A DNA stretch of 64,000 bases, taken from positions 6,352 through 70,351 of the forward strand of contig JBFMGC010000011.1 of assembly GCA_040752815.1 (NCBI GenBank). Direction: 5' to 3'. The notes beneath the pieces were generated by a model. The model had not been told where the DNA came from. It did not search any database and worked only from the letters and a program-made list of their open reading frames with translations. The stretch is from Candidatus Zixiibacteriota bacterium (GTDB lineage: Bacteria > Zixibacteria > MSB-5A5 > GN15 > FEB-12). The position numbers and the translations under genes are program-made. Of the stretch, positions 1 to 64,000 are shown one piece after another (the first letter of the stretch is position 1; each line of letters begins with the position of its first letter).

Positions 1-1
1 T

Positions 2-1393
2 GGCAAAGAGGGCCCGGTTGGTCTGATCACGTACATGCGCACCGATTCAACCCGCATAGCAGGCGAGGCGATAACCGCCGTGCGTGACCATATAGCCGCC
101 GAATACGGTGCATCTTACCTGCCGAGTAAGCCCAGGGTGTATGGAAAGCAAAAGCAGGCCCAGGATGCCCACGAGGCCATCAGGCCCACCTATCTAACTC
201 TGGCTCCGGATAAGGTCAGGAAGAGCCTGACTCCTCCCCAATATAAGCTGTACAAGCTGATTTGGAACCGGTTTGTGGCGTCGCAGATGAAGGACGCCGT
301 TTATGACATTGAAACGGTCGATATTACGGGCGGCAAGTATCTCCTTCGGGCCAAGTCACAGCGAATCAAGTTCGACGGTTTTCTTAAGGTCTATCACGAG
401 GAGAAAGAGCCGGATGAGAACGGCAACGGCGACAACGGGTACGAGCAGCTGCCGGCGATGGAAGAAGGGGAGAGCCTCAAGCTGAACAAGGTCGAGTCGG
501 AGCAGTCGTTTACCAAGCCGCCGGCGCGATATTCGGAGGCGATGCTGGTCAAGCGGCTGGAGGCTGACGGAATCGGCCGGCCTTCGACCTACGCCATGAT
601 TATCTCGACCCTGAAAGAGCGCAAGTATGTCGACTTGACTGAAAAGAAACTGCACCCAACCGATCTGGGGGTGACCGTCAACGGAATACTGGTCGAGCAC
701 TTTCCGAAGATATTCAACGTGCAGTTTACAGCCGGGATGGAGAAGGAATTAGACCTGGTCGAAGAGGGGAAAGACGACTGGGTGGACGTGGTACGGGAAT
801 TCTACGAGCCGTTCAGCGAACAACTCTCCTCCCTGAAAGGAAAAGAGCGCCAGATTAAGGCGGCGATGGTCGAAACCACCGATGTCAAATGCCCGAAGTG
901 CCAAAGCCCGATGGTCATCAAGTGGGGGCGCAATGGCCGGTTCCTGGCTTGTTCATCCTGGCCCAAGTGCAAGTCCACTCAGCCCCTACCCGAGGAAGCC
1001 GCCCGCAACCAGACCGATGAAAAGTGTGACAAGTGTGGTTCGCCGATGGTGGTTAAATCCGGGCGTTTCGGCCGCTTTATGGCCTGCTCCGCATATCCGG
1101 AATGCAAGAACACCAAGCCGCTGACTCTGGGGGTCAAGTGTCCCAAGAAGGGGTGCAACGGCAAGGTGATCGAAAAGACCACTCGCACCAAGCGAACATT
1201 CTTCGGGTGCACCAATTACCCGAAATGTGATTTTGCCAGCTGGGATCGCCCGGTGGCTACCCCTTGCCCCGTGTGCAGCAGTCCGTACATGCTGCAGAAA
1301 TCGTCGAAAGTAAAAGGCGAGTATCTCCGTTGCCCCGAGTGCAAGCATGAGATGGTCGAAGAGCAGCCTGCCGAGAATACTACCCCTGCCTGA
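2..1393 (+). CDS. topA: DNA topoisomerase I, C-terminal ~460 aa (5' end outside window)
   Basis: The frame is open from nt 2 and begins GKEGPVGLITYMRTDS, the type IA active-site Tyr motif. Four Cys4 zinc-ribbon repeats follow (CPKCQ..CSSWPKC, CDKCG..CSAYPEC, CPKKGC..CTNYPKC, CPVC..CPEC), typical of the bacterial TopA C-terminus. Confidence 0.93.
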   Translation, partial: GKEGPVGLITYMRTDSTRIAGEAITAVRDHIAAEYGASYLPSKPRVYGKQKQAQDAHEAIRPTYLTLAPDKVRKSLTPPQYKLYKLIWNRFVASQMKDAVYDIETVDITGGKYLLRAKSQRIKFDGFLKVYHEEKEPDENGNGDNGYEQLPAMEEGESLKLNKVESEQSFTKPPARYSEAMLVKRLEADGIGRPSTYAMIISTLKERKYVDLTEKKLHPTDLGVTVNGILVEHFPKIFNVQFTAGMEKELDLVEEGKDDWVDVVREFYEPFSEQLSSLKGKERQIKAAMVETTDVKCPKCQSPMVIKWGRNGRFLACSSWPKCKSTQPLPEEAARNQTDEKCDKCGSPMVVKSGRFGRFMACSAYPECKNTKPLTLGVKCPKKGCNGKVIEKTTRTKRTFFGCTNYPKCDFASWDRPVATPCPVCSSPYMLQKSSKVKGEYLRCPECKHEMVEEQPAENTTPA

Positions 1394-1630
1394 TATGAAC
1401 GAGTCTTGAAGACTGTATCGCCCGACTTGACTCGACCTGCCCATGCCGGTATGATTTGCCTTACAGGCTGAATGGTCTCAGAACTTCGCGGCCGGCGCCT
1501 TCACGACGGTAACTGGCCGCAAAATACCCGCAGTTGCCACGGATTGGCGCGTATGATCTATAACAAGCCTTGTAGAAGCCACCTGGGTTCGCCTCGCCGA
1601 GAAGATCAGTCGTAGTATTGGCCCGAACTT

Positions 1631-3631
1631 ATGACTGCATCGAAACCAGATTCCGACTCCCCCCGCCGCGACCACGCCGGTGGCCGCGCCGGACCCTCGT
1701 GGCATCCCTCGCCGAACGTGGTACCGTCGGCTGCCCGTCAGCTCCTCGATTCCCTGCGTGGAATCGACGATATGGTGTATTTCCTGGGCTTCGACGGCCG
1801 CACCTGTGGGTTCAATCCGGCCAGCGGGGAGCTGACCGGCTATTCACTTGACGAACTGGAATCCGACCCCGGGTTTCTCGGTCACCTGATCCACCCCGAT
1901 GACCTCTCGGCGTTGCGCGATCTCCACACTGATCGGCAGCCATCGATTGAGATCGACTATCGTCTGAAGGGCCGGGATGGTTCCTACCGATGGGTGCACT
2001 CCCATCAGATCGGAGTGAGGGACGAAGACGGTATGCTGTCCGGATACATCTGCCTGGATCGTGACGTGTCGGAACAAAAGGCTGTTCAGGCCGCGGTCCA
2101 GGTCGAACGCGATCGCACGCTGGAGTACATTAACATAGCCGGTGTCATTTTGGTCGCCCTCGACACCCAGGGGCGAGTCACCATGATAAACCGCATGGGG
2201 CGTCAGATTCTCGGGTATGAAGAAAGCGAGATTATCGGCGCAGGCTGGTTCGAGCACTTTCTACCGGCGTCCGAAAGGCAGCGGACACGGCGTGCTTTTG
2301 ACCAACTGATGGCCGGAGAACTGAGTCTGGCCGAGCGTTTTAACAACCCGGTGCTGACCAAGGACGGCCGTGAGCGCCTGATATCCTGGCGCAACATGAT
2401 CCTCCGCGACAAGTCGGGCAACATCACGGGCACGCTCAGCAGCGGAGAAGATATCACCGACCGTCGCCGCGCCGAGCGAGCCCTGGAACAGAGCGAGGCT
2501 CAGTTTCGCGCTCTGTTCGAGGGTACTTCAAGTTGCATCGTATTCATCAAGGACCGAATCATCAAGTATGCCAACGCGGCGGCCCTGCGGATGTTCGGCT
2601 ATACGCGCGAGGAAATGATCGGCCGGGACACGATGATCGTGCACACCTCGCCTGAGAGCTACGAACAGGGCAATCGCATTGTCTATGAATCGGTCCGGCA
2701 GAACGGGACATGGCAGGGCGAGTGGCTGCTAAAGCGAAAAGACGGCAGCCGGGTTTGGATGGATACGTATGTGACGGCGATGCCCGATGGCGGAACCGTC
2801 GTGATTCTCCACGACATCACCGACAGGGTCCAGGTCAAGGCCGCGTTGAGCGAGCGGGAGGCTGAGCTGACTGCTATCTTTCGCGCGGCGCCAGTCGGCA
2901 TCGGCCTCACAGTCGATCGTGTACTCAAGCAGGCCAACGAAAAACTTTGTGCCATGCTGGGATACACTCCGGAGGAACTGATCGGGCAAAGTGCCCGGAT
3001 TCTCTATCCTACCGATGAAGAATTCGAATATGTCGGTCGGGTCAAATACGATATGATTCACGAAAAGGGCACCGGCACGGTGGAGACACGTTGGAAGCGC
3101 AAGGACGGGACGGTTATCGACATCCTGCTCAGCTCGACACCGGTCGATCCGGCCGACTGGTCGAAAGGAATCACTTTCACGGCGCTGGACATTACGGAGC
3201 GCAAGAAAAGCGAACAGGCGCTGCTCGACAAAAACGTCGCTCTCAGGGAAATCCTCAATCAGATCTCCGCCGACCGCGAGGCTATTCGCGAGCAGATCGC
3301 TACCAACATTGGCGAGACGGTGCTGCCGATGCTCAAGCGAATCGAGGAGAAGGCATCCCCGTCGCAGCTCCCCCTTGTGGCGCAGCTCGAAAAAGACTTT
3401 AAACAGATCAGCGCCCCCTTCCTTGATCTGCTGAAGAAGCGCCAGCCCGCGCTTACTCCGCGTGAGACGGAGATTTGTCGGCTGATCAAGAACGGCATGA
3501 CCTCAAAGCAGATCGCCGAAGCACTTAATGTTTCGCTGGGCACGGTCCACAAATACCGCGAGTTGATACGCCGCAAACTCGGCCTGGCGAATGTCGACAT
3601 CAACCTCACCAGCTACCTGCAGAGTCTCTGA
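1631..3631 (+). CDS. Multi-PAS one-component transcriptional regulator with C-terminal LuxR/GerE HTH
   Basis: Four PAS/PAC-like units each end in a K/R-DGS/T..W motif (YRLKGRDGSYRWV, VLTKDGRERLISW, LLKRKDGSRVWM, RWKRKDGTVIDI). The C-terminus reads LTPRETEICRLIKNGMTSKQIAEALNVSLGTVHKYRELIRRKLG, a LuxR-type HTH. No kinase or receiver domain is seen. The start codon is uncertain. Confidence 0.8.
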   Translation: MTASKPDSDSPRRDHAGGRAGPSWHPSPNVVPSAARQLLDSLRGIDDMVYFLGFDGRTCGFNPASGELTGYSLDELESDPGFLGHLIHPDDLSALRDLHTDRQPSIEIDYRLKGRDGSYRWVHSHQIGVRDEDGMLSGYICLDRDVSEQKAVQAAVQVERDRTLEYINIAGVILVALDTQGRVTMINRMGRQILGYEESEIIGAGWFEHFLPASERQRTRRAFDQLMAGELSLAERFNNPVLTKDGRERLISWRNMILRDKSGNITGTLSSGEDITDRRRAERALEQSEAQFRALFEGTSSCIVFIKDRIIKYANAAALRMFGYTREEMIGRDTMIVHTSPESYEQGNRIVYESVRQNGTWQGEWLLKRKDGSRVWMDTYVTAMPDGGTVVILHDITDRVQVKAALSEREAELTAIFRAAPVGIGLTVDRVLKQANEKLCAMLGYTPEELIGQSARILYPTDEEFEYVGRVKYDMIHEKGTGTVETRWKRKDGTVIDILLSSTPVDPADWSKGITFTALDITERKKSEQALLDKNVALREILNQISADREAIREQIATNIGETVLPMLKRIEEKASPSQLPLVAQLEKDFKQISAPFLDLLKKRQPALTPRETEICRLIKNGMTSKQIAEALNVSLGTVHKYRELIRRKLGLANVDINLTSYLQSL

Positions 3632-3696
3632 AGATCCGGCACCGGACAGCACCGTTTTACTTTGACTGCCCCGATTGATTTCAATATCCTTAGAAC

Positions 3697-4611
3697 ATGC
3701 TCAGGGAAGCGCTGTCAGCGTTCTTGAAGGATCTGGCGGAAGACAAGGGGCGCGCCGCCCAGACGATTGCGGCCTATCAACGCGACCTGACCCCGTGGGT
3801 GGAATACCTCGAAGAACAATACACCGCGCTGCCGGACCAATCTAAGAATGACCCGCTGCTTTTGCGGGTATATCTGCAACAACGAGGCACCTCCGGCGTG
3901 TCTAATCGCTCGCTGGCACGGTTTCTTTCGGCGTTGTCATCGTTTCAGAAGTTTCTTGCGGGTAGGTCGAGTACCGCCGGCTATCTATTTCAAATCCCCC
4001 GTATCAAGTTCGGTTCGCGCCTGCCGCAGTTTTTGCCGCAGGCGGACACCGCTCGGCTGTTTGAGCATGGCAATGCCCGCGAGGATAAGCAGTCGTATTT
4101 CTATTGGCGCGATTATCTGATGATAGCGCTGCTTTACGTCACCGGAGTGCGGAGGGAGGAACTGTCCCGTATCAGGCTCGGAGATATCGACATGCGCCAG
4201 GGTCTGATACGTGTGATCGGAAAAGGCAACAAAGAACGCGTGGTGCCGATTGGCGACACCACCACGGCCGACTTGAAGGTGTATTTGGCCAAACGCGGTC
4301 AATTTGTCGATGAGAGAGGACCACACGCAACAGAGCTGTTTTTGAATCGCCTTGGGCAGCCTCTGACCGTACGGTCGGTTGACCGACTGGTGAAGCAGTT
4401 TGGACGCGGCGAGGGACTTGACTTCACGCCGCACACTCTCCGACACTCCTTTGCCACGCACCTGATGGAGAACGGCGCCGACCTGATGTTGATCAAGGAG
4501 ATCCTCGGGCACGCATCACTGTCAACCACCCAGAAGTACACCCATGTCACTGCAGAGACGCTGAAGAAAGCGTATCAAAGAGCGCACCCGCGGTCAGGGG
4601 CGAAGAATTAG
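3697..4611 (+). CDS. Tyrosine site-specific recombinase, XerC/XerD family
   Basis: The C-terminal catalytic region HTLRHSFATHLMENGADLMLIKEILGHASLSTTQKYTHV gives the R..HxxR..H..Y signature. There is an N-terminal core-binding domain, and the 304-aa length is typical of Xer proteins. Confidence 0.85.
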   Translation: MLREALSAFLKDLAEDKGRAAQTIAAYQRDLTPWVEYLEEQYTALPDQSKNDPLLLRVYLQQRGTSGVSNRSLARFLSALSSFQKFLAGRSSTAGYLFQIPRIKFGSRLPQFLPQADTARLFEHGNAREDKQSYFYWRDYLMIALLYVTGVRREELSRIRLGDIDMRQGLIRVIGKGNKERVVPIGDTTTADLKVYLAKRGQFVDERGPHATELFLNRLGQPLTVRSVDRLVKQFGRGEGLDFTPHTLRHSFATHLMENGADLMLIKEILGHASLSTTQKYTHVTAETLKKAYQRAHPRSGAKN

Positions 4612-4673
4612 GGGGGATATCTCAATCTCATCCCACCCCCAAGCGGGTGGGCCACCCGGCATGGTTTGTAGTG

Positions 4674-4699
4674 CCCGGCAGATGTCCTCATCTGCCGGC
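4674..4699. terminator. Stable hairpin between convergent genes (possible terminator, no clear U-tract)
   Basis: gcccggcagatg-tcct-catctgccggc forms an 11-bp perfect stem. It lies between the recombinase stop (4611) and the LiaF-like gene stop (4769). Two further GC hairpins flank it. No T-run follows on either strand. Confidence 0.3.
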
Positions 4700-4768
4700 G
4701 GCGGCCAGTTCTTCACTTGGGAGCGACTCCCATCCCAGCGCCCGCCGCAGGCGGGCTGGGGCAACGGG

Positions 4769-5488
4769 TCAGACCACGTATATCCGCACGTCGCCGATGA
4801 AGTGATTGCTGGCGATATACATTTTCGAAGGTGCGTCGCTATAGTCCGCGGTTTGAGCGTCCAGTGAATTTCCGAATCCGGATGACCGCTTGCCCATCAT
4901 CTCGATATCGCCGATAAAACTGGAGCTCTGCGCCAGAAGCGCCATCCCTTCGGGCACCAGGACGCGCACGTCACCTACGAATCCAGAGATGATCATGCGA
5001 TTGAGCCCCGGCGCCAGTTGTCCCCCGTGAAGCTTGACCTCGACATCGCCGATGAAGCTGCTGACCTCAACGTTCTGGAGCGAGACGCCGCTGCAGTCTA
5101 CGTAAAGGTCGCCGATGAATTTGTCGTAGCGCACCTTGCCGATCTTCCCCTGCTCAGGAGTCGCTGATACTCGTACGCTTTTGCCCGGGGCAGCCCCACG
5201 AGAAGTTCGATCTGATTCAGGCCGTCGGAAGTCTTGGCTATGAACCGCCGGCGCAGGCGGAGGGGACGGGTACGGGTACTGTTCGGCAGCCGTGCCGGTC
5301 GTTGGATCGACCTTCTCCTGGCTGCGCCGCCGGGCTAACAGCCACAACCCGACGCCGATCAAAAAAAGCGGAAAGAGGTAACCGAGGAATTCCCCGAAGG
5401 TGAAATCGAGCAGTCCGGTGGTCCGGCAGAGCAAGAGTACGCCCAGGACTATTAAAATCGCACCTGCTATCCATTTTTGCCCGGACAT
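4769..5488 (-). CDS. LiaF-like / cell-wall-active-antibiotic-response family membrane protein
   Basis: Two N-terminal TM helices (IAGAILIVLGVLLL, LFPLFLIGVGLWLLA) are followed by a Pro-rich linker. The C-terminal domain carries five F(I/V)GD(V/I/L) beta-strand repeats (FIGDLYV, FIGDVEV, FVGDVRV, FIGDIEM, FIGDVRI), as in LiaF/DUF2154 domains. Confidence 0.65.
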   Translation of the reverse strand: MSGQKWIAGAILIVLGVLLLCRTTGLLDFTFGEFLGYLFPLFLIGVGLWLLARRRSQEKVDPTTGTAAEQYPYPSPPPAPAVHSQDFRRPESDRTSRGAAPGKSVRVSATPEQGKIGKVRYDKFIGDLYVDCSGVSLQNVEVSSFIGDVEVKLHGGQLAPGLNRMIISGFVGDVRVLVPEGMALLAQSSSFIGDIEMMGKRSSGFGNSLDAQTADYSDAPSKMYIASNHFIGDVRIYVV

Positions 5489-5798
5489 GTTACTCGTCTC
5501 TCGTTCAGCTTCCTCTATATGGCTTACGAAATATGCCTCAAGCGGTTACACGCCGCAAGGTATTTGACCGAGTGGCATAGGAAACGAGGGTTGACGAATT
5601 GCTCGAATTCTAAACAGCATCCCGGCGTGCTGGGCGGACACCGGGCATGCGGCCGAGGCGTCAGTTCTCCGCCCATTCCGGCCACGGGCGGCCGGAATGG
5701 TTCAGACTATGAATCTGACGCAACAAGTCGTCGGTAAGCGGACTGCTGAATCCACTACGTGAGAGACGTCGTGGCGCGAGTCGCCACTACAAGCCCGG

Positions 5799-7208
5799 CT
5801 ACTGCCCGTAACGCTTGCGGAATTCCTCCGCCGCCTTAATTCGCGCCTTCTTTACCTCTTCCGGTTCGTTGCCGGTGTACCACTTGTGGTCATCCATATC
5901 GAGTACCGACGCTATCAGCTCTTCGACTTCTTTGGCAGCTACCGCTTTCTCGTCACCTTCGGCCTTGCCGTGCTCGACTATCTCACGAGCCTGCGCCAGG
6001 AAGGGGCCGTAGAACCGGTCGGCAACTTCAAAGAAGCCGTGCCATTGCGTGTAATCGGGGGCGAACATGGCGGCGCCCATCCGCGCCCGACGTCCCTCGT
6101 GATGCCAGAGATAGAAGTAGGTCCACTCGAACTCATCGTCGAAAGTAATATCCGCCGTGATTAGTCCGGTCGATCTGATCTTGTCATAGATATTGGTCGC
6201 CGGGATTGCGAACTTGTTGTTGTAGAGTTCGACCGCAGCGTCGTACTGCGTGTAGAAGTTGTCTACGTAACTGCTCGTGTGGCAGTTGGAGCAGACGTTT
6301 TTCATGTCTGCCCGACGAGCCTCCCAGCTCTTGACCGTCTTGCCGGCCTTTTTCGCGGCGGCGTCGACCTTTTGCGAAATCGGCGGGCGCAGAGTCCAAC
6401 TGATGCGGTCGCCGACATCGTGTGTCAACGGTAAATCCTGGGTGGCCGACATGTGGCAGGTCGCGCAGGTCGGCGCGGCCGAGTAGTCCACGCCCACTAT
6501 CCATGACGCGCTTCCCAGTGCCATGCGGTCGATATTCGCGTAATAGGCGATCCCGTGCTTTGATTCCTCGTAGATTTCTTTCTGGGGATGGTCCGGGCCC
6601 AGGTGGCACTTGCCGCAATTCTCGGGCTGGCGCGCGAGGGCGGCGTCGAACGAATGGCGGCTATGGCAGGCGGCGCATGACCCCTTGGAGCCGTCGGGGT
6701 TGATCCGCCCCATGCCGGAGTTTGGCCAGGTGGCCGGGTCAAGCTGCCCCTCGGCGAGCACCTTGACTACCGAACCATGACACTGCTTGCAGCCGTTGAC
6801 CGCGGCCGCCGGACCCTCGACCACCTCACCGAGGACATTGTCCAGCGAACCCAGAATCGCACCGGCATCGGCATGGTGCGATTTCTGAAACTGCTCGAAC
6901 TCGACCTGGTGGCACTTAGAGCAGTCTTTCGGTGAGACGATTATGGCGATGTTATACCCGTTGTGCTCGAAACCGTCGGGATCACTCGGCTCAGCCGCGT
7001 GACACTCAAAGCAGCCGACATCGGCTGCGTAGTGACGGCTCCAGCGCCATTCCTTTACCAGTCCCGGCATGTCGGATTCGTGGCATTCGATACACGATGC
7101 CGACTCCTCGGTCAGCTTGTTGGGAACCGAGCGATACTGGCCGACCACGGCTGACCCGGCCAGCCCCATAATCAGTATCCCGATTAGTATAGTTTTTCGC
7201 TGTCTCAT
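5799..7208 (-). CDS. Octahaem c-type cytochrome, hydroxylamine-oxidoreductase-like (HAO/epsilon-Hao-like) family
   Basis: Eight CxxCH motifs are present (CIECH, CFECH, CSKCH, CKQCH, CAACH, CGKCH, CATCH, CSNCH). There is an N-terminal signal/anchor (ILIGILIMGLAGSAVV). The C-terminal segment WTYFYLWHHEGRRARMGAAMFAPDYTQWHGFFE matches my recollection of HAO-family proteins. A GGAGG sits 12 nt upstream of the ATG. Confidence 0.75.
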   Translation of the reverse strand: MRQRKTILIGILIMGLAGSAVVGQYRSVPNKLTEESASCIECHESDMPGLVKEWRWSRHYAADVGCFECHAAEPSDPDGFEHNGYNIAIIVSPKDCSKCHQVEFEQFQKSHHADAGAILGSLDNVLGEVVEGPAAAVNGCKQCHGSVVKVLAEGQLDPATWPNSGMGRINPDGSKGSCAACHSRHSFDAALARQPENCGKCHLGPDHPQKEIYEESKHGIAYYANIDRMALGSASWIVGVDYSAAPTCATCHMSATQDLPLTHDVGDRISWTLRPPISQKVDAAAKKAGKTVKSWEARRADMKNVCSNCHTSSYVDNFYTQYDAAVELYNNKFAIPATNIYDKIRSTGLITADITFDDEFEWTYFYLWHHEGRRARMGAAMFAPDYTQWHGFFEVADRFYGPFLAQAREIVEHGKAEGDEKAVAAKEVEELIASVLDMDDHKWYTGNEPEEVKKARIKAAEEFRKRYGQ

Positions 7209-7268
7209 AGTGTGTTTAATCCTCCAGTCGTATCGCCTTCAGTCGTCTTTATCAGTCGAGTACGCTTG

Positions 7269-8561
7269 TCAAAAGTTCACAGTGGTTTGAGTGTACAGCC
7301 ACCATGTCGGGTCGGCCTGGGTAAGGTCGGCATCGCCCTCGCGAAATCGTACGAACGATTCTTTGGGCAGAAACACCGACCCTCCCGCAGTAGCCTTGAC
7401 TCCGGCTATGCTAACGGTGTTGATCGTGATGTCTATCTCCATGCCGACGTCGAAGGTGGCCTGTCCGGTGCCGGGATCGCGATAGTTCTGCGCCGTGCGG
7501 AAGTAGTGGAAGTCCGCGCCGGCGGTCCAGTTAGGATGAGGATTAAACCTGGCTCGACCCAGGATATCTATAAGCCCCGCCGACTCCGAATTGACGAAGT
7601 TATCCATATAGCCCCTGAACTTGTGGCCGGTGTAATACGTGTTGTCGTAAGTTTTGATTTTCGTGTCGGTGGAATCATCGTCGCCCGAGGCGAAGTCGAC
7701 ACCGGCCGAAATCTGTGCTTTGGCGCTACCGGCGAAAGCATAACCGGCCTCGGCAGTTAACATAAAAGCCTGGAGATCGTAAGTAGTCGCTTCGTTGATA
7801 ACCTGGCCCGTCTGAAATGCACCGTTTAGCTCTAAATCAAGTGGTTCGATCTGCTTCTTATAGTAGATGCCGAAGTTCCACCGATCGAGCACATGATCGT
7901 CCGGATCGGTCACGCTTGTTTCTTCTCCAAAGAGTGATCCGGCCGTGTCAAAATCGATTTCGTAAAAGGCGAACAGTTCTACTCCGGCGCTGTCCAGCTC
8001 GACCAGCGCACCGAAAACATCGAAATCACCGTTGAAGCCTTCGTAATTCTCTTCCTGCGGTTTTAGCCAGAAGCCGTTTATGGTGAAGCCGGGGGACTCA
8101 TACCACCCGATCGCCCCCTCCCATATGCGGCCGACATTGTGCCAGTCTACCGAGCCGAACACGCGCTGATTTCCCAGGTCGAACGCAAACCGGCCGGCCT
8201 TGCTGCCAAAGCCGTCGAACCAGATCCGGTCAACCTGGATGTATGCCTGATGCAGGTCAACGTTTTTGCCGTCGTTCAACGAGCCGGACTGCAGCTTGCC
8301 GAACTGATCCCTGCCTCCGAGAGTGCGGCTGTCCTGGAATTGAACAAAAGCGTGCGCGTTGCTGTCGATCGTGGCCTCTAAGCCGACCCGTGTTCTCATG
8401 AGCGCAAAAGTCCGGGTCGTGAACGCCGTATCGAATGACTTTTCATCAAGCTCGCACCGCACTCGGATCTGCCCCGATGTTTTAAGGGTCGTCTCCGCCG
8501 ATGCCGCACCAGTGAGTATCGCCAGAATCGGGATCAGGACGCTGAAATGACATTTTTTCAC
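7269..8561 (-). CDS. Outer-membrane beta-barrel porin-like protein (possibly alginate-export-like family)
   Basis: Start is reassigned to the GTG at 8561, preceded by AAGGAG. This gives the signal peptide VKKCHFSVLIPILAILTGAASA-ETT. The sequence shows an alternating amphipathic pattern rich in Gly/Asp/aromatic residues and ends YTQTTVNF, with the terminal Phe typical of OMP beta-signals. It lies 60 nt upstream of the octahaem cytochrome on the same strand. Confidence 0.6.
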   Translation of the reverse strand: MKKCHFSVLIPILAILTGAASAETTLKTSGQIRVRCELDEKSFDTAFTTRTFALMRTRVGLEATIDSNAHAFVQFQDSRTLGGRDQFGKLQSGSLNDGKNVDLHQAYIQVDRIWFDGFGSKAGRFAFDLGNQRVFGSVDWHNVGRIWEGAIGWYESPGFTINGFWLKPQEENYEGFNGDFDVFGALVELDSAGVELFAFYEIDFDTAGSLFGEETSVTDPDDHVLDRWNFGIYYKKQIEPLDLELNGAFQTGQVINEATTYDLQAFMLTAEAGYAFAGSAKAQISAGVDFASGDDDSTDTKIKTYDNTYYTGHKFRGYMDNFVNSESAGLIDILGRARFNPHPNWTAGADFHYFRTAQNYRDPGTGQATFDVGMEIDITINTVSIAGVKATAGGSVFLPKESFVRFREGDADLTQADPTWWLYTQTTVNF

Positions 8562-8647
8562 GTTGAACTCCTTGAAGCCTGAGAATCCTGTTAATGCCGT
8601 GTCTCGGTCATGCGTCGGATCGCCCCGGCGGTCCACGCGACACTGCC

Positions 8648-8690
8648 ATAATCGCAGTTCATGCCTAAGCTGTCATTTGACTCAAGTCAA
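8648..8690 (-). promoter_or_regulatory. Candidate FNR/CRP-family (Dnr/FixK-type) box plus -10 element for the porin-cytochrome operon
   Basis: A perfect palindrome TTGAC-TCAA-GTCAA at 8677-8690 fits the TTGAY-N4-RTCAA consensus. On the minus strand a GATTAT hexamer (8648-8653) lies 23 nt downstream of the box. That spacing would centre the box near -42, as in class II FNR-type promoters. Confidence 0.4.
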
Positions 8691-8748
8691 GAAAAACCGC
8701 CCGCGAGATCGCTTTCAGTGGTTATGGATGTCGACCTTAGCTCACGCC

Positions 8749-8777
8749 TTGACAGCTTGACCCTTGCCGCCTTTATT
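8749..8777 (+). promoter_or_regulatory. Possible sigma70-type promoter for argF
   Basis: TTGACA (8749-8754), a 17-nt spacer, then TTTATT (8772-8777), about 43 nt upstream of the argF ATG. The -10 matches consensus at only 4 of 6 positions. Confidence 0.3.
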
Positions 8778-8819
8778 GGCCGGAAATTGTGCCGTAAACT
8801 CGACATTTGAGGAGAAGAT

Positions 8820-9725
8820 ATGCCCCGTTCACTCTGCGAAATCACTGACTTCAGCTCAGCAGAAATCCACGAAATGCTGGACTTGTGCACCGACCTCAAA
8901 TCAGGGAAGCTCGCCCCGAGACCTCTTGAGGGGAAAGCAGCAGCGTGCATCTTTCTGAAAGAATCGCTTCGGACGCGGGTTTCATTCGAGGTAGGGATCA
9001 GTCAACTGGGCGGCCACCCAATCTATATCACCGACAAGGAAATCAAACTCGGCCAGCGCGAGTCGGTGGCCGATGCCGCGAGAGTTTTATCGCGTTACGT
9101 AGGTCTGATCATGATTCGCACCTTTGCTCAGGCCGATGTGGTTGAGCTGGCGAAATACGCCTCGGTGCCGGTCATTAACGGCCTGACCGACCTGGTCCAT
9201 CCGTGCCAGATCCTGGGGGACTACTTCACGGCGATAGAACACCTTGGCAAGCGCGAACGGTACGCGGTGGCGTATCTCGGCGACGGCAACAATGTCACTA
9301 ATAGCTGGCTGAATTTGGCCTCCCGGGTGCCGCTGGACATCAGGGTGGGTACGTCCGGAGACACGCTCCCCAACCCGATTCATGTCGGGCGCGCCAAGTC
9401 CAATCCAAAGAGCAGGGTGCTGATTACCGACGATCCTAAAGAAGCCGTCCGCGGTGCCGATGTAGTCTATACCGATGTCTGGGCCTCGATGGGCCAGAAA
9501 CATCTGGCAGAAGAAAAGGCGAGCAAACTAAAGAAGTTTCAGGTAAATAGCGCTCTGCTGGAGGAGGCCGGACCCGAGGCGATAGTGATGCACTGCCTCC
9601 CCGCCGAACGAGGCAAGGAGATTACCGACGAGGTGATGGACGGGCCGCGCTCGGTGGTTTTCGACGAGGCAGAAAACCGACTGCATATACAGAAAGCCAT
9701 CATGGTGTTTCTGCTGCAGCACTGA
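8820..9725 (+). CDS. argF: Ornithine carbamoyltransferase
   Basis: Carbamoyl-phosphate motif S-L-RTR (ESLRTRVSFE), HPCQILGD, GDGNNV, the ornithine-binding DVWASMG loop, and HCLPAERGKEITDEV. A GAGGAG Shine-Dalgarno precedes the ATG. Confidence 0.85.
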   Translation: MPRSLCEITDFSSAEIHEMLDLCTDLKSGKLAPRPLEGKAAACIFLKESLRTRVSFEVGISQLGGHPIYITDKEIKLGQRESVADAARVLSRYVGLIMIRTFAQADVVELAKYASVPVINGLTDLVHPCQILGDYFTAIEHLGKRERYAVAYLGDGNNVTNSWLNLASRVPLDIRVGTSGDTLPNPIHVGRAKSNPKSRVLITDDPKEAVRGADVVYTDVWASMGQKHLAEEKASKLKKFQVNSALLEEAGPEAIVMHCLPAERGKEITDEVMDGPRSVVFDEAENRLHIQKAIMVFLLQH

Positions 9726-9776
9726 GCCCCGCGCCTAATCCGCCGGCAGGAGCGATCCAACGAAAGGAGACGCACC

Positions 9777-10613
9777 ATGCGTTTCATCAAGTCACTCCTC
9801 CCGGCGGGGACGACCGTTTCTCTAACCGTTTTCCTGGCGCTCGGCTGCTCGGATGACAAGAAGCTCACTCCGCCTACGCCACCCGAGGATCATGGTATCG
9901 AGTCGATGCTCGGGCTGATTCAGTCTCAGGTACATGAGTATCTCGATTCGGCTGCGGCCGCAATGGAAGCCGGCCTCGAAGTAGCCACGTTTATCGATGT
10001 CGACTATACCGACATCGGCGACGCCTTCATGGGGCCGGGCCTGCCGGATTCGACTGTCGACCAGCGCCGCTGGATCGTGTCCTACCTGACGGATCTCTCA
10101 TCCGGCACAGGAACCCTGTCGATTATTGACTCACTTGCGTACGTGGTAAACGGCAATCTGAGCATCAACGCGCGCGGTGCCCAGGCCATGTATGTCAAAC
10201 ATAACTACGGTTTTGTCAGCGACGACACCACGGTGACTTTTACCGATCGCACGAACCGCGGTGATCTCCACATTACGGGGATCGACGGCACCACTGCTAC
10301 CATCAACGGTGAGTTCCAGGTGACGATCAGGGATAAGTTCGTGGCGTCAGATTCGACGGTCTGGAACAACTGGATTATCAATTCGACGGTCTCCGAGCTG
10401 GCTTTCACGCGTACCGGCTTGACCTGGACCACGGGTTGCCCCAACTCCGGGACGTGCACCGTGAACGTCGAATACCAGTACGGCCGCAATGAGGACATCC
10501 CGACCACCACGGAATGGCAGTTTGACATCACGTTTACGGATGGAACGATAGCGGCCGATGTCGCCGTGGGGCAGTTGCGGACGTCATACGACTACACGCT
10601 CTGCACGCCGTAG
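9777..10613 (+). CDS. Hypothetical lipoprotein
   Basis: Signal peptide with lipobox (VFLALGC-SDD). AAAGGAG Shine-Dalgarno. Thr/Gly-rich, beta-rich sequence with no family I recognise. Confidence 0.6.
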   Translation: MRFIKSLLPAGTTVSLTVFLALGCSDDKKLTPPTPPEDHGIESMLGLIQSQVHEYLDSAAAAMEAGLEVATFIDVDYTDIGDAFMGPGLPDSTVDQRRWIVSYLTDLSSGTGTLSIIDSLAYVVNGNLSINARGAQAMYVKHNYGFVSDDTTVTFTDRTNRGDLHITGIDGTTATINGEFQVTIRDKFVASDSTVWNNWIINSTVSELAFTRTGLTWTTGCPNSGTCTVNVEYQYGRNEDIPTTTEWQFDITFTDGTIAADVAVGQLRTSYDYTLCTP

Positions 10614-10718
10614 TCGGTGTGGCCGCATCGATTCTGCAGGCCGGGATCCATGTGTTCCCGGCCTCTTGTGTGACTCACGTCGGACGGTTTGTTGCTTGGG
10701 ATACGGTGGTGGGGTAGA

Positions 10719-10747
10719 CGTCACCCTTCGACAGGCTCAGGGTGACG
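10719..10747. repeat. GC-rich palindromic (REP-like) hairpin
   Basis: cgtcaccct-tcgacaggctc-agggtgacg forms a 9-bp stem. It is intergenic, between the lipoprotein gene and the thioesterase gene. Confidence 0.6.
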
Positions 10748-10840
10748 AAGGGGGATGAGTCACGGTGACCAAATCACATGCGTTTTCCACGCCGTAGTAT
10801 CGGTGCCTTCGCTAGCCACCGAAAACACCAATACCCCAAA

Positions 10841-10867
10841 GTCATGCTGAGCCTGCCGAAGCGTGAC
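10841..10867. repeat. GC-rich palindromic (REP-like) hairpin
   Basis: gtcatgc-tgagcctgccgaa-gcgtgac forms a 7-bp stem with one G-U pair. It lies in the same intergenic region as the 10719 hairpin. Confidence 0.5.
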
Positions 10868-10889
10868 TTACCCCGACCCCGACTTTGAC

Positions 10890-11354
10890 ATGGCGCTTCC
10901 CGCGACCTATCCTCACCCCATGAAAGAGATAATTAGATACGGCGGCTGCTTTGTCTGCGGGGATCAGAATAAGTTCGGCCTGCAGGCGAAGTTCTTTGAT
11001 AATAACGGCGAGGCCGTCACCGATGTCGTGGCCTCGCCGGCATTCGAGGGATATTACGGGATATATCACGGTGGGGTGCTGGCAAGCCTGCTCGATGAGG
11101 TGATGATTAAGGCTATATTAGCGCGAGGGGTTTTTGCCGTGACCGCGGAGATGACCGTTCGTTTTCGCCGACCCGTGTCGATAGGCGAGAAGCTCAAGAT
11201 TACCGGCAGGATCGTAAGCCGGAAAGGCCGGGTTTACGCCACGGAGGGCACAGCCGCCGGTTCCGACGGGACTGTCTTTGCCACGGCCATCGGCACCTAT
11301 CTCGAGGCGCGCGAGGACCTCAAATCGCGACTGGTCCGCTCGCTCGGTAAGTAG
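10890..11354 (+). CDS. PaaI/hotdog-fold acyl-CoA thioesterase family protein
   Basis: CFVCGDQNKFGL and YHGGVLASLLDEVM motifs, with the size of a single hotdog domain. The start is uncertain (GTG 10863, ATG 10890 or ATG 10920). Confidence 0.7.
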   Translation: MALPATYPHPMKEIIRYGGCFVCGDQNKFGLQAKFFDNNGEAVTDVVASPAFEGYYGIYHGGVLASLLDEVMIKAILARGVFAVTAEMTVRFRRPVSIGEKLKITGRIVSRKGRVYATEGTAAGSDGTVFATAIGTYLEAREDLKSRLVRSLGK

Positions 11355-11493
11355 TCTGCTGCGGAACTCGCCAAATCGTGAACGGCACTGCGGACTAGCG
11401 AAATCTGCACTTGAAGTCGTAGCATATCCTGCTGATATACAATGTGTTAACCTCCGGCCGGAGAGCGGCACTCGGGTTGCTCTTTAGCCCAGG

Positions 11494-12006
11494 ATGGCCG
11501 CCGGCATCCCGCGTGTAGACTGCTACATAGGTTCGTTCCACAGACCGCTTCAGGAGCCCTGGCTGGAGGCTCAGGGATTCGGTAAGGGCTTGATTCTGTT
11601 CGCTATTCCGAGCCACGGCATCATCTTCAAATGCATGGCCAAGGGGGATCCGGTCGATCTTGAATTCGGCGCCTTTTTCGCCCTGCTTCGCTTCGTACAA
11701 ACCTCGTTAGCCGCGCAGAAGATCACCGCAGTGCGGGTGCACAGCTCTTGTCCGGAATTCGTCTTCGCGATCTTAAATGACGGCCCGCAACTCAAGGCGC
11801 GCCGCGGCCGCCGCAAGGTGCTGAACGAATACCAATCCCGCGTTGATACTGAACTCGTCTTTATTCAGCCAAGGCAGAACAAGGTGTGGGCGGCCCCGGA
11901 GAATTTCCCGTGCACTCCCCAGAACCAGCCGCCTCCGCTTCGGCCGCAACGAACCGGTCGGCCGAGAGTCCGGTTTTGTCCCATCCAAAAGGGAATTGTG
12001 CTGTAA
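11494..12006 (+). CDS. Hypothetical protein (weak call; remote RNase H-like pattern)
   Basis: This is the only sizeable ORF in an ~820-nt gap. The segment LEFGAFFALLRFVQ..ITAVRVHSS..FVFAIL resembles the AEY-ALL..L...v.v.DS layout of RNase H-like folds, but the acidic catalytic residues are not all present. There is no clear RBS. Confidence 0.25.
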   Translation: MAAGIPRVDCYIGSFHRPLQEPWLEAQGFGKGLILFAIPSHGIIFKCMAKGDPVDLEFGAFFALLRFVQTSLAAQKITAVRVHSSCPEFVFAILNDGPQLKARRGRRKVLNEYQSRVDTELVFIQPRQNKVWAAPENFPCTPQNQPPPLRPQRTGRPRVRFCPIQKGIVL

Positions 12007-12178
12007 TACGCAGGCCCCCAAACCCGGTCAGTCTCCTTGACAAAAACCTGTTCGAGGGTACTTTGAGTCAGTGGTCACCGGCGAAACTACCCGGTCCCAC
12101 AATATGTTACACAGGCGCGACGGTACTCGCGTCCTATGGGTGGCACATGATCAATTCCCGGAAACAGGACAATTCCCG

Positions 12179-14944
12179 ATGACAACCCACGGACGTCACC
12201 GAATAGTCGCGACTCTTGTTCTAACCGTATCGTTAAGCCTTATCGGCAGTGTTGAATTGTTGGCGGAGCCAATCGGACTGGTGACCATTAGCAGCGACTC
12301 AGATGCTGAGGTCGCCCGGTCCATTGTAGGCACCGCCTATATTCGGAGCAGCAACCGGTTCCTGGTGACGGCCGATTTGGTGCAACAGGGTATGCTGTCG
12401 TCGGCCGGGCTCGAGTTCGAATTGCTGCTCGAAGAGGCCGACCCTGCCGCGGTCTATCAGATCTATGCGCTCGATCATCCCAAAGCGCCGATGATATTGG
12501 ATCTCGAGGCGTTTGGCCGCGTGATCGAACTCGGGCGCGACATCCGAATCATGCAACTGACTCGCGCTGAGGCCGCCTCGGTGGCTGATGATGCCCAGCT
12601 CGAGACGGTCAGTCTGAGCGAATTATCCGTGCCGATATTCTATCCGCACCCCGTGGTTGCTGCTCCGCTGGTGGATACCTACCCGTCGGATTCGCTCACT
12701 AATCGCGTAAATCAGGACTCCCTGCGGGCCTTTGTGCAGCGTCTCGAAGATTTCCGCACCCGTTACACTTACACCGATTCGTGCCTGCGTGCGCGCGACT
12801 GGATCGCCCAGAAGTTCCGTGACTGGGGGTATACGGATGTTACCACTCCCGCGTTCTACTATGGCGGCGCCTGGCATTACAACGTCAAGGCGGTGAAGCC
12901 GGGCGTGGCAGAGCCGGACAAGGTGATCGTGATCGGCGGCCACTATGACTCTTACGTACGCAGCGATCAGTCGCCCGGACGGTTTATCTACGCCCCCGGG
13001 GCCGACGACGACGGATCGGGAACGGCGCTGACCCTTGAGGCTGCCCGCGTGCTGGCCAATGTTCCGCTCCGCAAGACGGTGATCTTCATGCCGTTCGGCG
13101 CCGAGGAGATCGGCCTTGTAGGGTCCCAGAATGCCTCGGCAGATTTTGTCACCGCTGGAACGAAACTGGAGGTCATGTACAATTTCGATATGGTTGCTTT
13201 TACGGCCAATTCGTACTGGGATTTCGAGTTCTCGTCGGGCGACATCACGGCCTATCGCGATTTCTCCATTGCCAGCGCCGTGCGAGTAAGTGACCTCATT
13301 CCGGTGACCGCCTCCGCCGGTTCGAGTTCGGACCATTACCCGTTTGACCAGCGCGGCTTTCCTATTGTCAACCACATCGAGTCTGATTTCAATACCCTCG
13401 GATGGCACACCAACCTCGACCTGACCTCGCGGCTGAACATCCCGTACTTTGCCGAAGTTACTAAGACGGCGGTGGCCTCGCTCGCGGTCGTGGCGGATGC
13501 CGCATTTCCAGCGCGAATAACCAGCATTGCTGATGTCGGCGACGGTCAATCGCTCGAAGTCGTCTGGTCGGATTGCAACCCCGGTTGCCAATACACGGTC
13601 TACTGGGGAAGTGCGCCAGGGAACTACACCGATTCGGTTGTGGCTCCGGTCGGCCAGTGTGATGTCACCATCACCGGGTTACTTACGGGCCAGACCGCCT
13701 ATATCCTGGCATTGGGGGTGGCGCCTAACGGATATCGCGCCTTGTACGGCGTTGGAGCAAGCGGCACACCGCTTTTGTATCCGCGAGCGCCGTCGTCATT
13801 CTCCGGAAGCCCCCACGGTTCCCAGATGCGCGTCGATCTGACCTGGCGGTCGAACAACGAACTGGATTTGTCTCACTACCGGCTGTATCGCCGCGTTAGA
13901 GATGTGGGAGTATGGCTGACCATTCAGGACGGCATCACCGATACTTCGGCGACAGACTACGACCTTACTCCGCACGTGGGCTACCAGTATGCCGTGGCCG
14001 CGGTCGATAATGACGGTTACGAGTCACCCATGTCTCAGGCGGTGCTGATCTACCCGGCCACCTACGACGGTGGGCCGGTGATCGGGGATGGATTTGTGAA
14101 GGATCACGACGATGACCCCACGCAGGCCCAGCAGGAAGCCTGGCTTGACACGATTCTCGGTACGAACGGCTTCGGCGTGGCGCCGTCCGACGAATACGGC
14201 GGTCCGGTGACGTTATCGACGATCGGCCAGTATGGCACGCTGCTCTGGATTGACGACGACGTGATTGTTAAGAACATTGCCGCCAGCGCACCCGCCCTCG
14301 ATGAGTTCTCCCAGCACGGCACCAATATGCTCATCTCCGGGTTCCGGACCTGGTACGGATGGTCTGCCAAATCAGTGCCGACCTCGCACCTGCTCTACCG
14401 TGAATTCGGTTTATCGTACTATGATTACACGGCGCAGTTTGATTTTATCGGGGCCTTCGGTCAGGACGGCTGGCCCTCGGTGCAGATCGATCCCACCCGA
14501 GGAGTGGACGAATGGCGCGATATCGCCAAGCTGACCGGCCGCCCCGGCGCGCAGGTCATACTTCGCTTCAATTCGCTCCTGGACCTTCCGGAATGGGAGA
14601 ATCAGCCGGTCGGACTTGCGTATGAGACCGCCAACGGCAAGCGGGTGCTATTATCGTTCCCACTGTACTATCTCACTCCGGCTTCGGCCACCGCTCTGAT
14701 GACCAAAGTATTCGAGTACTTTGGCGTATCGGCGCATTTCAACAAAGGGGATCTGGACAACTCCGGAACTATCGACGTAGTTGACATTACGATCCTGATC
14801 GATCACCTCTTCATCAGTCAGAGCCCGCTCCCCGACCCTTCCGCTGCGGAGATGGACGCCAATCCGGGGGTCAGTATCGGCGACGTCTTCGTGCTGATCG
14901 AGTATCTCTTTCTTGGTGGCCCCGCGCCCTCCGCTCGACCGTAA
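12179..14944 (+). CDS. Secreted M28-family metallopeptidase with FN3/Ig-like middle region and C-terminal dockerin-like double repeat
   Basis: Start is set at the ATG at 12179, giving the signal peptide MTTHGRHRIVATLVLTVSLSLIGSV. M28 metal-binding motifs are HYDS, GADDDGSGTA and FGAEEIGLVGS. The C-terminus reads GDLDNSGTIDVVDITILIDHLFIS..DANPGVSIGDVFVLIEYLFL. Confidence 0.85.
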   Translation: MTTHGRHRIVATLVLTVSLSLIGSVELLAEPIGLVTISSDSDAEVARSIVGTAYIRSSNRFLVTADLVQQGMLSSAGLEFELLLEEADPAAVYQIYALDHPKAPMILDLEAFGRVIELGRDIRIMQLTRAEAASVADDAQLETVSLSELSVPIFYPHPVVAAPLVDTYPSDSLTNRVNQDSLRAFVQRLEDFRTRYTYTDSCLRARDWIAQKFRDWGYTDVTTPAFYYGGAWHYNVKAVKPGVAEPDKVIVIGGHYDSYVRSDQSPGRFIYAPGADDDGSGTALTLEAARVLANVPLRKTVIFMPFGAEEIGLVGSQNASADFVTAGTKLEVMYNFDMVAFTANSYWDFEFSSGDITAYRDFSIASAVRVSDLIPVTASAGSSSDHYPFDQRGFPIVNHIESDFNTLGWHTNLDLTSRLNIPYFAEVTKTAVASLAVVADAAFPARITSIADVGDGQSLEVVWSDCNPGCQYTVYWGSAPGNYTDSVVAPVGQCDVTITGLLTGQTAYILALGVAPNGYRALYGVGASGTPLLYPRAPSSFSGSPHGSQMRVDLTWRSNNELDLSHYRLYRRVRDVGVWLTIQDGITDTSATDYDLTPHVGYQYAVAAVDNDGYESPMSQAVLIYPATYDGGPVIGDGFVKDHDDDPTQAQQEAWLDTILGTNGFGVAPSDEYGGPVTLSTIGQYGTLLWIDDDVIVKNIAASAPALDEFSQHGTNMLISGFRTWYGWSAKSVPTSHLLYREFGLSYYDYTAQFDFIGAFGQDGWPSVQIDPTRGVDEWRDIAKLTGRPGAQVILRFNSLLDLPEWENQPVGLAYETANGKRVLLSFPLYYLTPASATALMTKVFEYFGVSAHFNKGDLDNSGTIDVVDITILIDHLFISQSPLPDPSAAEMDANPGVSIGDVFVLIEYLFLGGPAPSARP

Positions 14945-15072
14945 AGTGTGACTCATGGCTCGGGCGAGTCCAGTCGCCCAAGCGCTTCCCGGCAAAAACT
15001 TGTTGAATCCTTGGGCGGTGAGTTCCTAAGTTGGATAGACGACGCTCGCCGCGCAGGTGGAAACGAAAGAAG

Positions 15073-15102
15073 CCCCGCGCCGGGGTCGGGCGCGGGGTTT
15101 AA
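15073..15102. terminator. Bidirectional intrinsic terminator between M28 peptidase gene and rpsT
   Basis: ccccgcgcc-ggggtcg-ggcgcgggg forms a 9-bp GC stem. It is followed by TTTAATT on the plus strand and by TTCTTTC on the minus strand. Confidence 0.7.
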
Positions 15103-15129
15103 TTGGTTGGGTGGCTCGATAATGAAAAG

Positions 15130-15384
15130 CTATGATAGCTTGGCGACAAACTGGGCCAGACGGGATTTATTTCGGGCGGCGGTGCGCTTATGAATGAGTC
15201 CGCTGCCGGCCGCTTTGTCGATAATTATCGTGGCTTCCTTGAACTTGAGGACAGCCTCGTCCTTTCGGGTTTCAACTCTAACGTCCTTGATGGCCTGACG
15301 CAGCCGCGAACGGAACGACCGGTTCCGGTTGCGTTCCGCCTCGGACGTCCTCATGCGCTTTTCGCACGACTTATGATTCGGCAA
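15130..15384 (-). CDS. rpsT: 30S ribosomal protein S20
   Basis: 84 aa. MPNHKSCEKRMRTSEAERNRNRSFRSRLRQAIK.. is the typical basic helical S20 N-terminus. Confidence 0.9.
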   Translation of the reverse strand: MPNHKSCEKRMRTSEAERNRNRSFRSRLRQAIKDVRVETRKDEAVLKFKEATIIIDKAAGSGLIHKRTAARNKSRLAQFVAKLS

Positions 15385-15445
15385 CTCTCATCCTTTCATG
15401 CTTCTGTGAACAACTCAACCATGGAATATAATCGGCGGGGCTGCT

Positions 15446-17014
15446 TTGTCAACGGCTAACCGGACGAAAAGTTCCACGGTGGCCTCGGTCAGCAAGGTAT
15501 CCGGCGCCACCGCGATTTCCCGTGTCCTGGGCCTCGTCCGCGAGCAGGCGCAGGCCTATTTCTTCGGCGCGTCGATGGCCACCGACGCCTTCGTAGCCGC
15601 TTTCCGCATTCCCAATTTGCTGCGCGATCTTTTTGCCGAGGGGGCGCTGTCCGCCGCGTTCGTGCCGATTTTTAAAGACAAACTGGTGAACGAATCGGAG
15701 GACAGTTCATTTGCCCTTGCGCGTACGGTCGCCTCGGCGATCCTGCTGGTGGTCGGTGCGATCGTTCTGCTGGGAATGATCGCCACGCCGGTGCTGATCT
15801 TCATTTCGGCGAACGGCTTTACGGAGGACGCAGAGAAATTCGCCCTGACCATCGATCTCACCCGCATCATGTGGGTCTACCTGTTGCTCGTATCGCTTTC
15901 AGCTTTGGTGATGGGTATGTTGAACTCGTTTGGGCGGTTCGGAGTCCCTGCTCTGTCGCCCGCCATGTTCAACCTGGGGATAATCGCCTGTGTGTTTATC
16001 ATGTATCAATGGTTTGACGTTCCGATTTACGCGATGGCCATAGGTGTGCTGGTGGGCGGACTCGGCCAGTTGGCGATGCAACTGCCGCAGCTCTGGCGAA
16101 TCGGGTTCCGCTTCCGCTGGAGTTTCACCTTTTTTGACGAAGGTTTTCGCAAGGTGCTCCGAATGTTCCTGCCCATGGTAGCCGGGATGTCCGCCAGCCG
16201 GGTGAACATCCTGATCAGCACTTTGATGGCGTCATACCTGGTGGAAGGTTCAATCTCGTATCTCAATTACTCTTTTCGATTGATGCACTTCCCGCTGGGG
16301 GTGTTCGCTGTGGCGCTCGGCACGGTCGCTCTGCCCAACGCATCCGAGCTGGCCGCCCGTAGAGAATTTGATCGCCTCGGCGCGGCGCTTTCGGAGTCCC
16401 TCAGCCTCAACCTGTTTCTGATCATTCCCTCGGCGGCGTTTCTGGCGATCATAGGAACCGATCTGGTCGACGTTATCTATCGCTGGGGGCGGTTTTCGCA
16501 GGGTGACACCGTCAACACCGGCCTGGCGCTGCTGCATTATTCGTACGGGCTGATCGGCTTTGCCGCTGTCCGCGTGACCGTGCCGATTTACTATGCCCTG
16601 AAAGATTCCTCGCTACCGATGCGGATTTCGATAATCTCCGTCGCTGTAAACATCGCGCTCTATTATCCCCTGATGAAGCTGCTCAGCTTCGCCGGGCTGG
16701 CCGCGGCAACATCGATTGCCGGTCTGGTAAATTTCGCTTTGCTTCTCGTGTATCTTCCGCGAAAGGGGGTAAGCCTGGAGTACCGACCCCTCTTGTTCAG
16801 TTTCGTGAAAGTTGGCGTGGCATCGGCCGTCGCGTTTTATGGTGCATCAATGCTTCCCATTCCCGCATCATCTGACTGGCCCGAGGGCATCGCCAGGCTC
16901 TGGCAATTCGGGGCGAAGTTTACGGTGGGCGTGATCCTGTATCTGCTTCTATGTGCAATACTGAGAGTACCCGAGATGCGGCTCATCCAAAATCGAATTA
17001 GGCGACGGACATAA
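15446..17014 (+). CDS. murJ: Lipid II flippase MurJ (MviN)
   Basis: SRVLGLVREQAQAYFFGASMATDAFVAAFRIPNLLRDLFAEGALSAAFVPIF is the MurJ N-terminal signature. About 14 TM segments and 522 aa. TTG start as given by the ORF track. Confidence 0.9.
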   Translation: MSTANRTKSSTVASVSKVSGATAISRVLGLVREQAQAYFFGASMATDAFVAAFRIPNLLRDLFAEGALSAAFVPIFKDKLVNESEDSSFALARTVASAILLVVGAIVLLGMIATPVLIFISANGFTEDAEKFALTIDLTRIMWVYLLLVSLSALVMGMLNSFGRFGVPALSPAMFNLGIIACVFIMYQWFDVPIYAMAIGVLVGGLGQLAMQLPQLWRIGFRFRWSFTFFDEGFRKVLRMFLPMVAGMSASRVNILISTLMASYLVEGSISYLNYSFRLMHFPLGVFAVALGTVALPNASELAARREFDRLGAALSESLSLNLFLIIPSAAFLAIIGTDLVDVIYRWGRFSQGDTVNTGLALLHYSYGLIGFAAVRVTVPIYYALKDSSLPMRISIISVAVNIALYYPLMKLLSFAGLAAATSIAGLVNFALLLVYLPRKGVSLEYRPLLFSFVKVGVASAVAFYGASMLPIPASSDWPEGIARLWQFGAKFTVGVILYLLLCAILRVPEMRLIQNRIRRRT

Positions 17015-17030
17015 TTGTGAGCGGGGGACT

Positions 17031-19331
17031 GTGCTGAAAAGTTATCCCAGTCTTTTCCTACTTGGCTTTGTAGTCGCTGGAATCGTGGCGGCGTACCTGG
17101 TTACGCCGCCGTTGGCGTTGTGTGTCTCAGTAGGCGTAATTGCCCTGGCGCTGGCGGTATGGCAGCGCAGGAAGGAGCGCTGGGCCGTGTCGGCTCTCCT
17201 GGCCGGGTTGGCTCTGACTGCGGTGGCTGCGGTCAGCTTCACGCTGCGGTTCCATGTCGGCGGCACGGATCATATTCGGCAGGTCCTCGCGGTACCCACG
17301 CTGTGCCGGGTGTTCGGACAGGTCGACGACTGGCCTGAAATGAGACGGGGGAGGACCGAAATAACTATTGAAGTCGACTCGCTCTCCTTCCGCTCCGCTG
17401 CTGCTTCGCAGACTCGTCGAGTCTACGGACGCCTGCTTTTGAAGGTAACCGACACCACCACTTTGCTCCAGCGCGGCGATCGCATCGCTTTCTCTGCGCG
17501 CGTCTACCCGGTGCGTGCCGGGCGACACGACGACTTCGATTACGGTCGCTATCTCAACCTGCGGGGAATTTCCGCGCAGGCTTTCCTGCCCACCCTGCTA
17601 AGCGTACATGTGGATCGGCGCCCCCCTGTCGGTTTCTGGCCGATTGTAGATGACATCAGGGAGACCATTCGCGCGAGCTTCGACCGAAACCTCAGCCCGG
17701 TGACATCGGCCCTGGCGCGCGGTTTCCTCATCGGCGAAACCAGGGATATTCCCCCTGCCGTCTACACCCTGTTTCGCGACAGCGGCACGCTGCACCTGCT
17801 GGCAGTGTCCGGCGCCAACGTGGCCCTGGTGATCATCTTCTTTCTGTGGGTGATGCGCCCGTTCTGGCTGGGACCTGCCACCCGTTCGATCGTTCTCCTG
17901 ATTGTTATAGCTGTATTCGCAGGGGTTTCTTACGGGGACCCGTCGGTCATGCGCGCGTCTATTATGGCAGCGCTTGTTCTGGGTGCGCGCTTGCTCGGAC
18001 GCCCGTTCGATCTGAACAATATCATCGCGGTGACGGCGTTGATCGTCTTGCTCGTTCGGCCGGCGCAGCTTTTCGACGTAGGTTTCCAGTTGTCTTTCGT
18101 GACTGCCTGGGGGCTGGTTTTTGTCGTGCCGCGGCTGGCCGTGCTGTTCCAGCCGGTTCACGAGCGTCGCTGGTATCGGTGGCTGGTCTTGCCGGCAATG
18201 GTCGCTTTGGTCGCGCAGTTGTTTTCGACACCCTTGATTGCGCTGTACTTCGAGCGAATTCCCGTCATCTCTCTGGCGGCCAATCTGGCAGTTGTGCCGT
18301 TGGTGTCAGTCGGCGTCATTGGTATACTCGTCCTGCTGGTAGCTGATCTAATATGGCCATTGCTCGGCGCCTGGGTGGGCAGCCTAGTGAATCTCTGGCT
18401 GAACGCAGTCGTGATAGTCCTGCAGGTTTTCGGTGGCGACCACATGCCGGTTCTGGGGGCCGGTGCGCTTTTCGCTTCAAGCCTGGGGTCGTTGATAGTC
18501 GTCTTTATCTATGTGCTGCTCACTCTGACTGTAGTGGCAATCGTCCGCACATGGGCCAGAAAGGTTGTTGTATTCGGAGTTCTTCTGGCAGCAAACGCAT
18601 ACCTCGTCGCCGGTGTCGCGGCATCGTTGGACGGCGATTCAGCACGATTGCGAATCGAACGCATCCCCGGCGGATTGAGCGTTACGCTCTCGACACCCGA
18701 ACAAGCCGATGGCGATCTCGTCATCACCAATCTCACCCGTACGGCCTACGCCGCCGATTCCAGCATGCTCGTCCCGAACCTGCGCCGTCAAAATGTCTCA
18801 CGGCTTCGCCACCTGGTGGTGTTGGCCGCAGATTTCGATGCCATGGACTACATTCTGCGGCTGGCGCAGCGGTTTTCCGCTGACACCATCTGGATAGCTC
18901 GAGGTCTTGCAGGTACGGTCAGTGACGCGCAGGGCTTTCGTCGTGACATCGCATACGCCGGCGCCATTGTCCCGTTCGGCGGCCGAATCGATTCCACGGG
19001 ACGGTCGGGATGCCACCTTGGAGACGGGTATGTCGGCATTCGGGTCGGCGACGCTCAAATTGAAGTTGTGGAGTCGACGTCGCTGCATCGGCCGTCTTCA
19101 CTACCTGAGGCACAGAACCGTTTACTGGTAATCAGCGGACGCTGGACGCCAAACTCCGAAGACTGGCGCCGGATTGCAGAAGCCCGATATGACCGAATCA
19201 TCTGTTCAGAAATCGCACAGGCGTCCGGAGCCTCGTGGCCGGATGTCGAATTTGACACCGATGCCGTCACCCCAGACTTCGTGCAGGATTTGTCGCGCCT
19301 TGGCATGATCGAAATCGACCTCCCTCGCTGA
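17031..19331 (+). CDS. comEC: ComEC/Rec2 family DNA internalization channel protein
   Basis: N-terminal TM/OB region, then the competence domain with GTLHLLAVSGANVALV and many TM helices. The C-terminal ~230 aa has the position of the metallo-beta-lactamase domain but lacks an HxHxDH motif. Confidence 0.85.
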   Translation: MLKSYPSLFLLGFVVAGIVAAYLVTPPLALCVSVGVIALALAVWQRRKERWAVSALLAGLALTAVAAVSFTLRFHVGGTDHIRQVLAVPTLCRVFGQVDDWPEMRRGRTEITIEVDSLSFRSAAASQTRRVYGRLLLKVTDTTTLLQRGDRIAFSARVYPVRAGRHDDFDYGRYLNLRGISAQAFLPTLLSVHVDRRPPVGFWPIVDDIRETIRASFDRNLSPVTSALARGFLIGETRDIPPAVYTLFRDSGTLHLLAVSGANVALVIIFFLWVMRPFWLGPATRSIVLLIVIAVFAGVSYGDPSVMRASIMAALVLGARLLGRPFDLNNIIAVTALIVLLVRPAQLFDVGFQLSFVTAWGLVFVVPRLAVLFQPVHERRWYRWLVLPAMVALVAQLFSTPLIALYFERIPVISLAANLAVVPLVSVGVIGILVLLVADLIWPLLGAWVGSLVNLWLNAVVIVLQVFGGDHMPVLGAGALFASSLGSLIVVFIYVLLTLTVVAIVRTWARKVVVFGVLLAANAYLVAGVAASLDGDSARLRIERIPGGLSVTLSTPEQADGDLVITNLTRTAYAADSSMLVPNLRRQNVSRLRHLVVLAADFDAMDYILRLAQRFSADTIWIARGLAGTVSDAQGFRRDIAYAGAIVPFGGRIDSTGRSGCHLGDGYVGIRVGDAQIEVVESTSLHRPSSLPEAQNRLLVISGRWTPNSEDWRRIAEARYDRIICSEIAQASGASWPDVEFDTDAVTPDFVQDLSRLGMIEIDLPR

Positions 19332-19517
19332 TTAGTCTCAGAGCTCATGCGCCAAGGGATGTCGATTTAGCGTGCCATAGGGCGATCCTGCCCAACAGCG
19401 CCCCGGCTGGCTGCCCTTTCGCTTAAAGGAAAGCCCCTTTTGGCCCGATAACTATAAAGAATTGGCGTCAAAACAGGACCAGACTGCCTATCGAACTATG
19501 TCCAGGAAGTGACTAAG

Positions 19518-20729
19518 ATGAGTTTATCAGGTAATCTGAGAACAGTGGCGTTCCCCGACATCCTTCAGCTTCTTGCCACCGGCAAGAAAACCGGAATGCT
19601 GGAGTGCCGTACCACGACCCGCCAGAAGGAAGTTGCCTTCAAAGACGGCAATATCGTGTACGCGTCGTCGGTCAACAGCGCGGAGGATTTGCTCGGCAAC
19701 ATGCTGCTGAAACGGGGGCGGATTTCCAAGTCGGATCTCGAACGCGCGATCGGCCTGCACAAACAGACCGGCCGCCAGCTCGGCACGACCCTGATCGACA
19801 TGGGGCTGTTCGACAAGAATGAGATCGCCGAGTGCCTCAAGCTCCAGATCGAGGAGATCGTGTACAACCTGTTCTCGTGGCAGGAGGGCGATTTTGTCTT
19901 CCACGAGGGAGTCGCGCCGCGCAACGCGCCCTTTTTGATCGAGCTGGCCACCATGAACGTGATCATGGAGGGCACGCGCCGAATCGACGAGTGGATGGAG
20001 ATTCAGAAAGTACTTCCGGCCGACGACGTTCTGCTGCGCATCTCCAAGTCACCTAAGTCGAACCGAGAAGAACTGACCATTTCGATGGATGAGTTCCGCC
20101 TGCTGTCGCTCATCAACGGTGAACGAACCCTCCCCGAGCTGATCAATCTCTCGCCTATGGGCGAGTTCGTCACCTGCCGAGCGCTCTACCGTCTGATTGT
20201 CAATCACCTCGTTGAGGTGGCCGGCAAGAGCGAAAAGGCCCAGGATGCGGAACTCGAGGACGAGGAAGAGGCGGTGCTGGCGATTGTCTTCAAGCTGTAC
20301 TCAAATTGTTTCTATCAGGTGCACTCCCGCGTAGCCCAAATGCTGGGCGGCGAGAACACCAAGTACCCGTCGTTCGCATCGAAGTACCGCTCCGGCCTGA
20401 CCACGTTCTTCCCTGGGGTAGATCCCCGCTCCGACCTGATGCCGCCATTTGAAAAGTTTGTGGCGGCCGTGCGCTCCATGCCCGAACACATCCGCTATCA
20501 TCAGCTCATGGCCGGACTGGAGAGGATGCTTTCCGAGCAGCTCCTGTATGTCTACCAGCTTCTGGGCGACGGGGTCTTTCATGACACGATGACCAAAGTG
20601 AAAATGGAAATATCGGAACCGCTGGCCAGTCGGCGCGATCTGGTCAAACGGTACAACATCGAAGAAGATTTCTACGGTACGATCAAGCGTGCCGACAAAA
20701 TGGTGAAGCTTTTGAGGGGTTCGTTATGA
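19518..20729 (+). CDS. PATAN/DUF4388 domain protein
   Basis: The N-terminus SGNLRTVAFPDILQLLATGKKTGMLECRTTTRQKEVAFKDGNIVYASS matches the DUF4388 (PATAN) signature as I recall it. Start is set at the ATG at 19518, 8 nt after AGGAAG. The C-terminal ~200 aa is not recognised. Confidence 0.7.
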   Translation: MSLSGNLRTVAFPDILQLLATGKKTGMLECRTTTRQKEVAFKDGNIVYASSVNSAEDLLGNMLLKRGRISKSDLERAIGLHKQTGRQLGTTLIDMGLFDKNEIAECLKLQIEEIVYNLFSWQEGDFVFHEGVAPRNAPFLIELATMNVIMEGTRRIDEWMEIQKVLPADDVLLRISKSPKSNREELTISMDEFRLLSLINGERTLPELINLSPMGEFVTCRALYRLIVNHLVEVAGKSEKAQDAELEDEEEAVLAIVFKLYSNCFYQVHSRVAQMLGGENTKYPSFASKYRSGLTTFFPGVDPRSDLMPPFEKFVAAVRSMPEHIRYHQLMAGLERMLSEQLLYVYQLLGDGVFHDTMTKVKMEISEPLASRRDLVKRYNIEEDFYGTIKRADKMVKLLRGSL

Positions 20730-21088
20730 AGATGACCGGCATAACTACGTTGGTTCTGGTTTTTGGCCTGGTCGGCCGCAGCGAGGCGGCCAACCTGGGT
20801 GTGATTGTCAGCCCGCCGAATTTTCTGAGTCTGGTGGTGCTTGGCCTCGCGGTGGCGGCCATCGTGGTCGGCTTCCAGCTCTTGGGAGTCATTCGCGGAG
20901 GTTACCTTAGCCGGGCGTGGCAGATCTTTATCGCCGGTTTCGGCGTCCTGGCGCTCGCTCAAATCCTCACTCTGGTGCGGGTGACCGAGATTGCACCCAT
21001 CCCGGCCTGGGTGGCTCCGGCTTTGACGGCAATCGCCGCGGGAGTGTTCTTCTACGGAGTTTTCGAGACGAAAAAGGTCTTGAGCTGA
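20726..21088 (+). CDS. Small integral membrane protein (signal peptide + 3 TM)
   Basis: An ATGA start/stop overlap with the upstream gene suggests translational coupling. MKMTGITTLVLVFGLVGRSEA is followed by three hydrophobic helices. Confidence 0.6.
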   Translation: MKMTGITTLVLVFGLVGRSEAANLGVIVSPPNFLSLVVLGLAVAAIVVGFQLLGVIRGGYLSRAWQIFIAGFGVLALAQILTLVRVTEIAPIPAWVAPALTAIAAGVFFYGVFETKKVLS

Positions 21089-21099
21089 GTTTATTTGTG

Positions 21100-21128
21100 T
21101 TGACATAACCGCTTGGGAGATATATAAA
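21100..21128 (+). promoter_or_regulatory. Strong sigma70-like promoter inside the mgl/Roadblock cluster
   Basis: TTGACA (21100-21105), a 17-nt spacer, then TATAAA (21123-21128), 66 nt upstream of the TPR-Roadblock ATG. Confidence 0.5.
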
Positions 21129-21194
21129 TACCACAGCCCGGATTCGACCTCTCAGGCAACCGATTGATATTTCGGAAGTTACGAGCGGAAGCTA

Positions 21195-22064
21195 ATGACA
21201 GTCGACTTGGAAATCGATAATCGCATCACCAAGTGCCAGAAGATACTGGAGATGGATCCCAATTCGCAGATCTTCGCGGCGCTGGCGGAGGCGTACCGCA
21301 AAAAGGGCGAACTGGAAAAGGCGTTCCAGGTCTGTCACAATGGCCTGCGCCTGCATCCTAACTACGGCGCCGCCCACATGGTGATGGCCAGGGTCAACCT
21401 TGATCGCGGTCTCTACGATTGGGCTGAAGCCGAGTTGGAGAGGGCGCGGCAGGTCGACGGGAACAGCCGGACGATCGAACTCCTTCTGGCGGAGATCTAC
21501 ATATACAAGGGCGAGTACCAGGCCGCCATCCGCCTACTCAAGCGGCTCGCCGCATCCGATCCCGGCAACGATCATGTTCAGCGCCTGCTCGATATCGCTC
21601 TGCGCATTCCGCAGGAACAACAGGCTGAGCTTGGTGGCCCGGAGCCGGAACCGGAGCCGGTAAAACCTGAGCCGGTCACGCCGACTGCGCCCGTGCCAAG
21701 ACCCTTGGCTCCGACCCGCCTGAGTCCGGCTGAGATGCTGGCCGAATCGCTTCAGATAGGCGGTGTGGGCGGGGCGTTGTATGTCAATTCGGAAGGCTTG
21801 GTCCTCGAGACGAAGTGGAGTTCCAAAGCCGATCCGGCGGTATGTGGTGCGTCCATGGCTGAGGTCAGCAAGTTCCTCGACCAGGAGCTGATGAAGATTT
21901 CATTTGGCCGGGTTGGAGCAGTGCTTATCGAGACGGGTCGCCAGGTGTTCTATATCATCCGCGTAAGCGGCGGGATGTTTGTCATCATGAGCGACGCCAA
22001 CGTAAATCTCGGTTCGCTGCGAATGAGGATGGCCACGCTGGTCGAACGAGTGCAGATACTTTAG
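21195..22064 (+). CDS. TPR repeat - Pro-rich linker - Roadblock/LC7 domain fusion protein
   Basis: The N-terminus has about 3-4 TPR units (FAALAEAYRKKGELEKAFQVCHNGLRLHPN.., LLLAEIYIYKGEYQAAIRLLKRLAASDPGN). A PEPEPEPVKPEPVTP linker follows. The C-terminus GGVGGALYVNSEGLVLETKW...VLIETGRQVFYIIRVSGGMFVIMSDANVNLGSLRMRM is a Roadblock/LC7 pattern. Confidence 0.7.
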   Translation: MTVDLEIDNRITKCQKILEMDPNSQIFAALAEAYRKKGELEKAFQVCHNGLRLHPNYGAAHMVMARVNLDRGLYDWAEAELERARQVDGNSRTIELLLAEIYIYKGEYQAAIRLLKRLAASDPGNDHVQRLLDIALRIPQEQQAELGGPEPEPEPVKPEPVTPTAPVPRPLAPTRLSPAEMLAESLQIGGVGGALYVNSEGLVLETKWSSKADPAVCGASMAEVSKFLDQELMKISFGRVGAVLIETGRQVFYIIRVSGGMFVIMSDANVNLGSLRMRMATLVERVQIL

Positions 22065-22075
22065 GCAGGGCAGAT

Positions 22076-23059
22076 ATGGAAATGACCGGTCAGACTAACC
22101 GACGAATCATCATCTTCTCTTTGGGTGCGGTGATTGTACCTCTGGTGGTGTTTCCGTCCCGCCTCGGGACCGATATTGCCCGGGCCTCCCTGGTCAATGC
22201 GCTTTACGAACTGGTTTACTACGGCGTTGTGATATTCATATTCCACCGCAGTACCACGCTGCTTCGGCTGATTCAGGGAGCCGGGGTCTGTTTGATCTAC
22301 CGCCTCGCCCTCGGCGCAGTGTTCGGACTGCTGCTGGCGGCTGTCTATTCGCTGCAGACCAGGGTATCACTCACGCTGGGGATGTCCGGTTATCTCCCCG
22401 CTATACTGTTTCAAATAGCGCTGGCGCCGTTCGTGCTCAAGCCGGTGGTCGATCAGCTCTATGGTGATGAACCAGTACGGCGTCGGGCTGCCCCGCCAAT
22501 TCAGACCGACACGCGCGCGGAGTTTGTCCGCCCGGCACACGTTCCGGTCAAGCCTAAGGCGGCCCCGGAGGCGCCGAAGGTCCCGGCATTCGCGGCTGCC
22601 CGTAAACCCGATTCCGCAGCATACCACCGGAGTGCGGACTCCATGCGTGAACTTAACGGTTTCGATAGAGCCGTCTATTACCTTGGCGAACACAGCGCCG
22701 TGCAGCTGGCGACAATCGTGGACAGCGAGGGACTCACTCTGGGCAGCTTCAAGCGCGGTCAGGTCCGCCCTGAAGACTGGGCGCCGCTGGCTCTGCTGGT
22801 CGTGGGGGAGAGCGGCCAGGTGCTGGAGCGGGGGAATTTGGACGGTCTTGAAAAAGTCGACTTAATACTAAAAGATAAACGCCTGGTTGTGGCGCGGCCC
22901 GAGGGTCTCTACCTGATGGTCCTGGCCGAGCGCCACGATGATGACCTGCTCAACATCCGCATCAACCAGGCGCTGGAGATGATTAATAAGTTTGTCGCCG
23001 AGCGTTACGGCAATAAACTGCACCCGAACGCGGAGAGAGTTCATGTACCAAGTGCTTAG
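22076..23059 (+). CDS. Polytopic membrane protein with C-terminal Roadblock/LC7 domain
   Basis: About four N-terminal TM helices and a basic/Pro-rich linker. The C-terminus VQLATIVDSEGLTLGSF...KVDLILKDKRLVVARPEGLYLMVLAERHDDDLLNIRINQALEMI is a Roadblock pattern. Confidence 0.65.
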   Translation: MEMTGQTNRRIIIFSLGAVIVPLVVFPSRLGTDIARASLVNALYELVYYGVVIFIFHRSTTLLRLIQGAGVCLIYRLALGAVFGLLLAAVYSLQTRVSLTLGMSGYLPAILFQIALAPFVLKPVVDQLYGDEPVRRRAAPPIQTDTRAEFVRPAHVPVKPKAAPEAPKVPAFAAARKPDSAAYHRSADSMRELNGFDRAVYYLGEHSAVQLATIVDSEGLTLGSFKRGQVRPEDWAPLALLVVGESGQVLERGNLDGLEKVDLILKDKRLVVARPEGLYLMVLAERHDDDLLNIRINQALEMINKFVAERYGNKLHPNAERVHVPSA

Positions 23060-23384
23060 CGATCTCAATAAGACGCCCGGTGTGACCGGCTCAATGGTAG
23101 TCGGTAACGACGGTATCGTAATTGCCGCCGACATGGCGTCCGGTTTCGAGGGTGAGACAGTCGGCGCCCTGGCGGCGTCGATCACGTCCAACATCCAGAA
23201 ATCCCTGGACCGTTTGGACACCACGCCCTGGACTCAGGTGACAATAGAGGCGGACGATGCCAAGCTCTTCTTCACCGACGCCAGCCTGGGCATACTCGTG
23301 GTCACTACCGAAAAGGTGGTGAACATCGGGCTGATTCGTCTGGAGATACGAAACGCCATAGACAAGCTCAAGCTGTCGACCTGA
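23043..23384 (+). CDS. Roadblock/LC7 domain protein (MglC-like, stand-alone)
   Basis: Start is set at the ATG at 23043, a 17-nt overlap with the upstream gene. MYQVLSDLNKTPGVTGSMVVGNDGIVIAADM...TIEADDAKLFFTDASLGILVVTTEKVVNIGLIRLEIRNAI. Confidence 0.7.
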   Translation: MYQVLSDLNKTPGVTGSMVVGNDGIVIAADMASGFEGETVGALAASITSNIQKSLDRLDTTPWTQVTIEADDAKLFFTDASLGILVVTTEKVVNIGLIRLEIRNAIDKLKLST

Positions 23385-23412
23385 TCAGTCAGAGAATAGG
23401 ATTACTTTCTAT

Positions 23413-24471
23413 ATGGTCTCAATCAACTACTCGGCTCGTGAGGTATGCTGCAAAATTGTCTACTACGGACCGGGTTTATCCGGCAAGACGACCAACCTGC
23501 AGTATATCCACTCGAAGGTGCCGCAGAACACCCGGGGCAAGCTGATCTCGCTGGCCACCGAAGCCGACCGCACCCTGTACTTCGATTTCCTGCCCATCAA
23601 TATAGGCACGATCAACGATTTTCAGGCGAAGTTCCAGTTGTATACGGTGCCGGGACAGGTCTACTACAACGCTACCCGCAAGCTGGTGCTTCGAGGCGTG
23701 GACGGCCTGGTTTTTGTCGCCGACAGCCAGGCGGACAAGATGGATGAGAACATCGAGTCGCTGGCCAACCTCGAAGAAAACCTGCGCGAATACGGCTACG
23801 ATATCAATCAGTTGCCGCTGGTGCTGCAGTTCAATAAGCGTGACCTGCCGAACGTGCTGTCGGTTCAGGAACTCAACGCCCGTCTTAATCCCCGAGGCCT
23901 GCCTTTTTTCGAGGCCTCGGCGCCATCAGGAAAAGGAGTATTCGACACCCTCAAGTTGATCATAAAGCTGGTGCTGGACAAAGCCAAATCCGCCGGATCG
24001 TCGGCGATGAGCCAACGGGCAGCGCCGCCGCCAGCGGAAGCGGCGCCGTATCCATCCGGTGAGCGGGTGGCCGCCGCGCCGCAGCCGACCGCCGAGACAA
24101 TTCCGACTCGAACCGACTCGCCCCAGCCGGTAACCGCCGCACCCGACTGGAGAACCGCCGCGCAACCCGCGGCGAGTGAGTGGAACGCTCCGTCGCAGCC
24201 GACAGTGGCGGTAGCTCCCGATCCCGCGTTTCGTCCGTATCCGGGCAGTGATCGCCAGATGTCTGCGGAGCGTCGCACGGGCCGCGTGCCTGTCGTGTCC
24301 GCACCACGGGAGCTGCCGGCGGCATCATTAGAGAAAAACATCGGTTCCGATTCACGTGAGCACGCGACCGGCGCCGGTTCGATGAATACACCCCAGATGG
24401 CCCCCTCGCTCAGGCGTCGCGCCGCGAACAAGAAACGCAGCTTTTTCAAGCGCCTGTTCGGGATCAAATAG
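23413..24471 (+). CDS. mglA: MglA-type Ras-like GTPase with ~155-aa C-terminal low-complexity extension
   Basis: aa 1-195 are collinear with M. xanthus MglA as I recall it. Matching features are INYS.RE..CKIVYYGPGLSGKTTNLQYI (P-loop), ADRTLYFDFLP (intrinsic Arg), YTVPGQ (switch II), NKRD and GVFDTLK. A Pro/Ala-rich tail then ends in KKRSFFKRLFGIK. Confidence 0.88.
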   Translation: MVSINYSAREVCCKIVYYGPGLSGKTTNLQYIHSKVPQNTRGKLISLATEADRTLYFDFLPINIGTINDFQAKFQLYTVPGQVYYNATRKLVLRGVDGLVFVADSQADKMDENIESLANLEENLREYGYDINQLPLVLQFNKRDLPNVLSVQELNARLNPRGLPFFEASAPSGKGVFDTLKLIIKLVLDKAKSAGSSAMSQRAAPPPAEAAPYPSGERVAAAPQPTAETIPTRTDSPQPVTAAPDWRTAAQPAASEWNAPSQPTVAVAPDPAFRPYPGSDRQMSAERRTGRVPVVSAPRELPAASLEKNIGSDSREHATGAGSMNTPQMAPSLRRRAANKKRSFFKRLFGIK

Positions 24472-24489
24472 TTTTGCCTGGAGGACACT

Positions 24490-24975
24490 ATGTCTGACGA
24501 CAGTCTGATTATCTACGAAGAAGAAATAGCAACCATTGATGCACTTCTGAAGAAGATGCTCAAAGGGGCCGAGGCCAAGTGCGCTCTGCTGGTGGACAAG
24601 GACGGCCACCTGATCACGCGACAGGGCTTTACCCACTCGCTTGATACCACTGCGCTGGCGGCACTGCTGGCGGGCTCTTTCGCCTCGACCCGGGAAATCG
24701 CCCGGCTGGTCGGCGAATCCGAGTTTTCGGTGCTCTTCCACCAGGGTAAGAAAGACCACATCCACATGTCTATTGTGGGGGACCGCTCCATTCTTGTAGT
24801 TATATTCGACGATCGCACCACGATCGGTATGGTTCGCCTGTACGCCAAGGAGACGGCCGATGAGCTCGCCCGGGTGTTCAAGAACATCCGGGAGCGGAAA
24901 GAACCAGCCGAAGCGCTAAGCGGGGATTTCTCGGACAAGGCGCAGGAAAGGCTGAACGACATCTTCCAGGATTGA
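24490..24975 (+). CDS. mglB: MglB (Roadblock/LC7 GTPase-activating protein of MglA)
   Basis: LIIYEEEIATIDALLKKMLKGAEAKCALLVDKDGHLITRQG...LDTTALAALLAGSFA...HMSIVGDRSILVVIFDDRTTIGMVRLYAKETADEL closely parallels M. xanthus MglB as I recall it. A GGAGGA Shine-Dalgarno is present. Confidence 0.85.
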   Translation: MSDDSLIIYEEEIATIDALLKKMLKGAEAKCALLVDKDGHLITRQGFTHSLDTTALAALLAGSFASTREIARLVGESEFSVLFHQGKKDHIHMSIVGDRSILVVIFDDRTTIGMVRLYAKETADELARVFKNIRERKEPAEALSGDFSDKAQERLNDIFQD

Positions 24976-25052
24976 CCCCAGCCGCCGCCGGACCGAAAGT
25001 CCGGGAGGTCATTCAATAATACGAGGTCCTTTGCTGAAGTATTAGGCTGATT

Positions 25053-26750
25053 ATGTCTGCGGAACTTAGTGCCATTCTGGTAAAAGCGGGGAAGATCACC
25101 CAGGATCAGGCGAATGCGGCACTGGAACGTTCCAAACAGACCAAGGAAAAATTCTCCAAAGTCCTGGTTGACCTGGGGGCGGTCGCCTCGGAAGACGAGG
25201 TCATAAACTTTGTCGGCAAGCACCTTAAGATCGGTGCGCTGCGGCTGAGCGATGTCGAGCTCAACCCCGAAGTAGTCAAGCTCATCCCGCTCGATATCGC
25301 CCGCAAGTTCAAAGTCATCGCCATCAGCAAGATCGGCAAGACGCTGCTGGTGGCCATCAGCGACCCCAATAACATCTACGTACTCGACGCTATCAAGTTT
25401 ATCACCGGTTGCAATGTCCAGCCGGCGATCGCGCCCGAAAGAGAAATCGAGAAGGCGATCGAGCAATACTACGCCGACACCGGCGCCCTGTCTGAAATCG
25501 TCAAAGGTCTCGAAGACGATCCGGATCTCGAGGTCGTTTCCACCGAGGACATCCCCTCCGAGACCGACCTGATGTCTCAGATTCAGGACAAGCCTCTGGT
25601 CAAGCTGGTGGATTCGATCATCGGCGACGCCATCCGGATGGGGGCTTCCGATATCCACTTCGAGATGTACGAGAAGAAGATTCGCGTGCGCTACCGTATC
25701 GACGGCGAGCTTCAGGAGATGGCCCCGCTGCCCTTCAAATACCGCGCCGCCATCGTGTCGCGTATCAAGATTATGGCCGAACTGGACATTTCGGAACGTC
25801 GGTTACCCCAGGACGGGCGCATCAAGATCAAGATCACCGGTCGCACGGTCGACCTTCGTGTCTCGGTGCTGCCGACCATATTCGGCGAGAAGGTCGTAAT
25901 GCGAATTCTCGATCCGATGGCGCTGCGGATAGATATGACCCAGCTCGGTTTTCGCGAGCCCGACCTGGCTCGCTTCCATGAGCGCATTCACGCGCCGTTC
26001 GGCATTGTGCTGGTCACCGGCCCGACGGGTTCAGGTAAGACGACAACGCTGTACTCCGCGCTTCAGCAGTTGAATACAATCGATGTCAACATCATGACCG
26101 CCGAGGACCCGGTCGAGTTCAATTTCGAGGGGATTAATCAGGTAGCGGTCAAGCCGGACATCGGACTGACCTTCGCCAACGCCCTGCGCTCATTCCTTCG
26201 TCAGGACCCGGACATCATCATGGTCGGTGAGATTCGTGATAGTGAGACCGCCGAGATCGCCATCAAGGCGGCGCTCACGGGCCATCTCGTGTTTTCGACG
26301 CTGCACACCAACGACGCGCCCTCGTCGGTGACTCGTCTAATCGATATGGGTACGCCCAATTACCTCGTGGCGTCGGCCACGCAGCTCATCATGGCCCAGC
26401 GCATGGTCAAAAAGATCTGCCAGAAGTGTAAGGAAGAGGTCAACCTGACCGCAGAGCAAGTGGAAGCGCTCAAGATGGGGCCGGAGATGCTCAAGGGTAT
26501 TCGCGCGTTCCGGGGGAAAGGGTGCAGCGCCTGCAACAACACCGGCAAGTCGGGCCGAACGGGTATCTATGAGGTAATGCCGGTAACTCCGGCTATCGAA
26601 GAGATGATCCTCAAAAAGGCTGCCGATTCCGCCATTAGAAAAGTCGCGATGGACGAGGGGATGTTCTCGCTGCGCATGGCGGCGGTGGACAAGATGAAGC
26701 AGGGCGTCATCAGTATCGACGAAGTTTTCTCTGTGACCGGTACGAACTAA
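25053..26750 (+). CDS. pilB: Type IV pilus assembly (extension) ATPase PilB / GspE family
   Basis: N-terminal T2SSE_N-type domain. Walker A GPTGSGKTTTLYS, Asp box, Walker B/His box (IIMVGEIRD, GHLVFSTLHTND) and a tetracysteine CQKC..CSAC. Confidence 0.9.
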   Translation: MSAELSAILVKAGKITQDQANAALERSKQTKEKFSKVLVDLGAVASEDEVINFVGKHLKIGALRLSDVELNPEVVKLIPLDIARKFKVIAISKIGKTLLVAISDPNNIYVLDAIKFITGCNVQPAIAPEREIEKAIEQYYADTGALSEIVKGLEDDPDLEVVSTEDIPSETDLMSQIQDKPLVKLVDSIIGDAIRMGASDIHFEMYEKKIRVRYRIDGELQEMAPLPFKYRAAIVSRIKIMAELDISERRLPQDGRIKIKITGRTVDLRVSVLPTIFGEKVVMRILDPMALRIDMTQLGFREPDLARFHERIHAPFGIVLVTGPTGSGKTTTLYSALQQLNTIDVNIMTAEDPVEFNFEGINQVAVKPDIGLTFANALRSFLRQDPDIIMVGEIRDSETAEIAIKAALTGHLVFSTLHTNDAPSSVTRLIDMGTPNYLVASATQLIMAQRMVKKICQKCKEEVNLTAEQVEALKMGPEMLKGIRAFRGKGCSACNNTGKSGRTGIYEVMPVTPAIEEMILKKAADSAIRKVAMDEGMFSLRMAAVDKMKQGVISIDEVFSVTGTN

Positions 26751-26911
26751 CACTCTCCAGGCTTTATCGTCCCCCCCAGAATCATTTGCCCGTCAATCAC
26801 TTAAACCGGCCTACCGGCACTTTGGCGGTCAAGATTCTGCTCTGATTACCGATAACAGACAGAGAACAACTTTGGGAGTCAAAACCGCTTTCGCAGAAAG
26901 AGGAGTTCTCG

Positions 26912-27988
26912 ATGGTCTCGTTGCGCGAATTGCTGGAACAGATGGTTCGAATGGGTGCATCGGATCTGCACCTCACCGCCGGATCCCCGCCCGTGGTGCG
27001 GGTTGACGGTAAACTTCAGCGAATGCCTTATGACATGCTCACCAGTGAGGAAACGAAGAAGATTGCCTATTCGATGCTCAACGAGAAACAGAAGCTAAAA
27101 TTCGAACAGAATTGGGAGCTTGATTTTTCTTTCGGTATCGAATCAATGAGCCGGTTCCGCGCCAACATCTTCATGCAGCGTGGCAACGCGGCAGTCGCTC
27201 TGCGCCAGATTCCCTATGAGATCAAGACTTTTGAGCAGCTTGGTCTGCCTAAAGTGATATCGGATTTCGCCAAGTTGCCGCGTGGCCTCGTACTCGTGAC
27301 TGGCCCGACCGGCTCCGGTAAATCGACCACGCTCGCGGCCGTAATCGACAAAGTCAATAAAGAGCGCCCGGTGCACATAATCACGGTGGAAGATCCGATC
27401 GAATACCTGCACCGCCACCAGATGGCGCTCATAAACCAGCGCGAGGTATACTCGGATACGCCGTCGTTCGCGTCCGCACTGAAGTACGCCCTACGCGAGG
27501 ACCCGGACGTGGTCCTGGTGGGTGAGATGCGTGACCTGGAGACGATCGAATCGGCGCTCTCGATATCGGAGACCGGCCACCTGGCTTTCGCCACGCTGCA
27601 CACCAACTCGTGCGCGGAGACGATCAACCGAATTGTGGACGTCTTCCCGACCAATCAGCAGGAGCAGATTCGGGTGACGCTGTCGTTCACGCTGCAGGCC
27701 GTGGTGTCACAGGTTTTGATACCGAAAATCGGCGGCGGGCGGGTGCTCGCCATGGAAATCATGATTGCCACGCCGGCGGTCAGAGCGATCATCCGCGATG
27801 ACAAGATCCATCAATTGTACTCGATGATCCAGTCCGGCCAAAAATACGGAATGAAGACGATGAATCAGTCGCTGGCCGAGCTGTACCAGGCCGGTAAGAT
27901 TTCCATCAACGATGCCATGGGCACCAGCCACAACCAGCAGGAGCTGAGCGAAATGCTCTCGCGGCAGAAAGCGCCGGCCTACGCCTGA
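26912..27988 (+). CDS. pilT: Twitching-motility (retraction) ATPase PilT
   Basis: GASDLHLTAGSPPVVRVDG, GPTGSGKSTTLAA, VLVGEMRDLETI, GHLAFATLHTNS and an AIRNLIRE-like AVRAIIRDDKIHQ motif. 358 aa. Confidence 0.9.
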   Translation: MVSLRELLEQMVRMGASDLHLTAGSPPVVRVDGKLQRMPYDMLTSEETKKIAYSMLNEKQKLKFEQNWELDFSFGIESMSRFRANIFMQRGNAAVALRQIPYEIKTFEQLGLPKVISDFAKLPRGLVLVTGPTGSGKSTTLAAVIDKVNKERPVHIITVEDPIEYLHRHQMALINQREVYSDTPSFASALKYALREDPDVVLVGEMRDLETIESALSISETGHLAFATLHTNSCAETINRIVDVFPTNQQEQIRVTLSFTLQAVVSQVLIPKIGGGRVLAMEIMIATPAVRAIIRDDKIHQLYSMIQSGQKYGMKTMNQSLAELYQAGKISINDAMGTSHNQQELSEMLSRQKAPAYA

Positions 27989-28027
27989 GGCGGCGTGCTG
28001 AGATCGGAATGAGAAAGGAATACTGAT

Positions 28028-29227
28028 ATGCCAGTTTTCGAGTACAAGGGCAAGACCCTGGCCGGGGCCGCAGTCCAGGGCACCATGAAGGCCAACACCC
28101 GCGCCGATCTGGAGCGAGTGCTGCGCCAGAACCGGATCATGGTGGTATCGATAAACAAAAAGGCCGCCGAGATCGATATCAAATTTGGCACCGGCATCAA
28201 GAGGGTCGAAATATCCCGCTTCACACGCCAGTTCTCGACCATGATTGGGGCCGGCCTGCCCATGGTGCAGTGTCTCGAAATCCTGGGCGCCCAGACCGAG
28301 AACAAGGAACTGGCGAAGGTAATCAACCAGGTCCGCGAGGCTGTACAGGGCGGCGCAACCCTCTCCGATGCGATGAAGCGGCATCCGAAAATATTCGATG
28401 AGCTCTACACCAACATGGTGGAGGCCGGTGAAGTCGGCGGAGCGCTCGATACCATCCTGGTCCGCCTTGCGGTCTACCGCGAAAAGGCCGACCAGCTCAT
28501 TCGCAAGGTCAAAGGCGCCATGGTATACCCGAGCGTCGTTATGATTGTCGCCGCCCTGGTCACATTTGGTATGTTGACCTTTATCGTGCCGGTGTTCGCC
28601 AAGATGTTCGCCGGACTCGGTGCTGAGCTTCCCGAGCCCACCAAAGTGGTGCTGGCGATATCGCACTTCCTGAGTTCAAACATCCTATACCTGTTCTTTG
28701 GGTCGGTTGGTCTGCTGGCGGTGTTCCTTTATTGGAAACGCACCCCCAGCGGCGGTATGGCGGTGGACAAGGCTATGCTGCGGATTCCGGTCCTCGGTAA
28801 TCTGGTCAGGAAATCGTCAGTGGCGCGTTTCACCCGCACACTGGCGACACTTCTGGCCTCAGGCGTTTCGATTCTGGAAGCCCTTGACATCACCGCCAAG
28901 ACGGCGGGCAACAAAGTCGTGGCGCGGGCGATTAACCGCTCGGTCGTGGCCATCGCTGAGGGCGATACCATCACCGGACCGTTGAAGACGTCCGGCGTCT
29001 TCCCGCCAATGGTAATCCAGATGATCGGCGTCGGCGAAAAGACCGGCGGCCTGGACGAGATGTTGAACAAGATCGCCGACTTTTACGACGAGGAAGTAGA
29101 CGCGGCCGTGAGCGCGCTGACCTCGGTGATCGAGCCGGTGATCATCGTGTTCATGGGCATTGTGATCGGCGGCATTATGATCGCGATGTATCTGCCGATG
29201 TTCGACATAATTGGAAAGTTCAACTGA
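28028..29227 (+). CDS. pilC: Type IV pilus platform protein PilC / GspF family
   Basis: Two GspF repeats (FTRQFSTMIGAGLPMVQCLEIL.. and FTRTLATLLASGVSILEALDI..). Three TM segments. 399 aa. Confidence 0.9.
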   Translation: MPVFEYKGKTLAGAAVQGTMKANTRADLERVLRQNRIMVVSINKKAAEIDIKFGTGIKRVEISRFTRQFSTMIGAGLPMVQCLEILGAQTENKELAKVINQVREAVQGGATLSDAMKRHPKIFDELYTNMVEAGEVGGALDTILVRLAVYREKADQLIRKVKGAMVYPSVVMIVAALVTFGMLTFIVPVFAKMFAGLGAELPEPTKVVLAISHFLSSNILYLFFGSVGLLAVFLYWKRTPSGGMAVDKAMLRIPVLGNLVRKSSVARFTRTLATLLASGVSILEALDITAKTAGNKVVARAINRSVVAIAEGDTITGPLKTSGVFPPMVIQMIGVGEKTGGLDEMLNKIADFYDEEVDAAVSALTSVIEPVIIVFMGIVIGGIMIAMYLPMFDIIGKFN

Positions 29228-29298
29228 TCGCGTGGCGCTTTCGGTTGCGTTCAAGTAAGTGAGTCAGGCGGCCCGCCACGGCGGGCCGTTTGCCGTAT

Positions 29299-31011
29299 AT
29301 GGATAGTACTTCTGCGCCTCAAAGACTCGGCTTGTTTCTGCCGCTGCGACTGGCCACCTATGTGGTCCTGATCGCTATTGTCGTTGCCTGGATGCACTAC
29401 CCCCGGTATCTGCACTTTCAGGTCATCCTCTACTCGTTCGTGACGTTGGCGTTCGCGATCAGTCTCGCGCTGGAGAAAAGGTCTCGTCTGACCCGGGTGA
29501 CTCAGGTACTGATTGCTCTGCAGTTCCTGCTCGAAATCACGCTGGAGACCGGGATAATTTTCGTCACCGGCAATCTGCACTCGCCGTTTTCAGCCCTTTT
29601 TGTCCTTACTATCGTATCGGCGGCGCTGGCCTACCGCGTGGCCGGCACCCTGGTGGTGGCGTCAGTGGTGTCGGCCGCTTACGTTCTTGCCATCTGGCTT
29701 GGATTGAGTAACGTCGCCGGTCAGTTCAGTGTCAAGGTTTTCGAGACCATCTTCTCCTCGAACGATTTGGCGTTCTACGGTATCCTTCTGCACCTGCTCG
29801 TTTTCTATCTTACGGCATTCATATCCGGCTATCTGGCCGAACGGCTCAGTCACCAGGAGCGCCAGTTGCACGACGCTTCCAGCGCGCTCAAGCGGGCGCG
29901 GCTCGAAACGGATGACATCCTGCGGCACCTCAATTCCGGCCTGCTGACGGTCGATGCCGCCGGCCGCATCATATACTTCAACCGCGCGGCGGAACGGATT
30001 CTCGGCTACACCGAAGAAAACGTCAAGGGGATGCCCTGCACCGAGGTGTTCTCGGAGCGGATGCCGGAGCTGGCCGCCTGCCTGATGACCGGGGTACTAT
30101 CGCGATCAAGCTACCCGCGGAGGGAGCTGGAAATTGTCGATACCAGCAACCGGCGTGTGCCGGTGGGGCTGTCCACCTCGATACTTACCGAGGACTTCGG
30201 CGAACTTCGCGGCGTGATCGCCATATTCTCGGACCTGACCGAGGCCAAGGAACTCGAGCAGAAAGTCCGCAACAGCGACCGACTGGCCGCAGTGGGCGAG
30301 CTTTCGGCCTCGATCGCTCACGAAATACGCAACCCCCTAGCGGCCATATCGGGGTCGGTTGAAGTCCTGCAAAAGGAGCTTCAGCTTGACGGAGAAAACC
30401 ACCGGCTCATGGCCCTGATCACCAAGGAATCCCAGCGGCTCAATAAGATCCTCAGCGATTTCCTGACTTACGCCCGCATGGGGCGCCCCGCTTACAATAA
30501 AGTAGAACTCTGCCACGTGGTCGCCGACATCCGCGAGCTTTTGCGACGCCACGAGGCGGTGGCGGACAACATTACGCTTGGGTTCGAGACCGATGAATCG
30601 ATCGCCTATGTTTTCGGCGATGAGGACCTGATCCGGCAACTGCTTATGAATCTGGCCATCAATGCCTGCGAGTCGTTTGATGGCCGTCCCGGGGATGTGA
30701 CCTTTCGCCTGGAGCGCGGCCCGGGTGAAAATGTGATCCGCTTGAGCGTTGGCGACAACGGCCCCGGTATCGAACCGAGGCTGCAGGAGAAGATCTTCCA
30801 GCCATTTTACTCCACCAAGAAATCAGGAACCGGCCTGGGTCTTGCCATAGTCCATCGTATTTGCAATGCGCTGCGCTTGCGCCTCGACCTGGATAGCCTT
30901 CCCGGCGAAGGAACCACCTTTACGGTTTGGTTCAGCAGTTACACGCTGGGCCGTTCGATTGCGCCCGGCCTGACCCCTACCGATGAGCGCGCTTCAGTTG
31001 CGCCGTTCTAA
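29299..31011 (+). CDS. PilS-like membrane sensor histidine kinase (multi-TM - PAS - HisKA - HATPase)
   Basis: About six N-terminal TM helices and a PAS segment (LLTVDAAGRIIYFNRAAERILGY). H-box SASIAHEIRNPL, N-box LMNLAINACES, G1 VGDNGPGI, G2 GTGLGLAIV. No response regulator is adjacent. Start is ATG 29299 or TTG 29290. Confidence 0.8.
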   Translation: MDSTSAPQRLGLFLPLRLATYVVLIAIVVAWMHYPRYLHFQVILYSFVTLAFAISLALEKRSRLTRVTQVLIALQFLLEITLETGIIFVTGNLHSPFSALFVLTIVSAALAYRVAGTLVVASVVSAAYVLAIWLGLSNVAGQFSVKVFETIFSSNDLAFYGILLHLLVFYLTAFISGYLAERLSHQERQLHDASSALKRARLETDDILRHLNSGLLTVDAAGRIIYFNRAAERILGYTEENVKGMPCTEVFSERMPELAACLMTGVLSRSSYPRRELEIVDTSNRRVPVGLSTSILTEDFGELRGVIAIFSDLTEAKELEQKVRNSDRLAAVGELSASIAHEIRNPLAAISGSVEVLQKELQLDGENHRLMALITKESQRLNKILSDFLTYARMGRPAYNKVELCHVVADIRELLRRHEAVADNITLGFETDESIAYVFGDEDLIRQLLMNLAINACESFDGRPGDVTFRLERGPGENVIRLSVGDNGPGIEPRLQEKIFQPFYSTKKSGTGLGLAIVHRICNALRLRLDLDSLPGEGTTFTVWFSSYTLGRSIAPGLTPTDERASVAPF

Positions 31012-31083
31012 TCCATTTGGCCTTGATTTCGGCCCCCGGATGTATAAGTTGGAGTCTCGATTTTACCGGGAATGGAGTAACGA

Positions 31084-32883
31084 ATGCGCGTTTGTGTTGG
31101 CCTCGGCCTGACGTTGGTGACTTGCAGCCTGATTTTCAGCGGTTGCGGGGGTCCGCCGCCGGTCGGATGGGACACTCTCGAGCGCCTCAATTACAACGTG
31201 GTCGAAGCCGAGCCGGGCCTTAGAATTCCGGCCAAGCACCTCTATGAGTTGATCTATTTCAGCCGCGTGTCCTCGGTCGGCGGGCCGGTCTCCGATTCTG
31301 TAATTCAGGCATTTCGGGACAGCGTGACAGTTGACACGTTGATCGGTCTGACCGTTGACGAATTCGAGCTCGGCAAGCACTGGTACCAGTACCGCGAATA
31401 TCGTGACCGCACCAACGCCGCTCTGGAGCACCTGTTCTGGACGAACCAGGTCGGGTCGACAATTGCGATCGACTCGCAGGAGGTAATCGACTACTACCAC
31501 AGCCACGCCGAGGAATTCTCGCTGCCGGAACAGGTGAACATCTATCACATTCTAAGCAGTCCACTCGGGTTTCGCCAGGGACGAGACTCGCTGCTGGTGG
31601 CGCGCTTCACGCGTGAGGACCTCGATGCTTTCGCCGAAGTGTTCGTTCATCGGCTCTATCAATTACTGGAGTACGGCGAGCCATTCCAGAACGTAGCGTT
31701 CAATTTCTCACACGATGTCATGTCTCGCGAGAAGGGGGGACATCTGGGGTGGACACGACGCGGAGTTTACGTGGACCCGTTCGATTCAATCGCCTTCTCG
31801 CTGCAGGATGGCGAGTACTCGGTGCCGTATAAGGATGCCGACGGATGGCATATGCTCTACCGGGCGGCTTATAATCCCGGCGGTCCCCAGCCGCTGGATT
31901 CGTCATGGGTATACACCAGAGCGTACAATGCGGTTTTCAACATAAAAGGCTCGGGCCGGGCGAACCGGATTGTGGACAGCCTTCGTAGCGCCGCCGTATT
32001 CGAGTACAACGACCTGTTGCTGACCGATACGATTGTTCATCTCGTGGCGGATTCGGTTTGGGCGGCGGTTGTCAATAAGACCGACACGGTTGATTTTTTC
32101 CGGCTGAAGGGACTCGAGGACGACTACCGCAAGAGCTATCAGGTCAGCAACACTACTCCGGATATGCGTCGCCTTATGGTGATGCACGCGGCCGGCCCGC
32201 TCATAATCGTGCAGGCCGCCCGCAGCCTGGGGCTGGACACGCTCCCCAATCATCGGGCCACCGAGCGCCAGGTCTGGCGCGAAACTGTGAAAGCCCTGCG
32301 CCTGGCCTTGCTTTACAATCCTGACACCTGGGCGCCCAGCGATTCGGCCGTCGCGCAGTACTATCAAGAACATTACCACGTGTTCAACCCGCCTCTGTTC
32401 ATTCGCGCCGAGCAGCTCCTGGTGCAGGAAGAAGAGCTGGCTCATTTCCTGCGCGAGCAGATACAATCGGGATTCACGCTGCCCTACCTGGCTGAATACT
32501 ACGGCAGGGAAGAGGGGTATTCGGTTATCTATGAAAACATGGGCGTAGTTAAAGAGGGCTCGGTCGACCCAGTCTTGTTCGACGCGCTTCGGCGCACGCA
32601 CGCCAGTCGGGTAACCAAGGTCGTGAGAACACCGCGCGGCTATCATATCGCCAGAGTGTTGGAACGGGAGTATCCGCAGTCGCTGGACATGGCGGCGGGA
32701 GCGATTCGCAGCTTGCTGATCGAGCAGTATCGGCGGCAAAAGTGGTTCGATTTCCGCGATGAACTATTTCGCAAGCAGCAGGTGCGGTTTCCGGGAGTGC
32801 TTCCGCCGTTCGAGCTTCCGCGCCTCTCCCAGAGGAATCACCCGCGTACCCTGCCCAGACCAAGCAGTGACTCCTACTTCTGA
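31084..32883 (+). CDS. SurA/PrsA-like peptidyl-prolyl cis-trans isomerase lipoprotein (two parvulin-type domains)
   Basis: Lipobox LIFSGC-GG. Parvulin-like segments IYHILSS..GGHLGWTRRGVYVDPFDSIAFSLQDGEYSVPYKDADGWHMLY and IRAEQLLV..VVRTPRGYHIARVLE. Confidence 0.7.
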   Translation: MRVCVGLGLTLVTCSLIFSGCGGPPPVGWDTLERLNYNVVEAEPGLRIPAKHLYELIYFSRVSSVGGPVSDSVIQAFRDSVTVDTLIGLTVDEFELGKHWYQYREYRDRTNAALEHLFWTNQVGSTIAIDSQEVIDYYHSHAEEFSLPEQVNIYHILSSPLGFRQGRDSLLVARFTREDLDAFAEVFVHRLYQLLEYGEPFQNVAFNFSHDVMSREKGGHLGWTRRGVYVDPFDSIAFSLQDGEYSVPYKDADGWHMLYRAAYNPGGPQPLDSSWVYTRAYNAVFNIKGSGRANRIVDSLRSAAVFEYNDLLLTDTIVHLVADSVWAAVVNKTDTVDFFRLKGLEDDYRKSYQVSNTTPDMRRLMVMHAAGPLIIVQAARSLGLDTLPNHRATERQVWRETVKALRLALLYNPDTWAPSDSAVAQYYQEHYHVFNPPLFIRAEQLLVQEEELAHFLREQIQSGFTLPYLAEYYGREEGYSVIYENMGVVKEGSVDPVLFDALRRTHASRVTKVVRTPRGYHIARVLEREYPQSLDMAAGAIRSLLIEQYRRQKWFDFRDELFRKQQVRFPGVLPPFELPRLSQRNHPRTLPRPSSDSYF

Positions 32884-33499
32884 GCATACCACGGCCGGTG
32901 AGATCCCCTTCTCCCAGGAACTCTGGCGGAAAGGGACTCACATGGCAGCCCTCGTGATCCCGACGGGCTATTATGTCCTCGGACTGTCTCCCCGCCAGGC
33001 CCTGGCCATTCTGATCCCGATCGCGCTGGCGATGCTCCTGATCGATATCTCGCGCCTTCGTCAATGGGCCTTCTGGCGGAATTTCGCCTCGCGGATTGGC
33101 GGCCAAATGGTGCGCGGTCATGAGCAGCTCGGCGATTTCACCGGCGCCACGTACATTCTCATCTCAGTGTGTATGACTATTGCGATGTACAGCAAGCCGG
33201 TGGCGATCGCCGCGATCGCGTTCATCATAGTCGGCGATACCTTCGCCGCCCTGGTCGGACGCAAGTTCGGCCGGCACCGGTTTGGGCGCAAATCTGTCGA
33301 GGGTTCCGTGGCGTGCCTGGTAGGCACGGCTCTGGTCGCAGTGCTTGCGCCTGGTTTGACTTTGACGGTCGCTTTGGTGGGGGCGACTGTGGCCACGATC
33401 ACCGAAGCAGTCTCGCTCAAAGTAGACGATAACATCAGCGTGCCGATTGTCTCAGGTCTGGCGATGACATTACTCCAGAGGATACTCGAAAGCAGCTGA
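32867..33499 (+). CDS. CTP-dependent polyprenol/diacylglycerol kinase-like (CdsA/dolichol kinase superfamily) membrane protein
   Basis: ELWRKGTHMAALVIP at the N-terminus and GDTFAALVGRKFGRHRFGRKSVEGSVACLVGTALV, the cytidylyltransferase-family motif. The start is uncertain; GTG 32867 is chosen, a 17-nt overlap with the upstream gene. Confidence 0.6.
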   Translation: MTPTSEHTTAGEIPFSQELWRKGTHMAALVIPTGYYVLGLSPRQALAILIPIALAMLLIDISRLRQWAFWRNFASRIGGQMVRGHEQLGDFTGATYILISVCMTIAMYSKPVAIAAIAFIIVGDTFAALVGRKFGRHRFGRKSVEGSVACLVGTALVAVLAPGLTLTVALVGATVATITEAVSLKVDDNISVPIVSGLAMTLLQRILESS

Positions 33500-33606
33500 C
33501 AGAATTCAACCGCGCATCTAACTCTTTTGGATACAACAAGTTGCGCGGCTTCCGTTCGGCTATGTTCAGAACTCTGCGTAGTGGACCGATTTTCTTCAAG
33601 ATTTTG

Positions 33607-33636
33607 TTGGCGTCAATTTTGAGGGGGGCGTATAAT
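33607..33636 (+). promoter_or_regulatory. Sigma70-type promoter of the cold-shock gene
   Basis: TTGGCG (33607-33612), an 18-nt spacer, then a perfect TATAAT (33631-33636). This leaves a ~50-nt leader before the GTG start. Confidence 0.5.
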
Positions 33637-33694
33637 CTATGTAGAGCATGGAGCTCAAACCGGAAACTTTTCACACGGTACTGGAGGTGTACTT

Positions 33695-33901
33695 GTGTCC
33701 AAAGGCCGAGTCAAATATTTCAACGAGAACAAAGGTTGGGGGTTGATTGCTGATCGTGAGTCGGATCGCGACATCTACGTTCATTACACTGCCATCAGGA
33801 TGGACGGCTACAAGACTCTCAGAGAAGGACAGGAAGTCTTGTACGAAATCACCCATACTGATCGAGGCCCCCAGGCTCTCAATGTGACTCCGCAACTCTG
33901 A
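33695..33901 (+). CDS. Cold-shock domain protein (CspA family)
   Basis: KGRVKYFNENKGWGLIA (RNP1-like KGFGFI variant) and DIYVHYTAI (RNP2-like). 68 aa. GGAGG Shine-Dalgarno and GTG start. Confidence 0.9.
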   Translation: MSKGRVKYFNENKGWGLIADRESDRDIYVHYTAIRMDGYKTLREGQEVLYEITHTDRGPQALNVTPQL

Positions 33902-33920
33902 TCAGTCAGTACAACTGTGA

Positions 33921-33960
33921 AACGCCTCTCCGGACTTCGGTCTGCGGGAGGCGTTTTTTT
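33921..33960 (+). terminator. Rho-independent terminator of the csp gene
   Basis: aacgcctc-tccggac-TTCG-gtc(tg)cgg-gaggcgtt is followed by a run of 7 T. The stem is extended and capped by a UUCG tetraloop. Confidence 0.85.
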
Positions 33961-34033
33961 GTGCAGCGATCACCGCACGTTTCAGTCGTCAATTAGCTTA
34001 ACAAAGGTCAACCGCGACGATATATTCCCGCCC

Positions 34034-35065
34034 ATGAAAACTATCGATCTCCGCTCTGACACCGTTACCCGACCGTCGCCGGCCATGCGCCAGGCCATCG
34101 CCGCCGCGGAGGTTGGCGATGATGTCTTCGGCGACGACCCCACGGTCAAAGAACTTGAAAGGTATGTAGCCGGTCTGTTCGGGCGCGAGGCGGCGCTGTT
34201 CGTGCCGTCGGGCACGATGGCCAATCAAATCTGCCTCAATGTGCAGAGCCGCCCCGGCTGGGAGCTGCTCTGCGATCGGGAGTGCCACGTGGTCAACTAT
34301 GAGGGTGGCGCGCCAGTCCTGCACTCTCAGCTACTGGTCAACCTGATCACGACCGAGCGCGGCATGATCACCGCCGACATGGTCCGCGCCCTCATTCGCC
34401 CAAAAAACCTGCATTGCCCCGAGACCAAAATGGTCGCCTTGGAGAACACGCACAACCATCACGGCGGGACTATTCTCCCACAGGATGAGATTGTCAAAGT
34501 CAGGGAGGTCTGTGATGAGTTCGGGCTGGTGTTTCACCTTGACGGCGCCCGCATCTGGAATGTCCATGTCGCCACGGGGCTTTCGCTGCCGGAATTGACT
34601 CGGCCGTTCGATTCGATCTCGTGCTGTCTCTCCAAGGGATTGGGGGCGCCGGTCGGGTCAATGGTGGTCGGATCCGAGGATTTGATTAACAAAGCGCGGC
34701 GCCGGCGCAAAATTCTTGGCGGCGGCATGAGGCAGGTCGGCATCCTGGCGGCGGCCGGTCTGTACGCGACGAAAAACAACATCCCGCGTCTGGCGGAAGA
34801 TCACGCCAATGCCCGCTTCCTGGCGGAACGGCTGGCAGAGATTAGGGCCCTCGAGGTCGACATGTCCCGGGTGCAGACCAACATCATTCTGGTGAACATC
34901 GTTTCCGGCCAGAGTGCCGAGCAGGTGCTGGCCCTGGCTAAGGGTGTCGGGGTGCTTGCCGTTCCTTTCGGGCCAAAAACACTCCGTTTTGTCACTCATC
35001 TCGATGCCTCCCGCGCTGACTGCGAGGAGGCCGCCGGTCGGCTGGCCGAGGTGCTGGACCGATGA
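34034..35065 (+). CDS. ltaE: Low-specificity L-threonine aldolase
   Basis: MKTIDLRSDTVTRPSPAMRQAIAAAEVGDDVFGDDPTVKELE is the canonical N-terminus. The PLP-Lys region reads SCCLSKGLGAPVGS. Start is moved to ATG 34034 because the longer ORF runs through the csp terminator. Confidence 0.88.
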   Translation: MKTIDLRSDTVTRPSPAMRQAIAAAEVGDDVFGDDPTVKELERYVAGLFGREAALFVPSGTMANQICLNVQSRPGWELLCDRECHVVNYEGGAPVLHSQLLVNLITTERGMITADMVRALIRPKNLHCPETKMVALENTHNHHGGTILPQDEIVKVREVCDEFGLVFHLDGARIWNVHVATGLSLPELTRPFDSISCCLSKGLGAPVGSMVVGSEDLINKARRRRKILGGGMRQVGILAAAGLYATKNNIPRLAEDHANARFLAERLAEIRALEVDMSRVQTNIILVNIVSGQSAEQVLALAKGVGVLAVPFGPKTLRFVTHLDASRADCEEAAGRLAEVLDR

Positions 35066-35835
35066 CCCAGGATTCGTTTACCATTTTGGGGTCATCGTCG
35101 GGTCTCCCGCAGGCGAACCGCGCCTGCTCGGGGTATCTGTTGGACACGGGCGGCAGCCTCAGCCTGATCGACTGCGGGGGAGGAGTGACATCGTCGTTTC
35201 TAAGGCAGGGGTTTGACCCGTTGAAACTCGACCGGGTGTTTATAAGTCACACGCACTCGGATCACTGTTGCGAGCTTTCCCTCGTGATTCAGATGCTGCA
35301 CGTGCTTCGGGCGAATCGGCGGCTCGACGTCTTCGTGCCCGACGAGTTTGTGCGCCCGTTTTTGTCCTGGCTCAACGCGGTCTATATGTTTCCGCAGCAT
35401 CTCGCCCTCGACCTGCACATTCGGGGCTACGCTGACGGTTTCAGCTTCCAGGGCGACCGGTTCGAACTCACTGCTCATGCTAATCAGCACCTTGAGAAGG
35501 CCGCCGAGATAATCGAGCAATACGATATCCCCAATCGGATGCAGTGCCATTCGTTTAGGATTGCCACCGAGAAGGCGCGTCTTTTCTATTCGGCGGATAT
35601 TGCCTCGTTCGAGGAAATCATCCCGCACCTGCGCGATCTTGACTACGCTCTCATAGAATCGACCCACATTGAGCTCAGCAAGCTGATCCAATACGCGAAG
35701 TCATCCTCCGTCAAAAAGTACATTCTAACCCATCTGGGCAGCCCCGAGGAGCTCGACACGCTTCGGGGGCGGATCGAGGCCGCCGGGGTGGGGGACATCA
35801 CCCTGGCTGAGGACGGTCTCAGGCTGCAGCTTTGA
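35062..35835 (+). CDS. MBL-fold metallo-hydrolase (RNase Z-like)
   Basis: LIDCGGG and the SHTHSDH metal-binding motif. ATGA overlap with the ltaE stop. Confidence 0.7.
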   Translation: MTQDSFTILGSSSGLPQANRACSGYLLDTGGSLSLIDCGGGVTSSFLRQGFDPLKLDRVFISHTHSDHCCELSLVIQMLHVLRANRRLDVFVPDEFVRPFLSWLNAVYMFPQHLALDLHIRGYADGFSFQGDRFELTAHANQHLEKAAEIIEQYDIPNRMQCHSFRIATEKARLFYSADIASFEEIIPHLRDLDYALIESTHIELSKLIQYAKSSSVKKYILTHLGSPEELDTLRGRIEAAGVGDITLAEDGLRLQL

Positions 35836-36064
35836 GCAGCTTACTCAGGCCTATCTGACTGCACCGACGCTGTCGGGCTGAGCCGCCCGCGGCATGCGGA
35901 AAAAAAGACTCATCCTTCTCGACAATTGACGGGTAGAATAGGTTGAAATGGACCGTGTAATATTATGCTTGAAAAGCGCCCCTCATGGGCGCATATTTGC
36001 AGGCAGCAATATGTGGTTCGGGCCCGCCGTTGCGGGCCAAAATGACAACCTCAGGAGGTTTTCG

Positions 36065-36586
36065 ATGAGTTTCCGTTGGTTGAGCGTGATGTTTACGGCA
36101 GTTGCGGTTCTGGCGTTCACGGGGTCGCTGATGGCCCAGGAGGCCGCCAAGACCGAGCCGGCCAAGCACCAGTATGTCGGTGTCAAGGCCTGCAAACTGT
36201 GCCACAAGAAGGACGGAATTTTCGACAGCTGGTCGGCAACTGCACACGCCACCGCTTTCGACAAACTGTCCGAGGAAGACAAGAAGAACGAGGCGCTAAA
36301 GCCCTATTATACGACCGGGACTACCGCCGAGGGTGAGCTTCTAACCGGCGTGCAGTGCGAGGTTTGCCACGGGCCTGGTTCGGATTACAAGAAGAAGTCA
36401 GTTATGGAAAGCCGGGAGGCATCGGTGGCCGCCGGGCTGCTTATTCCGGACGCCAAGACCTGTGCCAAGTGCCATAACGATAAGGCTCCGGCCAAGCTGG
36501 CGGCTACAGCCAAGGACTTCGATTTCGCCAAGCTGAAAGAGAAAGGGGCCCACGCTGCGGCGATCAAGACCGAGGCGGCCAAGTAA
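36065..36586 (+). CDS. Small periplasmic trihaem c-type cytochrome
   Basis: Start is set at ATG 36065, preceded by AGGAGG. Signal peptide MSFRWLSVMFTAVAVLAFTGSLMAQEA. Three CxxCH motifs (CKLCH, CEVCH, CAKCH). Confidence 0.8.
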   Translation: MSFRWLSVMFTAVAVLAFTGSLMAQEAAKTEPAKHQYVGVKACKLCHKKDGIFDSWSATAHATAFDKLSEEDKKNEALKPYYTTGTTAEGELLTGVQCEVCHGPGSDYKKKSVMESREASVAAGLLIPDAKTCAKCHNDKAPAKLAATAKDFDFAKLKEKGAHAAAIKTEAAK

Positions 36587-36622
36587 CAACGGTACCCCGT
36601 CTTGTTAAAAGAATGTCCAGCG

Positions 36623-36653
36623 AGCGCCTCCACGAGGGGGCGCTTTGCTGTTT
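36623..36653 (+). terminator. Rho-independent terminator of the trihaem cytochrome gene
   Basis: agcgcctcc-acga-gggggcgct forms a 9-bp stem with one G-U pair, followed by TTGCTGTTT. Confidence 0.6.
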
Positions 36654-36723
36654 GGCCGACATCGGCTAGGACCCCATGTGGCTGGAAGGCAACTGGGATA
36701 CCGAATGACTCGATTAGTTTCAA

Positions 36724-36797
36724 TCGGGGTGAGAGGATTTGAACCTCCGACTCCATGCTCCCAAAGCATGTGCGCTACCAGACTGCGCCACACCCCG
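36724..36797 (-). tRNA. tRNA-Pro (anticodon UGG)
   Basis: Minus-strand sequence CGGGGTGTGGCGCAGTCTGGTAGCGCACATGCTTTGGGAGCATGGAGTCGGAGGTTCAAATCCTCTCACCCCGA. The acceptor stem CGGGGTG/CACCCCG, D-arm, anticodon stem CATGC/GCATG with loop TT-TGG-GA, and GGTTCAAATCC T-loop are all present. CCA is not encoded. Confidence 0.92.
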
Positions 36798-36880
36798 AAA
36801 CCGTTGTCCATGATACCGTATCGGCCGGGAGGTGTCAAGCCGTGACCGCAACCCCAGTACACAGGACATCCGTGACCCGT

Positions 36881-36973
36881 GTGTGGTGGACATCCCCGCC
36901 CACCACGCGCCAACGCGGCAGAATTCGTGCGTGGTGGACGTCCTCGTCCGCCACGGCCCAACGAAAAAGAAAC
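36881..36973. repeat. Two tandem ~46-nt GC-rich hairpin units (REP-like)
   Basis: Unit A is gtgtggtggacatccccgcccaccacgcgccaacgcggcagaattc. Unit B is gtgcgtggtggacgtcctcgtccgccacggcccaacgaaaaagaaac. They are about 75% identical. Each contains a gtggtgg...c(c/g)caccac-type stem-loop. Confidence 0.65.
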
Positions 36974-37030
36974 TGCCCGGAATGCTATGCAGACCGTTGT
37001 CCTTTGGCCGTTCCGCATTAGATTCCCATT

Positions 37031-38062
37031 ATGATTCGACAAAACCTGCTCGGCAACACCGTCAGTCAAATGGAAAAGATTTTCCAGCAGATGGGCGAAC
37101 GCCCGTACCGGGGCAGGCAGCTCTTCAAGTGGCTGTACAATAACCGGCAGTATGACTTTCAGTCGATGACCGACCTCTCCAAAGAGGTGCGTACTCGTTT
37201 GCTGGACAACTACGAATTCCGATTACCGAGCCTACAGATGAAATCGGAATCGAAAGACGGCACGGTCAAATTCCTGTTTCGTCTCGACGACGGTCTGCCG
37301 GTCGAAACGGTGCTGATCCCCGATGAAGATCGGCAGACGTTGTGTGTTTCGTCCCAGTCCGGCTGCGCCCTGGCCTGCCGGTTCTGCGCTACCGGCACCA
37401 TGGGGCTGAAACGAAATCTCTCGGTGGGCGAAATCGTTGGGCAGTTGTTGCACGTGCGCGAGTCTTACGGGGCCGACGCTTATTCCAATGTCGTCTTCAT
37501 GGGTATGGGGGAGCCTTTCAACAACTACAATAACCTGGTCGAGGCGCTGCGGATAATGACCTCGTCTCTGGGGCTCGGCATCGCCGCCCGGAAAATCACG
37601 GTCTCGACTTCCGGTATCACTCCGCTCATCCGCAGGTATGCCGACTCGAAATTGAAGGCGAACCTGGCGCTGTCTCTTCACGCCGCGTTCCAGGAGAAGC
37701 GCGAGGCTATCATGCCGGTCGCCCGCACCTACAGGCTCGACAAGTTAATGGACGCGATCAGGTACTACACGCAGCAGACCGGTCGGCGCGTGACTTTTGA
37801 ATACATCCTCTTCGAAGGCTTCAATGACACCATGGAGGATGTTCTCAGTTTGACCCGGCTGGTGCAGGGGATACCGTGTAAGATTAATGTCCTGGCCTAT
37901 AACCCGGTGCCGGGTCTTGATTTCACGCGGCCATCGGACGAGCAGGTTGACTGGTTTGCCAGAATGCTGTATCCTCGGACACCGGCTGTGACTGTGCGCA
38001 AGAGCCGGGGGCAGGATATCGCCGCGGCCTGCGGGCAACTTGCAGCTCAGATGATTCAATAG
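37031..38062 (+). CDS. rlmN: 23S rRNA/tRNA (adenine-C2)-methyltransferase RlmN (radical SAM)
   Basis: YRGRQLFKWLY at the N-terminus. Radical-SAM cluster motif CALACRFCATG. MGMGEPFNNY. The conserved C-terminal Cys lies in AAACGQLA. Confidence 0.9.
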   Translation: MIRQNLLGNTVSQMEKIFQQMGERPYRGRQLFKWLYNNRQYDFQSMTDLSKEVRTRLLDNYEFRLPSLQMKSESKDGTVKFLFRLDDGLPVETVLIPDEDRQTLCVSSQSGCALACRFCATGTMGLKRNLSVGEIVGQLLHVRESYGADAYSNVVFMGMGEPFNNYNNLVEALRIMTSSLGLGIAARKITVSTSGITPLIRRYADSKLKANLALSLHAAFQEKREAIMPVARTYRLDKLMDAIRYYTQQTGRRVTFEYILFEGFNDTMEDVLSLTRLVQGIPCKINVLAYNPVPGLDFTRPSDEQVDWFARMLYPRTPAVTVRKSRGQDIAAACGQLAAQMIQ

Positions 38063-38071
38063 GAGCCTCAG

Positions 38072-39481
38072 ATGCAGTTCAAAATGTCGGGCCTTGTTTT
38101 CGTTCTGGTCATTCTCAGTACGGCCATCAACGCGTCGGCAGAAGATCCGGAGGTGATAGTCGGCGAGATCGGCTTCCCCAAGCGGGTCTGGGGAACGGGG
38201 ACACTGGAGTTCGATGTCACCAATAGGACCGATTGGCTGAAATTCCTGGTGGTTGAGACCGATGTCACTTTCGAAGGCTCCTATGTCAACCCGCACCGCG
38301 TCACGCGCACGCCATTCGTACTGGAGCCGTCGGCCAAGACCAGGTTCGAACCAAGAATCGTGATCCCGTCCAACTATGGATTAATGAAGCTCTGGGTGCG
38401 TCTGTATGACGTAGTCGACACACTGGATGTTCTCGCTGCCGGCACGAAGCTATTCGAGCAGCCGTTCAACATCCGTTTTCATGTGCCCGAGGCGGTCATC
38501 CCCTATTTCCAGGAGCGAATCACTCTCCCGCCCCTGGTGGGCCACTACGGCCTGTTTGACAACGAATTCACGCGTCTGCTGCTGGTCCTGGCGAACGAGG
38601 GGAAGACTGTGCCGCAGATCGCCGCTATGTGCGAAACCGACACCGCCTTTGTGGCCGAGTGTGTTCTCGGCCTGGCGGCGGCGCGATTTGTTTCACGTTC
38701 CGGTGACAGCTTGAAAGTGCTGACACCGGTGATTACCAAGGCGGAGGCGGTCGAGGGGCGGGAACTGGCGGACAGGATCGCCGACCGCCTGGCGCGCAAG
38801 CTTGCGGAAAACCTTGGCCGCCGCCGACCGTTTCTCGATTCGCTTATAAGCGCCGGCGTAGCCAGCGGGGACAGCACCGGGTTCAATACCGGCGCACGAG
38901 TCTTGTTCCAGCCGCATCCTCTGGTCGGAGGAATGCTCCTCTGGCAGGTGCTGGGGCAGAAGTTCATTACCGGCAGCCGCAGCCTCGAAATCTTCTACGG
39001 CACCGACTTCTGCAACCCCAGAATCGGACCTTTTATGTATCTCGTGCTGGGCGGCGACTACTTCAATGGCCATCATTTCTACTGGGCACAGGCCAAAGCG
39101 AGCGGCTATGAATCCCGTTTCGGTGACAGCATCCCGCCGATCACCTGCTGGCCGGGGTATGAGAAGAAACTGACGCTCTATGAAAACACCGACTGGAGCT
39201 TCGGCCAGGGACTGGATGCGAGAGAAACCTTTTTGTACGACACCGCCATGGTGATCCCCATGATGCGCATGTTGGACCAGGACACCGAGTCGATTCTCAG
39301 CGACGCCCTAGAGGAGCTTCGGCATTTGAATAAGAAATGTCGCGAGGGCGACCTCAGCGTAGCGGTTCGATACTGGTTCTGGAATCTCGTGGCATCAGGG
39401 ACTCTGGACCGCCTCGTGAAGAATGGCGTTGCTTACCGCGTCAGGAGGGGCCAATACCAGTATCAGGAAATACGGCTGTGA
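38072..39481 (+). CDS. Hypothetical exported protein
   Basis: AGGAG Shine-Dalgarno. Signal peptide MQFKMSGLVFVLVILSTAINASA-EDP. 469 aa with coherent codon usage and no family I recognise. Confidence 0.6.
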   Translation: MQFKMSGLVFVLVILSTAINASAEDPEVIVGEIGFPKRVWGTGTLEFDVTNRTDWLKFLVVETDVTFEGSYVNPHRVTRTPFVLEPSAKTRFEPRIVIPSNYGLMKLWVRLYDVVDTLDVLAAGTKLFEQPFNIRFHVPEAVIPYFQERITLPPLVGHYGLFDNEFTRLLLVLANEGKTVPQIAAMCETDTAFVAECVLGLAAARFVSRSGDSLKVLTPVITKAEAVEGRELADRIADRLARKLAENLGRRRPFLDSLISAGVASGDSTGFNTGARVLFQPHPLVGGMLLWQVLGQKFITGSRSLEIFYGTDFCNPRIGPFMYLVLGGDYFNGHHFYWAQAKASGYESRFGDSIPPITCWPGYEKKLTLYENTDWSFGQGLDARETFLYDTAMVIPMMRMLDQDTESILSDALEELRHLNKKCREGDLSVAVRYWFWNLVASGTLDRLVKNGVAYRVRRGQYQYQEIRL

Positions 39482-39903
39482 TGCGAGTCTGCCGCCATGC
39501 CTCGCTTCTGGTCTTCCTGCTGATGGGATGCGGCAAAGACGAGCTGCCGTCGCGGGAGCAGATCCCGATCCTGCACGAGCGGCTGTTCGTTCTTGAGAGG
39601 GGACTTCGCGACCACAACCGCGCGGCGATCGACTCGCTGCTCTCGGTGGACATTCTCGATCACAAGCAGGACTCCGATTCCCTGCTGCGCTATGTGTACC
39701 GGCCGGACCATTCATTCGCCTTTCAGAAACTCGGCGACTACACGATCTTCTTCAATCGCGACCTGGCGGTGATCGACTGCTTCATCATGGACAGCACGTC
39801 GGGTCATGACCGCCCGCTACGACTCACCTATCGCCTCGACGATGACAGGTGGCTCGTCACTCAATTCGCTGAGGGTCATCCCGACTCAACCGGCTTGCTG
39901 TAG
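39481..39903 (+). CDS. Hypothetical lipoprotein (NTF2/SnoaL-like pattern)
   Basis: The ATG overlaps the upstream TGA (gTGATGc), suggesting translational coupling. Lipobox LLMGC-GKD. About 120 mature residues ending ..YRLDDDRWLVTQF, reminiscent of NTF2-like folds. Confidence 0.55.
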   Translation: MRVCRHASLLVFLLMGCGKDELPSREQIPILHERLFVLERGLRDHNRAAIDSLLSVDILDHKQDSDSLLRYVYRPDHSFAFQKLGDYTIFFNRDLAVIDCFIMDSTSGHDRPLRLTYRLDDDRWLVTQFAEGHPDSTGLL

Positions 39904-39943
39904 GGTGGCGTCTAGCCTGGCATCGAAGTCGCCGACAGTATAA

Positions 39944-39969
39944 GCCGTCGGGCAGGGTCGCCCGACGGC
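39944..39969. repeat. 26-nt palindromic element, copy 1 (inverted relative to copy at 59272)
   Basis: gccgtcgggc-agggtc-gcccgacggc forms a perfect 10-bp stem. Its reverse complement equals the 59272-59297 element except for one compensated base pair. Confidence 0.8.
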
Positions 39970-40082
39970 ACGTAGATGATTATCGCGAGATCCCACCCGT
40001 TGGGTGGGGTACCGAAGAGGCCCTTGCGTGAGGTTTTTCGAAATCCAACTTCGATGAGTGGGGCCCCCGCGAAACTCCGCAC

Positions 40083-40112
40083 AAAAAAAGCGCCCGCGAA
40101 ATTTGCGGGCGC
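40083..40112 (-). terminator. Rho-independent terminator of ctp
   Basis: On the minus strand, gcgcccgc-aaatttc-gcgggcgc is followed by a run of 7 T. It lies 32 nt downstream of the ctp stop. Confidence 0.85.
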
Positions 40113-40143
40113 TTGCATCCACAAAGAGAGTCACATGCGTGAT

Positions 40144-41946
40144 TTATAGTTCGGCCTTCTTCTTCCCCTCTGAGATCAGCTTCGAGTACTCTCCCGGCTG
40201 CGTCAAAATCTCGCGGGCTTTCAAAAGCGCCTTGTCCGACTTGAATAGGATGTTTTCGTAAACTCCGCGCTCGCCGAACACCGACGAAACAATTTCTCGC
40301 TTGATCGCCCGGCGGATATACTCCTCGGAGCGGTCGAAATCGACTTCCTTCTCCGACGCCACCACGGCGTCCATCTCTTTGAGCGTGGTCTCGAATTCCG
40401 GCTCTTTGTTCTCTTCCGTAATCGTCGTTTTCAAATCTTCGACGGCAATCTGGAGCGCAGACTTATAGGTGAATTCCTTGTCTTTGATATACTGACGGAA
40501 TTCCCGGAGGACTCCGTCGGAGACCTCGAAGTCAGGCTTGATGTCGGGATGTGCGGCGACGTACTCGATCGCGAAGTTGAAGAACATCGAGCGCCGTTCG
40601 AGGTTTATCTCAATCGGTTTCCAAAGCTCACGATCGACGCTCACGTCGGGAGAGATCCCACCACCGCCGTACACCACCCGTCCTCCGTTGGTGTAGTAAA
40701 CCCCTTTGTCGGCAACGACCAGCGAGTCGCCTGCTTCTTCATCGTCCGCCTTGTCATCGGCAGGATGTTTGGCCTGGCGATCAGGTTTCTGGATGCACCT
40801 TCCCGACGGCACATAGTACTTAGCGGTGGTGAGCTTGAGGGACTCACTGCCGTCGGAAGAGATCGGAAAGATCTGCTGTACCAGTCCCTTGCCGTATGTG
40901 GTGCTGCCCACTACCAGGCCGCGGTCCCAGTCCTGGATTGCGCCGGCCACAATTTCCGAGGCCGATGCGGTGCCTTCGTCGACAAGGACGATAAGGGGTT
41001 TGTCCTCGGGGAACAGCGGCGGACGTTCGGCTCGGTAATGGCGCTCGCCCATTCCGTCGCGGCCCTTGGTGTATACGATCTCGCGTCCTTCGTTCAGGAA
41101 CAACTCGGCCACTTCCTTGGCCTGGTCGAGCAGGCCGCCGCCGTTGGAGCGCAGATCAAATACAACCGATTCCACGTTTTGTTCGTTGAGCGACGTCACC
41201 GCCTCGCGAAGCTCACGGCTGGTTTCTTCGGCAAAACGGGAGAGCCTGATATATCCCACCTTCGTGCCCGGCAGGACCCCGAAGTAGTTGACCGACCTGA
41301 GCTCGATTACGGCGCGCTCAACTTCGAATTCAAGGGTCTCGTTGATACCGGTTCTCTTGATTTTCAGCACGACTGATGTGCCCGCCGTGCCGCGCATCAG
41401 GCCGACCGCCTCGGTACTCTTCATGCCCTGGGTGTCGTGGCCGTCAATTTCCACAATGACGTCGCCTGCGCGAAGCCCTTTGCGGTAGGCCGGAGTGCCC
41501 TCGATCGGGGAGATGATCATGATGCGGCCATCGCGCTCGTCGATCTGCATCCCCAGCCCCTCATACTTGCCGTGCGTGCTCTCCATGAGCGCGTCGTACG
41601 CTTCAGCCTCCATCAGCACGGAATATCGGTCCAGGTCCGCCAGCATCCCTTCCACACCCGCCTTGATGATCTTATCCATGTCCACGTCTTCCATGTAGTG
41701 GTTGCGGATACTGAAGGCGGTCTGGGTCAGTTTCTTGACGCTGCGGAGGAAAGAATCGCGATCCTGCGACGGCGCGACCTCCACCACCGGGTGTTCCTTG
41801 TCGAGCTGAATCTGGACAGTGTCCGCCCAGAGAACCGGCTCGAGGCGACTCGGCGAAGCCTGGCTGGCGTCGCCGGGATCGGCAAACCATATCAGCGCCA
41901 ATGCGAAAACCGTTATTCCGAATAACTGAACCGTGAAGCGGTACAT
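40144..41946 (-). CDS. ctp: S41 family C-terminal processing (tail-specific) peptidase with PDZ domain
   Basis: Signal peptide. PDZ segment (GLRAGDVIVEIDGHDTQGM). S41 catalytic region SNGGGLL... and VLVDEGTASASEIVAGAIQD. 600 aa. Confidence 0.88.
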   Translation of the reverse strand: MYRFTVQLFGITVFALALIWFADPGDASQASPSRLEPVLWADTVQIQLDKEHPVVEVAPSQDRDSFLRSVKKLTQTAFSIRNHYMEDVDMDKIIKAGVEGMLADLDRYSVLMEAEAYDALMESTHGKYEGLGMQIDERDGRIMIISPIEGTPAYRKGLRAGDVIVEIDGHDTQGMKSTEAVGLMRGTAGTSVVLKIKRTGINETLEFEVERAVIELRSVNYFGVLPGTKVGYIRLSRFAEETSRELREAVTSLNEQNVESVVFDLRSNGGGLLDQAKEVAELFLNEGREIVYTKGRDGMGERHYRAERPPLFPEDKPLIVLVDEGTASASEIVAGAIQDWDRGLVVGSTTYGKGLVQQIFPISSDGSESLKLTTAKYYVPSGRCIQKPDRQAKHPADDKADDEEAGDSLVVADKGVYYTNGGRVVYGGGGISPDVSVDRELWKPIEINLERRSMFFNFAIEYVAAHPDIKPDFEVSDGVLREFRQYIKDKEFTYKSALQIAVEDLKTTITEENKEPEFETTLKEMDAVVASEKEVDFDRSEEYIRRAIKREIVSSVFGERGVYENILFKSDKALLKAREILTQPGEYSKLISEGKKKAEL

Positions 41947-42290
41947 GTTGAACCTCTAAGTTAGCCTGTCAATGGTCAATCTATCATCATTCGTTGTTTT
42001 GTCAAGCGGAGACGGTCTGAAGCTTCTGCGTATCTCATTGATATTATATACACTTAGCAAGGCGGTTGAGTTCCTCTGCTGTAACTCCGACTGTCAGCTC
42101 CGAGTATTTTGCTGTCCGGTATGCGCTTAGCTCAAGCAATAGCATCTGTGCGGCAACTTTACTTCGGCGCGAGTCGTCCAATAGTTTGGGTTCGTGCAGC
42201 GAACCTGCTCATTAGTATCGGCTTACCGGGCCACCGTGGGCACGGACGACCAGCAATCTGTGCTGTTTTCGAACAACTGTCACTCAACCA

Positions 42291-43070
42291 ATGAAACGAT
42301 TTACCAATAGTCTCAGTTTCGCCTTCCTGCTCAATCTCATTCTCCCTGGAGCGGGGCACCTGTATTGGCGTGACTATCTGTTTGGTCTGTTCATCTTCCT
42401 GGTGATGCTCATCGCCTCAGTGTTGTTCCTCTTCAATTTCCTTTTTGATTTGCCGCCTCTCGCGAAAGGCGTGCTCTTCGGCGTGCCGATAGTCTTCTAC
42501 CTGTTCTCATTTGTTGACCTCGCGCGTACCGTTCGCCGCAAACAAAACCCCCCGCCGCGTTCCGAGGTCACCGCACGGGTCTTTGTGGTCGGATCGTTAC
42601 TCATTGCCTTGTTGCTGCCGCTGTCGCCCGCGAATTTCGCGATACGCAATCGCCCTACCGTTCTGAAAGTCAACGATGAATCCCTCGCGCCGGCGGTGAG
42701 ATCCGGCGGCGTCTTTGTTGTCAATCGAGCGGCCTATTCGGTTCGTCTTTTCTTTCTGGAAAAAACGCATCAATACAGGAGTCCCGGCAGGCTGGATCTC
42801 GTATTGTTCGCGGACTCCTCGACGTCAGCCAGGCTGGGGTGGGTGCTTGCCTTGGAAGGCGAGGAAATCGAGGTAGCGGGGGGATCGCTATATGTTGACG
42901 GTTTGCCGGTACCGGGCAATATCTTGGTTCTGAATCAACTCGGGCGCCTTCCGTTGACGAGGGTCAGGCTGGGAACTATCTTGGTCGGCGCCCCGAACGG
43001 GGGTGCGAGTCTCGAAATAGTACAGATTTCGGACCGTGACATTGTTGGGAAAGCGTACCGGTTGTTTTGA
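42291..43070 (+). CDS. Membrane protein with S26 signal-peptidase-I-like C-terminal domain (possibly non-catalytic)
   Basis: Two or three N-terminal TM helices. The C-terminal layout ..VNDESLAPAVRSGGVFVVNRAAY..PGRLDLVLFAD..LGWVLALEGEEIEVAGGSLYVDG parallels the SPase I boxes (SMxPT / RGDIVVF / KRVIGLPGD..L.ING). The box-D Lys position reads G-W. Confidence 0.4.
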   Translation: MKRFTNSLSFAFLLNLILPGAGHLYWRDYLFGLFIFLVMLIASVLFLFNFLFDLPPLAKGVLFGVPIVFYLFSFVDLARTVRRKQNPPPRSEVTARVFVVGSLLIALLLPLSPANFAIRNRPTVLKVNDESLAPAVRSGGVFVVNRAAYSVRLFFLEKTHQYRSPGRLDLVLFADSSTSARLGWVLALEGEEIEVAGGSLYVDGLPVPGNILVLNQLGRLPLTRVRLGTILVGAPNGGASLEIVQISDRDIVGKAYRLF

Positions 43071-43726
43071 GAGCGATTGATTGTCTCATCTTTGACCTTG
43101 ACGGCACTCTGATTGACTCCTCGGTGGGGGTAATCGATGCGGTCAACTATTCGCTGCGGATGATGAATCTGCCCCAGCAGGCCCCGGAGAAGATTGTCAG
43201 GTACATCGGGTTCCCTGTCGAAAAGATGTACGCGGATTTTGGTGCCAAACCGGTGGAAGAACTCCACCATCACTTCCAGTCCCGCGCTGCTCAAAGCATG
43301 GTGGCGTCGACCGTGCCGCTGGACGGTGTCGATCGAACGCTAATGCGCCTTCAGGCCGACGGCTACCGCATGGCCATAGCGACAACCAAGATCCGGCCGC
43401 ACCTTGACGGCGTGATCGCTAAATTCGGCTGGGGTCGTTTGTTCGAGACGTCGGTCGCTGCCGATGAGGTGGCTGCGGTCAAACCGGCCCCGGACGCTTT
43501 CCGGCTCGCGCTGCGTCGCCTCGGCGCCTCCGCGGGGCGCGCCCTCGTGGTCGGCGATACCATAAATGATGTTTACGCTGCGCATCGTGTTCCTGTGCGA
43601 GTGGTTGCGGTCGAATCCCCGTACGGCGGATTGGACGAGTTGCAAGCGTCCCGGCCCGATTACTTCGTTAGGACACTGGCGGATCTTCCCGGACTCCTAA
43701 CCCAAATCAACAACCACACCGGATAA
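43067..43726 (+). CDS. HAD-superfamily hydrolase (phosphoglycolate phosphatase-like)
   Basis: DLDGTLIDS motif I, TTK motif, and VVGDTINDVYAAH motif IV. The TTG start overlaps the upstream stop. Confidence 0.75.
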   Translation: MRAIDCLIFDLDGTLIDSSVGVIDAVNYSLRMMNLPQQAPEKIVRYIGFPVEKMYADFGAKPVEELHHHFQSRAAQSMVASTVPLDGVDRTLMRLQADGYRMAIATTKIRPHLDGVIAKFGWGRLFETSVAADEVAAVKPAPDAFRLALRRLGASAGRALVVGDTINDVYAAHRVPVRVVAVESPYGGLDELQASRPDYFVRTLADLPGLLTQINNHTG

Positions 43727-43729
43727 GTC

Positions 43730-44230
43730 ATGTCGACAGTGTCCGCACATGCTTTCGAAACCAGTCTGGGAGTAATCCGGGTTGCGTCTACCAAGACTGG
43801 CCTCGCCCTGATCTCCCTGCCGGGCGAGTCGGACAGGTCGTTCGATAACCGAGTGAGGCGACTGGCCAAGGGGACGGAAGTCGTGAACGACGGAACTCCG
43901 TTTCGCGAGGTGAATCGTCAGATTGCAGAATACCTGGACGGACAACGTAAAGAGTTCACCGTGCCGCTCGATGTCCGAGGCACGGCATTTCAACTTTCGG
44001 TGCTTAGCCGGGTAAGCGCTATCCCGTACGGCAGGACACGCACGTACGGAGAAATCGCCAATGAAATCGGCCGGCCGGGGGCGTCCCGGGCGGTGGGAAT
44101 GGCAAACGCGAAAAACTGCCTGCCGCTGATAATACCCTGTCATCGTGTGGTCGCCGCCGATGGCCTCGGCGGATATGGGGGTGGAATCGAATTGAAGAGA
44201 AAACTGCTTGAATTGGAAGGAGCACTTTGA
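43730..44230 (+). CDS. ogt: Methylated-DNA--protein-cysteine methyltransferase
   Basis: YGEIANEIGRPGASRAVGMANAKNCLPLIIPCHRVV carries the active-site PCHRV. 166 aa. Confidence 0.88.
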   Translation: MSTVSAHAFETSLGVIRVASTKTGLALISLPGESDRSFDNRVRRLAKGTEVVNDGTPFREVNRQIAEYLDGQRKEFTVPLDVRGTAFQLSVLSRVSAIPYGRTRTYGEIANEIGRPGASRAVGMANAKNCLPLIIPCHRVVAADGLGGYGGGIELKRKLLELEGAL

Positions 44231-44283
44231 GCGCCGGGAATGTTTTGACCGGAAGCTCAGAGGCCGTCTACAGGAGAAGTAAC

Positions 44284-45384
44284 ATGGATCCACGCGTTCG
44301 TAAGTTAGCCGATGTTCTTATCAACTATTCGCTCAAGCTCAAGAAGGGACAACTGCTTAAGATTCAGGGTGAGGCGGTCGCCATGCCGCTGCTTCAGGCC
44401 TGTTTTGAAGAGGCGGTGCGGGTGGGAGGCAACCCGTATATCGAGGTCATTTGTCCCGACGCCAACGAGGCGCTGCTCAAGAGCGGCTCGAAAGAACAGA
44501 TAACGTATCTGGCTCCGTGGAAGATGCTCGAGGTACGGAAGATCGATGCCGCGCTTTCGGTTTGGGGCAGCCAGAACACGAATTATCTCAGTGGGGTCGA
44601 TCCGAAGCACCAGGCGCTGCAGCGAAAAGCCCGAGGAAAGATACTCAAGACTCTCTTCAAACGGATCGCCGACGGGACCATGCACTGGGTAGGGACGCAA
44701 TATCCTACACAGGCCGACGCTCAAAAAGCGGAAATGTCCTTGCGTGACTATGAGGACTTCGTCTACCGCGCCGGGAACCTGCATCTGGCCGATCCGGTCA
44801 AGCACTGGCAAAAAGTGGCCAGAGAGCAGGGACGTCTGGTGAAGATACTGAATCGCGCAGATCGTCTGCACATACGTGGCTCCGAAGTCGATTTGAAGTT
44901 GAGAGTCAAGGGACGCAAGTGGATCAGTTGCCACGGTACCGAGAACCTCCCTGACGGTGAAATCTTCACCAGCCCGATTGAAAACTCAGTAGACGGCTTC
45001 ATCAAATTTACCTATCCGGCTGAATATGACGGCCGATACGCCGAGAACGTCTGTCTCGAATTGAAAGCCGGGCGAGTGGTGGCGGAGAGTGCCTCGCGCA
45101 ATCTCGACTTCGTGCGCGCCATGCTTAATACCGACAAAGGTGCGCGCCGCGTGGGCGAGATCGCGATCGGCACTAACTACCAGATCAAACGGGCGACAGG
45201 CAACACGCTCTTTGACGAGAAGATCGGCGGCACCTGTCACATGGCGGTGGGAGCGTCGATCCTCGAATCCGGCGGCAAAAACCACAGCGCCATCCACTGG
45301 GACATGGTCTGCGACCTCAAGAAAGACGGCGAAATCATTGCTGACGGCAAGGTAATTTACCGCCAGGGCCGTTTTGTAATCTGA
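44284..45384 (+). CDS. M29 family aminopeptidase (AmpS/PepS-like)
   Basis: MDPRVRKLADVLINYSLKLKKGQ, DGEIFTSP, GEIAIGTN and FDEKIGGTCHMAVG are typical M29 blocks. Start is set at ATG 44284. Confidence 0.8.
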   Translation: MDPRVRKLADVLINYSLKLKKGQLLKIQGEAVAMPLLQACFEEAVRVGGNPYIEVICPDANEALLKSGSKEQITYLAPWKMLEVRKIDAALSVWGSQNTNYLSGVDPKHQALQRKARGKILKTLFKRIADGTMHWVGTQYPTQADAQKAEMSLRDYEDFVYRAGNLHLADPVKHWQKVAREQGRLVKILNRADRLHIRGSEVDLKLRVKGRKWISCHGTENLPDGEIFTSPIENSVDGFIKFTYPAEYDGRYAENVCLELKAGRVVAESASRNLDFVRAMLNTDKGARRVGEIAIGTNYQIKRATGNTLFDEKIGGTCHMAVGASILESGGKNHSAIHWDMVCDLKKDGEIIADGKVIYRQGRFVI

Positions 45385-45461
45385 GCGCTGATGCTCGTGT
45401 AAACAAATGCCGGCATGAGTGTGAATCATGCCGGCGTTGTTGTTCTTGCGCGGTGGGCGCC

Positions 45462-47237
45462 TTATATGCAGAAGGGCAATGGTAACTGGGCGATGAACAG
45501 GTGATCGATCAGTTGGGTGACATCGCCGATGCTGATATCGCCCTCCTGAGGATTCGCACCCCCGGATTGGTTTATATCGGCCTCGGCCAGACACGCTGGC
45601 GGGATAAGCGATATGAACAGGAAGTCGATGAGCATGGTCACGTCACCAATGGTCGGCACGTCACCCCCAAGGCCGTTGACATCGCCAACCCTCCCCGAGC
45701 AACAGCCGAAGTCCACCCGAATGGCGGAATCGACCTTGATGATGCCCCAGCCGTACGTGTTGTCCGGTGCTCCGGCCATCGTTCCGGACATCTTCAGCGC
45801 CTCGCGTACACGCCTCGGCGACCAGTCGGGGTGGGCCTCGATAACAAGACAGGCGGCGCCGCCCACCAGCGGTGCGGCAAAGGATGTGCCACTCCCGGCG
45901 GCGTAGGTATTCAGGCTTGTCGGGTGAGCGGTAATGGTCGAGACACCCCGGGCACAAACCTCGGGTTTGATGCGGTTATCCGACGTGGGCCCGCGACTGG
46001 AGAATCCGGCGATCAGCCCGTTGCTATCGACCGCGCCGACTGCCAGAATGTCGAAGGCATCCGCCGGAGCGGTGATGGTCCCCGCGCCGGGGCCTTCATT
46101 TCCGGCTGACTTGGTGACTACGATACCGAGACTATCGGCCATGCTCGCTGCGACTGACGAAATCGCAGTCAAACCATTCATGTCCGCGTAGGTGTAATTG
46201 CACCCGCAGGAATCGTCGAAATCAAGATAGCCCAGCGATGAGGTCAGTACGTCCGCGCCGATCGAATCGGAAAATTCCATTGCTGCCACCCAGTTGTCCT
46301 CCTCGACCGGCATTTCCGACCTGATGTCTTCAGTCTTACAGATTATGAAATTCGCGCCGTAGGCCGGGCCATAGAGGAAACCATCGGCAATCCCGCCCGC
46401 CACTCCCCACACCTGCGTGCCGTGATTGGGCTGGCTGGAAAAGTCTCCGTTGGCAGCCTCATAATCAACATTGGTATCGTCGTTGATGAAATCATACTCG
46501 GCCAGGACTCGCCCCTCGGCGTAAGCCGCTGCAAAATACTGATGAGCTCGCCGGGCGCCGGTATCGAGAATAGCCAGAGTCACACCCTGTCCTGAGTATC
46601 CCAGGTCGTGCACCGCCGGGACGCCGATCTGATTGAGCTGATTGAAGGAAACGCCATAGTTGAGGGCGTGAACGGACTCGCCTCCTTCCTGCGGAACGGG
46701 ACGGGTTTCGTCGATCGGCTCCGGCGCCCGCCGGTATCGCGAAACGGGCCGGACCTCCGACACATACGGCAGCCGCGATATGTTTTCAACTACGTCTGGT
46801 CTCGCTATAAACGTGGCTGCATTCAGCCAGCGTGAGGATCTCCGATGCCGCGCGCCGAGGGCTTCTATCTCGCTGATATACGAGGTAGAGACGGGCAAAT
46901 CCGCGAACACCACCCGATTCAGGCCGACTTTCGCCCGGCGGTTGGTTGCCCGTTCGGTTAACCTGATCGAGGTCGCCGCTCGTTGAAAATCGGCCTTGTT
47001 TCTCACCTCTTTGTCCGTGAAAAACACCCAGAACTTGACCGAGTCGTCCGGTCGTTGGGCCAGGCAGTCGCGGAAAGACGGAACCAGAGGATCGGTGAGG
47101 CGTTCGCGAACGGCGGCGTCAGGGTCAAGAAAGCCGGGTCGACCGGCAGAATCGGCCGTCTTTGCAGATGGGGCTGCCAGCGAACTGACAAGCACAAGCG
47201 CGACTGGGATGAGCTGTCGGAGCGGGTGGAAGATCAT
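45462..47237 (-). CDS. Secreted S8 (subtilisin-like) serine peptidase with C-terminal dockerin-like double repeat
   Basis: Signal peptide. Catalytic triad contexts AILDTG (Asp), HGTQVWGVAGG (His) and SGTSFAAPLVGG (Ser). The C-terminus reads GDVNGLGGDVPTIGDVTMLIDFLFIS...GDISIGDVTQLIDHLFIAQLPLPFCI. Confidence 0.88.
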   Translation of the reverse strand: MIFHPLRQLIPVALVLVSSLAAPSAKTADSAGRPGFLDPDAAVRERLTDPLVPSFRDCLAQRPDDSVKFWVFFTDKEVRNKADFQRAATSIRLTERATNRRAKVGLNRVVFADLPVSTSYISEIEALGARHRRSSRWLNAATFIARPDVVENISRLPYVSEVRPVSRYRRAPEPIDETRPVPQEGGESVHALNYGVSFNQLNQIGVPAVHDLGYSGQGVTLAILDTGARRAHQYFAAAYAEGRVLAEYDFINDDTNVDYEAANGDFSSQPNHGTQVWGVAGGIADGFLYGPAYGANFIICKTEDIRSEMPVEEDNWVAAMEFSDSIGADVLTSSLGYLDFDDSCGCNYTYADMNGLTAISSVAASMADSLGIVVTKSAGNEGPGAGTITAPADAFDILAVGAVDSNGLIAGFSSRGPTSDNRIKPEVCARGVSTITAHPTSLNTYAAGSGTSFAAPLVGGAACLVIEAHPDWSPRRVREALKMSGTMAGAPDNTYGWGIIKVDSAIRVDFGCCSGRVGDVNGLGGDVPTIGDVTMLIDFLFISLIPPACLAEADINQSGGANPQEGDISIGDVTQLIDHLFIAQLPLPFCI

Positions 47238-47596
47238 GCTTACCTCTTAATCAAGTCCTTTCAGTTTGGTCAGCCAAGTCGATTATCCATCTTACAATCT
47301 AAGCCGTCGTCGGCTCAGGTCAACGCGAATCTGCTGACTGCCGATACCTGTGGGGCCTCGCCCATAGTTTTGAAACGACGTCGGGGAACCAATCGCTCAA
47401 AAGCACGGGAGTCGACGACAGCTCATTCTGTAACATGTTATCGGGCAACGGAACCGGAAGTTCACTGGCTGTCGGGGTGTTCGTTCTCAGACGGCATCCC
47501 GTATGCTGACATAGGCTGACGGGCCGACGGCTGAAGGAGCCGCAAAGGCGGGTCGGGCCCGAAAAGTAAGTTCACCCATGACAAAGGGATAGACTT

Positions 47597-48124
47597 ATGA
47601 AATGGCGAAAGATCACGAGACCGGGATGCAAAGGTTTCACGCTCGTTGAAATGATGGTGACCGGTGTCATCGTCGGTGTTCTGGCGGCCCTATCCGTGCC
47701 TGGCCTGCAGCGAGCGTATGACAAATCGGAACTTCGCTCCGGCGAACGGTTGGTCTCATCGGCTCTAAAGAAGGCCCGCGGGTATGCCATAAGTCAGAAA
47801 GACGGCTTTGGTGTGCATATTGACGGCCAAAGCAGGGCGGTGACTGTCTTTGAGAACAGTTCCAACCCCGGGACCCCAAGTCTTGACCATGGTGACTCAG
47901 TCTACTCGGTTGATACTCTGCCGCACCAGTTCCGGTACGTCTTCATGGTGTCGGAAAACAACTGTATCGTGTTCCGACCCAACGGCTCGGCGCAAGTTGA
48001 CACGTACGGATATGGAAGCATTTACCTGATTGGCGAATCCGACAACATGATGGGATACTTCGCCGTAAACGTGCTGGCCTCGACCGGCCGAGTCACCACC
48101 TACTCCCACTTCTACAACTGGTAA
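47597..48124 (+). CDS. Type IV minor pilin / pseudopilin, FimT-GspH-like
   Basis: Class III signal MKWRKITRPGCKG|FTLVEMMVTGVIVGVLAAL, with Gly at -1, Phe at +1 and Glu at +5. GspH/FimT-like body (SELRSGERLVSSALKKAR). Confidence 0.8.
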   Translation: MKWRKITRPGCKGFTLVEMMVTGVIVGVLAALSVPGLQRAYDKSELRSGERLVSSALKKARGYAISQKDGFGVHIDGQSRAVTVFENSSNPGTPSLDHGDSVYSVDTLPHQFRYVFMVSENNCIVFRPNGSAQVDTYGYGSIYLIGESDNMMGYFAVNVLASTGRVTTYSHFYNW

Positions 48125-48156
48125 GCGCCGCAACACCGGTACTAGCGCCCAGATTT

Positions 48157-48212
48157 AGCCGGCCGGCCTGAAGTTTCGGGACCTCGCGAGACAGGCCGGC
48201 CGGCTTTTTTTT
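48157..48212 (+). terminator. Rho-independent terminator after the minor pilin gene
   Basis: agccggccggcctg ... caggccggccggct forms a 14-bp perfect stem with a 21-nt loop, followed by a run of 8 T. Confidence 0.8.
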
Positions 48213-48424
48213 GCTCCGGAATTACTGCTCAAGGTACTGGCCGGGCGGACCGATATCAAAACTATCGGCCCTCCGGCTAGTGGTTGTCTAATCAAGACCA
48301 AGCCGGGAACTTGCCGTCATTTGGGCCAACGGGGCGGACCTGCCGGGCAGGGCCGCCGATGATTCAGGCGACGATGACAAGAGACGTCGGAAAAGCGAAG
48401 AAACAGGTACCTTCAAATTAAGAG

Positions 48425-49483
48425 ATGCCCATGTTGTTCTCAGGCAGACGAAAAAGCACAATTGGATTGGATGTAGGCTCCAATTCCATCAAACTGGTCA
48501 AGCTCGATCATGGCAAGGACGGCTATACGGTCTCGGCAATCGGCATACGCGAACTGCCGCCGGAGGCAATAGTCGGCGACGAGATCCGAGACCGCGAGGC
48601 GGTCATCTACAATATCCAGTCGCTGATCGACCAGACCGACCCTCGGATCAAAGAAGTGGTAGTTTCGGTATCCGGCCATAGTGTTATCACCGACCGCTTC
48701 ACTATCGACAAGAAGACCGGCCCGGAAGCGGAACAGGCGATTCTATTCGAGACCGAGCAACGCGCCCCGTTCGACGTGGACGACGTGAGCCTGGATTACC
48801 ACGTCATCAAGACCGACGACGATATCAACAAGATGGACGTGCTGCTAGTGGCAGCCCGCAAGGAGTACCTGCGCACCTACCTCGATCTTATTGAAGACGC
48901 CGGCCTTCAGCCGTGCGTGGTTGACGACGACTCTTTTGCCATTCTCAACTCCTACGAGGCCAATTACGATATCGATCCGACCCGCGTTACCGCCCTGGTC
49001 AACATCGGGTACGATGTTACAAACATCACGTACATGTCTGAGGGGTTGTTCGCCGCCACGCGCGACGTCTCCGCCGGTACCCGCGAGATTTTCGAGGCGG
49101 TCAAGAAGGAGTTCCGCCTTAATCCGGAGCTGACAGCCAAGGCGCTCAAAGGCGAGATGAGCGACTCGATTGATCAGGATATGTTCAAGGCGACTGTTAT
49201 GTCGGCGGCGGACGAGCTGATATCGGGGATTGAGCTCGCGTTCTCGTACTTCCGTTCCCAGACCAAAATTGAGAATATCGACTGGATAGTTCTGTCGGGC
49301 GGCGGGGCGTTAATCCCGTACCTGCCGGAATTCCTGCAGTCCAAGATTAATATCCCGCTGGAGTTGGCCAACCCGCTTCGCAACCTCGATTACGATCCCG
49401 AGCTGTTCCAGTTCGTGCAGCCGGAGAAGATCGCCCCGTTGCTTGCGGTTTCGGTCGGTCTGGCCATGCGCAAAGCTAAGTGA
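48425..49483 (+). CDS. pilM: Type IV pilus assembly protein PilM (actin-like ATPase fold)
   Basis: IGLDVGSNSIKLVKL at the N-terminus, 352 aa, and position directly upstream of pilN/O. Confidence 0.88.
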   Translation: MPMLFSGRRKSTIGLDVGSNSIKLVKLDHGKDGYTVSAIGIRELPPEAIVGDEIRDREAVIYNIQSLIDQTDPRIKEVVVSVSGHSVITDRFTIDKKTGPEAEQAILFETEQRAPFDVDDVSLDYHVIKTDDDINKMDVLLVAARKEYLRTYLDLIEDAGLQPCVVDDDSFAILNSYEANYDIDPTRVTALVNIGYDVTNITYMSEGLFAATRDVSAGTREIFEAVKKEFRLNPELTAKALKGEMSDSIDQDMFKATVMSAADELISGIELAFSYFRSQTKIENIDWIVLSGGGALIPYLPEFLQSKINIPLELANPLRNLDYDPELFQFVQPEKIAPLLAVSVGLAMRKAK

Positions 49484-49494
49484 GGCACGGCACC

Positions 49495-50229
49495 ATGATA
49501 GAGATAAATCTACTGCCTAAGGACCATCGGAAGGGCACCGGAGCCTTCCAGTTCGGCAAGACCGGCATTTACATCGCCTCCGCTGCAATCGGGGTCGTGG
49601 CGATGCTGGTGGCGATCACCTTCTATCAGATGAGCCAGCTTAGCAGCCTCAAGTCTGATATCGAGCGCGCCAACCAGCGGGCGGCCATGCTGCGCGAGGA
49701 TATCCGGATCGTTGATGCCCTGACCGACGTCAAGGACAAGATACACCGTCGCATAAGCGCGGTCGAAAGACTGGACCGCCACCGCTCCGCCTGGGTGAGG
49801 ATTCTCGAAGAGGTTTCCCGCAATATGCCGGAGTTTGTCTGGCTGGACGAGTTTAAGGAGAAGCCACTGGATGTTCCCAAGGCCGGCAAGAGAGACGTCG
49901 AAAAACCCAACGAAAAAGTCACCGAAAAAACTGAAGTAGCTACGACCGCGCCGGCGGCGGAGTTGCCCTCGCAGCGGGTGGTGGAAATCAAGGGGTACGC
50001 TTTCACTCTGAACGCCCTGGCCGCTACCATGATCAAGATGATGCGGTCGGACTTCTTCGATAAGGTGGAGTTGGTAGACTCCAAGGATACCACCTACGCC
50101 GATGAAAAAGCGTACCTATTCCAATTGGCCGCCAACGTGCACTACCTCTCGGATGATGAGCTGCGCGCCAGGGTGGCTCAATCCCAGGGTGAAGCCGATT
50201 CGACGACGAGTCACACGACTCTGAACTAA
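49495..50229 (+). CDS. pilN: Type IV pilus assembly protein PilN
   Basis: MIEINLLPKDHRK N-terminus (PilM-binding INLLP motif), a single TM helix, then coiled coil. An alternative GTG start at 49480 overlaps pilM. Confidence 0.85.
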   Translation: MIEINLLPKDHRKGTGAFQFGKTGIYIASAAIGVVAMLVAITFYQMSQLSSLKSDIERANQRAAMLREDIRIVDALTDVKDKIHRRISAVERLDRHRSAWVRILEEVSRNMPEFVWLDEFKEKPLDVPKAGKRDVEKPNEKVTEKTEVATTAPAAELPSQRVVEIKGYAFTLNALAATMIKMMRSDFFDKVELVDSKDTTYADEKAYLFQLAANVHYLSDDELRARVAQSQGEADSTTSHTTLN

Positions 50230-50242
50230 GGAAGGACGTCGT

Positions 50243-50869
50243 ATGGACCTCAAAGATTCGAAAACTCAGAAAATCATAATCGGCGCCCTGGCCTTTTTCA
50301 TCGTAGTCTATTTCTGGTACAGCCGGCTGTATTCGAGTTACAACAACCAAATCAGCGGGCAGCGCCAGGAATTCGAGACTATCACGACCAACCTGCGCAA
50401 CGTCGAGATGAAAGCCAAATCGCTCGATGCGCTGAAGCTGGAGTACGCCGAACTAATCGACCGTTATCACGAAATCGAGGCGCTATTGCCGGAAGTGAAG
50501 CAGGTGCCGTCGATCCTCGTCCAGTTGCATACGGCGTCGTCGATCACCGGCACGCGCATCACCAAGGTGCACCCGCTGCCGGTCGAGGCGCAGGAGTTTT
50601 ACGAGATCGCGGCCTTTGACGTGGAAATCACCGGCACGTACCACGACTTCGGGAAGTTCGTCAGCTACGTCGCCAACTTCCCGTTCATAGCCAATGTCTC
50701 GGACGTACAGATAGCGGCCACCAATAAGCCCAAGGCCAAGTCGAGAAACACTACCGAGGAAGAGGACGTGATCGAGGTGGGTCGGAAGAAAGCCACCATG
50801 ACCGCCAAGTTCCGTTTGTCGACCTACTACGTGAAAGAGAATGAGCGGCTCGCAGAGCTGACGATGTAA
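50243..50869 (+). CDS. pilO: Type IV pilus assembly protein PilO
   Basis: N-terminal TM helix, coiled coil (QRQEFETITTNLRNVEMKAKSLDALKLEYAELIDRY), then a ferredoxin-like C-terminal domain (FDVEITGTYHDFGKFVSYVANFP). Confidence 0.8.
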   Translation: MDLKDSKTQKIIIGALAFFIVVYFWYSRLYSSYNNQISGQRQEFETITTNLRNVEMKAKSLDALKLEYAELIDRYHEIEALLPEVKQVPSILVQLHTASSITGTRITKVHPLPVEAQEFYEIAAFDVEITGTYHDFGKFVSYVANFPFIANVSDVQIAATNKPKAKSRNTTEEEDVIEVGRKKATMTAKFRLSTYYVKENERLAELTM

Positions 50870-50884
50870 AGGAAGTGAGATGCC

Positions 50885-52432
50885 ATGAAGAAGTTCGCTG
50901 TCATAGCTTTTGTCGGATCGCTCCTGGTCGTTGGCTCGGTCTGGGCGTCCCAGGTTACCAATGTCGAGATCAGCTATCAGGCGGGCAGTACCGTCGCTCG
51001 CATTGATATCCAGGGACCTGTACGCTTCACCCACCAGACTGAGGTGCCCAAAGACGGCCGCCCGGACAGGGTGATCGTTGATGTGCTTTCGGCCACGCAC
51101 GAGCTGGGTGCCAAAGAGTTTTCGAATCTGCCGCCCTGTATCATCAAAGGCGTGCGCAGCAGCCAGTATGCTGTCAACCCGGAGAGAATAGTTCGCATTG
51201 TGTTCGATCTGAAAACGACCCCGGTGTACAGCGTCACTTCCGACGACAAGTCGATTGTCGTGACGTTCAGTAGTAAGGAAGAAAAGCCGTTCCCGACCTG
51301 GTCGTCGCTGGATGCGCTGCCGAAGCCTGAGCCGGCCAGGCCGGTAACACTTGCTACTGTACCGATCACACCGCCCCCGGCAAGTAAGCCTCCTGTTACG
51401 ACAACGGAACGCAACCAGAATATCGAAAAGGACCGGCTCGCCAGTTTGACTCCGAAGAGCGAAGCGCCGAAAGTCGGTGCAGCAGACACAAAGAAGTCTG
51501 CGACTCAGCCGTTCGTGCCGGCTCCATCGGAGAGAGAAGTCGATGATAAACCGACTTCTCCGGGTGCTCCTGTAGTCAAAGATGCCGCGAAGGCGTCTCC
51601 TGAGCCAACCGCTACCGAAGTTCAGGCTACCGGGGAACAGAAACCTGCCGACAAACCGGCCGAAAAACCGGCACCTGCGTCAGTGCAACCGGCTCAGAAG
51701 CCGAACCCCGAGCCGCCATTCGTGCAGCCGCCGTTCCTGCCGCTACAGGCCGATCCCAAAGATGTAGCCGTGCAGCCGGCCCTACCGGAAGCGGCCAAGC
51801 CGACAGTACCGGCTACGACAACAGGAACGGAGAACAAACCAGTACCGGCAGTCAAAACCCCAAAGCCGCTGGATAACCCCGACGAAGAAAGTACGGATAA
51901 GGCGGACCAGAGCCAGCCGTCGCCGCCCGACGCGTCTGATTTTGCGCCTGCGGTCGAACTTCCCGCGTCGGTCAAGCCCGAGGACCTGACCAAGGTCAAA
52001 GTTGTCGAAGCCGACTCCAAGGCATCTGACACAACCAAGCAGCGCGCCACGGCGAGATTCCGACGCGAGGCCCAATCCGATAAGATTCGCGGCACCATGG
52101 TTGCGGAATTCCCGCAGCGGCTTGTGATCAAGTACCAGACCGACCGCGAACGCGACCCATTCACGCCGCTGGTCGATAAGAACCAGACGTTTAACGATCC
52201 AGTCGAAAACCGCATTCCCAATGTCGAGGGCCTCAAGCTCGTCGGCGTGCTGGAATCGGACGGCGGCACCAACCGCGCTTTGTTCGAGGACAAGAGCGGC
52301 TTCAGCTATATCCTGCAGACCGGCGACAAGGTGCGCAACGGATACGTGCTGCGCGTCGAAGAAGACCAGGTTTACTTCCAGATATTCGAGTACGGTTGGT
52401 CACGAACCGTCGCTCTCACGATGGAATACTAA
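50885..52432 (+). CDS. AMIN domain - long Pro/Ala/Lys-rich linker - PilP-like domain fusion protein
   Basis: Signal peptide. AMIN-like region (VARIDIQGPVRFTHQ..PDRVIVDVLSA..RIVFDLKTTPVYSVTSDDKSIVVTF). A ~270-aa PAKE-rich low-complexity linker. C-terminal PilP-like beta-sandwich (LKLVGVLESDGGTNRALFEDKSGFSYILQTGDKVRNGYVLRVEEDQVYF). Confidence 0.7.
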   Translation: MKKFAVIAFVGSLLVVGSVWASQVTNVEISYQAGSTVARIDIQGPVRFTHQTEVPKDGRPDRVIVDVLSATHELGAKEFSNLPPCIIKGVRSSQYAVNPERIVRIVFDLKTTPVYSVTSDDKSIVVTFSSKEEKPFPTWSSLDALPKPEPARPVTLATVPITPPPASKPPVTTTERNQNIEKDRLASLTPKSEAPKVGAADTKKSATQPFVPAPSEREVDDKPTSPGAPVVKDAAKASPEPTATEVQATGEQKPADKPAEKPAPASVQPAQKPNPEPPFVQPPFLPLQADPKDVAVQPALPEAAKPTVPATTTGTENKPVPAVKTPKPLDNPDEESTDKADQSQPSPPDASDFAPAVELPASVKPEDLTKVKVVEADSKASDTTKQRATARFRREAQSDKIRGTMVAEFPQRLVIKYQTDRERDPFTPLVDKNQTFNDPVENRIPNVEGLKLVGVLESDGGTNRALFEDKSGFSYILQTGDKVRNGYVLRVEEDQVYFQIFEYGWSRTVALTMEY

Positions 52433-52450
52433 TGAAAGGCTGGTAGAGAT

Positions 52451-53746
52451 ATGTGGTGGAGAGACCAAATCATTTCGTGGAAACTGGCCGGCGCCGTTTT
52501 GACGGTTGCTCTGATGCTGACGCCGACGATGGCGCAGGATCAGCCGACAGATGCCACGGCGCCGATCAAGAACGTCGAGTTCCAGGGCAGCGACATTCGC
52601 GCCGCCTTGACCTTCCTTGCCGACTACGGCAATGTCAATGTGGTTATCGCGCCTGACGTGGTCGGTAAAGTGACCATTCGTCTTCGCGAAGTCCACTGGC
52701 GCGACGCCATGGATATTATCGGGCGCACCTACGATCTGGCGATCGTGGATGATCAGGCCGGATACATCCGGGTGCTGAAATCCGAGACGTACCGCGAGGA
52801 GCTGACCAAGAAAGCCGAGCACGACGCCAACCAGATGAAACTGGTGCCACTCGAGACCAAGATCGTGAAGATCGCCAACTCAGTGGCTGAAGATATGGTC
52901 GGAACGGTCAGAAACCTCCTGACCGACCGCGGTAAGGTGGTGGCCGACACCCGCTCCAACTCACTGGTGCTGCAGGAAGTTCCGGAAAACCTGCCGGTGG
53001 TAATGGACTACATCGCCAAGCTCGATTCCCCGGCCAAGCAGATAAAGATATCTGCACAGCTACTCGAAATCTCGTCGGAAGGCCTGCAGGAACTGGGTGT
53101 CAACTGGATGCTCAACGGCAGCTACGTTTCCGACGGCGGTTCGCAGGTTAACCAGACCGGCGAGGTAATGGCTGATATCGGCTCCGATCCGATCGGGCGC
53201 TACTCCGTACAGGTTCTGAGCCACGATTGGAATCTCGATGCCTTTGTCGAGGCGCTGGTCAAGAGCGGCAAGGGCAAGATCATCGCCCATCCGGAAATAA
53301 CGACTGTCGAGAACAAGCAAGCCCGCATTCAGATGGGCCAGAAGGTGCCGGTGAAGCAGTTCGACGAATCCGGTAATGTCGTAATCAAGTTCGAGGAGAT
53401 CGGCACCATCCTGACGGTCACGCCGCATATCACGGCGGAAAACCAGGTGCTGATGCACCTTCGTCCGGAGCGCTCGACTTTCGAGTTCGATGCCGCGGGC
53501 GTCATCATCAACACTAATAATGCCGAGACGAACGTGATCGTCTCCAACGGCCAGACCGCGGTCATCGGCGGACTGACCACGCAGGATGAGGTAGAGACGG
53601 AATACGGCGTGCCGATTCTGAAGGACGTCCCACTGGTTGGCAACCTCTTCAAGTTCTCCACCAAGTCGTCGGAAAGCCGCGACCTGGTGATATTCGTTAC
53701 GCCCACGATTGCGGAGGGTGATTTGGCGATGAACCCGGCCCCTTAA
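52451..53746 (+). CDS. pilQ: Type IV pilus secretin PilQ (short form, no AMIN domain)
   Basis: Signal peptide, N0/STN-like domain (VEFQGSDIRAALTFLADYGNVNVVIAPDV), secretin_N domain and secretin core (ETNVIVSNGQTAVIGGL, GVPILKDVPLVGNLFK, LVIFVTPTI). 431 aa. Confidence 0.88.
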   Translation: MWWRDQIISWKLAGAVLTVALMLTPTMAQDQPTDATAPIKNVEFQGSDIRAALTFLADYGNVNVVIAPDVVGKVTIRLREVHWRDAMDIIGRTYDLAIVDDQAGYIRVLKSETYREELTKKAEHDANQMKLVPLETKIVKIANSVAEDMVGTVRNLLTDRGKVVADTRSNSLVLQEVPENLPVVMDYIAKLDSPAKQIKISAQLLEISSEGLQELGVNWMLNGSYVSDGGSQVNQTGEVMADIGSDPIGRYSVQVLSHDWNLDAFVEALVKSGKGKIIAHPEITTVENKQARIQMGQKVPVKQFDESGNVVIKFEEIGTILTVTPHITAENQVLMHLRPERSTFEFDAAGVIINTNNAETNVIVSNGQTAVIGGLTTQDEVETEYGVPILKDVPLVGNLFKFSTKSSESRDLVIFVTPTIAEGDLAMNPAP

Positions 53747-53772
53747 TCGGCCGGACCAGAGGGGAAAAGAAG

Positions 53773-53803
53773 GCCTCCACCTGAATAAGGTGGAGGCTTT
53801 TTG
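53773..53803 (+). terminator. Rho-independent terminator after pilQ
   Basis: gcctccacc-tgaataa-ggtggaggc forms a 9-bp stem, followed by TTTTTG. Confidence 0.85.
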
Positions 53804-53908
53804 TCTCTAAATCGGGAGTCAATTTTGCCGATTAATACAGGGTACGGGAGCAAGAAACATTCAACGGTCAAATAATCAGATTTCCTAATAGCAGGAGTTG
53901 TCAAAACC

Positions 53909-56011
53909 ATGAGTAACAAATTCCGGATTGCCAGGCTGATGGTGACGCTGGGTGCTGCGGTCCTTTTTGTATTCGGATGCAGTTCCAAGAACACCGTCGA
54001 TACCGATCCCACGCCAACCGGCGCGGAGATCGAAGTCGCCGCAATGCCGTCGGCGGTCGAGACCAACGAGACTTCGGTGGTCGAGGCGACGGTCACGGTT
54101 AGCGGCACGGCCGTGCCTAACCAGGAAGTTCACTTCAGCGTTACCCCCAGCACTGCCGGGACCGTCACGCCCCAATTCGACACTACCGGAGCCGATGGGG
54201 TCGCAGCGACCGTGTTCACAGCTAGTCAGGCGGGGGCGGTGATAGTTCAAGCCCAAATTGTGGGCACTACTATTTCATCGTCAGTAGGGCTTTCCGTGTC
54301 CCAGGGCTCGACCGGCAGCGGCAATGTGAATATCAACGCCTCGCGGAGCCTGCTTCTGGCCAATGGCCATGACACGTCCGTGGTGACGATTGTCGTTCGC
54401 GATGAACTGGGCCAGCCCGCGCCCGACGGCACGCTCATCAAGCTCGTGGCGGGAGAGAAGTTTATCGACCGCGACGGCAACGGCTACTGGTCTCAGAATA
54501 TCGATTCGCTGGTATTTGACGCCAACGGCAACGGGCAGTGGGATTCTTACGGACTGATCCCATCGACTATCGCCGTTTCAGGCGGCGCCGGCCAGGCGAC
54601 CGTCGATTACGTTTCGGGCGATGAAGCTTACACAATATACGTAAAAGCGACTGTCGACGAAGGCGGTATCAGGGGCTTCGCCGAGCTTTCGCTCCAGATA
54701 TCACCCAACACGATTCTGTACTCGATCTATCTGGCTTCCGATACGGTTACGCTCTCGGTTAAGTCCACCGGCGGAATCGAAACCGCCTGGTTGCGGGCGA
54801 CCGGATACGATACTCACGGTAACCCGGTTCCCGAGGGCATGCCGATCGTGTTTGCCATTCTTGACGGCCCCGGCGGCGGCGAGCAGCTTGATACGCTCGC
54901 GTACGGCCCCGATACGGCCTACACCAACGGCCAGGGCACGGCGAGCACGACTATTTCGTCCGGCACTATCTCGGGTACAGTCAGAATCCGCGCCTACCAG
55001 GGAACGGTGCTTTCCAATGCCGCCCAAGTCATGATCGCTTCGGGACCGCCGGAGCATATTGTCGTAGGGACTTCGGTCTGCAACACTAAGAGCTGGGATC
55101 GGGTAGGTGACACGGTGGGTGTAATCGCCATAGTCTCCGACATCTACAACAACCCCGTGAATGATTCCACGGTGGTGTACTTCACCTGCGACGAAGGAAC
55201 CATAAAGGCGACTGTGGCTCGTACCAAGAACAACAACGGCCATGCCGCCACAGTCTGGTACTCGGGCTACAAACCGGTTGGGGCCAACGGACGGACCTGG
55301 GTCTACGCGGAGACGTCGGGTGGTACGGTTCGCGATTCATCACTGTTCTTCAACACGTACCTGGCTGACCAGATTTTCGTCTCTGGTTGGCAATCGTCAT
55401 TGTTAGCTAACGGTGAAGCGAATTTCTCAGTGTGGGTGGAAGCCGTCGATCTGAACGGCAACTTCGTTATTGGCGGCACGCCGTTCTTCGCCGAGGCCAA
55501 CTACCTGACAGTCAACGGTGGAGTATTTGAGAATGGCTGCTACTCGGCCACTGATCGTGTCAAGGTGACCTCGACAACCTTGGATTACGACGACGTTCTG
55601 ACGGGCGCCAACGATAACGGCGTGGGAGCTATCGATTTCGTTACCTACTGGGCGGCAGGCGGGGCGTCAGTGACTCTGCCCTGCACGCTGCTGACCGGAT
55701 TCGCGTACAGCGGCAATTCCAGGATCAACGGCGCAACCAGTTGTCAGCCGGGCGAGCAGGTCAGGCTGTCGGTGAACATCGCCGATCGCTGGGGCAACCC
55801 GCTTGGCGACCATACGCTCAATATGACGGCCCCAGGGGGTGGTGTGGTAACCGGTGGCACGCAAGAGACTGACGGTTACGGTGAAGCGTTCGGCTTCATC
55901 TGGACCGCGCCGGCACTCGACGGAGACTATAACATCGAGGTTACTGATACCGATCCGCGTGGCGGCGGTATGGTGCTCACGCTGAAGATCACCGTCAAAA
56001 CAGCTGCTTGA
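53909..56011 (+). CDS. Large lipoprotein with tandem bacterial Ig-like (Big/invasin-type) domains
   Basis: Lipobox VFGC-SSK. Repeated ~90-aa units follow the pattern ..(V/A)TV.D..GNPV..G..V.F....G......T(D/N)..G.A....(S/A)....G...V.A (for example SVVEATVTVSGTAVPNQEVHFSV..TTGADGVAATVFTASQAGAVIVQA). Confidence 0.7.
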   Translation: MSNKFRIARLMVTLGAAVLFVFGCSSKNTVDTDPTPTGAEIEVAAMPSAVETNETSVVEATVTVSGTAVPNQEVHFSVTPSTAGTVTPQFDTTGADGVAATVFTASQAGAVIVQAQIVGTTISSSVGLSVSQGSTGSGNVNINASRSLLLANGHDTSVVTIVVRDELGQPAPDGTLIKLVAGEKFIDRDGNGYWSQNIDSLVFDANGNGQWDSYGLIPSTIAVSGGAGQATVDYVSGDEAYTIYVKATVDEGGIRGFAELSLQISPNTILYSIYLASDTVTLSVKSTGGIETAWLRATGYDTHGNPVPEGMPIVFAILDGPGGGEQLDTLAYGPDTAYTNGQGTASTTISSGTISGTVRIRAYQGTVLSNAAQVMIASGPPEHIVVGTSVCNTKSWDRVGDTVGVIAIVSDIYNNPVNDSTVVYFTCDEGTIKATVARTKNNNGHAATVWYSGYKPVGANGRTWVYAETSGGTVRDSSLFFNTYLADQIFVSGWQSSLLANGEANFSVWVEAVDLNGNFVIGGTPFFAEANYLTVNGGVFENGCYSATDRVKVTSTTLDYDDVLTGANDNGVGAIDFVTYWAAGGASVTLPCTLLTGFAYSGNSRINGATSCQPGEQVRLSVNIADRWGNPLGDHTLNMTAPGGGVVTGGTQETDGYGEAFGFIWTAPALDGDYNIEVTDTDPRGGGMVLTLKITVKTAA

Positions 56012-56042
56012 TCGTCTCCTGAAGAGACGCATTCATAAGGAT

Positions 56043-56081
56043 CGCCGGAGGGCTGCCAGACCCCTCCGGCGTTCTCTTTTT
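56043..56081 (+). terminator. Rho-independent terminator after the Big-domain lipoprotein gene
   Basis: cgccggaggg-ctgccagac-ccctccggcg forms a 10-bp stem, followed by TTCTCTTTTT. Confidence 0.8.
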
Positions 56082-56120
56082 GTGCTTTGCAAACGCAGAC
56101 CGCGGGACTAAATTGAGCGA

Positions 56121-57791
56121 ATGGCCGCGACAGATTCACAGTCCAGCGGCAGGCCGGTCTCCCTCTACGCCGCTTTTGAGGCGGTCGCCACGAAATACGC
56201 CGACAAAACCGCGCTTATCGGCTCCGGCGGCAAGGGCCTGGCACTGACCTACCGTGAAGCCCTCACGCGAATTCAGCAACTCGCAGCCGGCCTCCAGACA
56301 CCCGAGTTCTCCGGGCTGTCCGAGATCGGCCTGATCAGCGAGAATCGCCCCGAGTGGCCTATAGCGTACCTCGCCATCGTCGCCGCCGGGAAGACCGTGG
56401 TGCCGCTCGACGCCAACCTGCATCCGGGCGAAATCGAGGCGATCATCCGTCACGCCGGACTCTCGGTGTTATTCGTGTCCGGGCGTTTCGAGCCCGTGGT
56501 CGCCAGTTTCGGGCCGGATCTGCGGCTATTCTCATTCGAATCGGAGTCGCCCAACAACTGGTCGAAACTTGTGTCAAGCCCGGTTGATTTTACTCCTCTG
56601 GGAAGCAGGGAAACGGTGGCGTCGTTGATTTATACGTCTGGCACCACCGGCGCGCCTAAGGCCGTGATACTCACGCACGGCAATCTGCTGGCCAATCTCG
56701 AAGCGATTGACAAGGCGATACACTTCGACGAACGCGATGTGCAGCTATCTCTCCTGCCGCTGCACCACACTTTTGAGACGACCTGCGGCTTTCTGACTCC
56801 ACTTATTCATGGCGCGACGATCGTTTACGCGCGCGGGTTGAAATCCAAGGAAGTGCTGGAAGACATATCCGCAAACCGGGTGACCTTGATGTGCGGTGTG
56901 CCGCTCCTCTATGAGAAAATGTATCACTCGATACATCGCAAGGTGGAAACCGCTCCCCTCATACGTCGACTCATGTTCCGGCTGTTGCTCTGGATCTCCG
57001 CGCTCGGTTGGCAACTGGGGCGACGCTGGGGGAGAGGGCTCTTTGCGGGCGTACGCCGACGGGCCGGGCTGGCCGACATACGGATGTTCGTCTCCGGCGC
57101 TGCCGCTCTGCCGCCAAACATCCAAAGGTTTTTCGTACTGATTGGATTTGACTTCCTGCAAGGGTACGGTATGACCGAAGCCTCGCCGGTCATATCCGTC
57201 AATCGGGCCGATTCAATTGTTTTCGGTTCGGTTGGCCCGCCGCTGGACGGAGTGGAGGTCAGGATCGACAGGCCGGATGAAAACGGAATTGGCGAGATCA
57301 TCGTACGTGGCGAGAATTGTACGTCGGGCTACAAGAACAACCCGGAACAGACCGCCGAATTGTGGCGCAATGGCTGGCTCCACACGGGGGATCTGGGCAC
57401 TTTTCGCGATGGCCAGTTATGGATCACCGGGCGGGCGAAGAATCTGATCGTATCGGCGGCCGGCAAAAACATCTACCCGGAAGAGCTCGAAGAGAAGCTG
57501 TCGGAGTCGGATTACATTCTCGAAGTCATCGTGTTCGGCCGGGCGAAGCACGGGCGGCATGGGGAAGAAGTGCGGGCGCTGATCGTGCCGGATATCGAGC
57601 AGTTCCAGCTCGAGTTCGGTCTCGATCCGGCGCAGCCTAACGCCGACCTCGTGCGCGAAATCCTAAGCCGGGAAGTTGCCATGGTGAATGCCGAGATCGC
57701 CGACTACAAACGCATTACCGGTTTTGAAGTGCACTTTCAGGAGCTGGAGAAGACCTCGACCAAGAAAGTGAAGCGCTTTGTTTACCGATAG
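56121..57791 (+). CDS. Long-chain acyl-CoA synthetase (AMP-forming ligase family)
   Basis: AMP-binding signature YTSGTTGAPKAV, YGMTE, GWLHTGDLG, and a C-terminal KTSTKKVKR lysine motif. Confidence 0.85.
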   Translation: MAATDSQSSGRPVSLYAAFEAVATKYADKTALIGSGGKGLALTYREALTRIQQLAAGLQTPEFSGLSEIGLISENRPEWPIAYLAIVAAGKTVVPLDANLHPGEIEAIIRHAGLSVLFVSGRFEPVVASFGPDLRLFSFESESPNNWSKLVSSPVDFTPLGSRETVASLIYTSGTTGAPKAVILTHGNLLANLEAIDKAIHFDERDVQLSLLPLHHTFETTCGFLTPLIHGATIVYARGLKSKEVLEDISANRVTLMCGVPLLYEKMYHSIHRKVETAPLIRRLMFRLLLWISALGWQLGRRWGRGLFAGVRRRAGLADIRMFVSGAAALPPNIQRFFVLIGFDFLQGYGMTEASPVISVNRADSIVFGSVGPPLDGVEVRIDRPDENGIGEIIVRGENCTSGYKNNPEQTAELWRNGWLHTGDLGTFRDGQLWITGRAKNLIVSAAGKNIYPEELEEKLSESDYILEVIVFGRAKHGRHGEEVRALIVPDIEQFQLEFGLDPAQPNADLVREILSREVAMVNAEIADYKRITGFEVHFQELEKTSTKKVKRFVYR

Positions 57792-57814
57792 TCCGTTCGG
57801 CCGGAGGTGCCGCC

Positions 57815-58237
57815 ATGGTTGAAACTCATACGGTCAAGTTCAAGACCAGGGGATCGGGCGCGATTGTCGATCTCACCCTCGAAATGAAGGAAGCGGTGGC
57901 CAATTCAGGGATCGATTCCGGCACGATTACCGCCTTTGTACCCGGCGCCACTGGCGGCATCACTACTCTCGAGTACGAGCCGGGGCTGATTCAGGACTTG
58001 CCCGAACTGATGGAACGCCTGGTGCCGTCGGATCGAGGCTACGCGCACGACAAGACCTGGCAGGACGGCAACGGCTTTTCTCATCTCCGGGCCGCTCTGA
58101 TCGGTCCCAGCGTGACCGTGCCGTTCACGCGCAAGCACCTGCTGCTCGGCCACTGGCAGCAGGTAGTGTTCCTCGAATTCGACAATCGCCCTCACGACCG
58201 CGAAATCATCCTGCAGATCCTTGGTGACGGCGCATGA
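57815..58237 (+). CDS. yjbQ: YjbQ/UPF0047 family protein (secondary thiamine-phosphate synthase-like)
   Basis: 140 aa. TGGITTLEYEPGL, GNGFSHLRAALIGPSVTVPF, LGHWQQVVFLEFD. Confidence 0.8.
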   Translation: MVETHTVKFKTRGSGAIVDLTLEMKEAVANSGIDSGTITAFVPGATGGITTLEYEPGLIQDLPELMERLVPSDRGYAHDKTWQDGNGFSHLRAALIGPSVTVPFTRKHLLLGHWQQVVFLEFDNRPHDREIILQILGDGA

Positions 58238-59238
58238 TAGTCAAGGCGCTGGAGCGAGCGGGCAACAAGCTTAAGCTGATAGATCAGACACGCTTACCGG
58301 TCGAACTTGTCTATCGTGAACTGGACGATTACCGGGCGATCATAGAGGCGATTCAGCGACTCGAAGTTCGCGGCGCACCGGCTATTGGCATAGCGGCGGC
58401 CTACGCGCTGCCGATAGGGGTGATCCAGACCGGCCGTTACGATTATGACAGTATCGCCAGGATCGGCGCGGAGATCAAGGCTGCCCGCCCGACTGCGGTC
58501 AATCTCGCGTGGGCCGTTGACAGAGTGTTGAAGCGGTTGAAGGTCGAGGCTCCGCCAGTACCTGAACAGGTCCTCGATCTTTTGTGGGCCGAAGCCGAGG
58601 CTATCCACGAGGAAGACCGCCGGATGTGTGCTCGTATCGGTGAACACGGCTCGCGTCTCATCAGCGATGGCGATACCGTGCTGACCCATTGCAACGCCGG
58701 TGCGCTGGCGACCGGCGGAATCGGTACCGCGCTGGGGGTGATTTATACCTGTCGCGATCAGGGCAAGCGCTTAACCGTATTCGCCGACGAGACCCGCCCA
58801 CTTCTGCAAGGCGCCCGCTTGACGGCCTGGGAGCTTATGCAGGAGGGAATTGATGTAACCCTGATATGTGATTCGATGGCGCCTGTGCTTATGGCCCAGG
58901 GGAAAATCGGGCATGTTATTGTCGGGGCGGACAGGATCGCCCGCAACGGCGACACCGCCAACAAGATCGGCACCTACGGGCTGGCAGTCCAGGCGAAGGC
59001 TCACGGCGTGCCGCTCTATGTCGCCGCGCCCTCGTCGACCTTTGATAATGATATCGCGACCGGAAGCGATATCCCGGTGGAGGAACGGAGCGGCTTTGAA
59101 ATCACTAACGGCTACGGCGGCCAGACCGCTCCGGATGGGATCAAGACGTATTCTCCGGCGTTTGATGTCACGCCGAACGAGCTGATAACGTCATTTGTCA
59201 CGGATACCGGCGTCCGCCCCGGCGGGCGGCGGGTTTAG
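58234..59238 (+). CDS. mtnA: S-methyl-5-thioribose-1-phosphate isomerase
   Basis: LEVRGAPAIG, RPTAVNL, THCNAGALAT, GADRIARNGDTANKIGTY, and FDVTP near the C-terminus. ATGA overlap with yjbQ. Confidence 0.88.
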   Translation: MIVKALERAGNKLKLIDQTRLPVELVYRELDDYRAIIEAIQRLEVRGAPAIGIAAAYALPIGVIQTGRYDYDSIARIGAEIKAARPTAVNLAWAVDRVLKRLKVEAPPVPEQVLDLLWAEAEAIHEEDRRMCARIGEHGSRLISDGDTVLTHCNAGALATGGIGTALGVIYTCRDQGKRLTVFADETRPLLQGARLTAWELMQEGIDVTLICDSMAPVLMAQGKIGHVIVGADRIARNGDTANKIGTYGLAVQAKAHGVPLYVAAPSSTFDNDIATGSDIPVEERSGFEITNGYGGQTAPDGIKTYSPAFDVTPNELITSFVTDTGVRPGGRRV

Positions 59239-59271
59239 GCCGAGCGCGTAACGCCACGCCTGTCGTCTGGT

Positions 59272-59297
59272 GCTGTCGGGCGACCCTGCCCGACAGC
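59272..59297. repeat. 26-nt palindromic element, copy 2; probably also acts as mtnA terminator
   Basis: gctgtcgggc-gaccct-gcccgacagc forms a perfect 10-bp stem, followed by TGGTTTTCT. It is the same element as 39944-39969 in the opposite orientation. Confidence 0.8.
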
Positions 59298-59339
59298 TGG
59301 TTTTCTACATATTTACCAGGATCGGTCGTTCCAGTTGCC

Positions 59340-61211
59340 CTAGTCATTGAATTCAAAGCACGGCAGCGGAAGCGGGTTTAGAGACACGAATAAATGATCA
59401 ACAAGTTGCCGGATATCTCCAATCGAAAGCTGACCGTCGCAGGTAACGTCACCCAGGAGGCTGTCGGGGAATATCGGTACCCCGCTGCCAAAAACGTGGT
59501 CGATGAGCAAGGTGATATCACCGACGCTCACATCGGCGTCATTGTTCACATCGCCTCGGGCGATAGAGAGTATGGCCCGATAGGCGTCAACGCGGCCATA
59601 GCCGGTTTCGGGTACTGGTACCGACCCGGAATCGTGAACGGCAGAACCTGTCAGTACGCCGTATACCGAGTAAGCGGAGGTGTCGCATATTGCTGGCATC
59701 CCGGGATCTCTGGCCAGCACGAGGGAAGCCACACCTGAGACGGTCGCTGCTGCGGCTGAGGTACCGCCGGATTTGCAGTCGAAGTCGGGGTCCCATCCAT
59801 TTGGCGGAGGGCAGTCCCAAGTTATGGGCGGACATCCGGGCCAGTATGTTAAATGCGGGTTCCATCCCAAATTGCCTTCCTGGTCAAGAGACCAAATGGT
59901 TCCCTGCCGGCACAATTCGCTGCTGGGGGCCACAAGGTCCCAAGTTAATTCCGTACATGGAGTAATTCAGGCGGTCGTTGAACTGGTCGCATGCGCCTAC
60001 ACCAATGACAGGCGCGAGAATCGCCAACCACGACATTCTCTCCGGATACGCTATCGCGTCATTACCGGAAGCAAACACGATTGTACATCCCTTTCCGTCG
60101 CGGCCTCGGATTGCGGCACTGTCAATTGCCATCCATACGATATCGGAGAATTCGCAGATCCAGCTGTTGGAAAGGACGTCCGCCCCGTGTTGCCATGCGT
60201 AGTGAATTGCCTCAGCCGTCGAATACAACGACACCCCTTGACCGGAACACCGGTAGTCGCGAAATATCTTCACGGGCAAGATGCTCACATGCGGGTTGAG
60301 TGACATTACACCGCTGTAGTCAGGAGCGCTCATTATCTGACTGGCAATTGTGTGATTAGCGGCAATAAGACCTGTGCACCCCATACCGTGCCCGCAACTG
60401 TCGCCAGGGGAAGGGTCGTCATCATCATCCGCGAAGTCGTATCCCGGTAAGATACGTGCCTGATCAAGATCATAGTGGCCTGTAACCCCGTCGTCGACTA
60501 CAGCCACGACTAAACTGTCCGTAAGGCCCGCGAAGTCCCACACGGAAGCCGTGCCAAGGTTGCCAATAACTTGCATGACATTCCACTGATAGGTATGGTA
60601 TTTATCGTCAAGGGTATAAGCCGTTTGGCGAAGGCTGCCGGCGGTGTTCGGGTGCGAGAAGTAGGTCTCGTCGATACCGTAGTACAGATTTGCCATTTCA
60701 AGCAGCCCAAATTCGCTCGACTGAGAGATACTCAGCACGTAAACGCTTGGTGTGTGCCTGCTTATCTTCTCGACTATAACGTGATGTTGCTCGTTCAGAG
60801 CGTCGACACGCTCTTGCGTTACGTCGTGGCGAAAACCAACCACAAAGGTAGGGCCGCTGTTGAAGGCTTGCCCATTGATCGTAAGGTAATATGGGTCTAT
60901 CATGGCAACCCCCTCGACGTTTCTGAGAGCGGCTCTGACCTGTTCTAAATCATAGCCCGAAGCAAGTGAATAGGCATAGAAGCCGTCGGTTGGGTAGTCA
61001 TCCACAAGCCACTATCCAGCGATGGAGACTGTTTTGTCAATGCCCCTCGCACGGAATCAGTGACATATGGCTCGAACTTGATCTTTACCTTTGATTGGTC
61101 GATCTTCAGGGGAGTTTCCATTCCCCCGCTGAAGTAATGTTGCGCTTGAGTGATTGCTGGTGTGAAAAGTACTACGATGACTAAGATTTCGACTGCCGTA
61201 CGCTTACGCAT
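59340..61211 (-). pseudogene. S8 subtilisin-like peptidase with dockerin-like C-terminus, disrupted by two frameshifts
   Basis: Three consecutive minus-strand ORFs in three different frames together make one subtilase. ORF 61211-60945 carries the signal peptide MRKRTAVEILVIVVLFTPAITQAQ plus a pro-region. ORF 61005-59884 carries Asp VAVVDDGV, His CGHGMGCTG and Asn ASGND. ORF 59933-59340 carries Ser SGGTSAAAATVSG plus the dockerin-like repeats. The frame breaks lie near 60990-61005 and 59925-59940. Confidence 0.75.
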
Positions 61212-61242
61212 AATTCCCTCCTGTGTCTTATGGTTCTCTTCT

Positions 61243-62298
61243 TTATCTCATATGCTGCACCGATATGTTCCCAAACCAATGATTGTAGCCGAACTCATGC
61301 GCATAAACGGCCTCTCGCTGCCGTATTTCATACAGAAAGAGAATGCGCGGCCCCATGCTGGCATTGAGGGCCGCGAGCCAGCGACCGTCAGGTGTAACAA
61401 CCATGCTGCCTACCCCCCACACCGGCCACGTGAGAGAATCAAGAAATCTGTCTATCCTAACCGTATCGCAAACATAGTTGGCACGGACATCAAATACGTA
61501 CAATTCGTTGGTCCCCAGCTCCCCGTGGGGCGTCGATGGATTGCTGAAAAAAGCTAGTTTTCCCTCCGGGGCCATAGCGAGATACCCGGCTCCCGGCCAC
61601 AAGACGGTCTCGTGAGTAACTGAATCGAGGTTTATGTCGTATACTACAAACCGATGCAGTAGGTAAGCGAGCAACTTTCGATTACTGGGAGTCGGTATAA
61701 TCTGCATGGGCGGCCCCGGTAGCTGGTAGCGCTGCAGCTGCGCATCGGGGTCGAGCGGCCTGACCCACGCTACGCTATTATAGAATTCTCCCCCATCGAC
61801 ATGGCCGGCGTAGAAAGTCCGGCTGTCGCTGGAGAAGATCCCATCGTGCAGCCTGGTCGTGTCTGAGAACACCACGGACCAGTCGGTAGTGTTCAGGACA
61901 TAGAAATCTTGGCCCATGATCGCCAGCAAGCGATCATCAGGGGAGACCGCCGCGCCAAACCAGGCGCCGTACGGCAATTCAGCCACTAGTTGAAGCGAGT
62001 CGGCGGTAAGCACCAGCACGCGATCTCGCTGAGTGAAGTAGAGTTGCTTGCCATCAGCTGACACCGTTACGCTTCGCATCTCACCTTCGTACGGTACGAC
62101 CATGCTGTCAAGCTCGAGCGTAAGAGGATGGAAAATCCAAAGAGTGGAATTCACCGAGTTGCAGAAATAGACGGGGTAATCATTCGCCTCTACTGGCGGT
62201 GGTTTGGTGGGGCCGTCGTCGCAACCGAACGGCCAGAGACAGGCCAGTCCGAGACCGGTAGCCACTACTCCAAAAAACAATCCCTTGGTGACACGCAT
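61243..62298 (-). CDS. Beta-propeller repeat lipoprotein (YncE/YVTN-like)
   Basis: Signal peptide with a Cys (GLGLAC or PFGC-DD). A blade motif recurs: VSADGKQLYF, VSPDDRLLAI, SSDSRTFYAG, TPSNRKLLAY, MAPEGKLAFF, VTPDGRWLAAL. Confidence 0.6.
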   Translation of the reverse strand: MRVTKGLFFGVVATGLGLACLWPFGCDDGPTKPPPVEANDYPVYFCNSVNSTLWIFHPLTLELDSMVVPYEGEMRSVTVSADGKQLYFTQRDRVLVLTADSLQLVAELPYGAWFGAAVSPDDRLLAIMGQDFYVLNTTDWSVVFSDTTRLHDGIFSSDSRTFYAGHVDGGEFYNSVAWVRPLDPDAQLQRYQLPGPPMQIIPTPSNRKLLAYLLHRFVVYDINLDSVTHETVLWPGAGYLAMAPEGKLAFFSNPSTPHGELGTNELYVFDVRANYVCDTVRIDRFLDSLTWPVWGVGSMVVTPDGRWLAALNASMGPRILFLYEIRQREAVYAHEFGYNHWFGNISVQHMR

Positions 62299-62497
62299 AT
62301 GTTAACTCCAAGCCGGGCCTGACTCGCCCGCACCCGAGCAAAAGGTGGATTATTCGGGCTAGGTCGTCAAGTTCAATCTTGCGAGAAACATTGAATTGAG
62401 GTGGCAGGTTTGAAGCAAACCTGCCCTACAAGGCCCGAGTCTTCCTGTCCCGGTTTTTCGGTTTACCCTTGCCGGTGGGCGGCCGATATGCTATCTT

Positions 62498-63163
62498 ATG
62501 CCACTGGAAACATTCCCAGCGACCATGGGCAATCGAAACAAGAGACAACTCCGAGCCGCGTCATCGCTAAATCTCGACCTGTTCCGCCCGGACAACGTTC
62601 AGGTGCCGGCGCCGGCCACGTTGTATTCCAAGATCACTCGATTCGCAGAGGTGTCGCCCGTGCCGTCGCTGGTCGACCGGCATATACCTGTGAACGGGGA
62701 GCAACTGCCGTCAGAAGAGCAACTCTGCCAGCTGTTCGATCACTACAACTGGCTCTACTTCCGCGGGCGACTACGCCGTCCGCGGATCGAATACTCCAGC
62801 CGTATGACCACCGCGGGCGCGTTTTTCCCCAAACTCAAACTGATTCGAATCAGCCGCCGTTATCATGAGCTCTTTCCGGAGGAAATCGCCGACACGCTCA
62901 AACATGAGATGATCCATCTCGTGCATCTGAAACATGATGCCAGCTTCCAGGCTGAGGCGAAGAGGATCGGGGCATCGGTGAAAGCGCGCACCCACCCGCT
63001 CCTGGGGCGGCCGCCGACGTATGTCTACGAGTGCCCCAGTTGCGGTACCGACTTCCCGCGCCAGAAACGACTGGTCATGGCGTCGTGCGGTTACTGCTCC
63101 AAGGGTGGCCAGTACGACCGTCGGTATAAGCTCGTACTGGTTCGGTCGCTCAAGAAGAAGTGA
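62498..63163 (+). CDS. SprT-like zinc metalloprotease domain protein with C-terminal zinc ribbon
   Basis: YNWLYFRGRL.., HEMIHL zincin motif, and CPSCG...CGYC ribbon. The start is uncertain (62498 or ATG 62525). Confidence 0.7.
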   Translation: MPLETFPATMGNRNKRQLRAASSLNLDLFRPDNVQVPAPATLYSKITRFAEVSPVPSLVDRHIPVNGEQLPSEEQLCQLFDHYNWLYFRGRLRRPRIEYSSRMTTAGAFFPKLKLIRISRRYHELFPEEIADTLKHEMIHLVHLKHDASFQAEAKRIGASVKARTHPLLGRPPTYVYECPSCGTDFPRQKRLVMASCGYCSKGGQYDRRYKLVLVRSLKKK

Positions 63164-63430
63164 CTCGGACGATTCAACCCGCGTCAAAGCCGAATGATTT
63201 TTCTCTCAAAATCTGGAGTTTTGGGGTGGGACTGGTGATGGCCGCGGACGTAGATCGGTTAGCCGCCGGTAGTATAAGTCCCTGTGATACAGTATGTTAG
63301 CTTGGCGCCGAGTCCGTACGGGTGGAGTTTTCGATTGCTGACGATTTTCAACGGGAGACCTTGACACGAAGTTGAAAGGGCATATATTTGCAGGCTTTTG
63401 AAAAATGGAGTGCCCCAACGGGTTGACGTT

Positions 63431-63865
63431 ATGAAGACAATTGTGCCTAAAATCGAACCGAAAGACCGCAGGTGGTATCTCGTGGATCTCGAGGGTATCA
63501 CCATGGGCCATGCTGCCGTCCAGGTCGCCAATCTGCTCCGAGGCAAGGAGAAGCCGATCTTCACGCCGCACATAGACACGGGTGACAACGTGATCGCGGT
63601 CAACGCGTCCGGGTTGCGGTTTTCCGGCAAGAAACTAAGTCAGAAAACGTATTATCATTATTCCGGATACCCCGGTGGTTTGAAGAAAGTCGTTCTGGGC
63701 AAAGCGATGAGCCAGCGGCCGGACCGGGTATTCTGGATCGCGGTCAAGCATATGCTGCCGCAGAATCGTCTGGGTCGGAAACAAATCGGAAAGCTGCATG
63801 TCTATGCGGGCGCCGAACATCCCCATTCCGCCCAGAAGCCTGTCAAAGTGAAATTATCCAACTGA
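63431..63865 (+). CDS. rplM: 50S ribosomal protein L13
   Basis: RRWYLVDLEGITMGHAAVQVANLLRGKEKPIFTPHIDTGDNVIAVNA and GMLPQN-like HMLPQNRLGRK. Start is set at ATG 63431. Confidence 0.92.
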   Translation: MKTIVPKIEPKDRRWYLVDLEGITMGHAAVQVANLLRGKEKPIFTPHIDTGDNVIAVNASGLRFSGKKLSQKTYYHYSGYPGGLKKVVLGKAMSQRPDRVFWIAVKHMLPQNRLGRKQIGKLHVYAGAEHPHSAQKPVKVKLSN

Positions 63866-63882
63866 AGTGCGGTAAGACATTG

Positions 63883-64000
63883 ATGGAGCAAAACGTTATT
63901 TCAGCAACGGGTCGGCGCAAGACGGCTGTAGCTCATGCCATGCTCAAACCGGGTAAGGGTGACTTGACGGTCAACGGTCGTCCCCTCTCGGGTTATCTGA
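63883..64000 (+). CDS. rpsI: 30S ribosomal protein S9 (5' part; continues beyond window)
   Basis: MEQNVISATGRRKTAVAHAMLKPGKGDLTVNGRPLSGYL is the canonical S9 N-terminus (GRRK.A.A). It lies directly after rplM, the conserved order. Confidence 0.9.
   Translation, partial: MEQNVISATGRRKTAVAHAMLKPGKGDLTVNGRPLSGYL

Follow-up and report, generated by a model that had tools for sequence, protein, structure and literature searches.

A paired AlgE-like barrel and HAO-family octahaem cytochrome in a Zixibacterial genome: a probable N-oxyanion channel and its periplasmic reductase

In the window (by which we mean the whole 64-kb stretch of DNA analysed here), two adjacent genes on the minus strand encode an outer-membrane barrel and, downstream of it, a c-type cytochrome (Table 1). 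The barrel reading frame is open from position 8636, and the GTG at 8561 is preceded by AAGGAG; the product read from this GTG matches, with full identity from end to end (100% of its length), a 430 amino acid NCBI entry, “alginate export family protein [Ca. Zixiibacteriota].” The spacer between the genes is exactly 60 nt long. A terminator scan of its minus strand found none, and its predicted folding is no more stable than that of shuffles (z = -0.63). Its GGAGG lies 12 nt ahead of the cytochrome ATG at 7208. The hairpin-free 60-nt gap and the cytochrome's own ribosome-binding site are as a preliminary description of this DNA had reported them. In relatives, the gap measures 3–66 nt or the genes overlap by a few bases (loci L090, L092, and L107), a spacing consistent with the co-transcription that we infer for the pair. 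The promoter sequence upstream of the barrel gene (9/12 consensus matches) is a candidate only, and sites of its class are barely more frequent than in shuffles (3 found versus 1.7 expected). The neighbours of the pair are genes for a LiaF-like protein, ornithine carbamoyltransferase (OTC), a XerC-type recombinase, a PAS/LuxR regulator, and topoisomerase I. As the preliminary description also noted, no quinol dehydrogenase (NapC/NrfH/CycB-type), nitrate reductase (nap, nar), or other nitrogen-cycle gene was found near the pair in the window. The sole further haem protein in the 64 kb is an ORF with three CxxCH motifs at 35948–36586.

Table 1. Features at the barrel-cytochrome locus (window coordinates)
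Feature	Position	Strand	Basis
Weak sigma-70-like promoter candidate, ATGACA-17-GATTAT, with TG, upstream of the barrel gene	8648..8676	-	Consensus scan
Barrel gene, 430 amino acids, predicted 18-strand AlgE-like outer-membrane channel (Pfam: Alginate_exp), C-terminal ..TVNF	7269..8561	-	Pfam, AlphaFold2, Foldseek
Barrel signal peptide (VKKCHFSVLIPILAILTGAASA/ETT)	8496..8561	-	Sequence; model: helix 2–20, first strand from residue 24
Spacer, 60 nt, GGAGG at 7225–7221, without terminator	7209..7268	-	Terminator scan, folding versus shuffles
Cytochrome gene, 469 amino acids, HAO-family octahaem c-type, IhOCC-type, without cross-linking Tyr	5799..7208	-	
Cytochrome N-terminal signal peptide or anchor, residues 1 to approximately 23	7140..7208	-	Model: helix 2–22, then low-confidence linker; AXA-like ends in homologues
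Fourth CxxCH (C140-K-Q-C143-H144), predicted five-coordinate catalytic haem	6777..6791	-	Alignment to NeHAO (N. europaea HAO)
Asp205-His206, equivalent of the NeHAO catalytic Asp267-His268	6591..6596	-	phmmer and profile alignments
Trp389 at the NeHAO Tyr467 (cross-linking) position	6042..6044	-	Ungapped profile alignment

One feature of the HAO family is a homotrimer with a ring of 24 haems. The eight CxxCH motifs of the cytochrome follow HAO in order and spacing and are all invariant in an alignment of 29 sequences, and the protein matches Pfam PF13447 with 83 bits against a cut-off of 21.9. Its best sequence match in the PDB is IhOCC (4qo5; phmmer E-value 3e-50), followed by Kuenenia HAOr, NeHAO, HOX, and HDH, and a profile search also returns IhOCC as the nearest solved relative (E-value 1.7e-86). 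The AlphaFold2 model (monomer, pLDDT 91) has the HAO fold including the long C-terminal helices. In Foldseek it aligns to 4qo5 at a TM-score of 0.72 and to HAOr, NeHAO, HOX, and HDH at 0.58–0.61, as against at most 0.31 for ONR and NrfA (8rv0, 0.31; NrfA, approximately 0.2). By HMM, sequence, and fold, the protein is thus a member of the HAO family (“clade 1” of Soares et al. 2022) and not of another octahaem family, in agreement with the preliminary description. In NrfA and ONR the catalytic haem is bound by CxxCK, and in Otr and MccA it lies in the N-terminal module and is specially ligated. An identity as NrfA, ONR (TvNiR), Otr, or MccA was considered and rejected: there is no CxxCK motif, the fold matches are weak, and NrfA profile hits cover 65 residues only.

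The catalytic P460 haem of HAO is the fourth. The fourth CxxCH of the cytochrome aligns with ..GCTMCH.. of NeHAO, just ahead of residue 234, and the catalytic Asp-His pair, which in the family lies over this haem, is placed by matching ..HLGPDHPQ.. to ..HSGVDHNN.. (D205-H206 = D267-H268); the pair is kept in most of the family in the 29-sequence alignment. NeHAO Tyr334 aligns to Arg274. Around the cross-linking residue, which in P460-type enzymes joins the catalytic haem of the adjacent subunit, the profile alignment runs without gaps from NeHAO G456 to Y478 (NPGGWTY467TEGW versus APDYTQW389HGFF); the residue at the cross-link position is Trp in Kuenenia HAOr and Phe in IhOCC. The tyrosine of ..DDHKWYTGNEP.., which had been suggested earlier as a possible cross-linker, is Tyr444; it proves irrelevant, being Phe in homologues 76–82% identical. 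In the 29-sequence alignment, no tyrosine reaches 90% conservation across the family. Trp389 at the Tyr467 position and the Phe in place of Tyr444 in close homologues point to a reductive, non-P460 enzyme, the short type without cross-linking Tyr that was expected from its size. Many database names imply the opposite, an oxidative hydroxylamine or hydrazine dehydrogenase (P460-type HAO/HDH): homologues are annotated “hydroxylamine oxidoreductase” or “hydroxylamine dehydrogenase,” and there is a weak match to the NCBIfam HDH model (75.6 bits against a cut-off of 900). This reading is almost certainly wrong. The alignment already contradicts it, both in Trp389 and in the lack of a conserved Tyr; the closest structures, IhOCC and HAOr, are free of the cross-link; and no locus examined has an amo or hzs context.

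The closest solved relative, IhOCC of Ignicoccus hospitalis, has been described as an octahaem enzyme that reduces nitrite and has no P460 (PMC9250108). Its eight haems follow the HAO order and it lacks the Tyr cross-link, as in the cytochrome, and it is the best match in both sequence and fold. The two are approximately 27% identical in the Foldseek alignment; IhOCC is archaeal, has long insertions that the cytochrome is without, and has no known barrel partner. IhOCC is also reported to be membrane-associated through an N-terminal helix, whereas the cytochrome more likely has a cleavable signal peptide. In close homologues, the N-terminal hydrophobic stretch ends in ..TLA/A, ..ISA/E, or ..VFA/D. 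Judged by eye from this alignment of homologues, the stretch, correctly noted in the preliminary description, is probably a cleavable Sec signal rather than the permanent anchor proposed there.

Two further groups are informative for function. The characterised HAOs without the cross-link function as reductases (PMC8042395). HAOr of Kuenenia stuttgartiensis (kustc0458, 6h5l) is a reductase that shares with the cytochrome the HAO fold (TM-score 0.61) and the Trp at the cross-link position, at approximately 20% identity; it differs in being complexed with a dihaem partner in the anammoxosome. Its product is NO, not ammonium, so the product of the cytochrome may not be ammonium either. The epsilon-Hao proteins of Campylobacterota are short, Tyr-less members of the family that reduce nitrite and hydroxylamine in vitro. 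The cytochrome shares with this type the absence of the Tyr and the short length (about 450–480 amino acids). An adjacent HaoB (NapC/NrfH-type) gene or nap cluster, also typical of epsilon-Hao systems, is lacking in the window and present beside homologues; the descriptions of those systems mention no barrel. In Caldithrix abyssi (FCB group: Fibrobacterota-Chlorobiota-Bacteroidota), a gene assigned as “epsilon-Hao” adjoins a nap cluster (PMC5317091). This arrangement recurs in a Calditrichaeota MAG (L050), where the order is napA-napG-napH-napB-x-napD-barrel-cytochrome.

We examined the neighbours of cytochrome homologues (52–61% identity) in other lineages. The electron-transfer genes found there encode NapC/NrfH-type tetrahaem proteins, Rieske proteins with cytochrome b, NrfD/FeS/multihaem modules, and fused multihaem-cytochrome b proteins. 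NapC/NrfH-type neighbours occur in L022 and other Vibrionaceae as well as in L082, L088, and L090, and NapA, another neighbour, scores above the NCBIfam cut-off. Transporters of the NarK-type MFS and Amt families also lie beside homologues, and so do genes for Rrf2 regulators and hemerythrin (Rrf2 and hemerythrin/YtfE-like genes at L046 and L162).

The barrel protein begins with a signal peptide (..GAASA/ETT) and ends in ..TQTTVNF, with an aromatic end. It matches Pfam PF13372 (Alginate_exp) with an E-value of 4.5e-27 (95 bits against a cut-off of 25). The AlphaFold2 model (pLDDT 83) has 18 strands, and AlgE structures are its top Foldseek matches (TM-score 0.67, E-value 5e-17). The porin-like features seen earlier, namely the signal peptide and the C-terminal ..TVNF, are borne out, the HMM family is now assigned, and the model predicts an 18-strand AlgE-like channel. 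AlgE of Pseudomonas aeruginosa belongs to the same Pfam family and also has 18 strands; the two proteins are only 10–12% identical, and the window is without alginate biosynthesis genes near the barrel. Nine arginines (R33, R35, R56, R58, R79, R124, R133, R145, and R227) and three histidines (H104, H313, and H352) are invariant in the barrel. The i/i+2 pairs R33/R35 and R56/R58 sit on neighbouring strands, and the invariant residues probably face the lumen. The pore of AlgE is Arg-lined and electropositive. A role in alginate secretion was rejected, with no alg8/alg44/algK/algX-type context in the window or in approximately 170 related loci; in the same set, no polysaccharide synthesis gene is adjacent, save one glycosyltransferase next to L130. 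Since the partners of the barrel are periplasmic nitrite reductases (see below), a polysaccharide cargo is unlikely.

How regularly does the barrel accompany such enzymes? It adjoins the cytochrome, upstream or downstream, in nine of 80 cytochrome-centred genome loci. Nine look-ups of barrel homologues showed the cytochrome immediately downstream in five; in a sixth (L089) the contig ends within a cytochrome-like start. Among 80 barrel-centred metagenome loci, 53 have enough flank to judge, and 41 of these contain a multihaem nitrite-reductase-type gene (HAO-like, 28; NrfHA, 11; both, 1; TvNiR-type ONR, 1), while 12 have no multihaem neighbour. The NrfA and NrfH proteins score above NCBIfam cut-offs, the ONR matches 2ot4 with an E-value of 9e-184, and the barrels of the nrfHA loci are 29–33% identical to that of the window. 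The pair also occurs outside the synteny of the window, in further phyla and with either gene first (L046, L048, L050, L057, L061, L074, L082, L088, and L090). Recurring across genomes, gene orders, and contexts, the pairing does not arise by chance.

At some sites the barrel stands without the cytochrome. Three Zixibacteria loci (L081, L085, and L086) have the same OTC-barrel-LiaF synteny and an intact barrel but no cytochrome, and several metagenome loci are similar. In a neighbour-joining tree, each cytochrome-less barrel is sister to a cytochrome-bearing one, which indicates that the cytochrome comes and goes at this site. The barrel is therefore neither strictly dedicated to the cytochrome nor dependent on it. 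One could conclude from these loci and this tree that the two genes are merely chance or historical neighbours, the barrel being resident in a Zixibacteria block (OTC-barrel-LiaF-HslUV-XerC-TopA) and the cytochrome occupying a variable slot without functional coupling. We regard this as very unlikely in view of the recurrence of the pair beyond the synteny, the genes that at times nearly touch or overlap, and the enzymes of the other kinds, NrfHA and ONR, beside the same barrel family (in total, 41/53 evaluable barrel loci have a multihaem nitrite-reductase-type gene). The earlier suggestion of a dedicated porin for a small anionic N-oxide thus survives in part: the N-oxide idea is strengthened by the adjacency of the same barrel family to nrfHA and TvNiR-type ONR, and “dedicated” goes too far.

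At L082, L088, and L090, the barrel and octahaem genes are followed by one for a 5-haem NapC/NrfH-like protein. These modules superficially resemble CymA-MtrA-MtrB, and there are weak matches to Pfam MtrC/MtrF domains. Might the pair be a porin-cytochrome conduit for extracellular electron transfer, like MtrAB or the Geobacter Pcc systems, fed in relatives by an inner-membrane NapC/NirT-type quinol dehydrogenase? Conduit barrels have 20–26 strands (MtrB, 26) around an elongated multihaem wire and work with an outer-surface cytochrome. The barrel here, in contrast, is predicted to have 18 strands, AlgE-like and narrower than MtrB. The cytochrome folds compactly as HAO does, keeps the catalytic pocket, and has oligomerisation helices; it does not have the stretched shape of a wire. 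No gene for an outer-surface or further cytochrome is adjacent, and NrfA and ONR, both of them enzymes, are also partners of this barrel. A conduit is highly improbable.

The reading that we favour, and consider probable, is that the operon encodes an outer-membrane N-oxyanion channel and a periplasmic, non-P460 HAO-family reductase of nitrite (or hydroxylamine). As to cargo, substrate, product, and electron donor, we infer the following. The channel would give a small N-oxyanion access to the periplasm; nitrite is the likeliest, and nitrate may enter as well. The five-coordinate fourth haem would be the site at which the cytochrome reduces nitrite (as well as hydroxylamine or NO), with ammonium as the probable product, and electrons would come from a quinol-oxidising partner encoded elsewhere in the genome.

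The substrate might be another one: the pair could serve hydroxylamine/NO detoxification, or the respiration of a sulfur oxyanion (sulfite, thiosulfate, or tetrathionate) admitted by the barrel. Hydroxylamine, NO, and sulfite are further substrates of NrfA and related enzymes, a range that fits this idea; the Rrf2 and hemerythrin/YtfE-like genes near some homologues fit nitrosative stress; and the window contains neither nap nor nar genes. Outside the nitrifier/anammox clade, the HAO family is largely uncharacterised and its members lack assigned functions; for one group, sulfur compounds have been put forward as substrates (PMC9213671). We nevertheless consider another substrate unlikely. Nitrite ammonification is the feature common to the three partner enzyme families of the barrel, the cytochrome homologues adjoin nap genes, NarK-type transporters, and Amt, and NO and hydroxylamine, being uncharged, need no Arg-lined channel.

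It is tempting to go further and propose that the barrel subfamily with these invariant arginines and histidines is a dedicated outer-membrane nitrite (N-oxyanion) channel, recruited repeatedly by HAO/IhOCC-type, NrfHA, and TvNiR-type ONR enzymes, a proposal that we hold tentatively, at slightly less than even chances. The pairing had been thought undescribed. An analogous one stands, uninterpreted, in a published operon table: in Bacteroides thetaiotaomicron, the alginate-export-family gene BT1414 is part of the co-regulated nrfAH operon BT1414-BT1418 (PMC10434189). BT1414 is likened to the barrel here by Pfam family and by the operon listing, as a barrel whose gene stands with, and is regulated together with, that of a multihaem nitrite reductase of the periplasm; its partner is NrfA, whereas that in the window is HAO-type. 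Nitrite is small enough for general porins, so that its requirement for a channel of its own is argued rather than observed. To our knowledge, no outer-membrane channel specific for nitrite has been characterised.

Dissimilatory nitrite reduction to ammonium retains fixed nitrogen in sediments and soils, and its textbook inventory ends at the periplasm. A 2025 review of NrfA nowhere mentions a porin or the outer membrane. A conserved, anion-channel-like barrel beside three unrelated nitrite reductases suggests that, in the FCB group and its neighbours at least, cells may control how nitrite crosses the outer membrane, an idea that is directly testable in B. thetaiotaomicron, with its barrel-family gene in the nrf operon. 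The linkage also provides a functional anchor for the abundant HAO-like genes of Zixibacteria, Calditrichota, Acidobacteriota, and others. Often annotated “hydroxylamine oxidoreductase,” these genes may be taken as nitrification markers in metagenome surveys; lacking the cross-link Tyr and sharing a partner with NrfA, they should be read as reductases. If the proposal is true, the large uncharacterised clade of IhOCC-type HAOs would consist of physiological nitrite reductases, and the barrel would belong to the machinery of dissimilatory nitrite reduction to ammonium without having been recognised as such, its family perhaps an overlooked entry gate for nitrite.

The pair lies on the minus strand of the window, which comes from a Candidatus Zixiibacteriota MAG, and re-examination of its coordinates, spacer, motifs and neighbours bears out the preliminary description of the two genes (see table). 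The two proteins have identical NCBI counterparts (P0001 and P0121), which come from one 74-kb contig. A terminator scan found no terminator-like element in the spacer, which is no more structured than shuffled controls; promoter and terminator scans of the locus yielded nothing decisive, and the hairpin that follows the stop codon of the cytochrome gene has no stability beyond that of shuffled sequence. Housekeeping genes flank the pair, encoding a LiaF-like protein, ornithine carbamoyltransferase (OTC), XerC, a PAS/LuxR regulator and TopA. The LiaF-like gene was rejected as a member of the system: it adjoins the barrel in relatives with or without the cytochrome. The sole other c-type cytochrome in the 64-kb window is a small ORF with weak Pfam matches to the MtrC/MtrF domain, c554 and c7, whose product could be a periplasmic electron carrier.

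Features of the window and of the compared loci (L numbers)
Sequence	Position	Strand	Feature	Details
Window	8561..7269	-	Barrel gene	430 aa; GTG start after AAGGAG; signal peptide ..GAASA/ETT; C-terminus ..TVNF
Window		-	Barrel-cytochrome spacer	60 nt; GGAGG 12 nt ahead of cytochrome ATG
Window	7208..5799	-	Cytochrome gene	469 aa, eight CxxCH motifs
Window	4769-5488		LiaF-like gene
Window	1631-3631	+	Four-PAS/LuxR-type regulator	Between topA and xerC
Window	35948-36586	+	Small cytochrome ORF	212 aa, three CxxCH
L081	7293-7488		Barrel-LiaF slot without cytochrome	86-195 nt across the three loci
L085	7326-7412		Barrel-LiaF slot without cytochrome
L086	7275-7406		Barrel-LiaF slot without cytochrome
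L046	3864-10239		Gene cluster	Rrf2 regulator, NapH-like polyferredoxin, hemerythrin, HAO-like cytochrome, barrel, second HAO-like paralogue (412 aa, eight CxxCH)
L162	2240-6253		Gene cluster	TvNiR-type octahaem nitrite reductase (ONR), barrel, MoaA; hemerythrin/YtfE-like gene upstream
L151	3782-6227		Gene cluster	ORF sizes and order around barrel as in L162; ONR gene absent
L082	8829-10334		Conserved five-CxxCH protein	About 500 aa
L088	7715-9211		Conserved five-CxxCH protein	About 500 aa
L090	5683-7167		Conserved five-CxxCH protein	About 500 aa
L102	6697-8223		Conserved five-CxxCH protein	About 500 aa

By Pfam (PF13447) the cytochrome is an HAO-family protein; its NCBIfam HDH match lies far below the cut-off. 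The best sequence match among solved structures is the octahaem cytochrome of Ignicoccus hospitalis (IhOCC; PDB 4qo5, E 3e-50), followed by the Kuenenia reductive HAO (HAOr), N. europaea HAO (NeHAO), HOX and HDH (E 1e-17 to 1e-12); a 29-sequence profile reached IhOCC at E 1.7e-86 and NeHAO at about 1e-46. An AlphaFold2 model (pLDDT 91) compares with 4qo5 at TM 0.72, with HAO/HDH structures at about 0.6, and with ONR and NrfA at 0.31 or less. Otr, MccA, ONR and NrfA are therefore ruled out as its identity. The hydrophobic segment at the N-terminus looks like a cleavable signal peptide, since AXA-like sites end it in homologues.

Does the enzyme carry the tyrosine cross-link? The tyrosine singled out in the preliminary description (..HKWYTG..) is Tyr444, and it fails as a candidate, being Phe in the closest homologues (76-82% identity). 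The profile alignment with NeHAO is ungapped from G456 to Y478 and places Trp389 opposite the cross-linking Tyr467, a position occupied by Trp in HAOr and Phe in IhOCC, both of which have no cross-link. Tyr386 (..PDY..) was also rejected: within this ungapped stretch it lies three residues before the Tyr467 equivalent, and it is Phe in some family members. In the alignment of the cytochrome family, no tyrosine reaches 90% conservation. Asp205-His206 align with the catalytic Asp267-His268 of NeHAO. An oxidative HAO was considered and rejected; with Trp at the cross-link position we find it scarcely credible. The characterised HAOs that are free of the cross-link are reductases (PMC8042395).

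The cytochrome is a member of a known but poorly characterised clade. At least 8000 database sequences match it; of the 50%-identity clusters, 279 reach E <= 1e-30. The cluster names for ten distant representatives gave only Planctomycetota/Brocadiaceae and Desulfobacterales, and epsilon-Hao was not placed among them; a Brocadiaceae cluster at 51% identity may correspond to kuste4574. A genome scan returned 80 loci (52-81% identity), including Vibrionaceae, Nitrospinaceae, Methylococcales, Thiomargarita, Phycisphaerae, Acidobacteriota and Calditrichaeota. The neighbours vary by lineage: NapC/NrfH-type tetrahaem proteins, Rieske plus cytochrome b, multihaem/FeS/NrfD modules, a fused multihaem-cytochrome b protein, NarK-type MFS transporters, Amt, Rrf2 regulators, hemerythrin, and the nap genes NapA (above the NCBIfam cut-off), NapG, NapH, NapB and NapD. 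In nearly all cases they suggest quinol-linked N-oxide metabolism. Caldithrix abyssi can sustain growth on nitrate ammonification although it has no NrfA, a role that its authors assigned to an "epsilon-Hao" beside nap (PMC5317091). Among the Gammaproteobacteria (L030-L037, L041-L043, L047, L049, L068), the cytochrome is followed by a 640-680 amino acid protein in which a cytochrome-b561-like membrane domain is fused to a multihaem domain, often with NarK-type MFS and/or Amt genes upstream. In Grimontia celer (L015), two ORFs, the cytochrome and a NapC-type gene occur twice in tandem within 9.6 kb, which may reflect either a true duplication or an error of assembly.

The barrel matches Pfam Alginate_exp (95 bits) and no NCBIfam model. 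Its PDB sequence matches were only marginal (single sequence, 2l7q at E 0.48; profile, OmpM1 at E 0.003), so we turned to a fold search. The model (pLDDT 83) has 18 strands, and the structures closest to it in fold are those of AlgE (TM 0.67). Nine Arg, three His and one Lys do not vary, even in homologues that are only 29-33% identical. The pairs R33/R35 and R56/R58 are spaced i/i+2 on adjacent strands, as expected for residues facing the lumen in the manner of the AlgE pore, which is electropositive. Unlike AlgE, the barrel has no alginate genes nearby.

How general is the pairing? The barrel adjoins the cytochrome in nine of the 80 cytochrome-centred loci: three are syntenic relatives of the window (L001, L002, L004), in three of different context the barrel is upstream (L048, L050, L074), and in three it is downstream (L046, L057, L061). 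The order in L050 is napA-napG-napH-napB-x-napD-barrel-cytochrome. The second HAO-like paralogue in L046 is only 28% identical to the window cytochrome. Nine look-ups centred on the barrel found the cytochrome directly downstream in five, a cytochrome-like start cut by the contig end in a sixth (L089), and no cytochrome in three. A module of barrel, cytochrome and five-haem NapC/NrfH-like protein recurs in three unrelated contexts (L082, L088, L090), once after a Crp/Fnr regulator. The five-CxxCH protein, found also in L102, always directly follows the pair; it has a hydrophobic N-terminal region, only a stretch of roughly 100 residues resembles NrfH or NapC/NirT, and the protein may represent a quinol dehydrogenase of a type not yet described.

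We then classified the contents of the stretches fetched in a barrel-centred metagenome scan (80 loci). An HAO-like octahaem cytochrome was present in 28, nrfH-nrfA in 11, both in one, and a TvNiR-type octahaem nitrite reductase in one; 12 had no multihaem gene although at least 1.5 kb was available on both sides, and the flanks of 27 were too short for judgement. The NrfA neighbour scores 614 bits (cut-off 595), NrfH 171 (cut-off 134), and the TvNiR-type neighbour matches PDB 2ot4 (E 9e-184). Thus in 41 of 53 evaluable loci the barrel family is linked to multihaem nitrite-reductase-type enzymes, of three families, and in nearly all 41 the multihaem gene adjoins the barrel. The word "dedicated" in the preliminary description nevertheless goes too far, as the barrel is intact in loci that have no cytochrome (L081, L085, L086). 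That the two genes are chance neighbours we hold to be quite improbable.

In Zixibacteria the pair sits in a conserved block, OTC-barrel-[cytochrome]-LiaF-HslUV-XerC-TopA. The cytochrome gene is cleanly absent from the slot in L081, L085 and L086, and several metagenome loci likewise have an intact barrel and no cytochrome. CP070824.1 is one Zixibacteria record that lacks the cytochrome. In a neighbour-joining tree of the barrel every sequence from a locus without the cytochrome has as its sister one from a locus with it, which suggests that the cytochrome was repeatedly lost or gained at this locus. Evidently the barrel can be retained on its own; it may then serve a reductase whose gene lies elsewhere. 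The window departs from the block of its relatives in two places. Among the called genes of L081, L083, L086 and L087 there is no PAS/LuxR regulator between topA and xerC, and in these loci hslU-hslV separate the LiaF-like gene from xerC; the window has neither of the two there.

From family membership and gene linkage we infer that the barrel would let a small N-oxyanion (nitrite, perhaps nitrate too) through the outer membrane, and that the cytochrome, presumably exported by Sec, would use its five-coordinate fourth haem to reduce nitrite, or else hydroxylamine or NO. The product is more likely to be ammonium, because the other partners of the barrel are ammonifiers and homologues of the cytochrome neighbour Amt. 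A different substrate, as in hydroxylamine/NO detoxification or with sulfur oxyanions, is unlikely. An MtrAB-like electron conduit, which would also pair a barrel with a multihaem cytochrome, was considered and rejected; beside an HAO fold it seems very improbable.

We found no paper connecting alginate-export proteins with octahaem, multihaem or hydroxylamine subjects, and porins are absent from the text of a 2025 NrfA review. The only published trace that we found of a barrel-reductase linkage is an operon table in which B. thetaiotaomicron BT1414, of the alginate-export family, lies in a co-regulated nrfAH operon (PMC10434189); the linkage is undiscussed in the literature found. We rate the barrel-cytochrome pair as a case of a known theme, in which a substrate-specific porin is encoded with its periplasmic enzyme.

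What the first reader, a model, noticed from the sequence alone, without database searches (positions are those of the whole stretch)
14747..14941. Shared C-terminal dockerin-like double repeat (..GD.....GD(I/V)..LI(D/E)(H/Y/F)LF(I/V/L)..PLP..) on three different secreted peptidases
Seen in the sequence. Three proteins end with two copies of the same ~25-aa motif:
- The M28 peptidase (nt 14747-14941): GDLDNSGTIDVVDITILIDHLFISQSPLP..DANPGVSIGDVFVLIEYLFL.
- The intact S8 peptidase (nt 45465-45686, minus strand): GDVNGLGGDVPTIGDVTMLIDFLFIS..GDISIGDVTQLIDHLFIAQLPLPFCI.
- The frameshifted S8 peptidase (nt 59343-59555, minus strand): GDVNNDADVSVGDITLLIDHVFGS..GDVTCDGQLSIGDIRQLVDHLFVSLNPLPLPCFEFND.
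- Both S8 copies have a Cys just after a PLP(L)P motif at the extreme C-terminus.

Established knowledge:
- The D-x-D/N-x-(D/S)G-x-I-x-x-x-D pattern followed by a hydrophobic helix is the EF-hand-like calcium loop of type I dockerins.

Inference:
- In an organism with no cohesin gene evident in this window, the module may act as a cell-surface retention or sorting tag for exoproteases.
- It may dock onto an unidentified partner.
Basis: partly seen in the sequence, partly recalled or inferred. Interest (0 to 1): 0.55.

Follow-up and report, generated by a model that had tools for sequence, protein, structure and literature searches.

The report
Divergent dockerin modules on secreted peptidases
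Three secreted protein-cutting enzymes in this window end in a true but divergent dockerin, the calcium-binding plug that cellulose-degrading bacteria use to clip enzymes onto a scaffold; it belongs to a large, largely unannotated subfamily that is heavily expanded in Zixibacteria and probably assembles surface protease complexes.

Summary
An M28 peptidase, an intact S8 peptidase and a frameshifted S8 peptidase each end in a duplicated ~25-aa motif, found nowhere else in the six frames (5 regex hits against 0 in 300 shuffles).

It is a dockerin:
- Pfam Dockerin_1 is borderline: 21.2, 12.4 and 23.6 bits against a cut-off of 22.9.
- A profile of the three modules finds essentially only type I dockerins in the PDB (best E = 6e-7).
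- AlphaFold models (pLDDT 92.8 and 84.8) match only dockerins, at about 2 Å rmsd for the best matches.
- No T9SS or PEP-CTERM signal was detected.

The three modules are different subtypes (36–42% identical), not recent duplicates. They belong to a family of about 16,000 cluster representatives. One Zixibacteria genome has at least 23 carriers, mostly peptidases and adhesin-like proteins, often in tandem gene arrays.

The S8a subtype has longer calcium loops and co-varying cysteines, implying 2–3 disulfides including a covalent N-to-C clasp.

The window has no cohesin. A carrier-rich Zixibacteria genome does encode a scaffoldin-like gene with three cohesin-like repeats (Pfam Cohesin 28.0 bits, cut-off 24.1).

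The most likely function is calcium-dependent docking of exopeptidases onto cohesin-like surface scaffolds. This is a new variant of a known kind, of moderate interest.

The parts
12071..14944 (+). M28 aminopeptidase gene. The maximal ORF starts at 12071; the likely true start is the ATG at 12179, MTTHGRHRIVATLVLTVSLSLIGS, which reads as a signal peptide. Architecture: M28 domain, fn3 domain, unannotated ~220-aa region, dockerin module.
   Evidence: Peptidase_M28 E = 8.7e-30 (residues 271-468); fn3 at 573-657 is sub-threshold (23.5 bits against a cut-off of 25, E = 6.6e-5).
14747..14941 (+). M28 dockerin module, Cys-free subtype. Loop 1 is canonical at 12 residues (DLDNSGTIDVVD). Loop 2 is shortened to 10 (DANPGVSIGD). 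The module ends ...YLFLGGPAPSARP.
   Evidence: Dockerin_1 21.2 bits as an isolated module. AF2 pLDDT 84.8. The Foldseek top 30 are all dockerins, the best being 8x3a/8x39 at 32-35% identity. Loop lengths.
45462..47237 (-). Intact S8 subtilase gene (S8a) with a signal peptide, propeptide region, catalytic domain and dockerin module.
   Evidence: Peptidase_S8 E = 2.1e-41. A syntenic orthologue in L044 is 64% identical.
45465..45704 (-). S8a dockerin module, 4-Cys subtype (CC...C...C). Loop 1 has 14 residues and loop 2 has 19. It ends LPLPFCI.
   Evidence: Dockerin_1 only 12.4 bits. AF2 pLDDT 92.8 and pTM 0.83, with a beta-bridge between residues 9 and 82 of the model. The Foldseek top 20 are all dockerins. 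Cys co-variation.
59340..61211 (-). S8b subtilase, disrupted into three ORFs (60945-61211, 59884-61005, 59340-59933). It is a pseudogene or carries assembly indels.
59343..59555 (-). S8b dockerin module, 2-Cys subtype. Both loops are the canonical 12 residues (DVNNDADVSVGD, DVTCDGQLSIGD). It ends PLPLPCFEFND.
   Evidence: Dockerin_1 23.6 bits as an isolated module, above the 22.9 cut-off. Close relatives P0001-P0003 carry a precomputed PF00404 hit.
59939..59941 (-). Frameshift site in S8b: a GGG run. Deleting one G restores ...NLDLVAPS..., the conserved subtilase motif.
   Evidence: read directly from the sequence.

Best explanation
Each of the three C-terminal modules is a true dockerin. It is a duplicated F-hand module, with two calcium loops each followed by a helix, homologous to the type I dockerins of cellulosomes but from a divergent subfamily with the signature ..GD..LIDHLF...

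The proposed pathway is as follows. The peptidases are exported through Sec using their N-terminal signal peptides. The module then folds around Ca2+. In the S8a subtype it is additionally locked by two disulfides: one from the first Cys of the CC pair to the mid-module Cys, and one from the second CC Cys to the C-terminal Cys, which forms a covalent N-to-C clasp. The S8b subtype has one disulfide and the M28 subtype has none. The folded module then plugs the enzyme non-covalently into a cohesin-like module of a surface scaffold or anchor protein. This would concentrate several exopeptidases and endopeptidases at the cell surface, giving a protease counterpart of the cellulosome.

Shown: homology, fold, family size, carrier spectrum, Cys co-variation, and cohesin-like genes in a carrier-rich relative.

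Inferred: calcium binding, disulfide formation, the cohesin interaction, and surface location.
For: Homology to dockerins:
- Dockerin_1 is the only Pfam family hit, at 21.2, 12.4 and 23.6 bits against a gathering score of 22.9.
- A profile of the three modules finds 24 PDB chains at E <= 10, essentially all dockerins. The best is 4fl4_A at E = 5.9e-7.

Fold:
- AF2 models have pLDDT 92.8 and 84.8.
- The top 20 and top 30 Foldseek hits are all dockerins. Target-normalised TM reaches 0.82-0.83 and rmsd is about 2 Å or better for the best matches (1.5-2.6 Å for the M28 module's leading hits).

Family:
- 16,353 cluster representatives at E <= 1e-3 and 3,429 at E <= 1e-10.
- 38 loci in reference genomes, 23 of them in one Zixibacteria MAG.
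- 164 carriers in 863 kb, often in tandem arrays.
- Carriers are peptidases (M14, C1, C10, M1, M64, S8) and TSP3, PKD or FG-GAP proteins.

Constraint:
- The S8a orthologue in syntenic L044 keeps the module at 64% identity, against 72% for the catalytic domain, with all Cys retained.

Disulfides:
- Over 155 modules the optional Cys pair co-occurs with phi 0.99, and CC(1) with the mid Cys at phi 0.89. Patterns with 4 or 6 Cys dominate.
- The AF2 model shows a beta-bridge between the N-terminal and C-terminal segments.
- Non-covalent N-to-C clasps are a known dockerin feature that stabilises the cohesin-binding site (PMC3821032).

Partner:
- In the same Zixibacteria MAG, next to a carrier, L002 encodes a signal-peptide-bearing gene with three cohesin-like repeats.
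- Pfam Cohesin scores 28.0 bits (cut-off 24.1), 16.4 and 15.0 on these repeats.
- All 9 PDB hits of the domain profile at E <= 10 are cohesins, aligned in register.

Precedent:
- Dockerin-tagged S8, C25, M14 and M12B peptidases with cohesin scaffolds have been proposed for Cloacimonadota (PMC8542988) and Planctomycetes (PMC6461901).
Against: - No cohesin or cohesin-like domain is detectable in the 64-kb window.
- The cohesin assignment in L002 rests on the N-terminal third of the domain only. Profile-profile probability is just 7%, and no homologues were found in the large protein database.
- The carrier-internal copies alone hit cohesins only weakly.
- The cohesin-like gene is from another genome, and the window's own organism is unidentified.
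- Three of the six calcium loops have non-canonical lengths of 10, 14 and 19 residues, so calcium binding may be altered.
- 93% of modules sit at the very C-terminus, which would also fit a sorting tag.
- How such proteins would cross an outer membrane is unknown.
- Many dockerin-bearing genomes are reported to lack cohesins (Peer et al. 2009, cited from memory; the paper was not held).
Confidence: 0.6

Rival explanations
1. Orphan dockerin-like module with no cohesin partner. On this view it is a calcium- and disulfide-stabilised C-terminal knob. It might bind something else, such as envelope glycan, an S-layer, the substrate or another dockerin, or it might simply stabilise secreted enzymes in harsh extracellular conditions.
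For: - No cohesin in the window.
- No Cohesin hit among 78 large secreted neighbours of carriers, and none with a CipA-type profile in 756 ORFs.
- There are about 164 carriers against a handful of cohesin-like domains.
- The helix residues are strongly conserved across many organisms (I/G at loop positions 10-11, I-D at 17-18). In cellulosomes these positions vary with specificity.
- Tandem arrays of 9-12 units (P0041, P0042) look more like a structural repeat than a plug.
Against: - Cohesin-like repeats do exist beside a carrier in the most carrier-rich genome.
- A high dockerin-to-cohesin ratio is also normal in cellulosomes.
- Both repeats of the module keep the same conserved face, as in dual-binding-mode dockerins.
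- No alternative ligand is suggested by any result.
Confidence: 0.25
2. Secretion or sorting signal. On this view the module is recognised by an outer-membrane export or attachment machinery, a T9SS-like or T2SS-like route, in the way the T9SS C-terminal domain is. It would direct export or covalent anchoring of cargo.
For: - 154 of 165 module instances are at the extreme C-terminus, usually ending one residue after the last Cys.
- There are dozens of diverse secreted cargoes per genome.
- The module and the T9SS CTD are almost mutually exclusive C-terminal tags on similar enzymes, including S8 peptidases, in the same contigs.
- Paired cysteines imply folding in the periplasm before outer-membrane passage.
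Against: - Six N-terminal and five internal occurrences, multi-position proteins P0044 and P0054, and tandem arrays do not fit an obligate C-terminal signal.
- There is no match to Por_Secre_tail, CHU_C, PEP-CTERM or any NCBIfam sorting model.
- The fold is the helical dockerin fold, not the beta-sandwich of T9SS CTDs.
- No hydrophobic or transmembrane tail follows the module.
- Canonical dockerins on enzymes are also mostly C-terminal.
Confidence: 0.1
3. Not a real shared feature: chance similarity, low-complexity sequence or a recent duplication confined to this locus.
For: Only three carriers occur in the window. Two of them are S8 paralogues and one of those is a pseudogene.
Against: - 0 motif hits in 300 shuffles against 5 observed.
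- The three modules are only 36-42% identical and belong to distinct subtypes, each with closer relatives elsewhere.
- The family has thousands of members.
- The AF2 models are confident.
Confidence: 0.01

Closest known systems
Type I dockerin (Pfam PF00404), for example Clostridium thermocellum Xyn10B, Cel9D and Cel48S dockerins (PDB 1OHZ, 2CCL, 4FL4, 2MTE)
   Same: Both are ~60-80-aa modules made of two tandem F-hand segments, each a calcium loop plus a helix, with a short linking helix. They usually sit at the C-terminus of secreted enzymes. The Asp/Asn ligands at loop positions 1, 3, 5 and 12 are recognisable. The fold matches at about 2 Å rmsd. The N- and C-termini come together, as in the known intramolecular clasp (PMC3821032).
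   Different: - The helix signature is LIDHLF(I/V) rather than the LLxRYLLG type.
- Loop 1 is 2 residues longer and loop 2 is 7 residues longer in the S8a subtype. Loop 2 is 2 residues shorter in the M28 module.
- There are 2, 4 or 6 conserved co-varying cysteines, so the clasp would be covalent. No disulfide clasp is described in PMC3821032 or found in the literature searched.
- Pfam scores fall below the gathering cut-off for two of the three modules.
- The carriers are peptidases and adhesin-like proteins in a probably diderm, uncultivated lineage, not CAZymes of Firmicutes.
Dockerins on cellulosomal proteases, for example the double-dockerin of C. thermocellum serine protease Clo1313_0689 (PDB 8X39, 8X3A)
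   Same: This is the best structural match of the M28 module, at 32-35% identity and E about 1e-3, and it is a sequence hit of the three-module profile. It shows that dockerins do tether peptidases.
   Different: That protein has two dockerins in tandem and belongs to a classical cellulosome with known cohesins. It has no cysteine bracket.
Proposed non-cellulosomal peptide-degrading complexes: the 'planctosome' of freshwater Planctomycetes (PMC6461901) and the cellulosome-like complex of Cloacimonadota 'Ca. Stygibacter' (PMC8542988)
   Same: - Signal-peptide-bearing peptidases carry dockerins: M14 and M12B in the first case, S8/S53 and C25 in the second.
- TSP3 repeats are present.
- The organisms are diderm and uncultivated, including the FCB group.
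- In Stygibacter the scaffoldin has tandem cohesins and is anchored by a T9SS CTD.
- In the Zixibacteria loci studied here, T9SS-CTD proteins are the commonest neighbours of carriers.
   Different: Both published models are purely genomic hypotheses and rest on dockerins and cohesins that InterPro recognises. Here the dockerin subtype is largely invisible to Pfam, is far more expanded, and is Cys-bracketed. The candidate cohesin is very divergent. No Zixibacteria case was found in the literature searched.
T9SS C-terminal sorting domain (Por_Secre_tail PF18962 / TIGR04183)
   Same: It is a C-terminal tag shared by dozens of secreted hydrolases per genome in FCB-group bacteria, and it occurs in the same genomes.
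   Different: It has an unrelated sequence and fold, a beta-sandwich with NYPNPFNP...KMxLLK motifs. No profile match was found. The two tags are almost mutually exclusive on proteins.

Membership tests
Dockerin type I (PF00404 / dockerin superfamily) | Significant match to the family profile at the curated threshold | tested here: inconclusive
   As isolated modules the scores are 23.6 (S8b, above the 22.9 cut-off), 21.2 (M28, just below) and 12.4 bits (S8a, well below). In the full-length proteins the scores are 20.3, 14.3 and none. The joint profile of the three modules hits PDB dockerins at E = 5.9e-7.
Dockerin type I (PF00404 / dockerin superfamily) | Two tandem ~22-residue segments, each a 12-residue EF-hand-like loop followed by a helix (F-hand) | tested here: met
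   Duplication is present in all three modules. The helices fall at model residues 23-35 and 63-75 in S8a, and at 23-35 and 56-68 in M28, with a short linking helix at 43-46. Loop length is the canonical 12 in only 3 of the 6 loops; the others are 10, 14 and 19.
Dockerin type I (PF00404 / dockerin superfamily) | Acidic or polar calcium ligands at loop positions 1, 3, 5, 9 and 12 | tested here: met
   The canonical loops fit: DLDNSGTIDVVD, DVNNDADVSVGD and DVTCDGQLSIGD. In the extended loops, D1, N3 and the helix-start Asp are 85-100% conserved across 65 modules. The geometry of the inserted loops is not verifiable here.
Dockerin type I (PF00404 / dockerin superfamily) | Dockerin three-dimensional fold | tested here: met
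   Foldseek against the PDB: the top 20 (S8a) and top 30 (M28) hits are all dockerins, with target-normalised TM up to 0.82-0.83 and rmsd of about 2 Å or better for the best matches.
Dockerin type I (PF00404 / dockerin superfamily) | Calcium-dependent folding and high-affinity binding to a cognate cohesin | not testable with these tools
   No cohesin is present in the window. Cohesin-like repeats are present in a carrier-rich Zixibacteria MAG: L002 scores 28.0 bits on Pfam Cohesin against a cut-off of 24.1. Binding itself has not been tested.
Cohesin (PF00963), for the L002 scaffoldin-like gene outside the window | Profile match over the ~140-aa jelly-roll domain | tested here: inconclusive
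   One repeat is above the cut-off (28.0 bits) and two are below (16.4, 15.0). Only model positions 3-56 are matched. All 9 PDB hits at E <= 10 are cohesins.
T9SS C-terminal sorting domain (PF18962 / PF13585) | Profile match and a beta-sandwich CTD at the extreme C-terminus | tested here: not met
   No hit at E <= 10 on the isolated modules. A local CTD profile built from true CTDs in the same genomes finds no window hit and overlaps a module-bearing ORF only once. The fold is helical.
PEP-CTERM / other exosortase- or sortase-type sorting signals | Short motif followed by a hydrophobic transmembrane helix and a basic tail | tested here: not met
   The proteins end 1-5 residues after the last Cys (or in GGPAPSARP), with no hydrophobic stretch. 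There are no NCBIfam or Pfam sorting-signal hits.

The most novel reading that the evidence does not exclude
Zixibacteria and related uncultivated diderm bacteria may build a disulfide-locked cohesin-dockerin system dedicated to protein degradation, a 'proteolysome'.

In this reading, dozens of peptidases and adhesins per genome carry a loop-expanded, covalently clasped dockerin. They plug into highly divergent cohesin-like repeats of scaffoldins. Some enzymes carry both a cohesin-like and a dockerin module side by side and could therefore daisy-chain. The system would run in parallel with T9SS tagging, as a second and separate way of dressing the cell surface.
Probability: 0.3. Interest if true: 0.7.

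Novelty: new variant of a known kind. Interest (0 to 1): 0.45.

Why it matters
Extracellular peptidases control protein turnover in sediments and soils, where Zixibacteria-like organisms live. How diderm, uncultivated bacteria hold such enzymes at their surface is poorly known.

Three points follow from this analysis:
- A very large dockerin subfamily, about 16,000 cluster representatives, largely escapes standard annotation. Most database members are labelled 'hypothetical', and two of the three modules here fall below Pfam's cut-off.
- The family suggests a covalent, disulfide version of the dockerin clasp. That could interest designers of stable synthetic scaffolds.
- The analysis names concrete candidate partners, the cohesin-like repeats in L002 and inside some carriers. 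This makes the idea of a protease-assembling cellulosome analogue outside Firmicutes directly testable by binding assays.

Tried and rejected
Searches that returned nothing or failed:
- Looking up the window's source contig by exact protein (S8a and PilT): not on record. The organism remains unidentified.
It was repeated with a tighter 6-sequence alignment.
- Harvesting diverse cohesins from a CipA seed: only 10 close relatives came back. The resulting narrow profile found nothing in 756 ORFs, and hhalign of that profile against 655 ORFs gave at most 17% probability. That weak hit nevertheless led to the L002 cohesin-like gene.
- Deepening the cohesin-like family in the 5.8-billion-protein database: no hit at E <= 1e-3.
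- Profile-profile comparison of the cohesin-like domain with CipA-type cohesins: 7% probability.
- Peer et al. 2009 (PMC3035643): not held.
- Literature search for dockerin plus Zixibacteria: no papers. Search for disulfide-bearing bacterial dockerins: nothing relevant.

Readings considered and rejected:
- T9SS CTD, PEP-CTERM or another sorting domain: no profile hit and the wrong fold.
- Recent local duplication: the modules are 36-42% identical and of different subtypes.
- A generic EF-hand: the EF-hand Pfam models score only 12-13 bits on one loop.
- The fungal Cys-rich 'dockerin': an unrelated fold (own knowledge).

- The disulfide geometry could not be measured, because model coordinates are not exposed.
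Full report
**1. Observation**

- An M28 aminopeptidase: ORF 12071-14944 (+), Peptidase_M28 E = 9e-30.
- An intact S8 subtilase, 'S8a': 45462-47237 (-), Peptidase_S8 E = 2e-41.
- A disrupted S8 subtilase, 'S8b': fragments 59884-61005 and 59340-59933 (-).

A regular expression for the helix motif finds five copies in all six reading frames, all within these three C-termini. The sixth copy differs by one residue. The same expression gives zero hits in 300 residue shuffles. The M28 and S8a proteins begin with plausible signal peptides. The S8b signal peptide lies in a third ORF, 60945-61211.

S8b has two frameshifts. One is an extra G in a GGG run at 59939-59941; removing it restores the subtilase motif NLDLVAPS. 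The other lies near 61000. The Cys after PLP(L)P in both S8 proteins is present.

**2. What the module is**

Sequence evidence:
- Pfam Dockerin_1 is the only family with signal, and it is borderline. The isolated modules score 23.6 (S8b), 21.2 (M28) and 12.4 bits (S8a) against a gathering score of 22.9. Full-length scores are lower.
- No T9SS (Por_Secre_tail, CHU_C), PEP-CTERM or NCBIfam sorting model matches.
- A profile of just the three modules retrieves 24 PDB chains at E <= 10. Essentially all are dockerin modules. The best is a C. thermocellum type I dockerin, 4fl4_A, at E = 5.9e-7. The list also includes the double-dockerin of a C. thermocellum serine protease, 8x39.

Structure evidence:
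- AlphaFold2 models built on a 40-sequence alignment are confident. S8a has pLDDT 92.8 and pTM 0.83. M28 has pLDDT 84.8.
- Both show two long helices joined by a short one.
- Foldseek against the PDB returns only dockerins in the first 20 (S8a) and first 30 (M28) places. Target-normalised TM reaches 0.82-0.83 and rmsd is about 2 Å or better for the best matches.

The modules are dockerins by homology and by fold.

**3. Anatomy and subtypes**

The three modules are 36-42% identical to each other and represent three subtypes. Each has closer relatives elsewhere.
- S8b type: two canonical 12-residue loops and two Cys, one in loop 2 and one in the ...PLPLPCFEFND tail.
- M28 type: no Cys, a canonical loop 1, a loop 2 shortened to 10 residues, and the tail ...YLFLGGPAP.
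- S8a type: an N-terminal CC, a Cys after helix 1 and a Cys at the penultimate position. Loop 1 has 14 residues and loop 2 has 19.

Across 65 Zixibacteria modules the S8a-type signature is very tight. The two helix-start Asp residues are 100% conserved, the CC pair 91-95%, the mid Cys 91% and the terminal Cys 95%. The motifs PTIGD..LID.(L/K)FI and EADINQSGG..P...DITIGD..LIDYLFITG are nearly fixed.

Cysteine co-occurrence was measured over 155 unique modules.
- An optional Cys pair, one in the post-helix-1 insert and one in the loop-2 insert, co-occurs with phi 0.99.
- The first Cys of the CC pair tracks the mid Cys with phi 0.89.
- Patterns with 4 Cys (63 modules) and 6 Cys (47 modules) dominate.

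I infer two or three disulfides. By elimination, the second CC Cys pairs with the C-terminal Cys. The AF2 model places a beta-bridge between residues 9 and 82, so the two termini do meet.

Non-covalent N-to-C 'intramolecular clasps' are an established dockerin feature that stabilises the cohesin-binding face (PMC3821032). The cysteine bracket here would be a covalent version. I found no description of one.

**4. Distribution and carriers**

- An exhaustive profile search of 1.84 billion cluster representatives gives 16,353 proteins at E <= 1e-3, 3,429 at E <= 1e-10 and 62 at E <= 1e-30. In most of the best hits the match ends at the last or second-to-last residue.
- In reference genomes, 38 loci were recovered with two strict peptide patterns. 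Of these, 23 are in one near-complete Zixibacteria MAG (MFD05942.bin.1.404), 11 in a second Zixibacteria MAG (AUK044), two in other Zixibacteria and two in an Ignavibacteriales bin.
- With 80 further metagenome loci, the 863 kb I hold contain 164 carriers. They often lie in tandem arrays of three or four genes.
- Carrier domains are mostly peptidases (C1, M14, C10, M1, M64, S8, InhA-like) and adhesin-like repeats (TSP3, PKD, FG-GAP).
- Database entries are mostly unnamed or 'hypothetical protein'.
- Contig L044 is syntenic with window 44.2-49.5 kb, and its S8a orthologue keeps the module. Identity is 64% in the module, 72% in the catalytic domain and 49% in the signal and propeptide region, with all four Cys retained. 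The module is therefore under constraint similar to the enzyme itself.

**5. Sorting tag or docking module?**

Of 165 module instances, 154 are C-terminal, 6 are N-terminal just after the signal peptide and 5 are internal.
- Proteins P0044 and P0054 carry the module at both ends and internally.
- P0041 and P0042 are arrays of 12 and 9 Cys-bracketed units.

That does not fit an obligate C-terminal export signal.

The same genomes also contain true T9SS type-A CTDs (NYPNPFNP...GVYFYRL...KMxLLK) on other secreted proteins, including S8 peptidases. These T9SS-CTD proteins are the commonest neighbours of carriers. Only one ORF combines a CTD-like domain with the module. The dockerin module is thus a separate class of tag from the T9SS CTD. 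Canonical dockerins above Pfam's cut-off also occur in these genomes (L023, 36.5 bits), so there is a continuum from canonical to divergent.

**6. The partner question**

The window contains no cohesin.
- Ten secreted or unknown window proteins have no Cohesin hit.
- A CipA-type profile finds nothing in the window. Its seed was validated as essentially identical to 1OHZ_A.
- A profile of the Zixibacteria cohesin-like domain also finds nothing in the window.
- Pfam scans of 68 and then 10 large secreted neighbours of carriers show no Cohesin. The first scan lists only the 25 commonest families, so it is a weak negative.

A weak hhalign signal pointed to three overlapping minus-strand ORFs in L002. 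This locus belongs to the same Zixibacteria MAG that has the most carriers, and the ORFs lie divergently beside a carrier.
- They are one gene broken by frameshifts. Its first domain is split over three frames at contiguous genomic positions.
- The gene starts with a signal peptide and contains three repeats of a ~220-aa domain about 1.2 kb apart, with dockerin-like segments between them. It runs off the contig end.
- Pfam Cohesin scores 28.0 bits (cut-off 24.1), 16.4 and 15.0 on the three repeats, always over model positions 3-56.
- The domain profile's only PDB hits are cohesins: 2vn5_A and 1g1k_A at E about 0.01. With a deeper alignment, all nine hits at E <= 10 are cohesins from five organisms, aligned in register.

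Against this:
- Profile-profile probability is only 7%, with very shallow alignments.
- No relatives were found in the large database.

The same domain also occurs inside several carriers, directly before their dockerin: L001 (an M14 carboxypeptidase, E = 1e-7), L094, L095 and L043. On their own these copies hit cohesins only weakly.

I rate 'cohesin-like' as probable (about 0.7) for L002. It is a concrete candidate partner, but it comes from a related genome and not from this window.

**7. Mechanism**

The best-supported reading is as follows. The enzymes are exported through Sec. The module folds around calcium and, in the Cys subtypes, is locked by disulfides. It then docks the enzyme onto cohesin-like repeats of a secreted or surface-anchored scaffold, giving a multi-peptidase surface assembly.

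This parallels two published genomic proposals.
- The 'planctosome' of Planctomycetes, with dockerins on M14 and M12B peptidases plus TSP3 repeats and cohesins (PMC6461901).
- The cellulosome-like complex of Cloacimonadota, with C-terminal dockerins on S8/S53 and C25 peptidases and a 3,755-aa scaffoldin that has tandem cohesins and a T9SS CTD (PMC8542988).

Shown here: homology, fold, family, carriers, constraint and Cys co-variation. Inferred: calcium binding, disulfides, cohesin binding and surface location. Unknown: how the enzymes cross the outer membrane.

Rivals are an orphan stabilising or other-ligand module (0.25), a sorting signal (0.1) and chance or duplication (about 0.01).

**8. 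Comparison and novelty**

Membership in the dockerin superfamily is met on duplication, ligand pattern and fold. It is borderline on the curated Pfam threshold. The defining function, cohesin binding, is untestable here.

The module differs from characterised dockerins in four ways.
- Its helix signature.
- Its loop insertions and deletions.
- Its cysteine bracket.
- Its carriers and host lineage.

Non-cellulosomal dockerins on peptidases are already known as a concept, so this is not a new kind. It is a new, large and poorly annotated variant, with a plausible new stabilising device and a candidate divergent cohesin. Interest is moderate, at 0.45. The most novel reading not excluded is a disulfide-locked 'proteolysome' system in Zixibacteria, with enzymes that carry both cohesin-like and dockerin modules. 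I put that at about 0.3 probability, and it would be of high interest if true.

Noticed in passing
window 59340-61211 (-): The S8b subtilase is split into three ORFs by two frameshifts. One is an extra G in the GGG run at 59939-59941 and the other lies near 61000-61010. It is either a decaying paralogue or the result of assembly indels. Its dockerin module is still intact.
   Followed up: partly
L002:1-4085 (-), Zixibacteria MAG CAVTJJ010000001.1: A scaffoldin-like gene with a signal peptide and three cohesin-like repeats (3401-2753, 2188-1547, 999-340), with dockerin-like segments between them. It is broken by frameshifts, runs off the contig end, and lies divergently next to a dockerin-tagged carrier.
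   Followed up: yes
L001:5380-6000, L094:440-1012, L095:1-540, L043:2-460: The same cohesin-like domain sits immediately upstream of the terminal dockerin module inside some carriers, for example an M14 carboxypeptidase. Cohesin and dockerin in one enzyme could allow self-association or daisy-chaining.
   Followed up: partly
L001:8759-11680, L010:2-3496, L010:8919-12239, L098:4577-8257, L098:10350-13112 and others: Proteins with a classical T9SS type-A C-terminal domain, several of them S8 peptidases, are the commonest neighbours of dockerin-tagged carriers. The two C-terminal tags are almost mutually exclusive. Only L020:2147-4102 combines a CTD-like Ig domain with the module. No T9SS CTD was found in the window.
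   Followed up: partly
P0041 (1187 aa), P0042 (720 aa), from the exhaustive protein search: These proteins consist of 12 and 9 tandem Cys-bracketed dockerin-like units (CGD.N...GGPAP...D.NGDG...GGPAP.C). P0041 also has a segment that reads like a peptidoglycan-binding motif, judged by eye only. This poly-dockerin architecture is unlike known cellulosomal proteins.
   Followed up: no
L044 (Ga0316628_100035426) against window 44227-49480: A syntenic metagenome contig from a related organism. Identities are 83% for the aminopeptidase, 64% for the S8a orthologue with its module retained, 64% for the pseudopilin and 94% for PilM.
   Followed up: yes
window 25053-29227 and 47597-53746 (+): Two type IV pilus gene clusters, identified by eye from the translations: PilB/PilT/PilC, and a pseudopilin with PilM/N/O, a PilP-like gene and a PilQ-like secretin. 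Only the 50885-52432 protein was scanned, giving a weak PilP hit. The S8a gene lies directly upstream of the second cluster, on the opposite strand.
   Followed up: no
window 5799-8636 (-): A multihaem c-type cytochrome (Multi-haem_cyto, MtrC/MtrF-like domains) lies next to an Alginate_exp-type outer-membrane beta-barrel. This may be an extracellular electron-transfer pair.
   Followed up: no
window 9777-10613 (+) and 38072-39481 (+): Two predicted secreted or lipoproteins with no Pfam family at E <= 0.1. Neither matched the cohesin-like profiles.
   Followed up: partly

Follow-up and report, generated by a model that had tools for sequence, protein, structure and literature searches.

A phylum-wide MglA/MglB–Roadblock–PATAN–TPR gene block adjoining pilB in Zixibacteria, a probable membrane-associated switch for the type IVa pilus motor

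Genes and products of the block

The window analysed is a 64,000-nt stretch of a Candidatus Zixiibacteriota metagenome-assembled genome (GCA_040752815.1, contig JBFMGC010000011.1, positions 6,352-70,351). Its + strand carries eleven co-oriented ORFs between 19518 and 31011, from g1 to a pilS-like gene. Together with the gene upstream the order is comEC–PATAN–small TM–TPR/Roadblock–TM/Roadblock–Roadblock–mglA–mglB–pilB(–pilT–pilC–pilS), and the co-directional run is longer than these eleven genes, with murJ and comEC upstream and a PpiC rotamase gene downstream. The features are as follows.

15446-17014, +, murJ, upstream of the block
17031-19331, +, comEC, directly upstream of g1
19518-20729, +, g1, PATAN/DUF4388 protein, 403 aa (Pfam PF14332, 1.4e-32)
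20726-21088, +, g2, small membrane protein, 120 aa (hydropathy scan, sequence)
21100-21128, +, sigma70-type promoter, TTGACA-17 nt-TATAAA, within the 106-nt g2-g3 spacer
21195-22064, +, g3, TPR–Roadblock fusion, 289 aa (TPR_19, 1.1e-15)
22076-23059, +, g4, membrane-anchored Roadblock protein, 327 aa (AF2 model, Foldseek, hydropathy)
23043-23384, +, g5, stand-alone Roadblock protein, 113 aa (Robl_LC7, 3.5e-14)
23413-23997, +, mglA, G-domain core, aa 1-195, canonical group-1 MglA
23998-24429, +, mglA, hypervariable linker, aa 196-339, rich in Ala/Pro/Ser/Arg
24430-24471, +, mglA, polybasic amphipathic tail KKRSFFKRLFGIK, aa 340-352 and stop codon, candidate membrane-targeting sequence
24490-24975, +, mglB, Roadblock GAP of MglA, 161 aa (Robl_LC7, 2.7e-14)
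25053-26750, +, pilB, type IVa pilus extension ATPase, 565 aa (TIGR02538, 701 bits, cut-off 675.65)
26912-27988, +, pilT, pilus retraction ATPase, 358 aa (TIGR01420, 501 bits, cut-off 319)
28028-29227, +, pilC, inner-membrane platform protein, 399 aa (T2SSF, 4.9e-68, two domains)
29290-31011, +, PilS-like sensor histidine kinase, 573 aa (Pfam 6TM_PilS, PAS, HisKA, HATPase_c)
31084-32883, +, PpiC rotamase, downstream of the pilS-like gene

The g1 and g2 genes are translationally coupled via an ATGA overlap at 20726, g3 and g4 are separated by 11 nt (22064/22076), and g4 and g5 overlap by 17 nt (23043-23059). The following gaps are of 28 nt (g5-mglA), 18 nt (mglA-mglB), 77 nt (mglB-pilB), 161 nt (pilB-pilT), 39 nt (pilT-pilC) and 62 nt (pilC-pilS). 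The original prediction had described eleven consecutive plus-strand genes, seven of which form an MglA/MglB–Roadblock–PATAN–TPR block physically joined to pilB-pilT-pilC. All eleven ORFs were located, the joined block is real, and each overlap and gap that it gave, as far as pilB, is exact. Its domain assignments also held in the profile searches, including the two weak Roadblock calls in g3 and g4.

The g1 start is an ATG at 19518, with a GTG present at 19509. Its PATAN domain spans about aa 1-160 and contains an inserted alpha-helical "alpha-clip" at aa 58-110 (nt 19689-19847), which scores 46 bits against NCBIfam NF053729 (cut-off 38). Modelled by AF2, the insert fits onto c-di-GMP-bound MshE (5htl_B) with 37% identity and an rmsd of 0.8 A over 54 aa; c-di-GMP binding by the insert is doubtful. 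No PDB match was obtained for the rest of the model, including the helical C-terminal region of 240 aa (aa ~165-403). Across Zixibacteria, g1 is 70-90% identical. The hydropathy profile of g2 indicates about three TM helices behind an N-terminus resembling a signal peptide, and the Pfam and NCBIfam profile searches gave no family match for it. Its position is constant in 52 loci; the ORF found there in deep branches is comparable in size but has no recognisable similarity to g2.

Three Roadblock-domain proteins lie between the promoter and mglA, one fused to TPRs, one fused to a polytopic membrane domain and one stand-alone. In the g3 protein, a Pro/Glu-rich linker separates ~3-4 TPRs (aa ~8-140) from the Roadblock domain (aa ~178-289, nt 21726-22061). 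In the window, this Roadblock match reaches just 16.5 bits, under the Pfam threshold; Robl_LC7 is matched by 10 of 13 g3 orthologues (best 7.1e-10), and the g3 family profile retrieves the solved Roadblock protein 7yh1 (7yh1_D, 2.3e-11) from the PDB and aligns with the g5 family at 99.2% (hhalign, E 1e-19). The g4 protein, which has no Pfam match, has 4-5 TM helices (aa 5-129), from which a disordered linker (aa 130-190) leads to a Roadblock domain (aa ~195-311) whose profile matches g5 and g3 (hhalign 95.8-97.8%). Its AF2 model has a mean pLDDT of 81, exceeding 90 in both folded parts, and Foldseek aligned it to Roadblock folds of the PDB (Asgard Roadblock, LAMTOR2 and MglB; TMt about 0.8, E 4e-8). 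About 99 g4 homologues were found, and the named ones are all from Zixibacteria or GN15. The best PDB relatives of g5 are the Asgard Roadblock proteins 7yh1 and 7f8m, and comparison with PDB relatives revealed no specific similarity of g5 to MglC. Profiles and the AF2 model thus confirm the four Roadblock domains predicted around one MglA, the fourth being MglB. The MglA, MglB, Roadblock, PATAN and TPR parts of the switch are all there; its description as "complete" is unproven, no RomR/RomX/RomY-type partner or GEF having been identified in the block.

Profile matches likewise confirmed the predicted identities of pilB-pilT-pilC and of the PilS-like kinase. PilB contains T2SSE (1.8e-137) and MshEN (4.4e-20) domains, with a degenerate c-di-GMP motif in the N-terminal MshEN region. 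PilC scores 490 bits against NF052606 (Myxococcus-type PilC), under the equivalog cut-off of 700. The kinase gene occupies the same position in most Zixibacteria loci, and no response regulator gene adjoins it.

MglA and its C-terminal tail

The mglA gene (23413-24471, + strand) encodes a protein of 352 aa in which a variable disordered linker joins the canonical core to a conserved polybasic tail, KKRGFFKRLFGIK. The core matches M. xanthus MglA (1.8e-81 across aa 3-197), and the P-loop residues G19/G21/G24/K25/T26/T27, R53, T78, Q82 and the NKxD motif are invariant in 79 orthologues. In the same way, MglB matches M. xanthus MglB (6izw_B, 2e-38) nearly to the C-terminus, aa 5-160 against 4-158. 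The mean frequency of the commonest residue is 0.27 over MglA aa 196-318 compared to 0.84 in the core, and the total length varies from 324 to 480 aa in Zixibacteria. A P-x-MAPS motif is conserved within the linker (aa 327-332). Despite this linker with 27% column consensus, the tail is kept in frame in the 79 orthologues, with KKRGFFKRLFG conserved at 73-96% per position.

The tail KRGFFKRLFGIK differs little from KGFLKRLFGG, the membrane-targeting sequence of E. coli MinD (PMC5471200). It resembles the amphipathic sequences of MinD, and also of FtsA and MreB, in its C-terminal place, and its hydrophobic moment is that of MinD (0.44 versus 0.45). Equivalent amphipathic tails are present in MglA relatives of other phyla, with a true TM tail in Planctomycetota. 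From its sequence, the MinD-like tail probably binds the membrane, and together with the TM-anchored Roadblock protein it suggests that the MglA switch works at the inner membrane. The binding of MinD to membranes depends on ATP-driven dimerisation, and in MinD monomers such a helix binds weakly; tethering of a monomeric MglA may therefore need the polybasic stretch or partner proteins. Unlike in MinD, the tail is carried by a Ras-like GTPase via a linker of ~140 aa and is preceded by an extra polybasic run. Our literature search found no description of a MinD-like membrane tail on MglA. The earlier reading of this DNA had overlooked the 157-aa MglA extension that ends in this sequence.

Promoter and conservation of the block

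The -35 hexamer TTGACA (21100-21105) and the -10 hexamer TATAAA (21123-21128), 17 nt apart, match the consensus at 11 of 12 positions, and the -10 hexamer ends 66 nt upstream of the g3 start codon; an automated promoter scan misses the site only since it demands T at position 6 of the -10. Among 51 distinct orthologous Zixibacteria spacers, 46 contain a match of at least 10/12, versus 4 of 51 shuffles, so that the promoter exceeds chance. The distance from the end of the -10 hexamer to the g3 start is 45-78 nt in these 46, mostly 61-78 nt. The TTGACA columns reach at least 90% in an alignment of 52 spacers, whose length is conserved (98-115 nt), and no further block junction has a comparable sigma70 site among the orthologous Zixibacteria junctions compared. 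A single strong internal promoter at 21100 had been proposed. The site is real and conserved, but the unit is probably served by two or more promoters rather than one, and g2-g3 is the sole junction with a conserved sigma70 site. This promoter would transcribe g3-g4-g5-mglA-mglB, possibly reading through into pilB, and g1-g2 would be a separate, translationally coupled pair. Neither the promoter and terminator scan nor the junction comparison found a sigma70-like site or terminator that decides the co-transcription of pilB.

The colinear block from comEC through pilB(–pilT–pilC–pilS) was located in about 75 Zixibacteria genomes at species level, among them closed chromosomes and megabase contigs, and the same-strand order is found in essentially all Zixibacteria contigs of sufficient length. 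Therefore, the adjacency to pilBTC is not an assembly join unique to this contig, the outcome that had been named as refuting the prediction. Junction lengths are constant to a few nucleotides, with medians of 2 nt (g1/g2), 13 nt (g3-g4), -17 nt (g4/g5, 75 loci) and 17 nt (mglA-mglB, 76 loci). The deepest branches, with g4 about 30% identical, keep g1 through pilB and have pilT and pilC moved away; pilB always lies directly after mglB in the Zixibacteria loci. A literature search retrieved no paper describing the conserved block, in agreement with the earlier statement that the arrangement was not known to be characterised experimentally.

Proposed function and comparison with known systems

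We propose, with a probability of about 0.7, that the block is a phylum-wide operon-like module, a membrane-associated MglA/MglB switch spatially controlling the type IVa pilus motor. Most likely, the switch is membrane-tethered, sits on a platform of Roadblock proteins and, with adaptors of the PATAN and TPR type, controls PilB-driven extension. We infer all partner pairings from gene order and by analogy. The TM-Roadblock protein g4 probably pairs with g5, its gene-overlapping neighbour, and both, laterally with g3 and/or MglB dimers, as MglC with MglB in Myxococcus, would constitute a membrane-fixed platform to place MglA and/or its GAP close to the base of the pilus. With its TPRs and Roadblock domain, g3 would take the place of SgmX as an adaptor bound by MglA-GTP, which would also contact the PATAN protein g1; PilB docking and pilus extension would thereby be licensed, and MglB-stimulated GTP hydrolysis would turn the site off. 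In M. xanthus, PilB is recruited by MglA with the TPR protein SgmX (PMC11580455), and the Roadblock proteins MglC and MglB form the RomR/MglC/MglB complex (PMC10329633).

The module could instead be a general switch of cell polarity or envelope organisation (e.g. gliding, division-site, pole identity), its adjacency to pilB being inherited synteny only. The flanks, rpsT-murJ-comEC upstream and ppiC downstream, housekeeping genes, are equally syntenic in the phylum, so that some of the adjacency may have been kept by inherited synteny and not by selection for linkage. A similar PATAN–Roadblock(s)–long MglA–MglB module also occurs in one locus each of Planctomycetota and Fibrobacteria and, in part, of Nitrospinia, with one Roadblock protein fused to TPR repeats, like g3, in two Planctomycetota loci and the Nitrospinia locus. 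No pilB was found within 10 kb of the module in these loci, and the ancestral output need not be the pilus motor. M. xanthus MglA is also reported to control gliding (PMC4508894). Against this stand the mglB-pilB junction, which survives in the deepest branches though the genes downstream of pilB are replaced, a lineage (L087) with the module directly downstream of pilN, pilO and pilin genes, and the binding of PilB and PilC by PATAN domains where tested. We consider this alternative unlikely.

Less probable again is that the block is chiefly a natural-competence unit, placing or activating DNA-uptake pili with the ComEC channel and not steering twitching. Many bacteria take up DNA by means of type IV pili, and comEC lies upstream of g1 in nearly all Zixibacteria loci, deep branches included. 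However, the comEC-g1 spacer is long (median 123 nt) with no conserved promoter signal across the orthologous junctions, comEC is linked closely to murJ (median 9 nt) and not to g1, and the retraction ATPase and PilS-like sensor fit motility equally well. As both act through PilB, competence is a variant of control of the pilus motor.

The block resembles the M. xanthus polarity module (MglA, MglB, MglC, RomR/RomX, RomY; SgmX, FrzS, SopA on PilB) in the MglA catalytic residues, the full-length MglB match, the extra Roadblock paralogues and the TPR protein, and PilB recruitment is plausibly its output. The M. xanthus genes are dispersed, unlike the single Zixibacteria block joined to pilBTC, and M. 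xanthus MglA is a soluble protein of 195 aa. We know of no membrane-anchored Roadblock protein in M. xanthus. There, sopA is not in an operon, and SgmX has 14 TPRs and no Roadblock domain (PMC11580455), in contrast to g3.

Like the cyanobacterial PatA-type (PATAN-REC) regulators PixE, PixG, LsiR and PilG, g1 has a PATAN domain with the alpha-clip insertion. These regulators are functionally tied to PilB and PilC: their PATAN domain localises to the membrane and provides the output by binding the N-terminal domain of PilB1 and the NTD of PilC (bioRxiv 10.1101/2021.06.11.447907). In place of a receiver, which it lacks, g1 carries its C-terminal helical region, and it presumably receives its input from the GTPase rather than through a chemosensory phosphorelay. 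PATAN–MglB/MglA neighbourhoods have been noted computationally (Makarova et al. 2006; Wuichet & Sogaard-Andersen 2014), with PATAN adjoining mglA/mglB as here, and occasional proximity of PATAN genes to mglA and mglB is mentioned in PMC4316618; the accessible portions of these reports do not describe multi-Roadblock content, membrane tails or pilB linkage. The 2014 survey left out GTPases of >240 aa, by which the long MglA class would have dropped out.

A Roadblock platform at the membrane recalls the eukaryotic Ragulator–Rag complex, and the disordered GTPase C-terminus ending in a polybasic anchor recalls Ras/Rho hypervariable regions, an analogy of fold and design and not specific homology, in that lipid modification, a LAMTOR1-like subunit and a GTPase Roadblock domain are absent. 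An evolutionarily related membrane-anchored Roadblock heterodimer stack, serving as GEF or platform for a nutrient- or signal-sensing GTPase, is very improbable: the four Roadblock domains per GTPase with one anchor, the alignment of the g4 Roadblock model to LAMTOR2/p14 (TMt 0.77-0.85) and the weak, below-threshold LAMTOR5 and MAPKK1_Int Pfam matches that would favour it are met by an equally good fit of g4 to MglB and Asgard Roadblock at 13-19% identity, a monomer-type MglA, a classical MglB GAP and a TM anchor fused to Roadblock where Ragulator has a lipidated, wrapping non-Roadblock subunit and Roadblock-bearing Rag heterodimers, so that the originally predicted resemblance comes down to a generic fold at 13-18% identity. 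Finally, the actinobacterial conservons (CvnA-D) are operons in which a membrane sensor kinase is likewise encoded together with an MglA-family GTPase and a Roadblock protein; they use a different MglA group and have no PATAN, TPR or pilus genes, whereas the Zixibacteria kinase is PilS-like and encoded downstream of pilC.

Organization and conservation of the gene block

The ORF listing of the window presents eleven co-oriented genes on the plus strand, from 19518 to 31011, in the layout of the original prediction and with every quoted gap and overlap exact. The co-directional run extends beyond these eleven genes, with murJ and comEC before them and the gene of a PpiC-type rotamase after them. 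The GC content is flat across the block region (~0.57-0.59), which gives no sign of a foreign insert or of an assembly join.

Genes of the co-directional run
15446-17014, +, murJ, upstream of the block
17031-19331, +, comEC, preceding the block
19518-20729, +, g1, PATAN/DUF4388 protein
20726-21088, +, g2, small membrane protein
21195-22064, +, g3, TPR–Roadblock protein
22076-23059, +, g4, TM–Roadblock protein
23043-23384, +, g5, stand-alone Roadblock protein
23413-24471, +, mglA
24490-24975, +, mglB
25053-26750, +, pilB
26912-27988, +, pilT
28028-29227, +, pilC
29290-31011, +, PilS-like kinase
31084-32883, +, PpiC-type rotamase of 599 aa (triple PpiC), directly after the kinase

The linkage of the block was followed along three lines: neighbourhood look-ups of g4 homologues at 61%, 44%, 40% and ~30% identity, a scan with the MglA core of one genome per GTDB species, which gave 80 loci, ~75 of them from Zixibacteria, and a tblastn comparison of the scan loci with the full set of fourteen window proteins. 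The order comEC–g1–(g2)–g3–g4–g5–mglA–mglB–pilB–pilT–pilC–pilS is found on a single strand in essentially every sufficiently long Zixibacteria contig, closed chromosomes and megabase contigs included. In the deepest Zixibacteria branches, g1 through pilB are kept and the positions of pilT and pilC are taken by ATP synthase or capsule genes. An adjacency to the pilus genes unique to this contig, which would have spoken against the original prediction, is clearly contradicted: the block and its linkage to pilB recur in ~75 Zixibacteria loci. Additionally, the junction lengths are near-constant to the nucleotide across these loci.

Junction lengths in the Zixibacteria loci
g1/g2, median 2 nt
g2-g3, median 108 nt (10th-90th percentile 98-115)
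g3-g4, median 13 nt
g4/g5, median -17 nt
g5-mglA, median 27 nt
mglA-mglB, median 17 nt

Many records carrying the full Zixibacteria block (scan loci L007-L078) are titled "uncultured Ignavibacteriales/Ignavibacteria", and single ones Acidoferrum, Deferrimicrobium or Calditrichaeota. Such titles probably reflect bins with a wrong label or contigs that are contaminants. Just upstream of murJ lies an 84-aa ORF (15130-15384, minus strand), in a position that ribosomal protein S20 occupies in relatives, and in two unrelated lineages of the scan (L087 and L088) the MglA module likewise has rpsT upstream, at a distance of no more than a few genes, which makes this a recurrent association.

PilB matches the equivalog TIGR02538 with 701 bits (cut-off 675.65) and PilT the subfamily TIGR01420 with 501 bits (cut-off 319), while PilC exhibits two T2SSF domains (4.9e-68) with a PilC equivalog score of 490, below the cut-off of 700. 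By these profile matches the three genes are those of a type IVa pilus motor. The PilS-like kinase presents the PilS 6TM domain followed by PAS, HisKA and HATPase_c domains, and no receiver-domain match was found among the window ORFs scanned against Pfam in and around the block. The pilS-ppiC pairing (29290-32883 in the window) is kept in many Zixibacteria loci, the kinase having no adjacent response regulator.

The spacer between g2 and g3 contains TTGACA at 21100-21105 and, after 17 nt, TATAAA at 21123-21128, a site that is absent from the standard promoter scan because the -10 pattern of that scan demands T as the last base. At least 10 of 12 matches to TTGACA-N16-18-TATAAT were present in 46/51 distinct orthologous g2-g3 spacers (12 of them perfect), compared to 4/51 shuffled controls, and in those 46 spacers the end of the -10 hexamer lies 45-78 nt, mostly 61-78 nt, from the g3 start codon. 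The strong internal sigma70-like promoter proposed at 21100 is borne out by this comparison: judged from its phylogenetic footprint it is a real promoter, which would serve g3 through mglB and possibly further. Among the orthologous spacers compared, no sigma70-like promoter beyond the shuffled level was detected in comEC-g1, mglB-pilB, pilB-pilT, pilC-pilS or pilS-ppiC, and no block spacer showed a convincing plus-strand intrinsic terminator.

The conserved 98-115 nt spacer prompted a search for an RNA element in the g3 5' UTR, which was rejected, as RNAalifold gave no consensus structure and single-sequence z-scores were ~0; Rfam gave no credible match across 15000-33500. A GTAAC...GTTAC inverted repeat, considered as an operator in the same 5' UTR, is exact in only 1/47 species and was discarded. 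A 144-aa antisense ORF (20672-21106, minus strand) overlaps g2 and the promoter region, and is probably spurious because the conserved frame is that of g2.

Roadblock and PATAN proteins of the block

Profile searches supported the PATAN, Roadblock, TPR, MglA and pilus-motor assignments of the original prediction, and its two weak Roadblock assignments, g3 and g4, also stand, the former by orthologue and profile evidence and the latter by an AF2 model and Foldseek. The g5 protein matches Robl_LC7 in Pfam at 3.5e-14. The C-terminus of g3 scores only 16.5 bits with Robl_LC7 in the window protein, and 10/13 of its orthologues match this family (best 7.1e-10); the g3 family profile matches the solved Asgard Roadblock 7yh1 at 2.3e-11 and, in hhalign, the g5 family with a probability of 99.2%, the mutual probabilities among the Roadblock parts of g3, g4 and g5 being 95.8-99.2%. 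For g4 no Pfam match was obtained. Its AF2 model (49 diverse homologues, mean pLDDT 81) presents 4-5 TM helices (aa 5-129) and, beyond a disordered linker, an alpha-beta-beta-alpha-beta-beta-beta-alpha domain, which Foldseek groups with Roadblock proteins (TMt ~0.8, E 4e-8). By profile match, by fold or by both, the C-termini of g3 and g4 and the g5 protein are Roadblock/LC7 domains.

MglB, whose gene begins 18 nt downstream of mglA, matches Robl_LC7 at 2.7e-14, and its alignment with M. xanthus MglB (2e-38, aa 5-160 against aa 4-158 of 6izw_B) spans the full length, almost to the C-terminus, with a score of 94.9 against the NCBIfam equivalog NF052242, below the cut-off of 200. The small g2 protein (20726-21088) presents a signal-peptide-like N-terminus and ~3 TM helices, and has no family match in Pfam and NCBIfam profile searches. 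Among ~99 g4-family proteins, the named ones are labelled Zixibacteria or GN15 only. We considered g5 as an MglC orthologue and found no sequence support for it: a search against PDB sequences, with E up to 1, matched no MglC chain, which is weak evidence since MglC itself is extremely divergent from MglB (under 9% identity).

The g1 protein is a PATAN/DUF4388 protein (PF14332, 1.4e-32, 112.7 bits against a cut-off of 25, aa 7-162 of a 406-aa ORF with a GTG start). The profile searches of g1 gave no Response_reg match, and it is thus not a PatA-type response regulator with a receiver (REC) domain. AF2 gives the PATAN part a low confidence, for which the shallow alignment (70-90% identity) is the probable reason; the C-terminal region, which AF2 models with confidence, has no PDB relative by Foldseek. 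The PATAN domain contains an alpha-helical insertion that resembles the GSPII helices of MshE and PilF, and the likeness of PATAN inserts to the N1 repeats of PilB and GspE has already been published (bioRxiv 10.1101/2021.06.11.447907).

Against the MshE-type c-di-GMP motif NF053729 the g1 insert scores 46 (cut-off 38), with the 24+5+24 frame exact (aa 58-110, nt 19689-19847), and the modelled insert superposes on c-di-GMP-bound MshE at 0.8 A. Both guanine-stacking Arg residues, at position 1 of the motifs, are replaced, by Leu58 and Gln87. In motif 1, His81 stands for the Gln of position 24, and Lys or Arg is found at position 11. Across 44 Zixibacteria g1 sequences, Gln87 and His81 never vary and Leu58 almost never does. 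Even the relaxed published pattern fails, and g1 is therefore not classed as an MshEN-type c-di-GMP receptor. The first 60 residues of PilB (25053-25230) carry an MshEN motif more degenerate than that of g1, with Glu and Ser in place of the Arg and Gly of RLG and a score of 34.8, below the cut-off of 38.

A long MglA with a membrane-type tail

The MglA core (aa 1-195) matches M. xanthus MglA at 1.8e-81, and 79 orthologues show no variation in its P-loop GxxxxGK[ST], the Arg53 finger, Thr78 (which replaces the Asp in the switch-II TxxGQ), the catalytic Gln82 or NKxD. By these matches the core is a group 1 MglA, the overall architecture being a variant: the protein has 352 aa in the window and 324-480 aa across Zixibacteria, outside the 150-240 aa that the reference survey gives for single-domain small proteins. 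Residues 196-339 form an Ala/Pro/Ser/Arg-rich, poorly conserved linker (mean frequency of the commonest residue 0.27 over aa 196-318 vs 0.84 in the core), within which a P-x-M-A-P-S motif at aa 327-332 (24391-24408) is conserved at 71-97% per conserved position, ~8-12 residues before the polybasic tail, and could be a short linear binding motif.

However much the linker varies, every orthologue ends, in frame, in a conserved stretch of 13 residues with the consensus KKRGFFKRLFG-x-K (73-96% per position). The tail of the window protein, KKRSFFKRLFGIK, has the sequence features of a MinD-type amphipathic membrane-targeting sequence (MTS), that of E. coli MinD being KGFLKRLFGG (PMC5471200); the two share the sequence pattern, the extreme C-terminal position and a similar hydrophobic moment (0.45 for MinD and 0.44 for MglA). 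Deep Zixibacteria branches carry tail variants such as KKKKKFFLFRWFSR and KKKSGLFGWLKRKRK. We infer, on good grounds, that this tail tethers MglA to the membrane, which we found described nowhere; full-text literature searches gave no published link of MglA to an amphipathic helix, a membrane-targeting sequence, a polybasic tail or a tail anchor. The prokaryotic small-GTPase survey that defined the MglA groups left out sequences >240 aa (PMC4316618), so that a long, membrane-tailed MglA would never have been classified there.

When 1.8 billion representatives were searched exhaustively with a profile, the 150 best matches were proteins of 255-717 aa, many of them with amphipathic or TM tails. 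Crude regular-expression and hydropathy classes assign 31 of these tails as MTS-like, 19 as TM and 100 as other, counts that give no frequency of such tails because the full-length long query biased the list to long proteins.

Outside Zixibacteria, the loci were searched with profile HMMs of seven families and complemented by two further neighbourhood look-ups.

Modules at loci of the scan outside Zixibacteria
L085 and L086 (Planctomycetota), PATAN protein, TPR–Roadblock, Roadblock, TM-tailed MglA, MglB
L083 (Nitrospinia), TPR–Roadblock, Roadblock, long MglA, MglB
L080 (Fibrobacteria) and L088, PATAN, two Roadblock proteins, MTS-tailed MglA, MglB
L087, TPR protein, PATAN, MTS-tailed MglA, long MglB-like protein; directly after pilN, pilO and pilin genes
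mglA of L085, 10001-10999, and of L086, 10001-11023, hydrophobic C-terminal TM tail anchor
mglA of L080, 10001-11722, ending in KKKGLFGGLFGKEK after a ~370-aa linker

In L085, L086 and L080 mglA comes after the PATAN and Roadblock genes, and pilB is absent within 10 kb of the modules at all six loci. Among the loci compared, the TM domain of g4, the g2 gene and the joining of the module to pilB-pilT-pilC-pilS are confined to Zixibacteria.

We consider it possible, at somewhat less than even odds, that long MglA constitutes a multi-phylum class of membrane-tethered prokaryotic Ras-like switches, which we found described nowhere. In such a class, a disordered, hypervariable linker would join the canonical G domain to an anchor at the C-terminus, which is a true TM tail in Planctomycetota, whereas Zixibacteria and one Fibrobacteria locus have a polybasic amphipathic helix of the MinD-like kind. 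The class would be encoded with a conserved set of two to four Roadblock proteins and PATAN, and would be the closest bacterial counterpart in design of eukaryotic Ras/Rho anchoring and of Ragulator-type platforms, wired to the type IV pilus motor in Zixibacteria. The MinD-like MglA tail, the TM tails in Planctomycetota and the TM-anchored Roadblock protein g4 together suggest that in many bacteria the MglA switch acts on the membrane and not from the cytosol, which would parallel the anchoring of eukaryotic small GTPases.

The MglA switch and the adjacent pilus motor

What is known of MglA/MglB control of type IV pili comes almost wholly from Myxococcus, a system of dispersed components in which polar recruitment requires RomR/RomX. 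In Zixibacteria, in contrast, one conserved block abutting pilB holds the switch together with a TPR adaptor, the PATAN protein and three further Roadblock proteins. We put at roughly two in three the probability that a membrane-associated MglA switch controls the adjacent pilus motor, as judged from sequence; any single protein pairing within the mechanism would be much less likely than this general statement. The sequences of MglA and MglB are those of catalytically competent proteins.

In the proposed mechanism, the tail would hold MglA on the inner membrane, and g4 and g5, whose pairing is suggested by the overlap of their genes, would build a Roadblock platform fixed close to the base of the pilus, in which g3 and MglB may take part. 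MglA-GTP would then act through g3 (TPR) and g1 (PATAN) to license the docking of PilB on PilC, and MglB would reset the switch. From other systems it is established that MglB is the GAP of MglA, that PilB is recruited by MglA-GTP together with the TPR protein SgmX (PMC11580455), that the Roadblock proteins MglC and MglB assemble laterally with RomR (PMC10329633), and that PATAN, an output domain located at the membrane via a partner, binds the N-domain of PilB1 and the NTD of PilC (bioRxiv 10.1101/2021.06.11.447907).

The block might instead serve polarity and owe its place beside pilB to inherited synteny, which we consider unlikely, at about one quarter of the weight given to control of the motor. 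Less likely still is a variant of the switch dedicated to competence, for which the conservation of comEC upstream of the block speaks. The likeness to Ragulator–Rag drawn in the original prediction holds as an analogy of design, with a Roadblock platform and a membrane anchor, but not as membership. Ragulator–Rag is anchored by lipidated LAMTOR1 and combines two Roadblock heterodimers with a heterodimer of Rag GTPases that have C-terminal Roadblock domains, whereas in the block MglA lacks such a domain, the anchor, a TM domain in fusion with a Roadblock domain, is not LAMTOR1-like, and the g4 Roadblock model fits LAMTOR2/p14 about as well as it fits MglB, Streptomyces and Asgard Roadblock proteins (13-19% identity), its LAMTOR matches being fold-generic, which makes a true Ragulator-like scaffold very improbable.

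Taken singly, the ingredients are known already: MglA/MglB, additional paralogues with Roadblock domains, an effector with TPR repeats, the binding of PATAN to PilB and the proximity of PATAN genes to mglA, the last reported in the small-GTPase survey (PMC4316618). In the literature we found no description of a phylum-wide consolidated block joined to the pilus motor, of TPR–Roadblock and TM–Roadblock fusions or, as the chief new point, of a long MglA with a MinD-like or TM anchor in loci of several phyla. The Zixibacteria block is a compact candidate parts list for a small GTPase addressing the pilus motor, known from sequence in an uncultured phylum, and it connects the so far unexplained PATAN–MglA genomic association with the cyanobacterial PATAN–PilB/PilC interaction, a link that is testable. 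As the block proteins are small and suit heterologous reconstitution, these ideas can be tested without growing Zixibacteria.

A second type IV pilus cluster is present ~17 kb downstream of the block (47597-53746, plus strand).

Genes of the second pilus cluster
47597-48124, +, pilin-like gene with N-terminal methylation motif
48425-49483, +, pilM
49480-50229, +, pilN
50243-50869, +, pilO
50885-52432, +, 515-aa ORF with no family match, standing where many pil clusters have pilP
52451-53746, +, short secretin of 431 aa

At 5799-8636 (minus strand), a 469-aa multihaem cytochrome with MtrC/MtrF-like domains adjoins an Alginate_exp-type outer-membrane beta-barrel, and a second, small multihaem cytochrome is found at 35948-36586 (plus strand); the cytochromes and the beta-barrel resemble a porin–cytochrome electron conduit.
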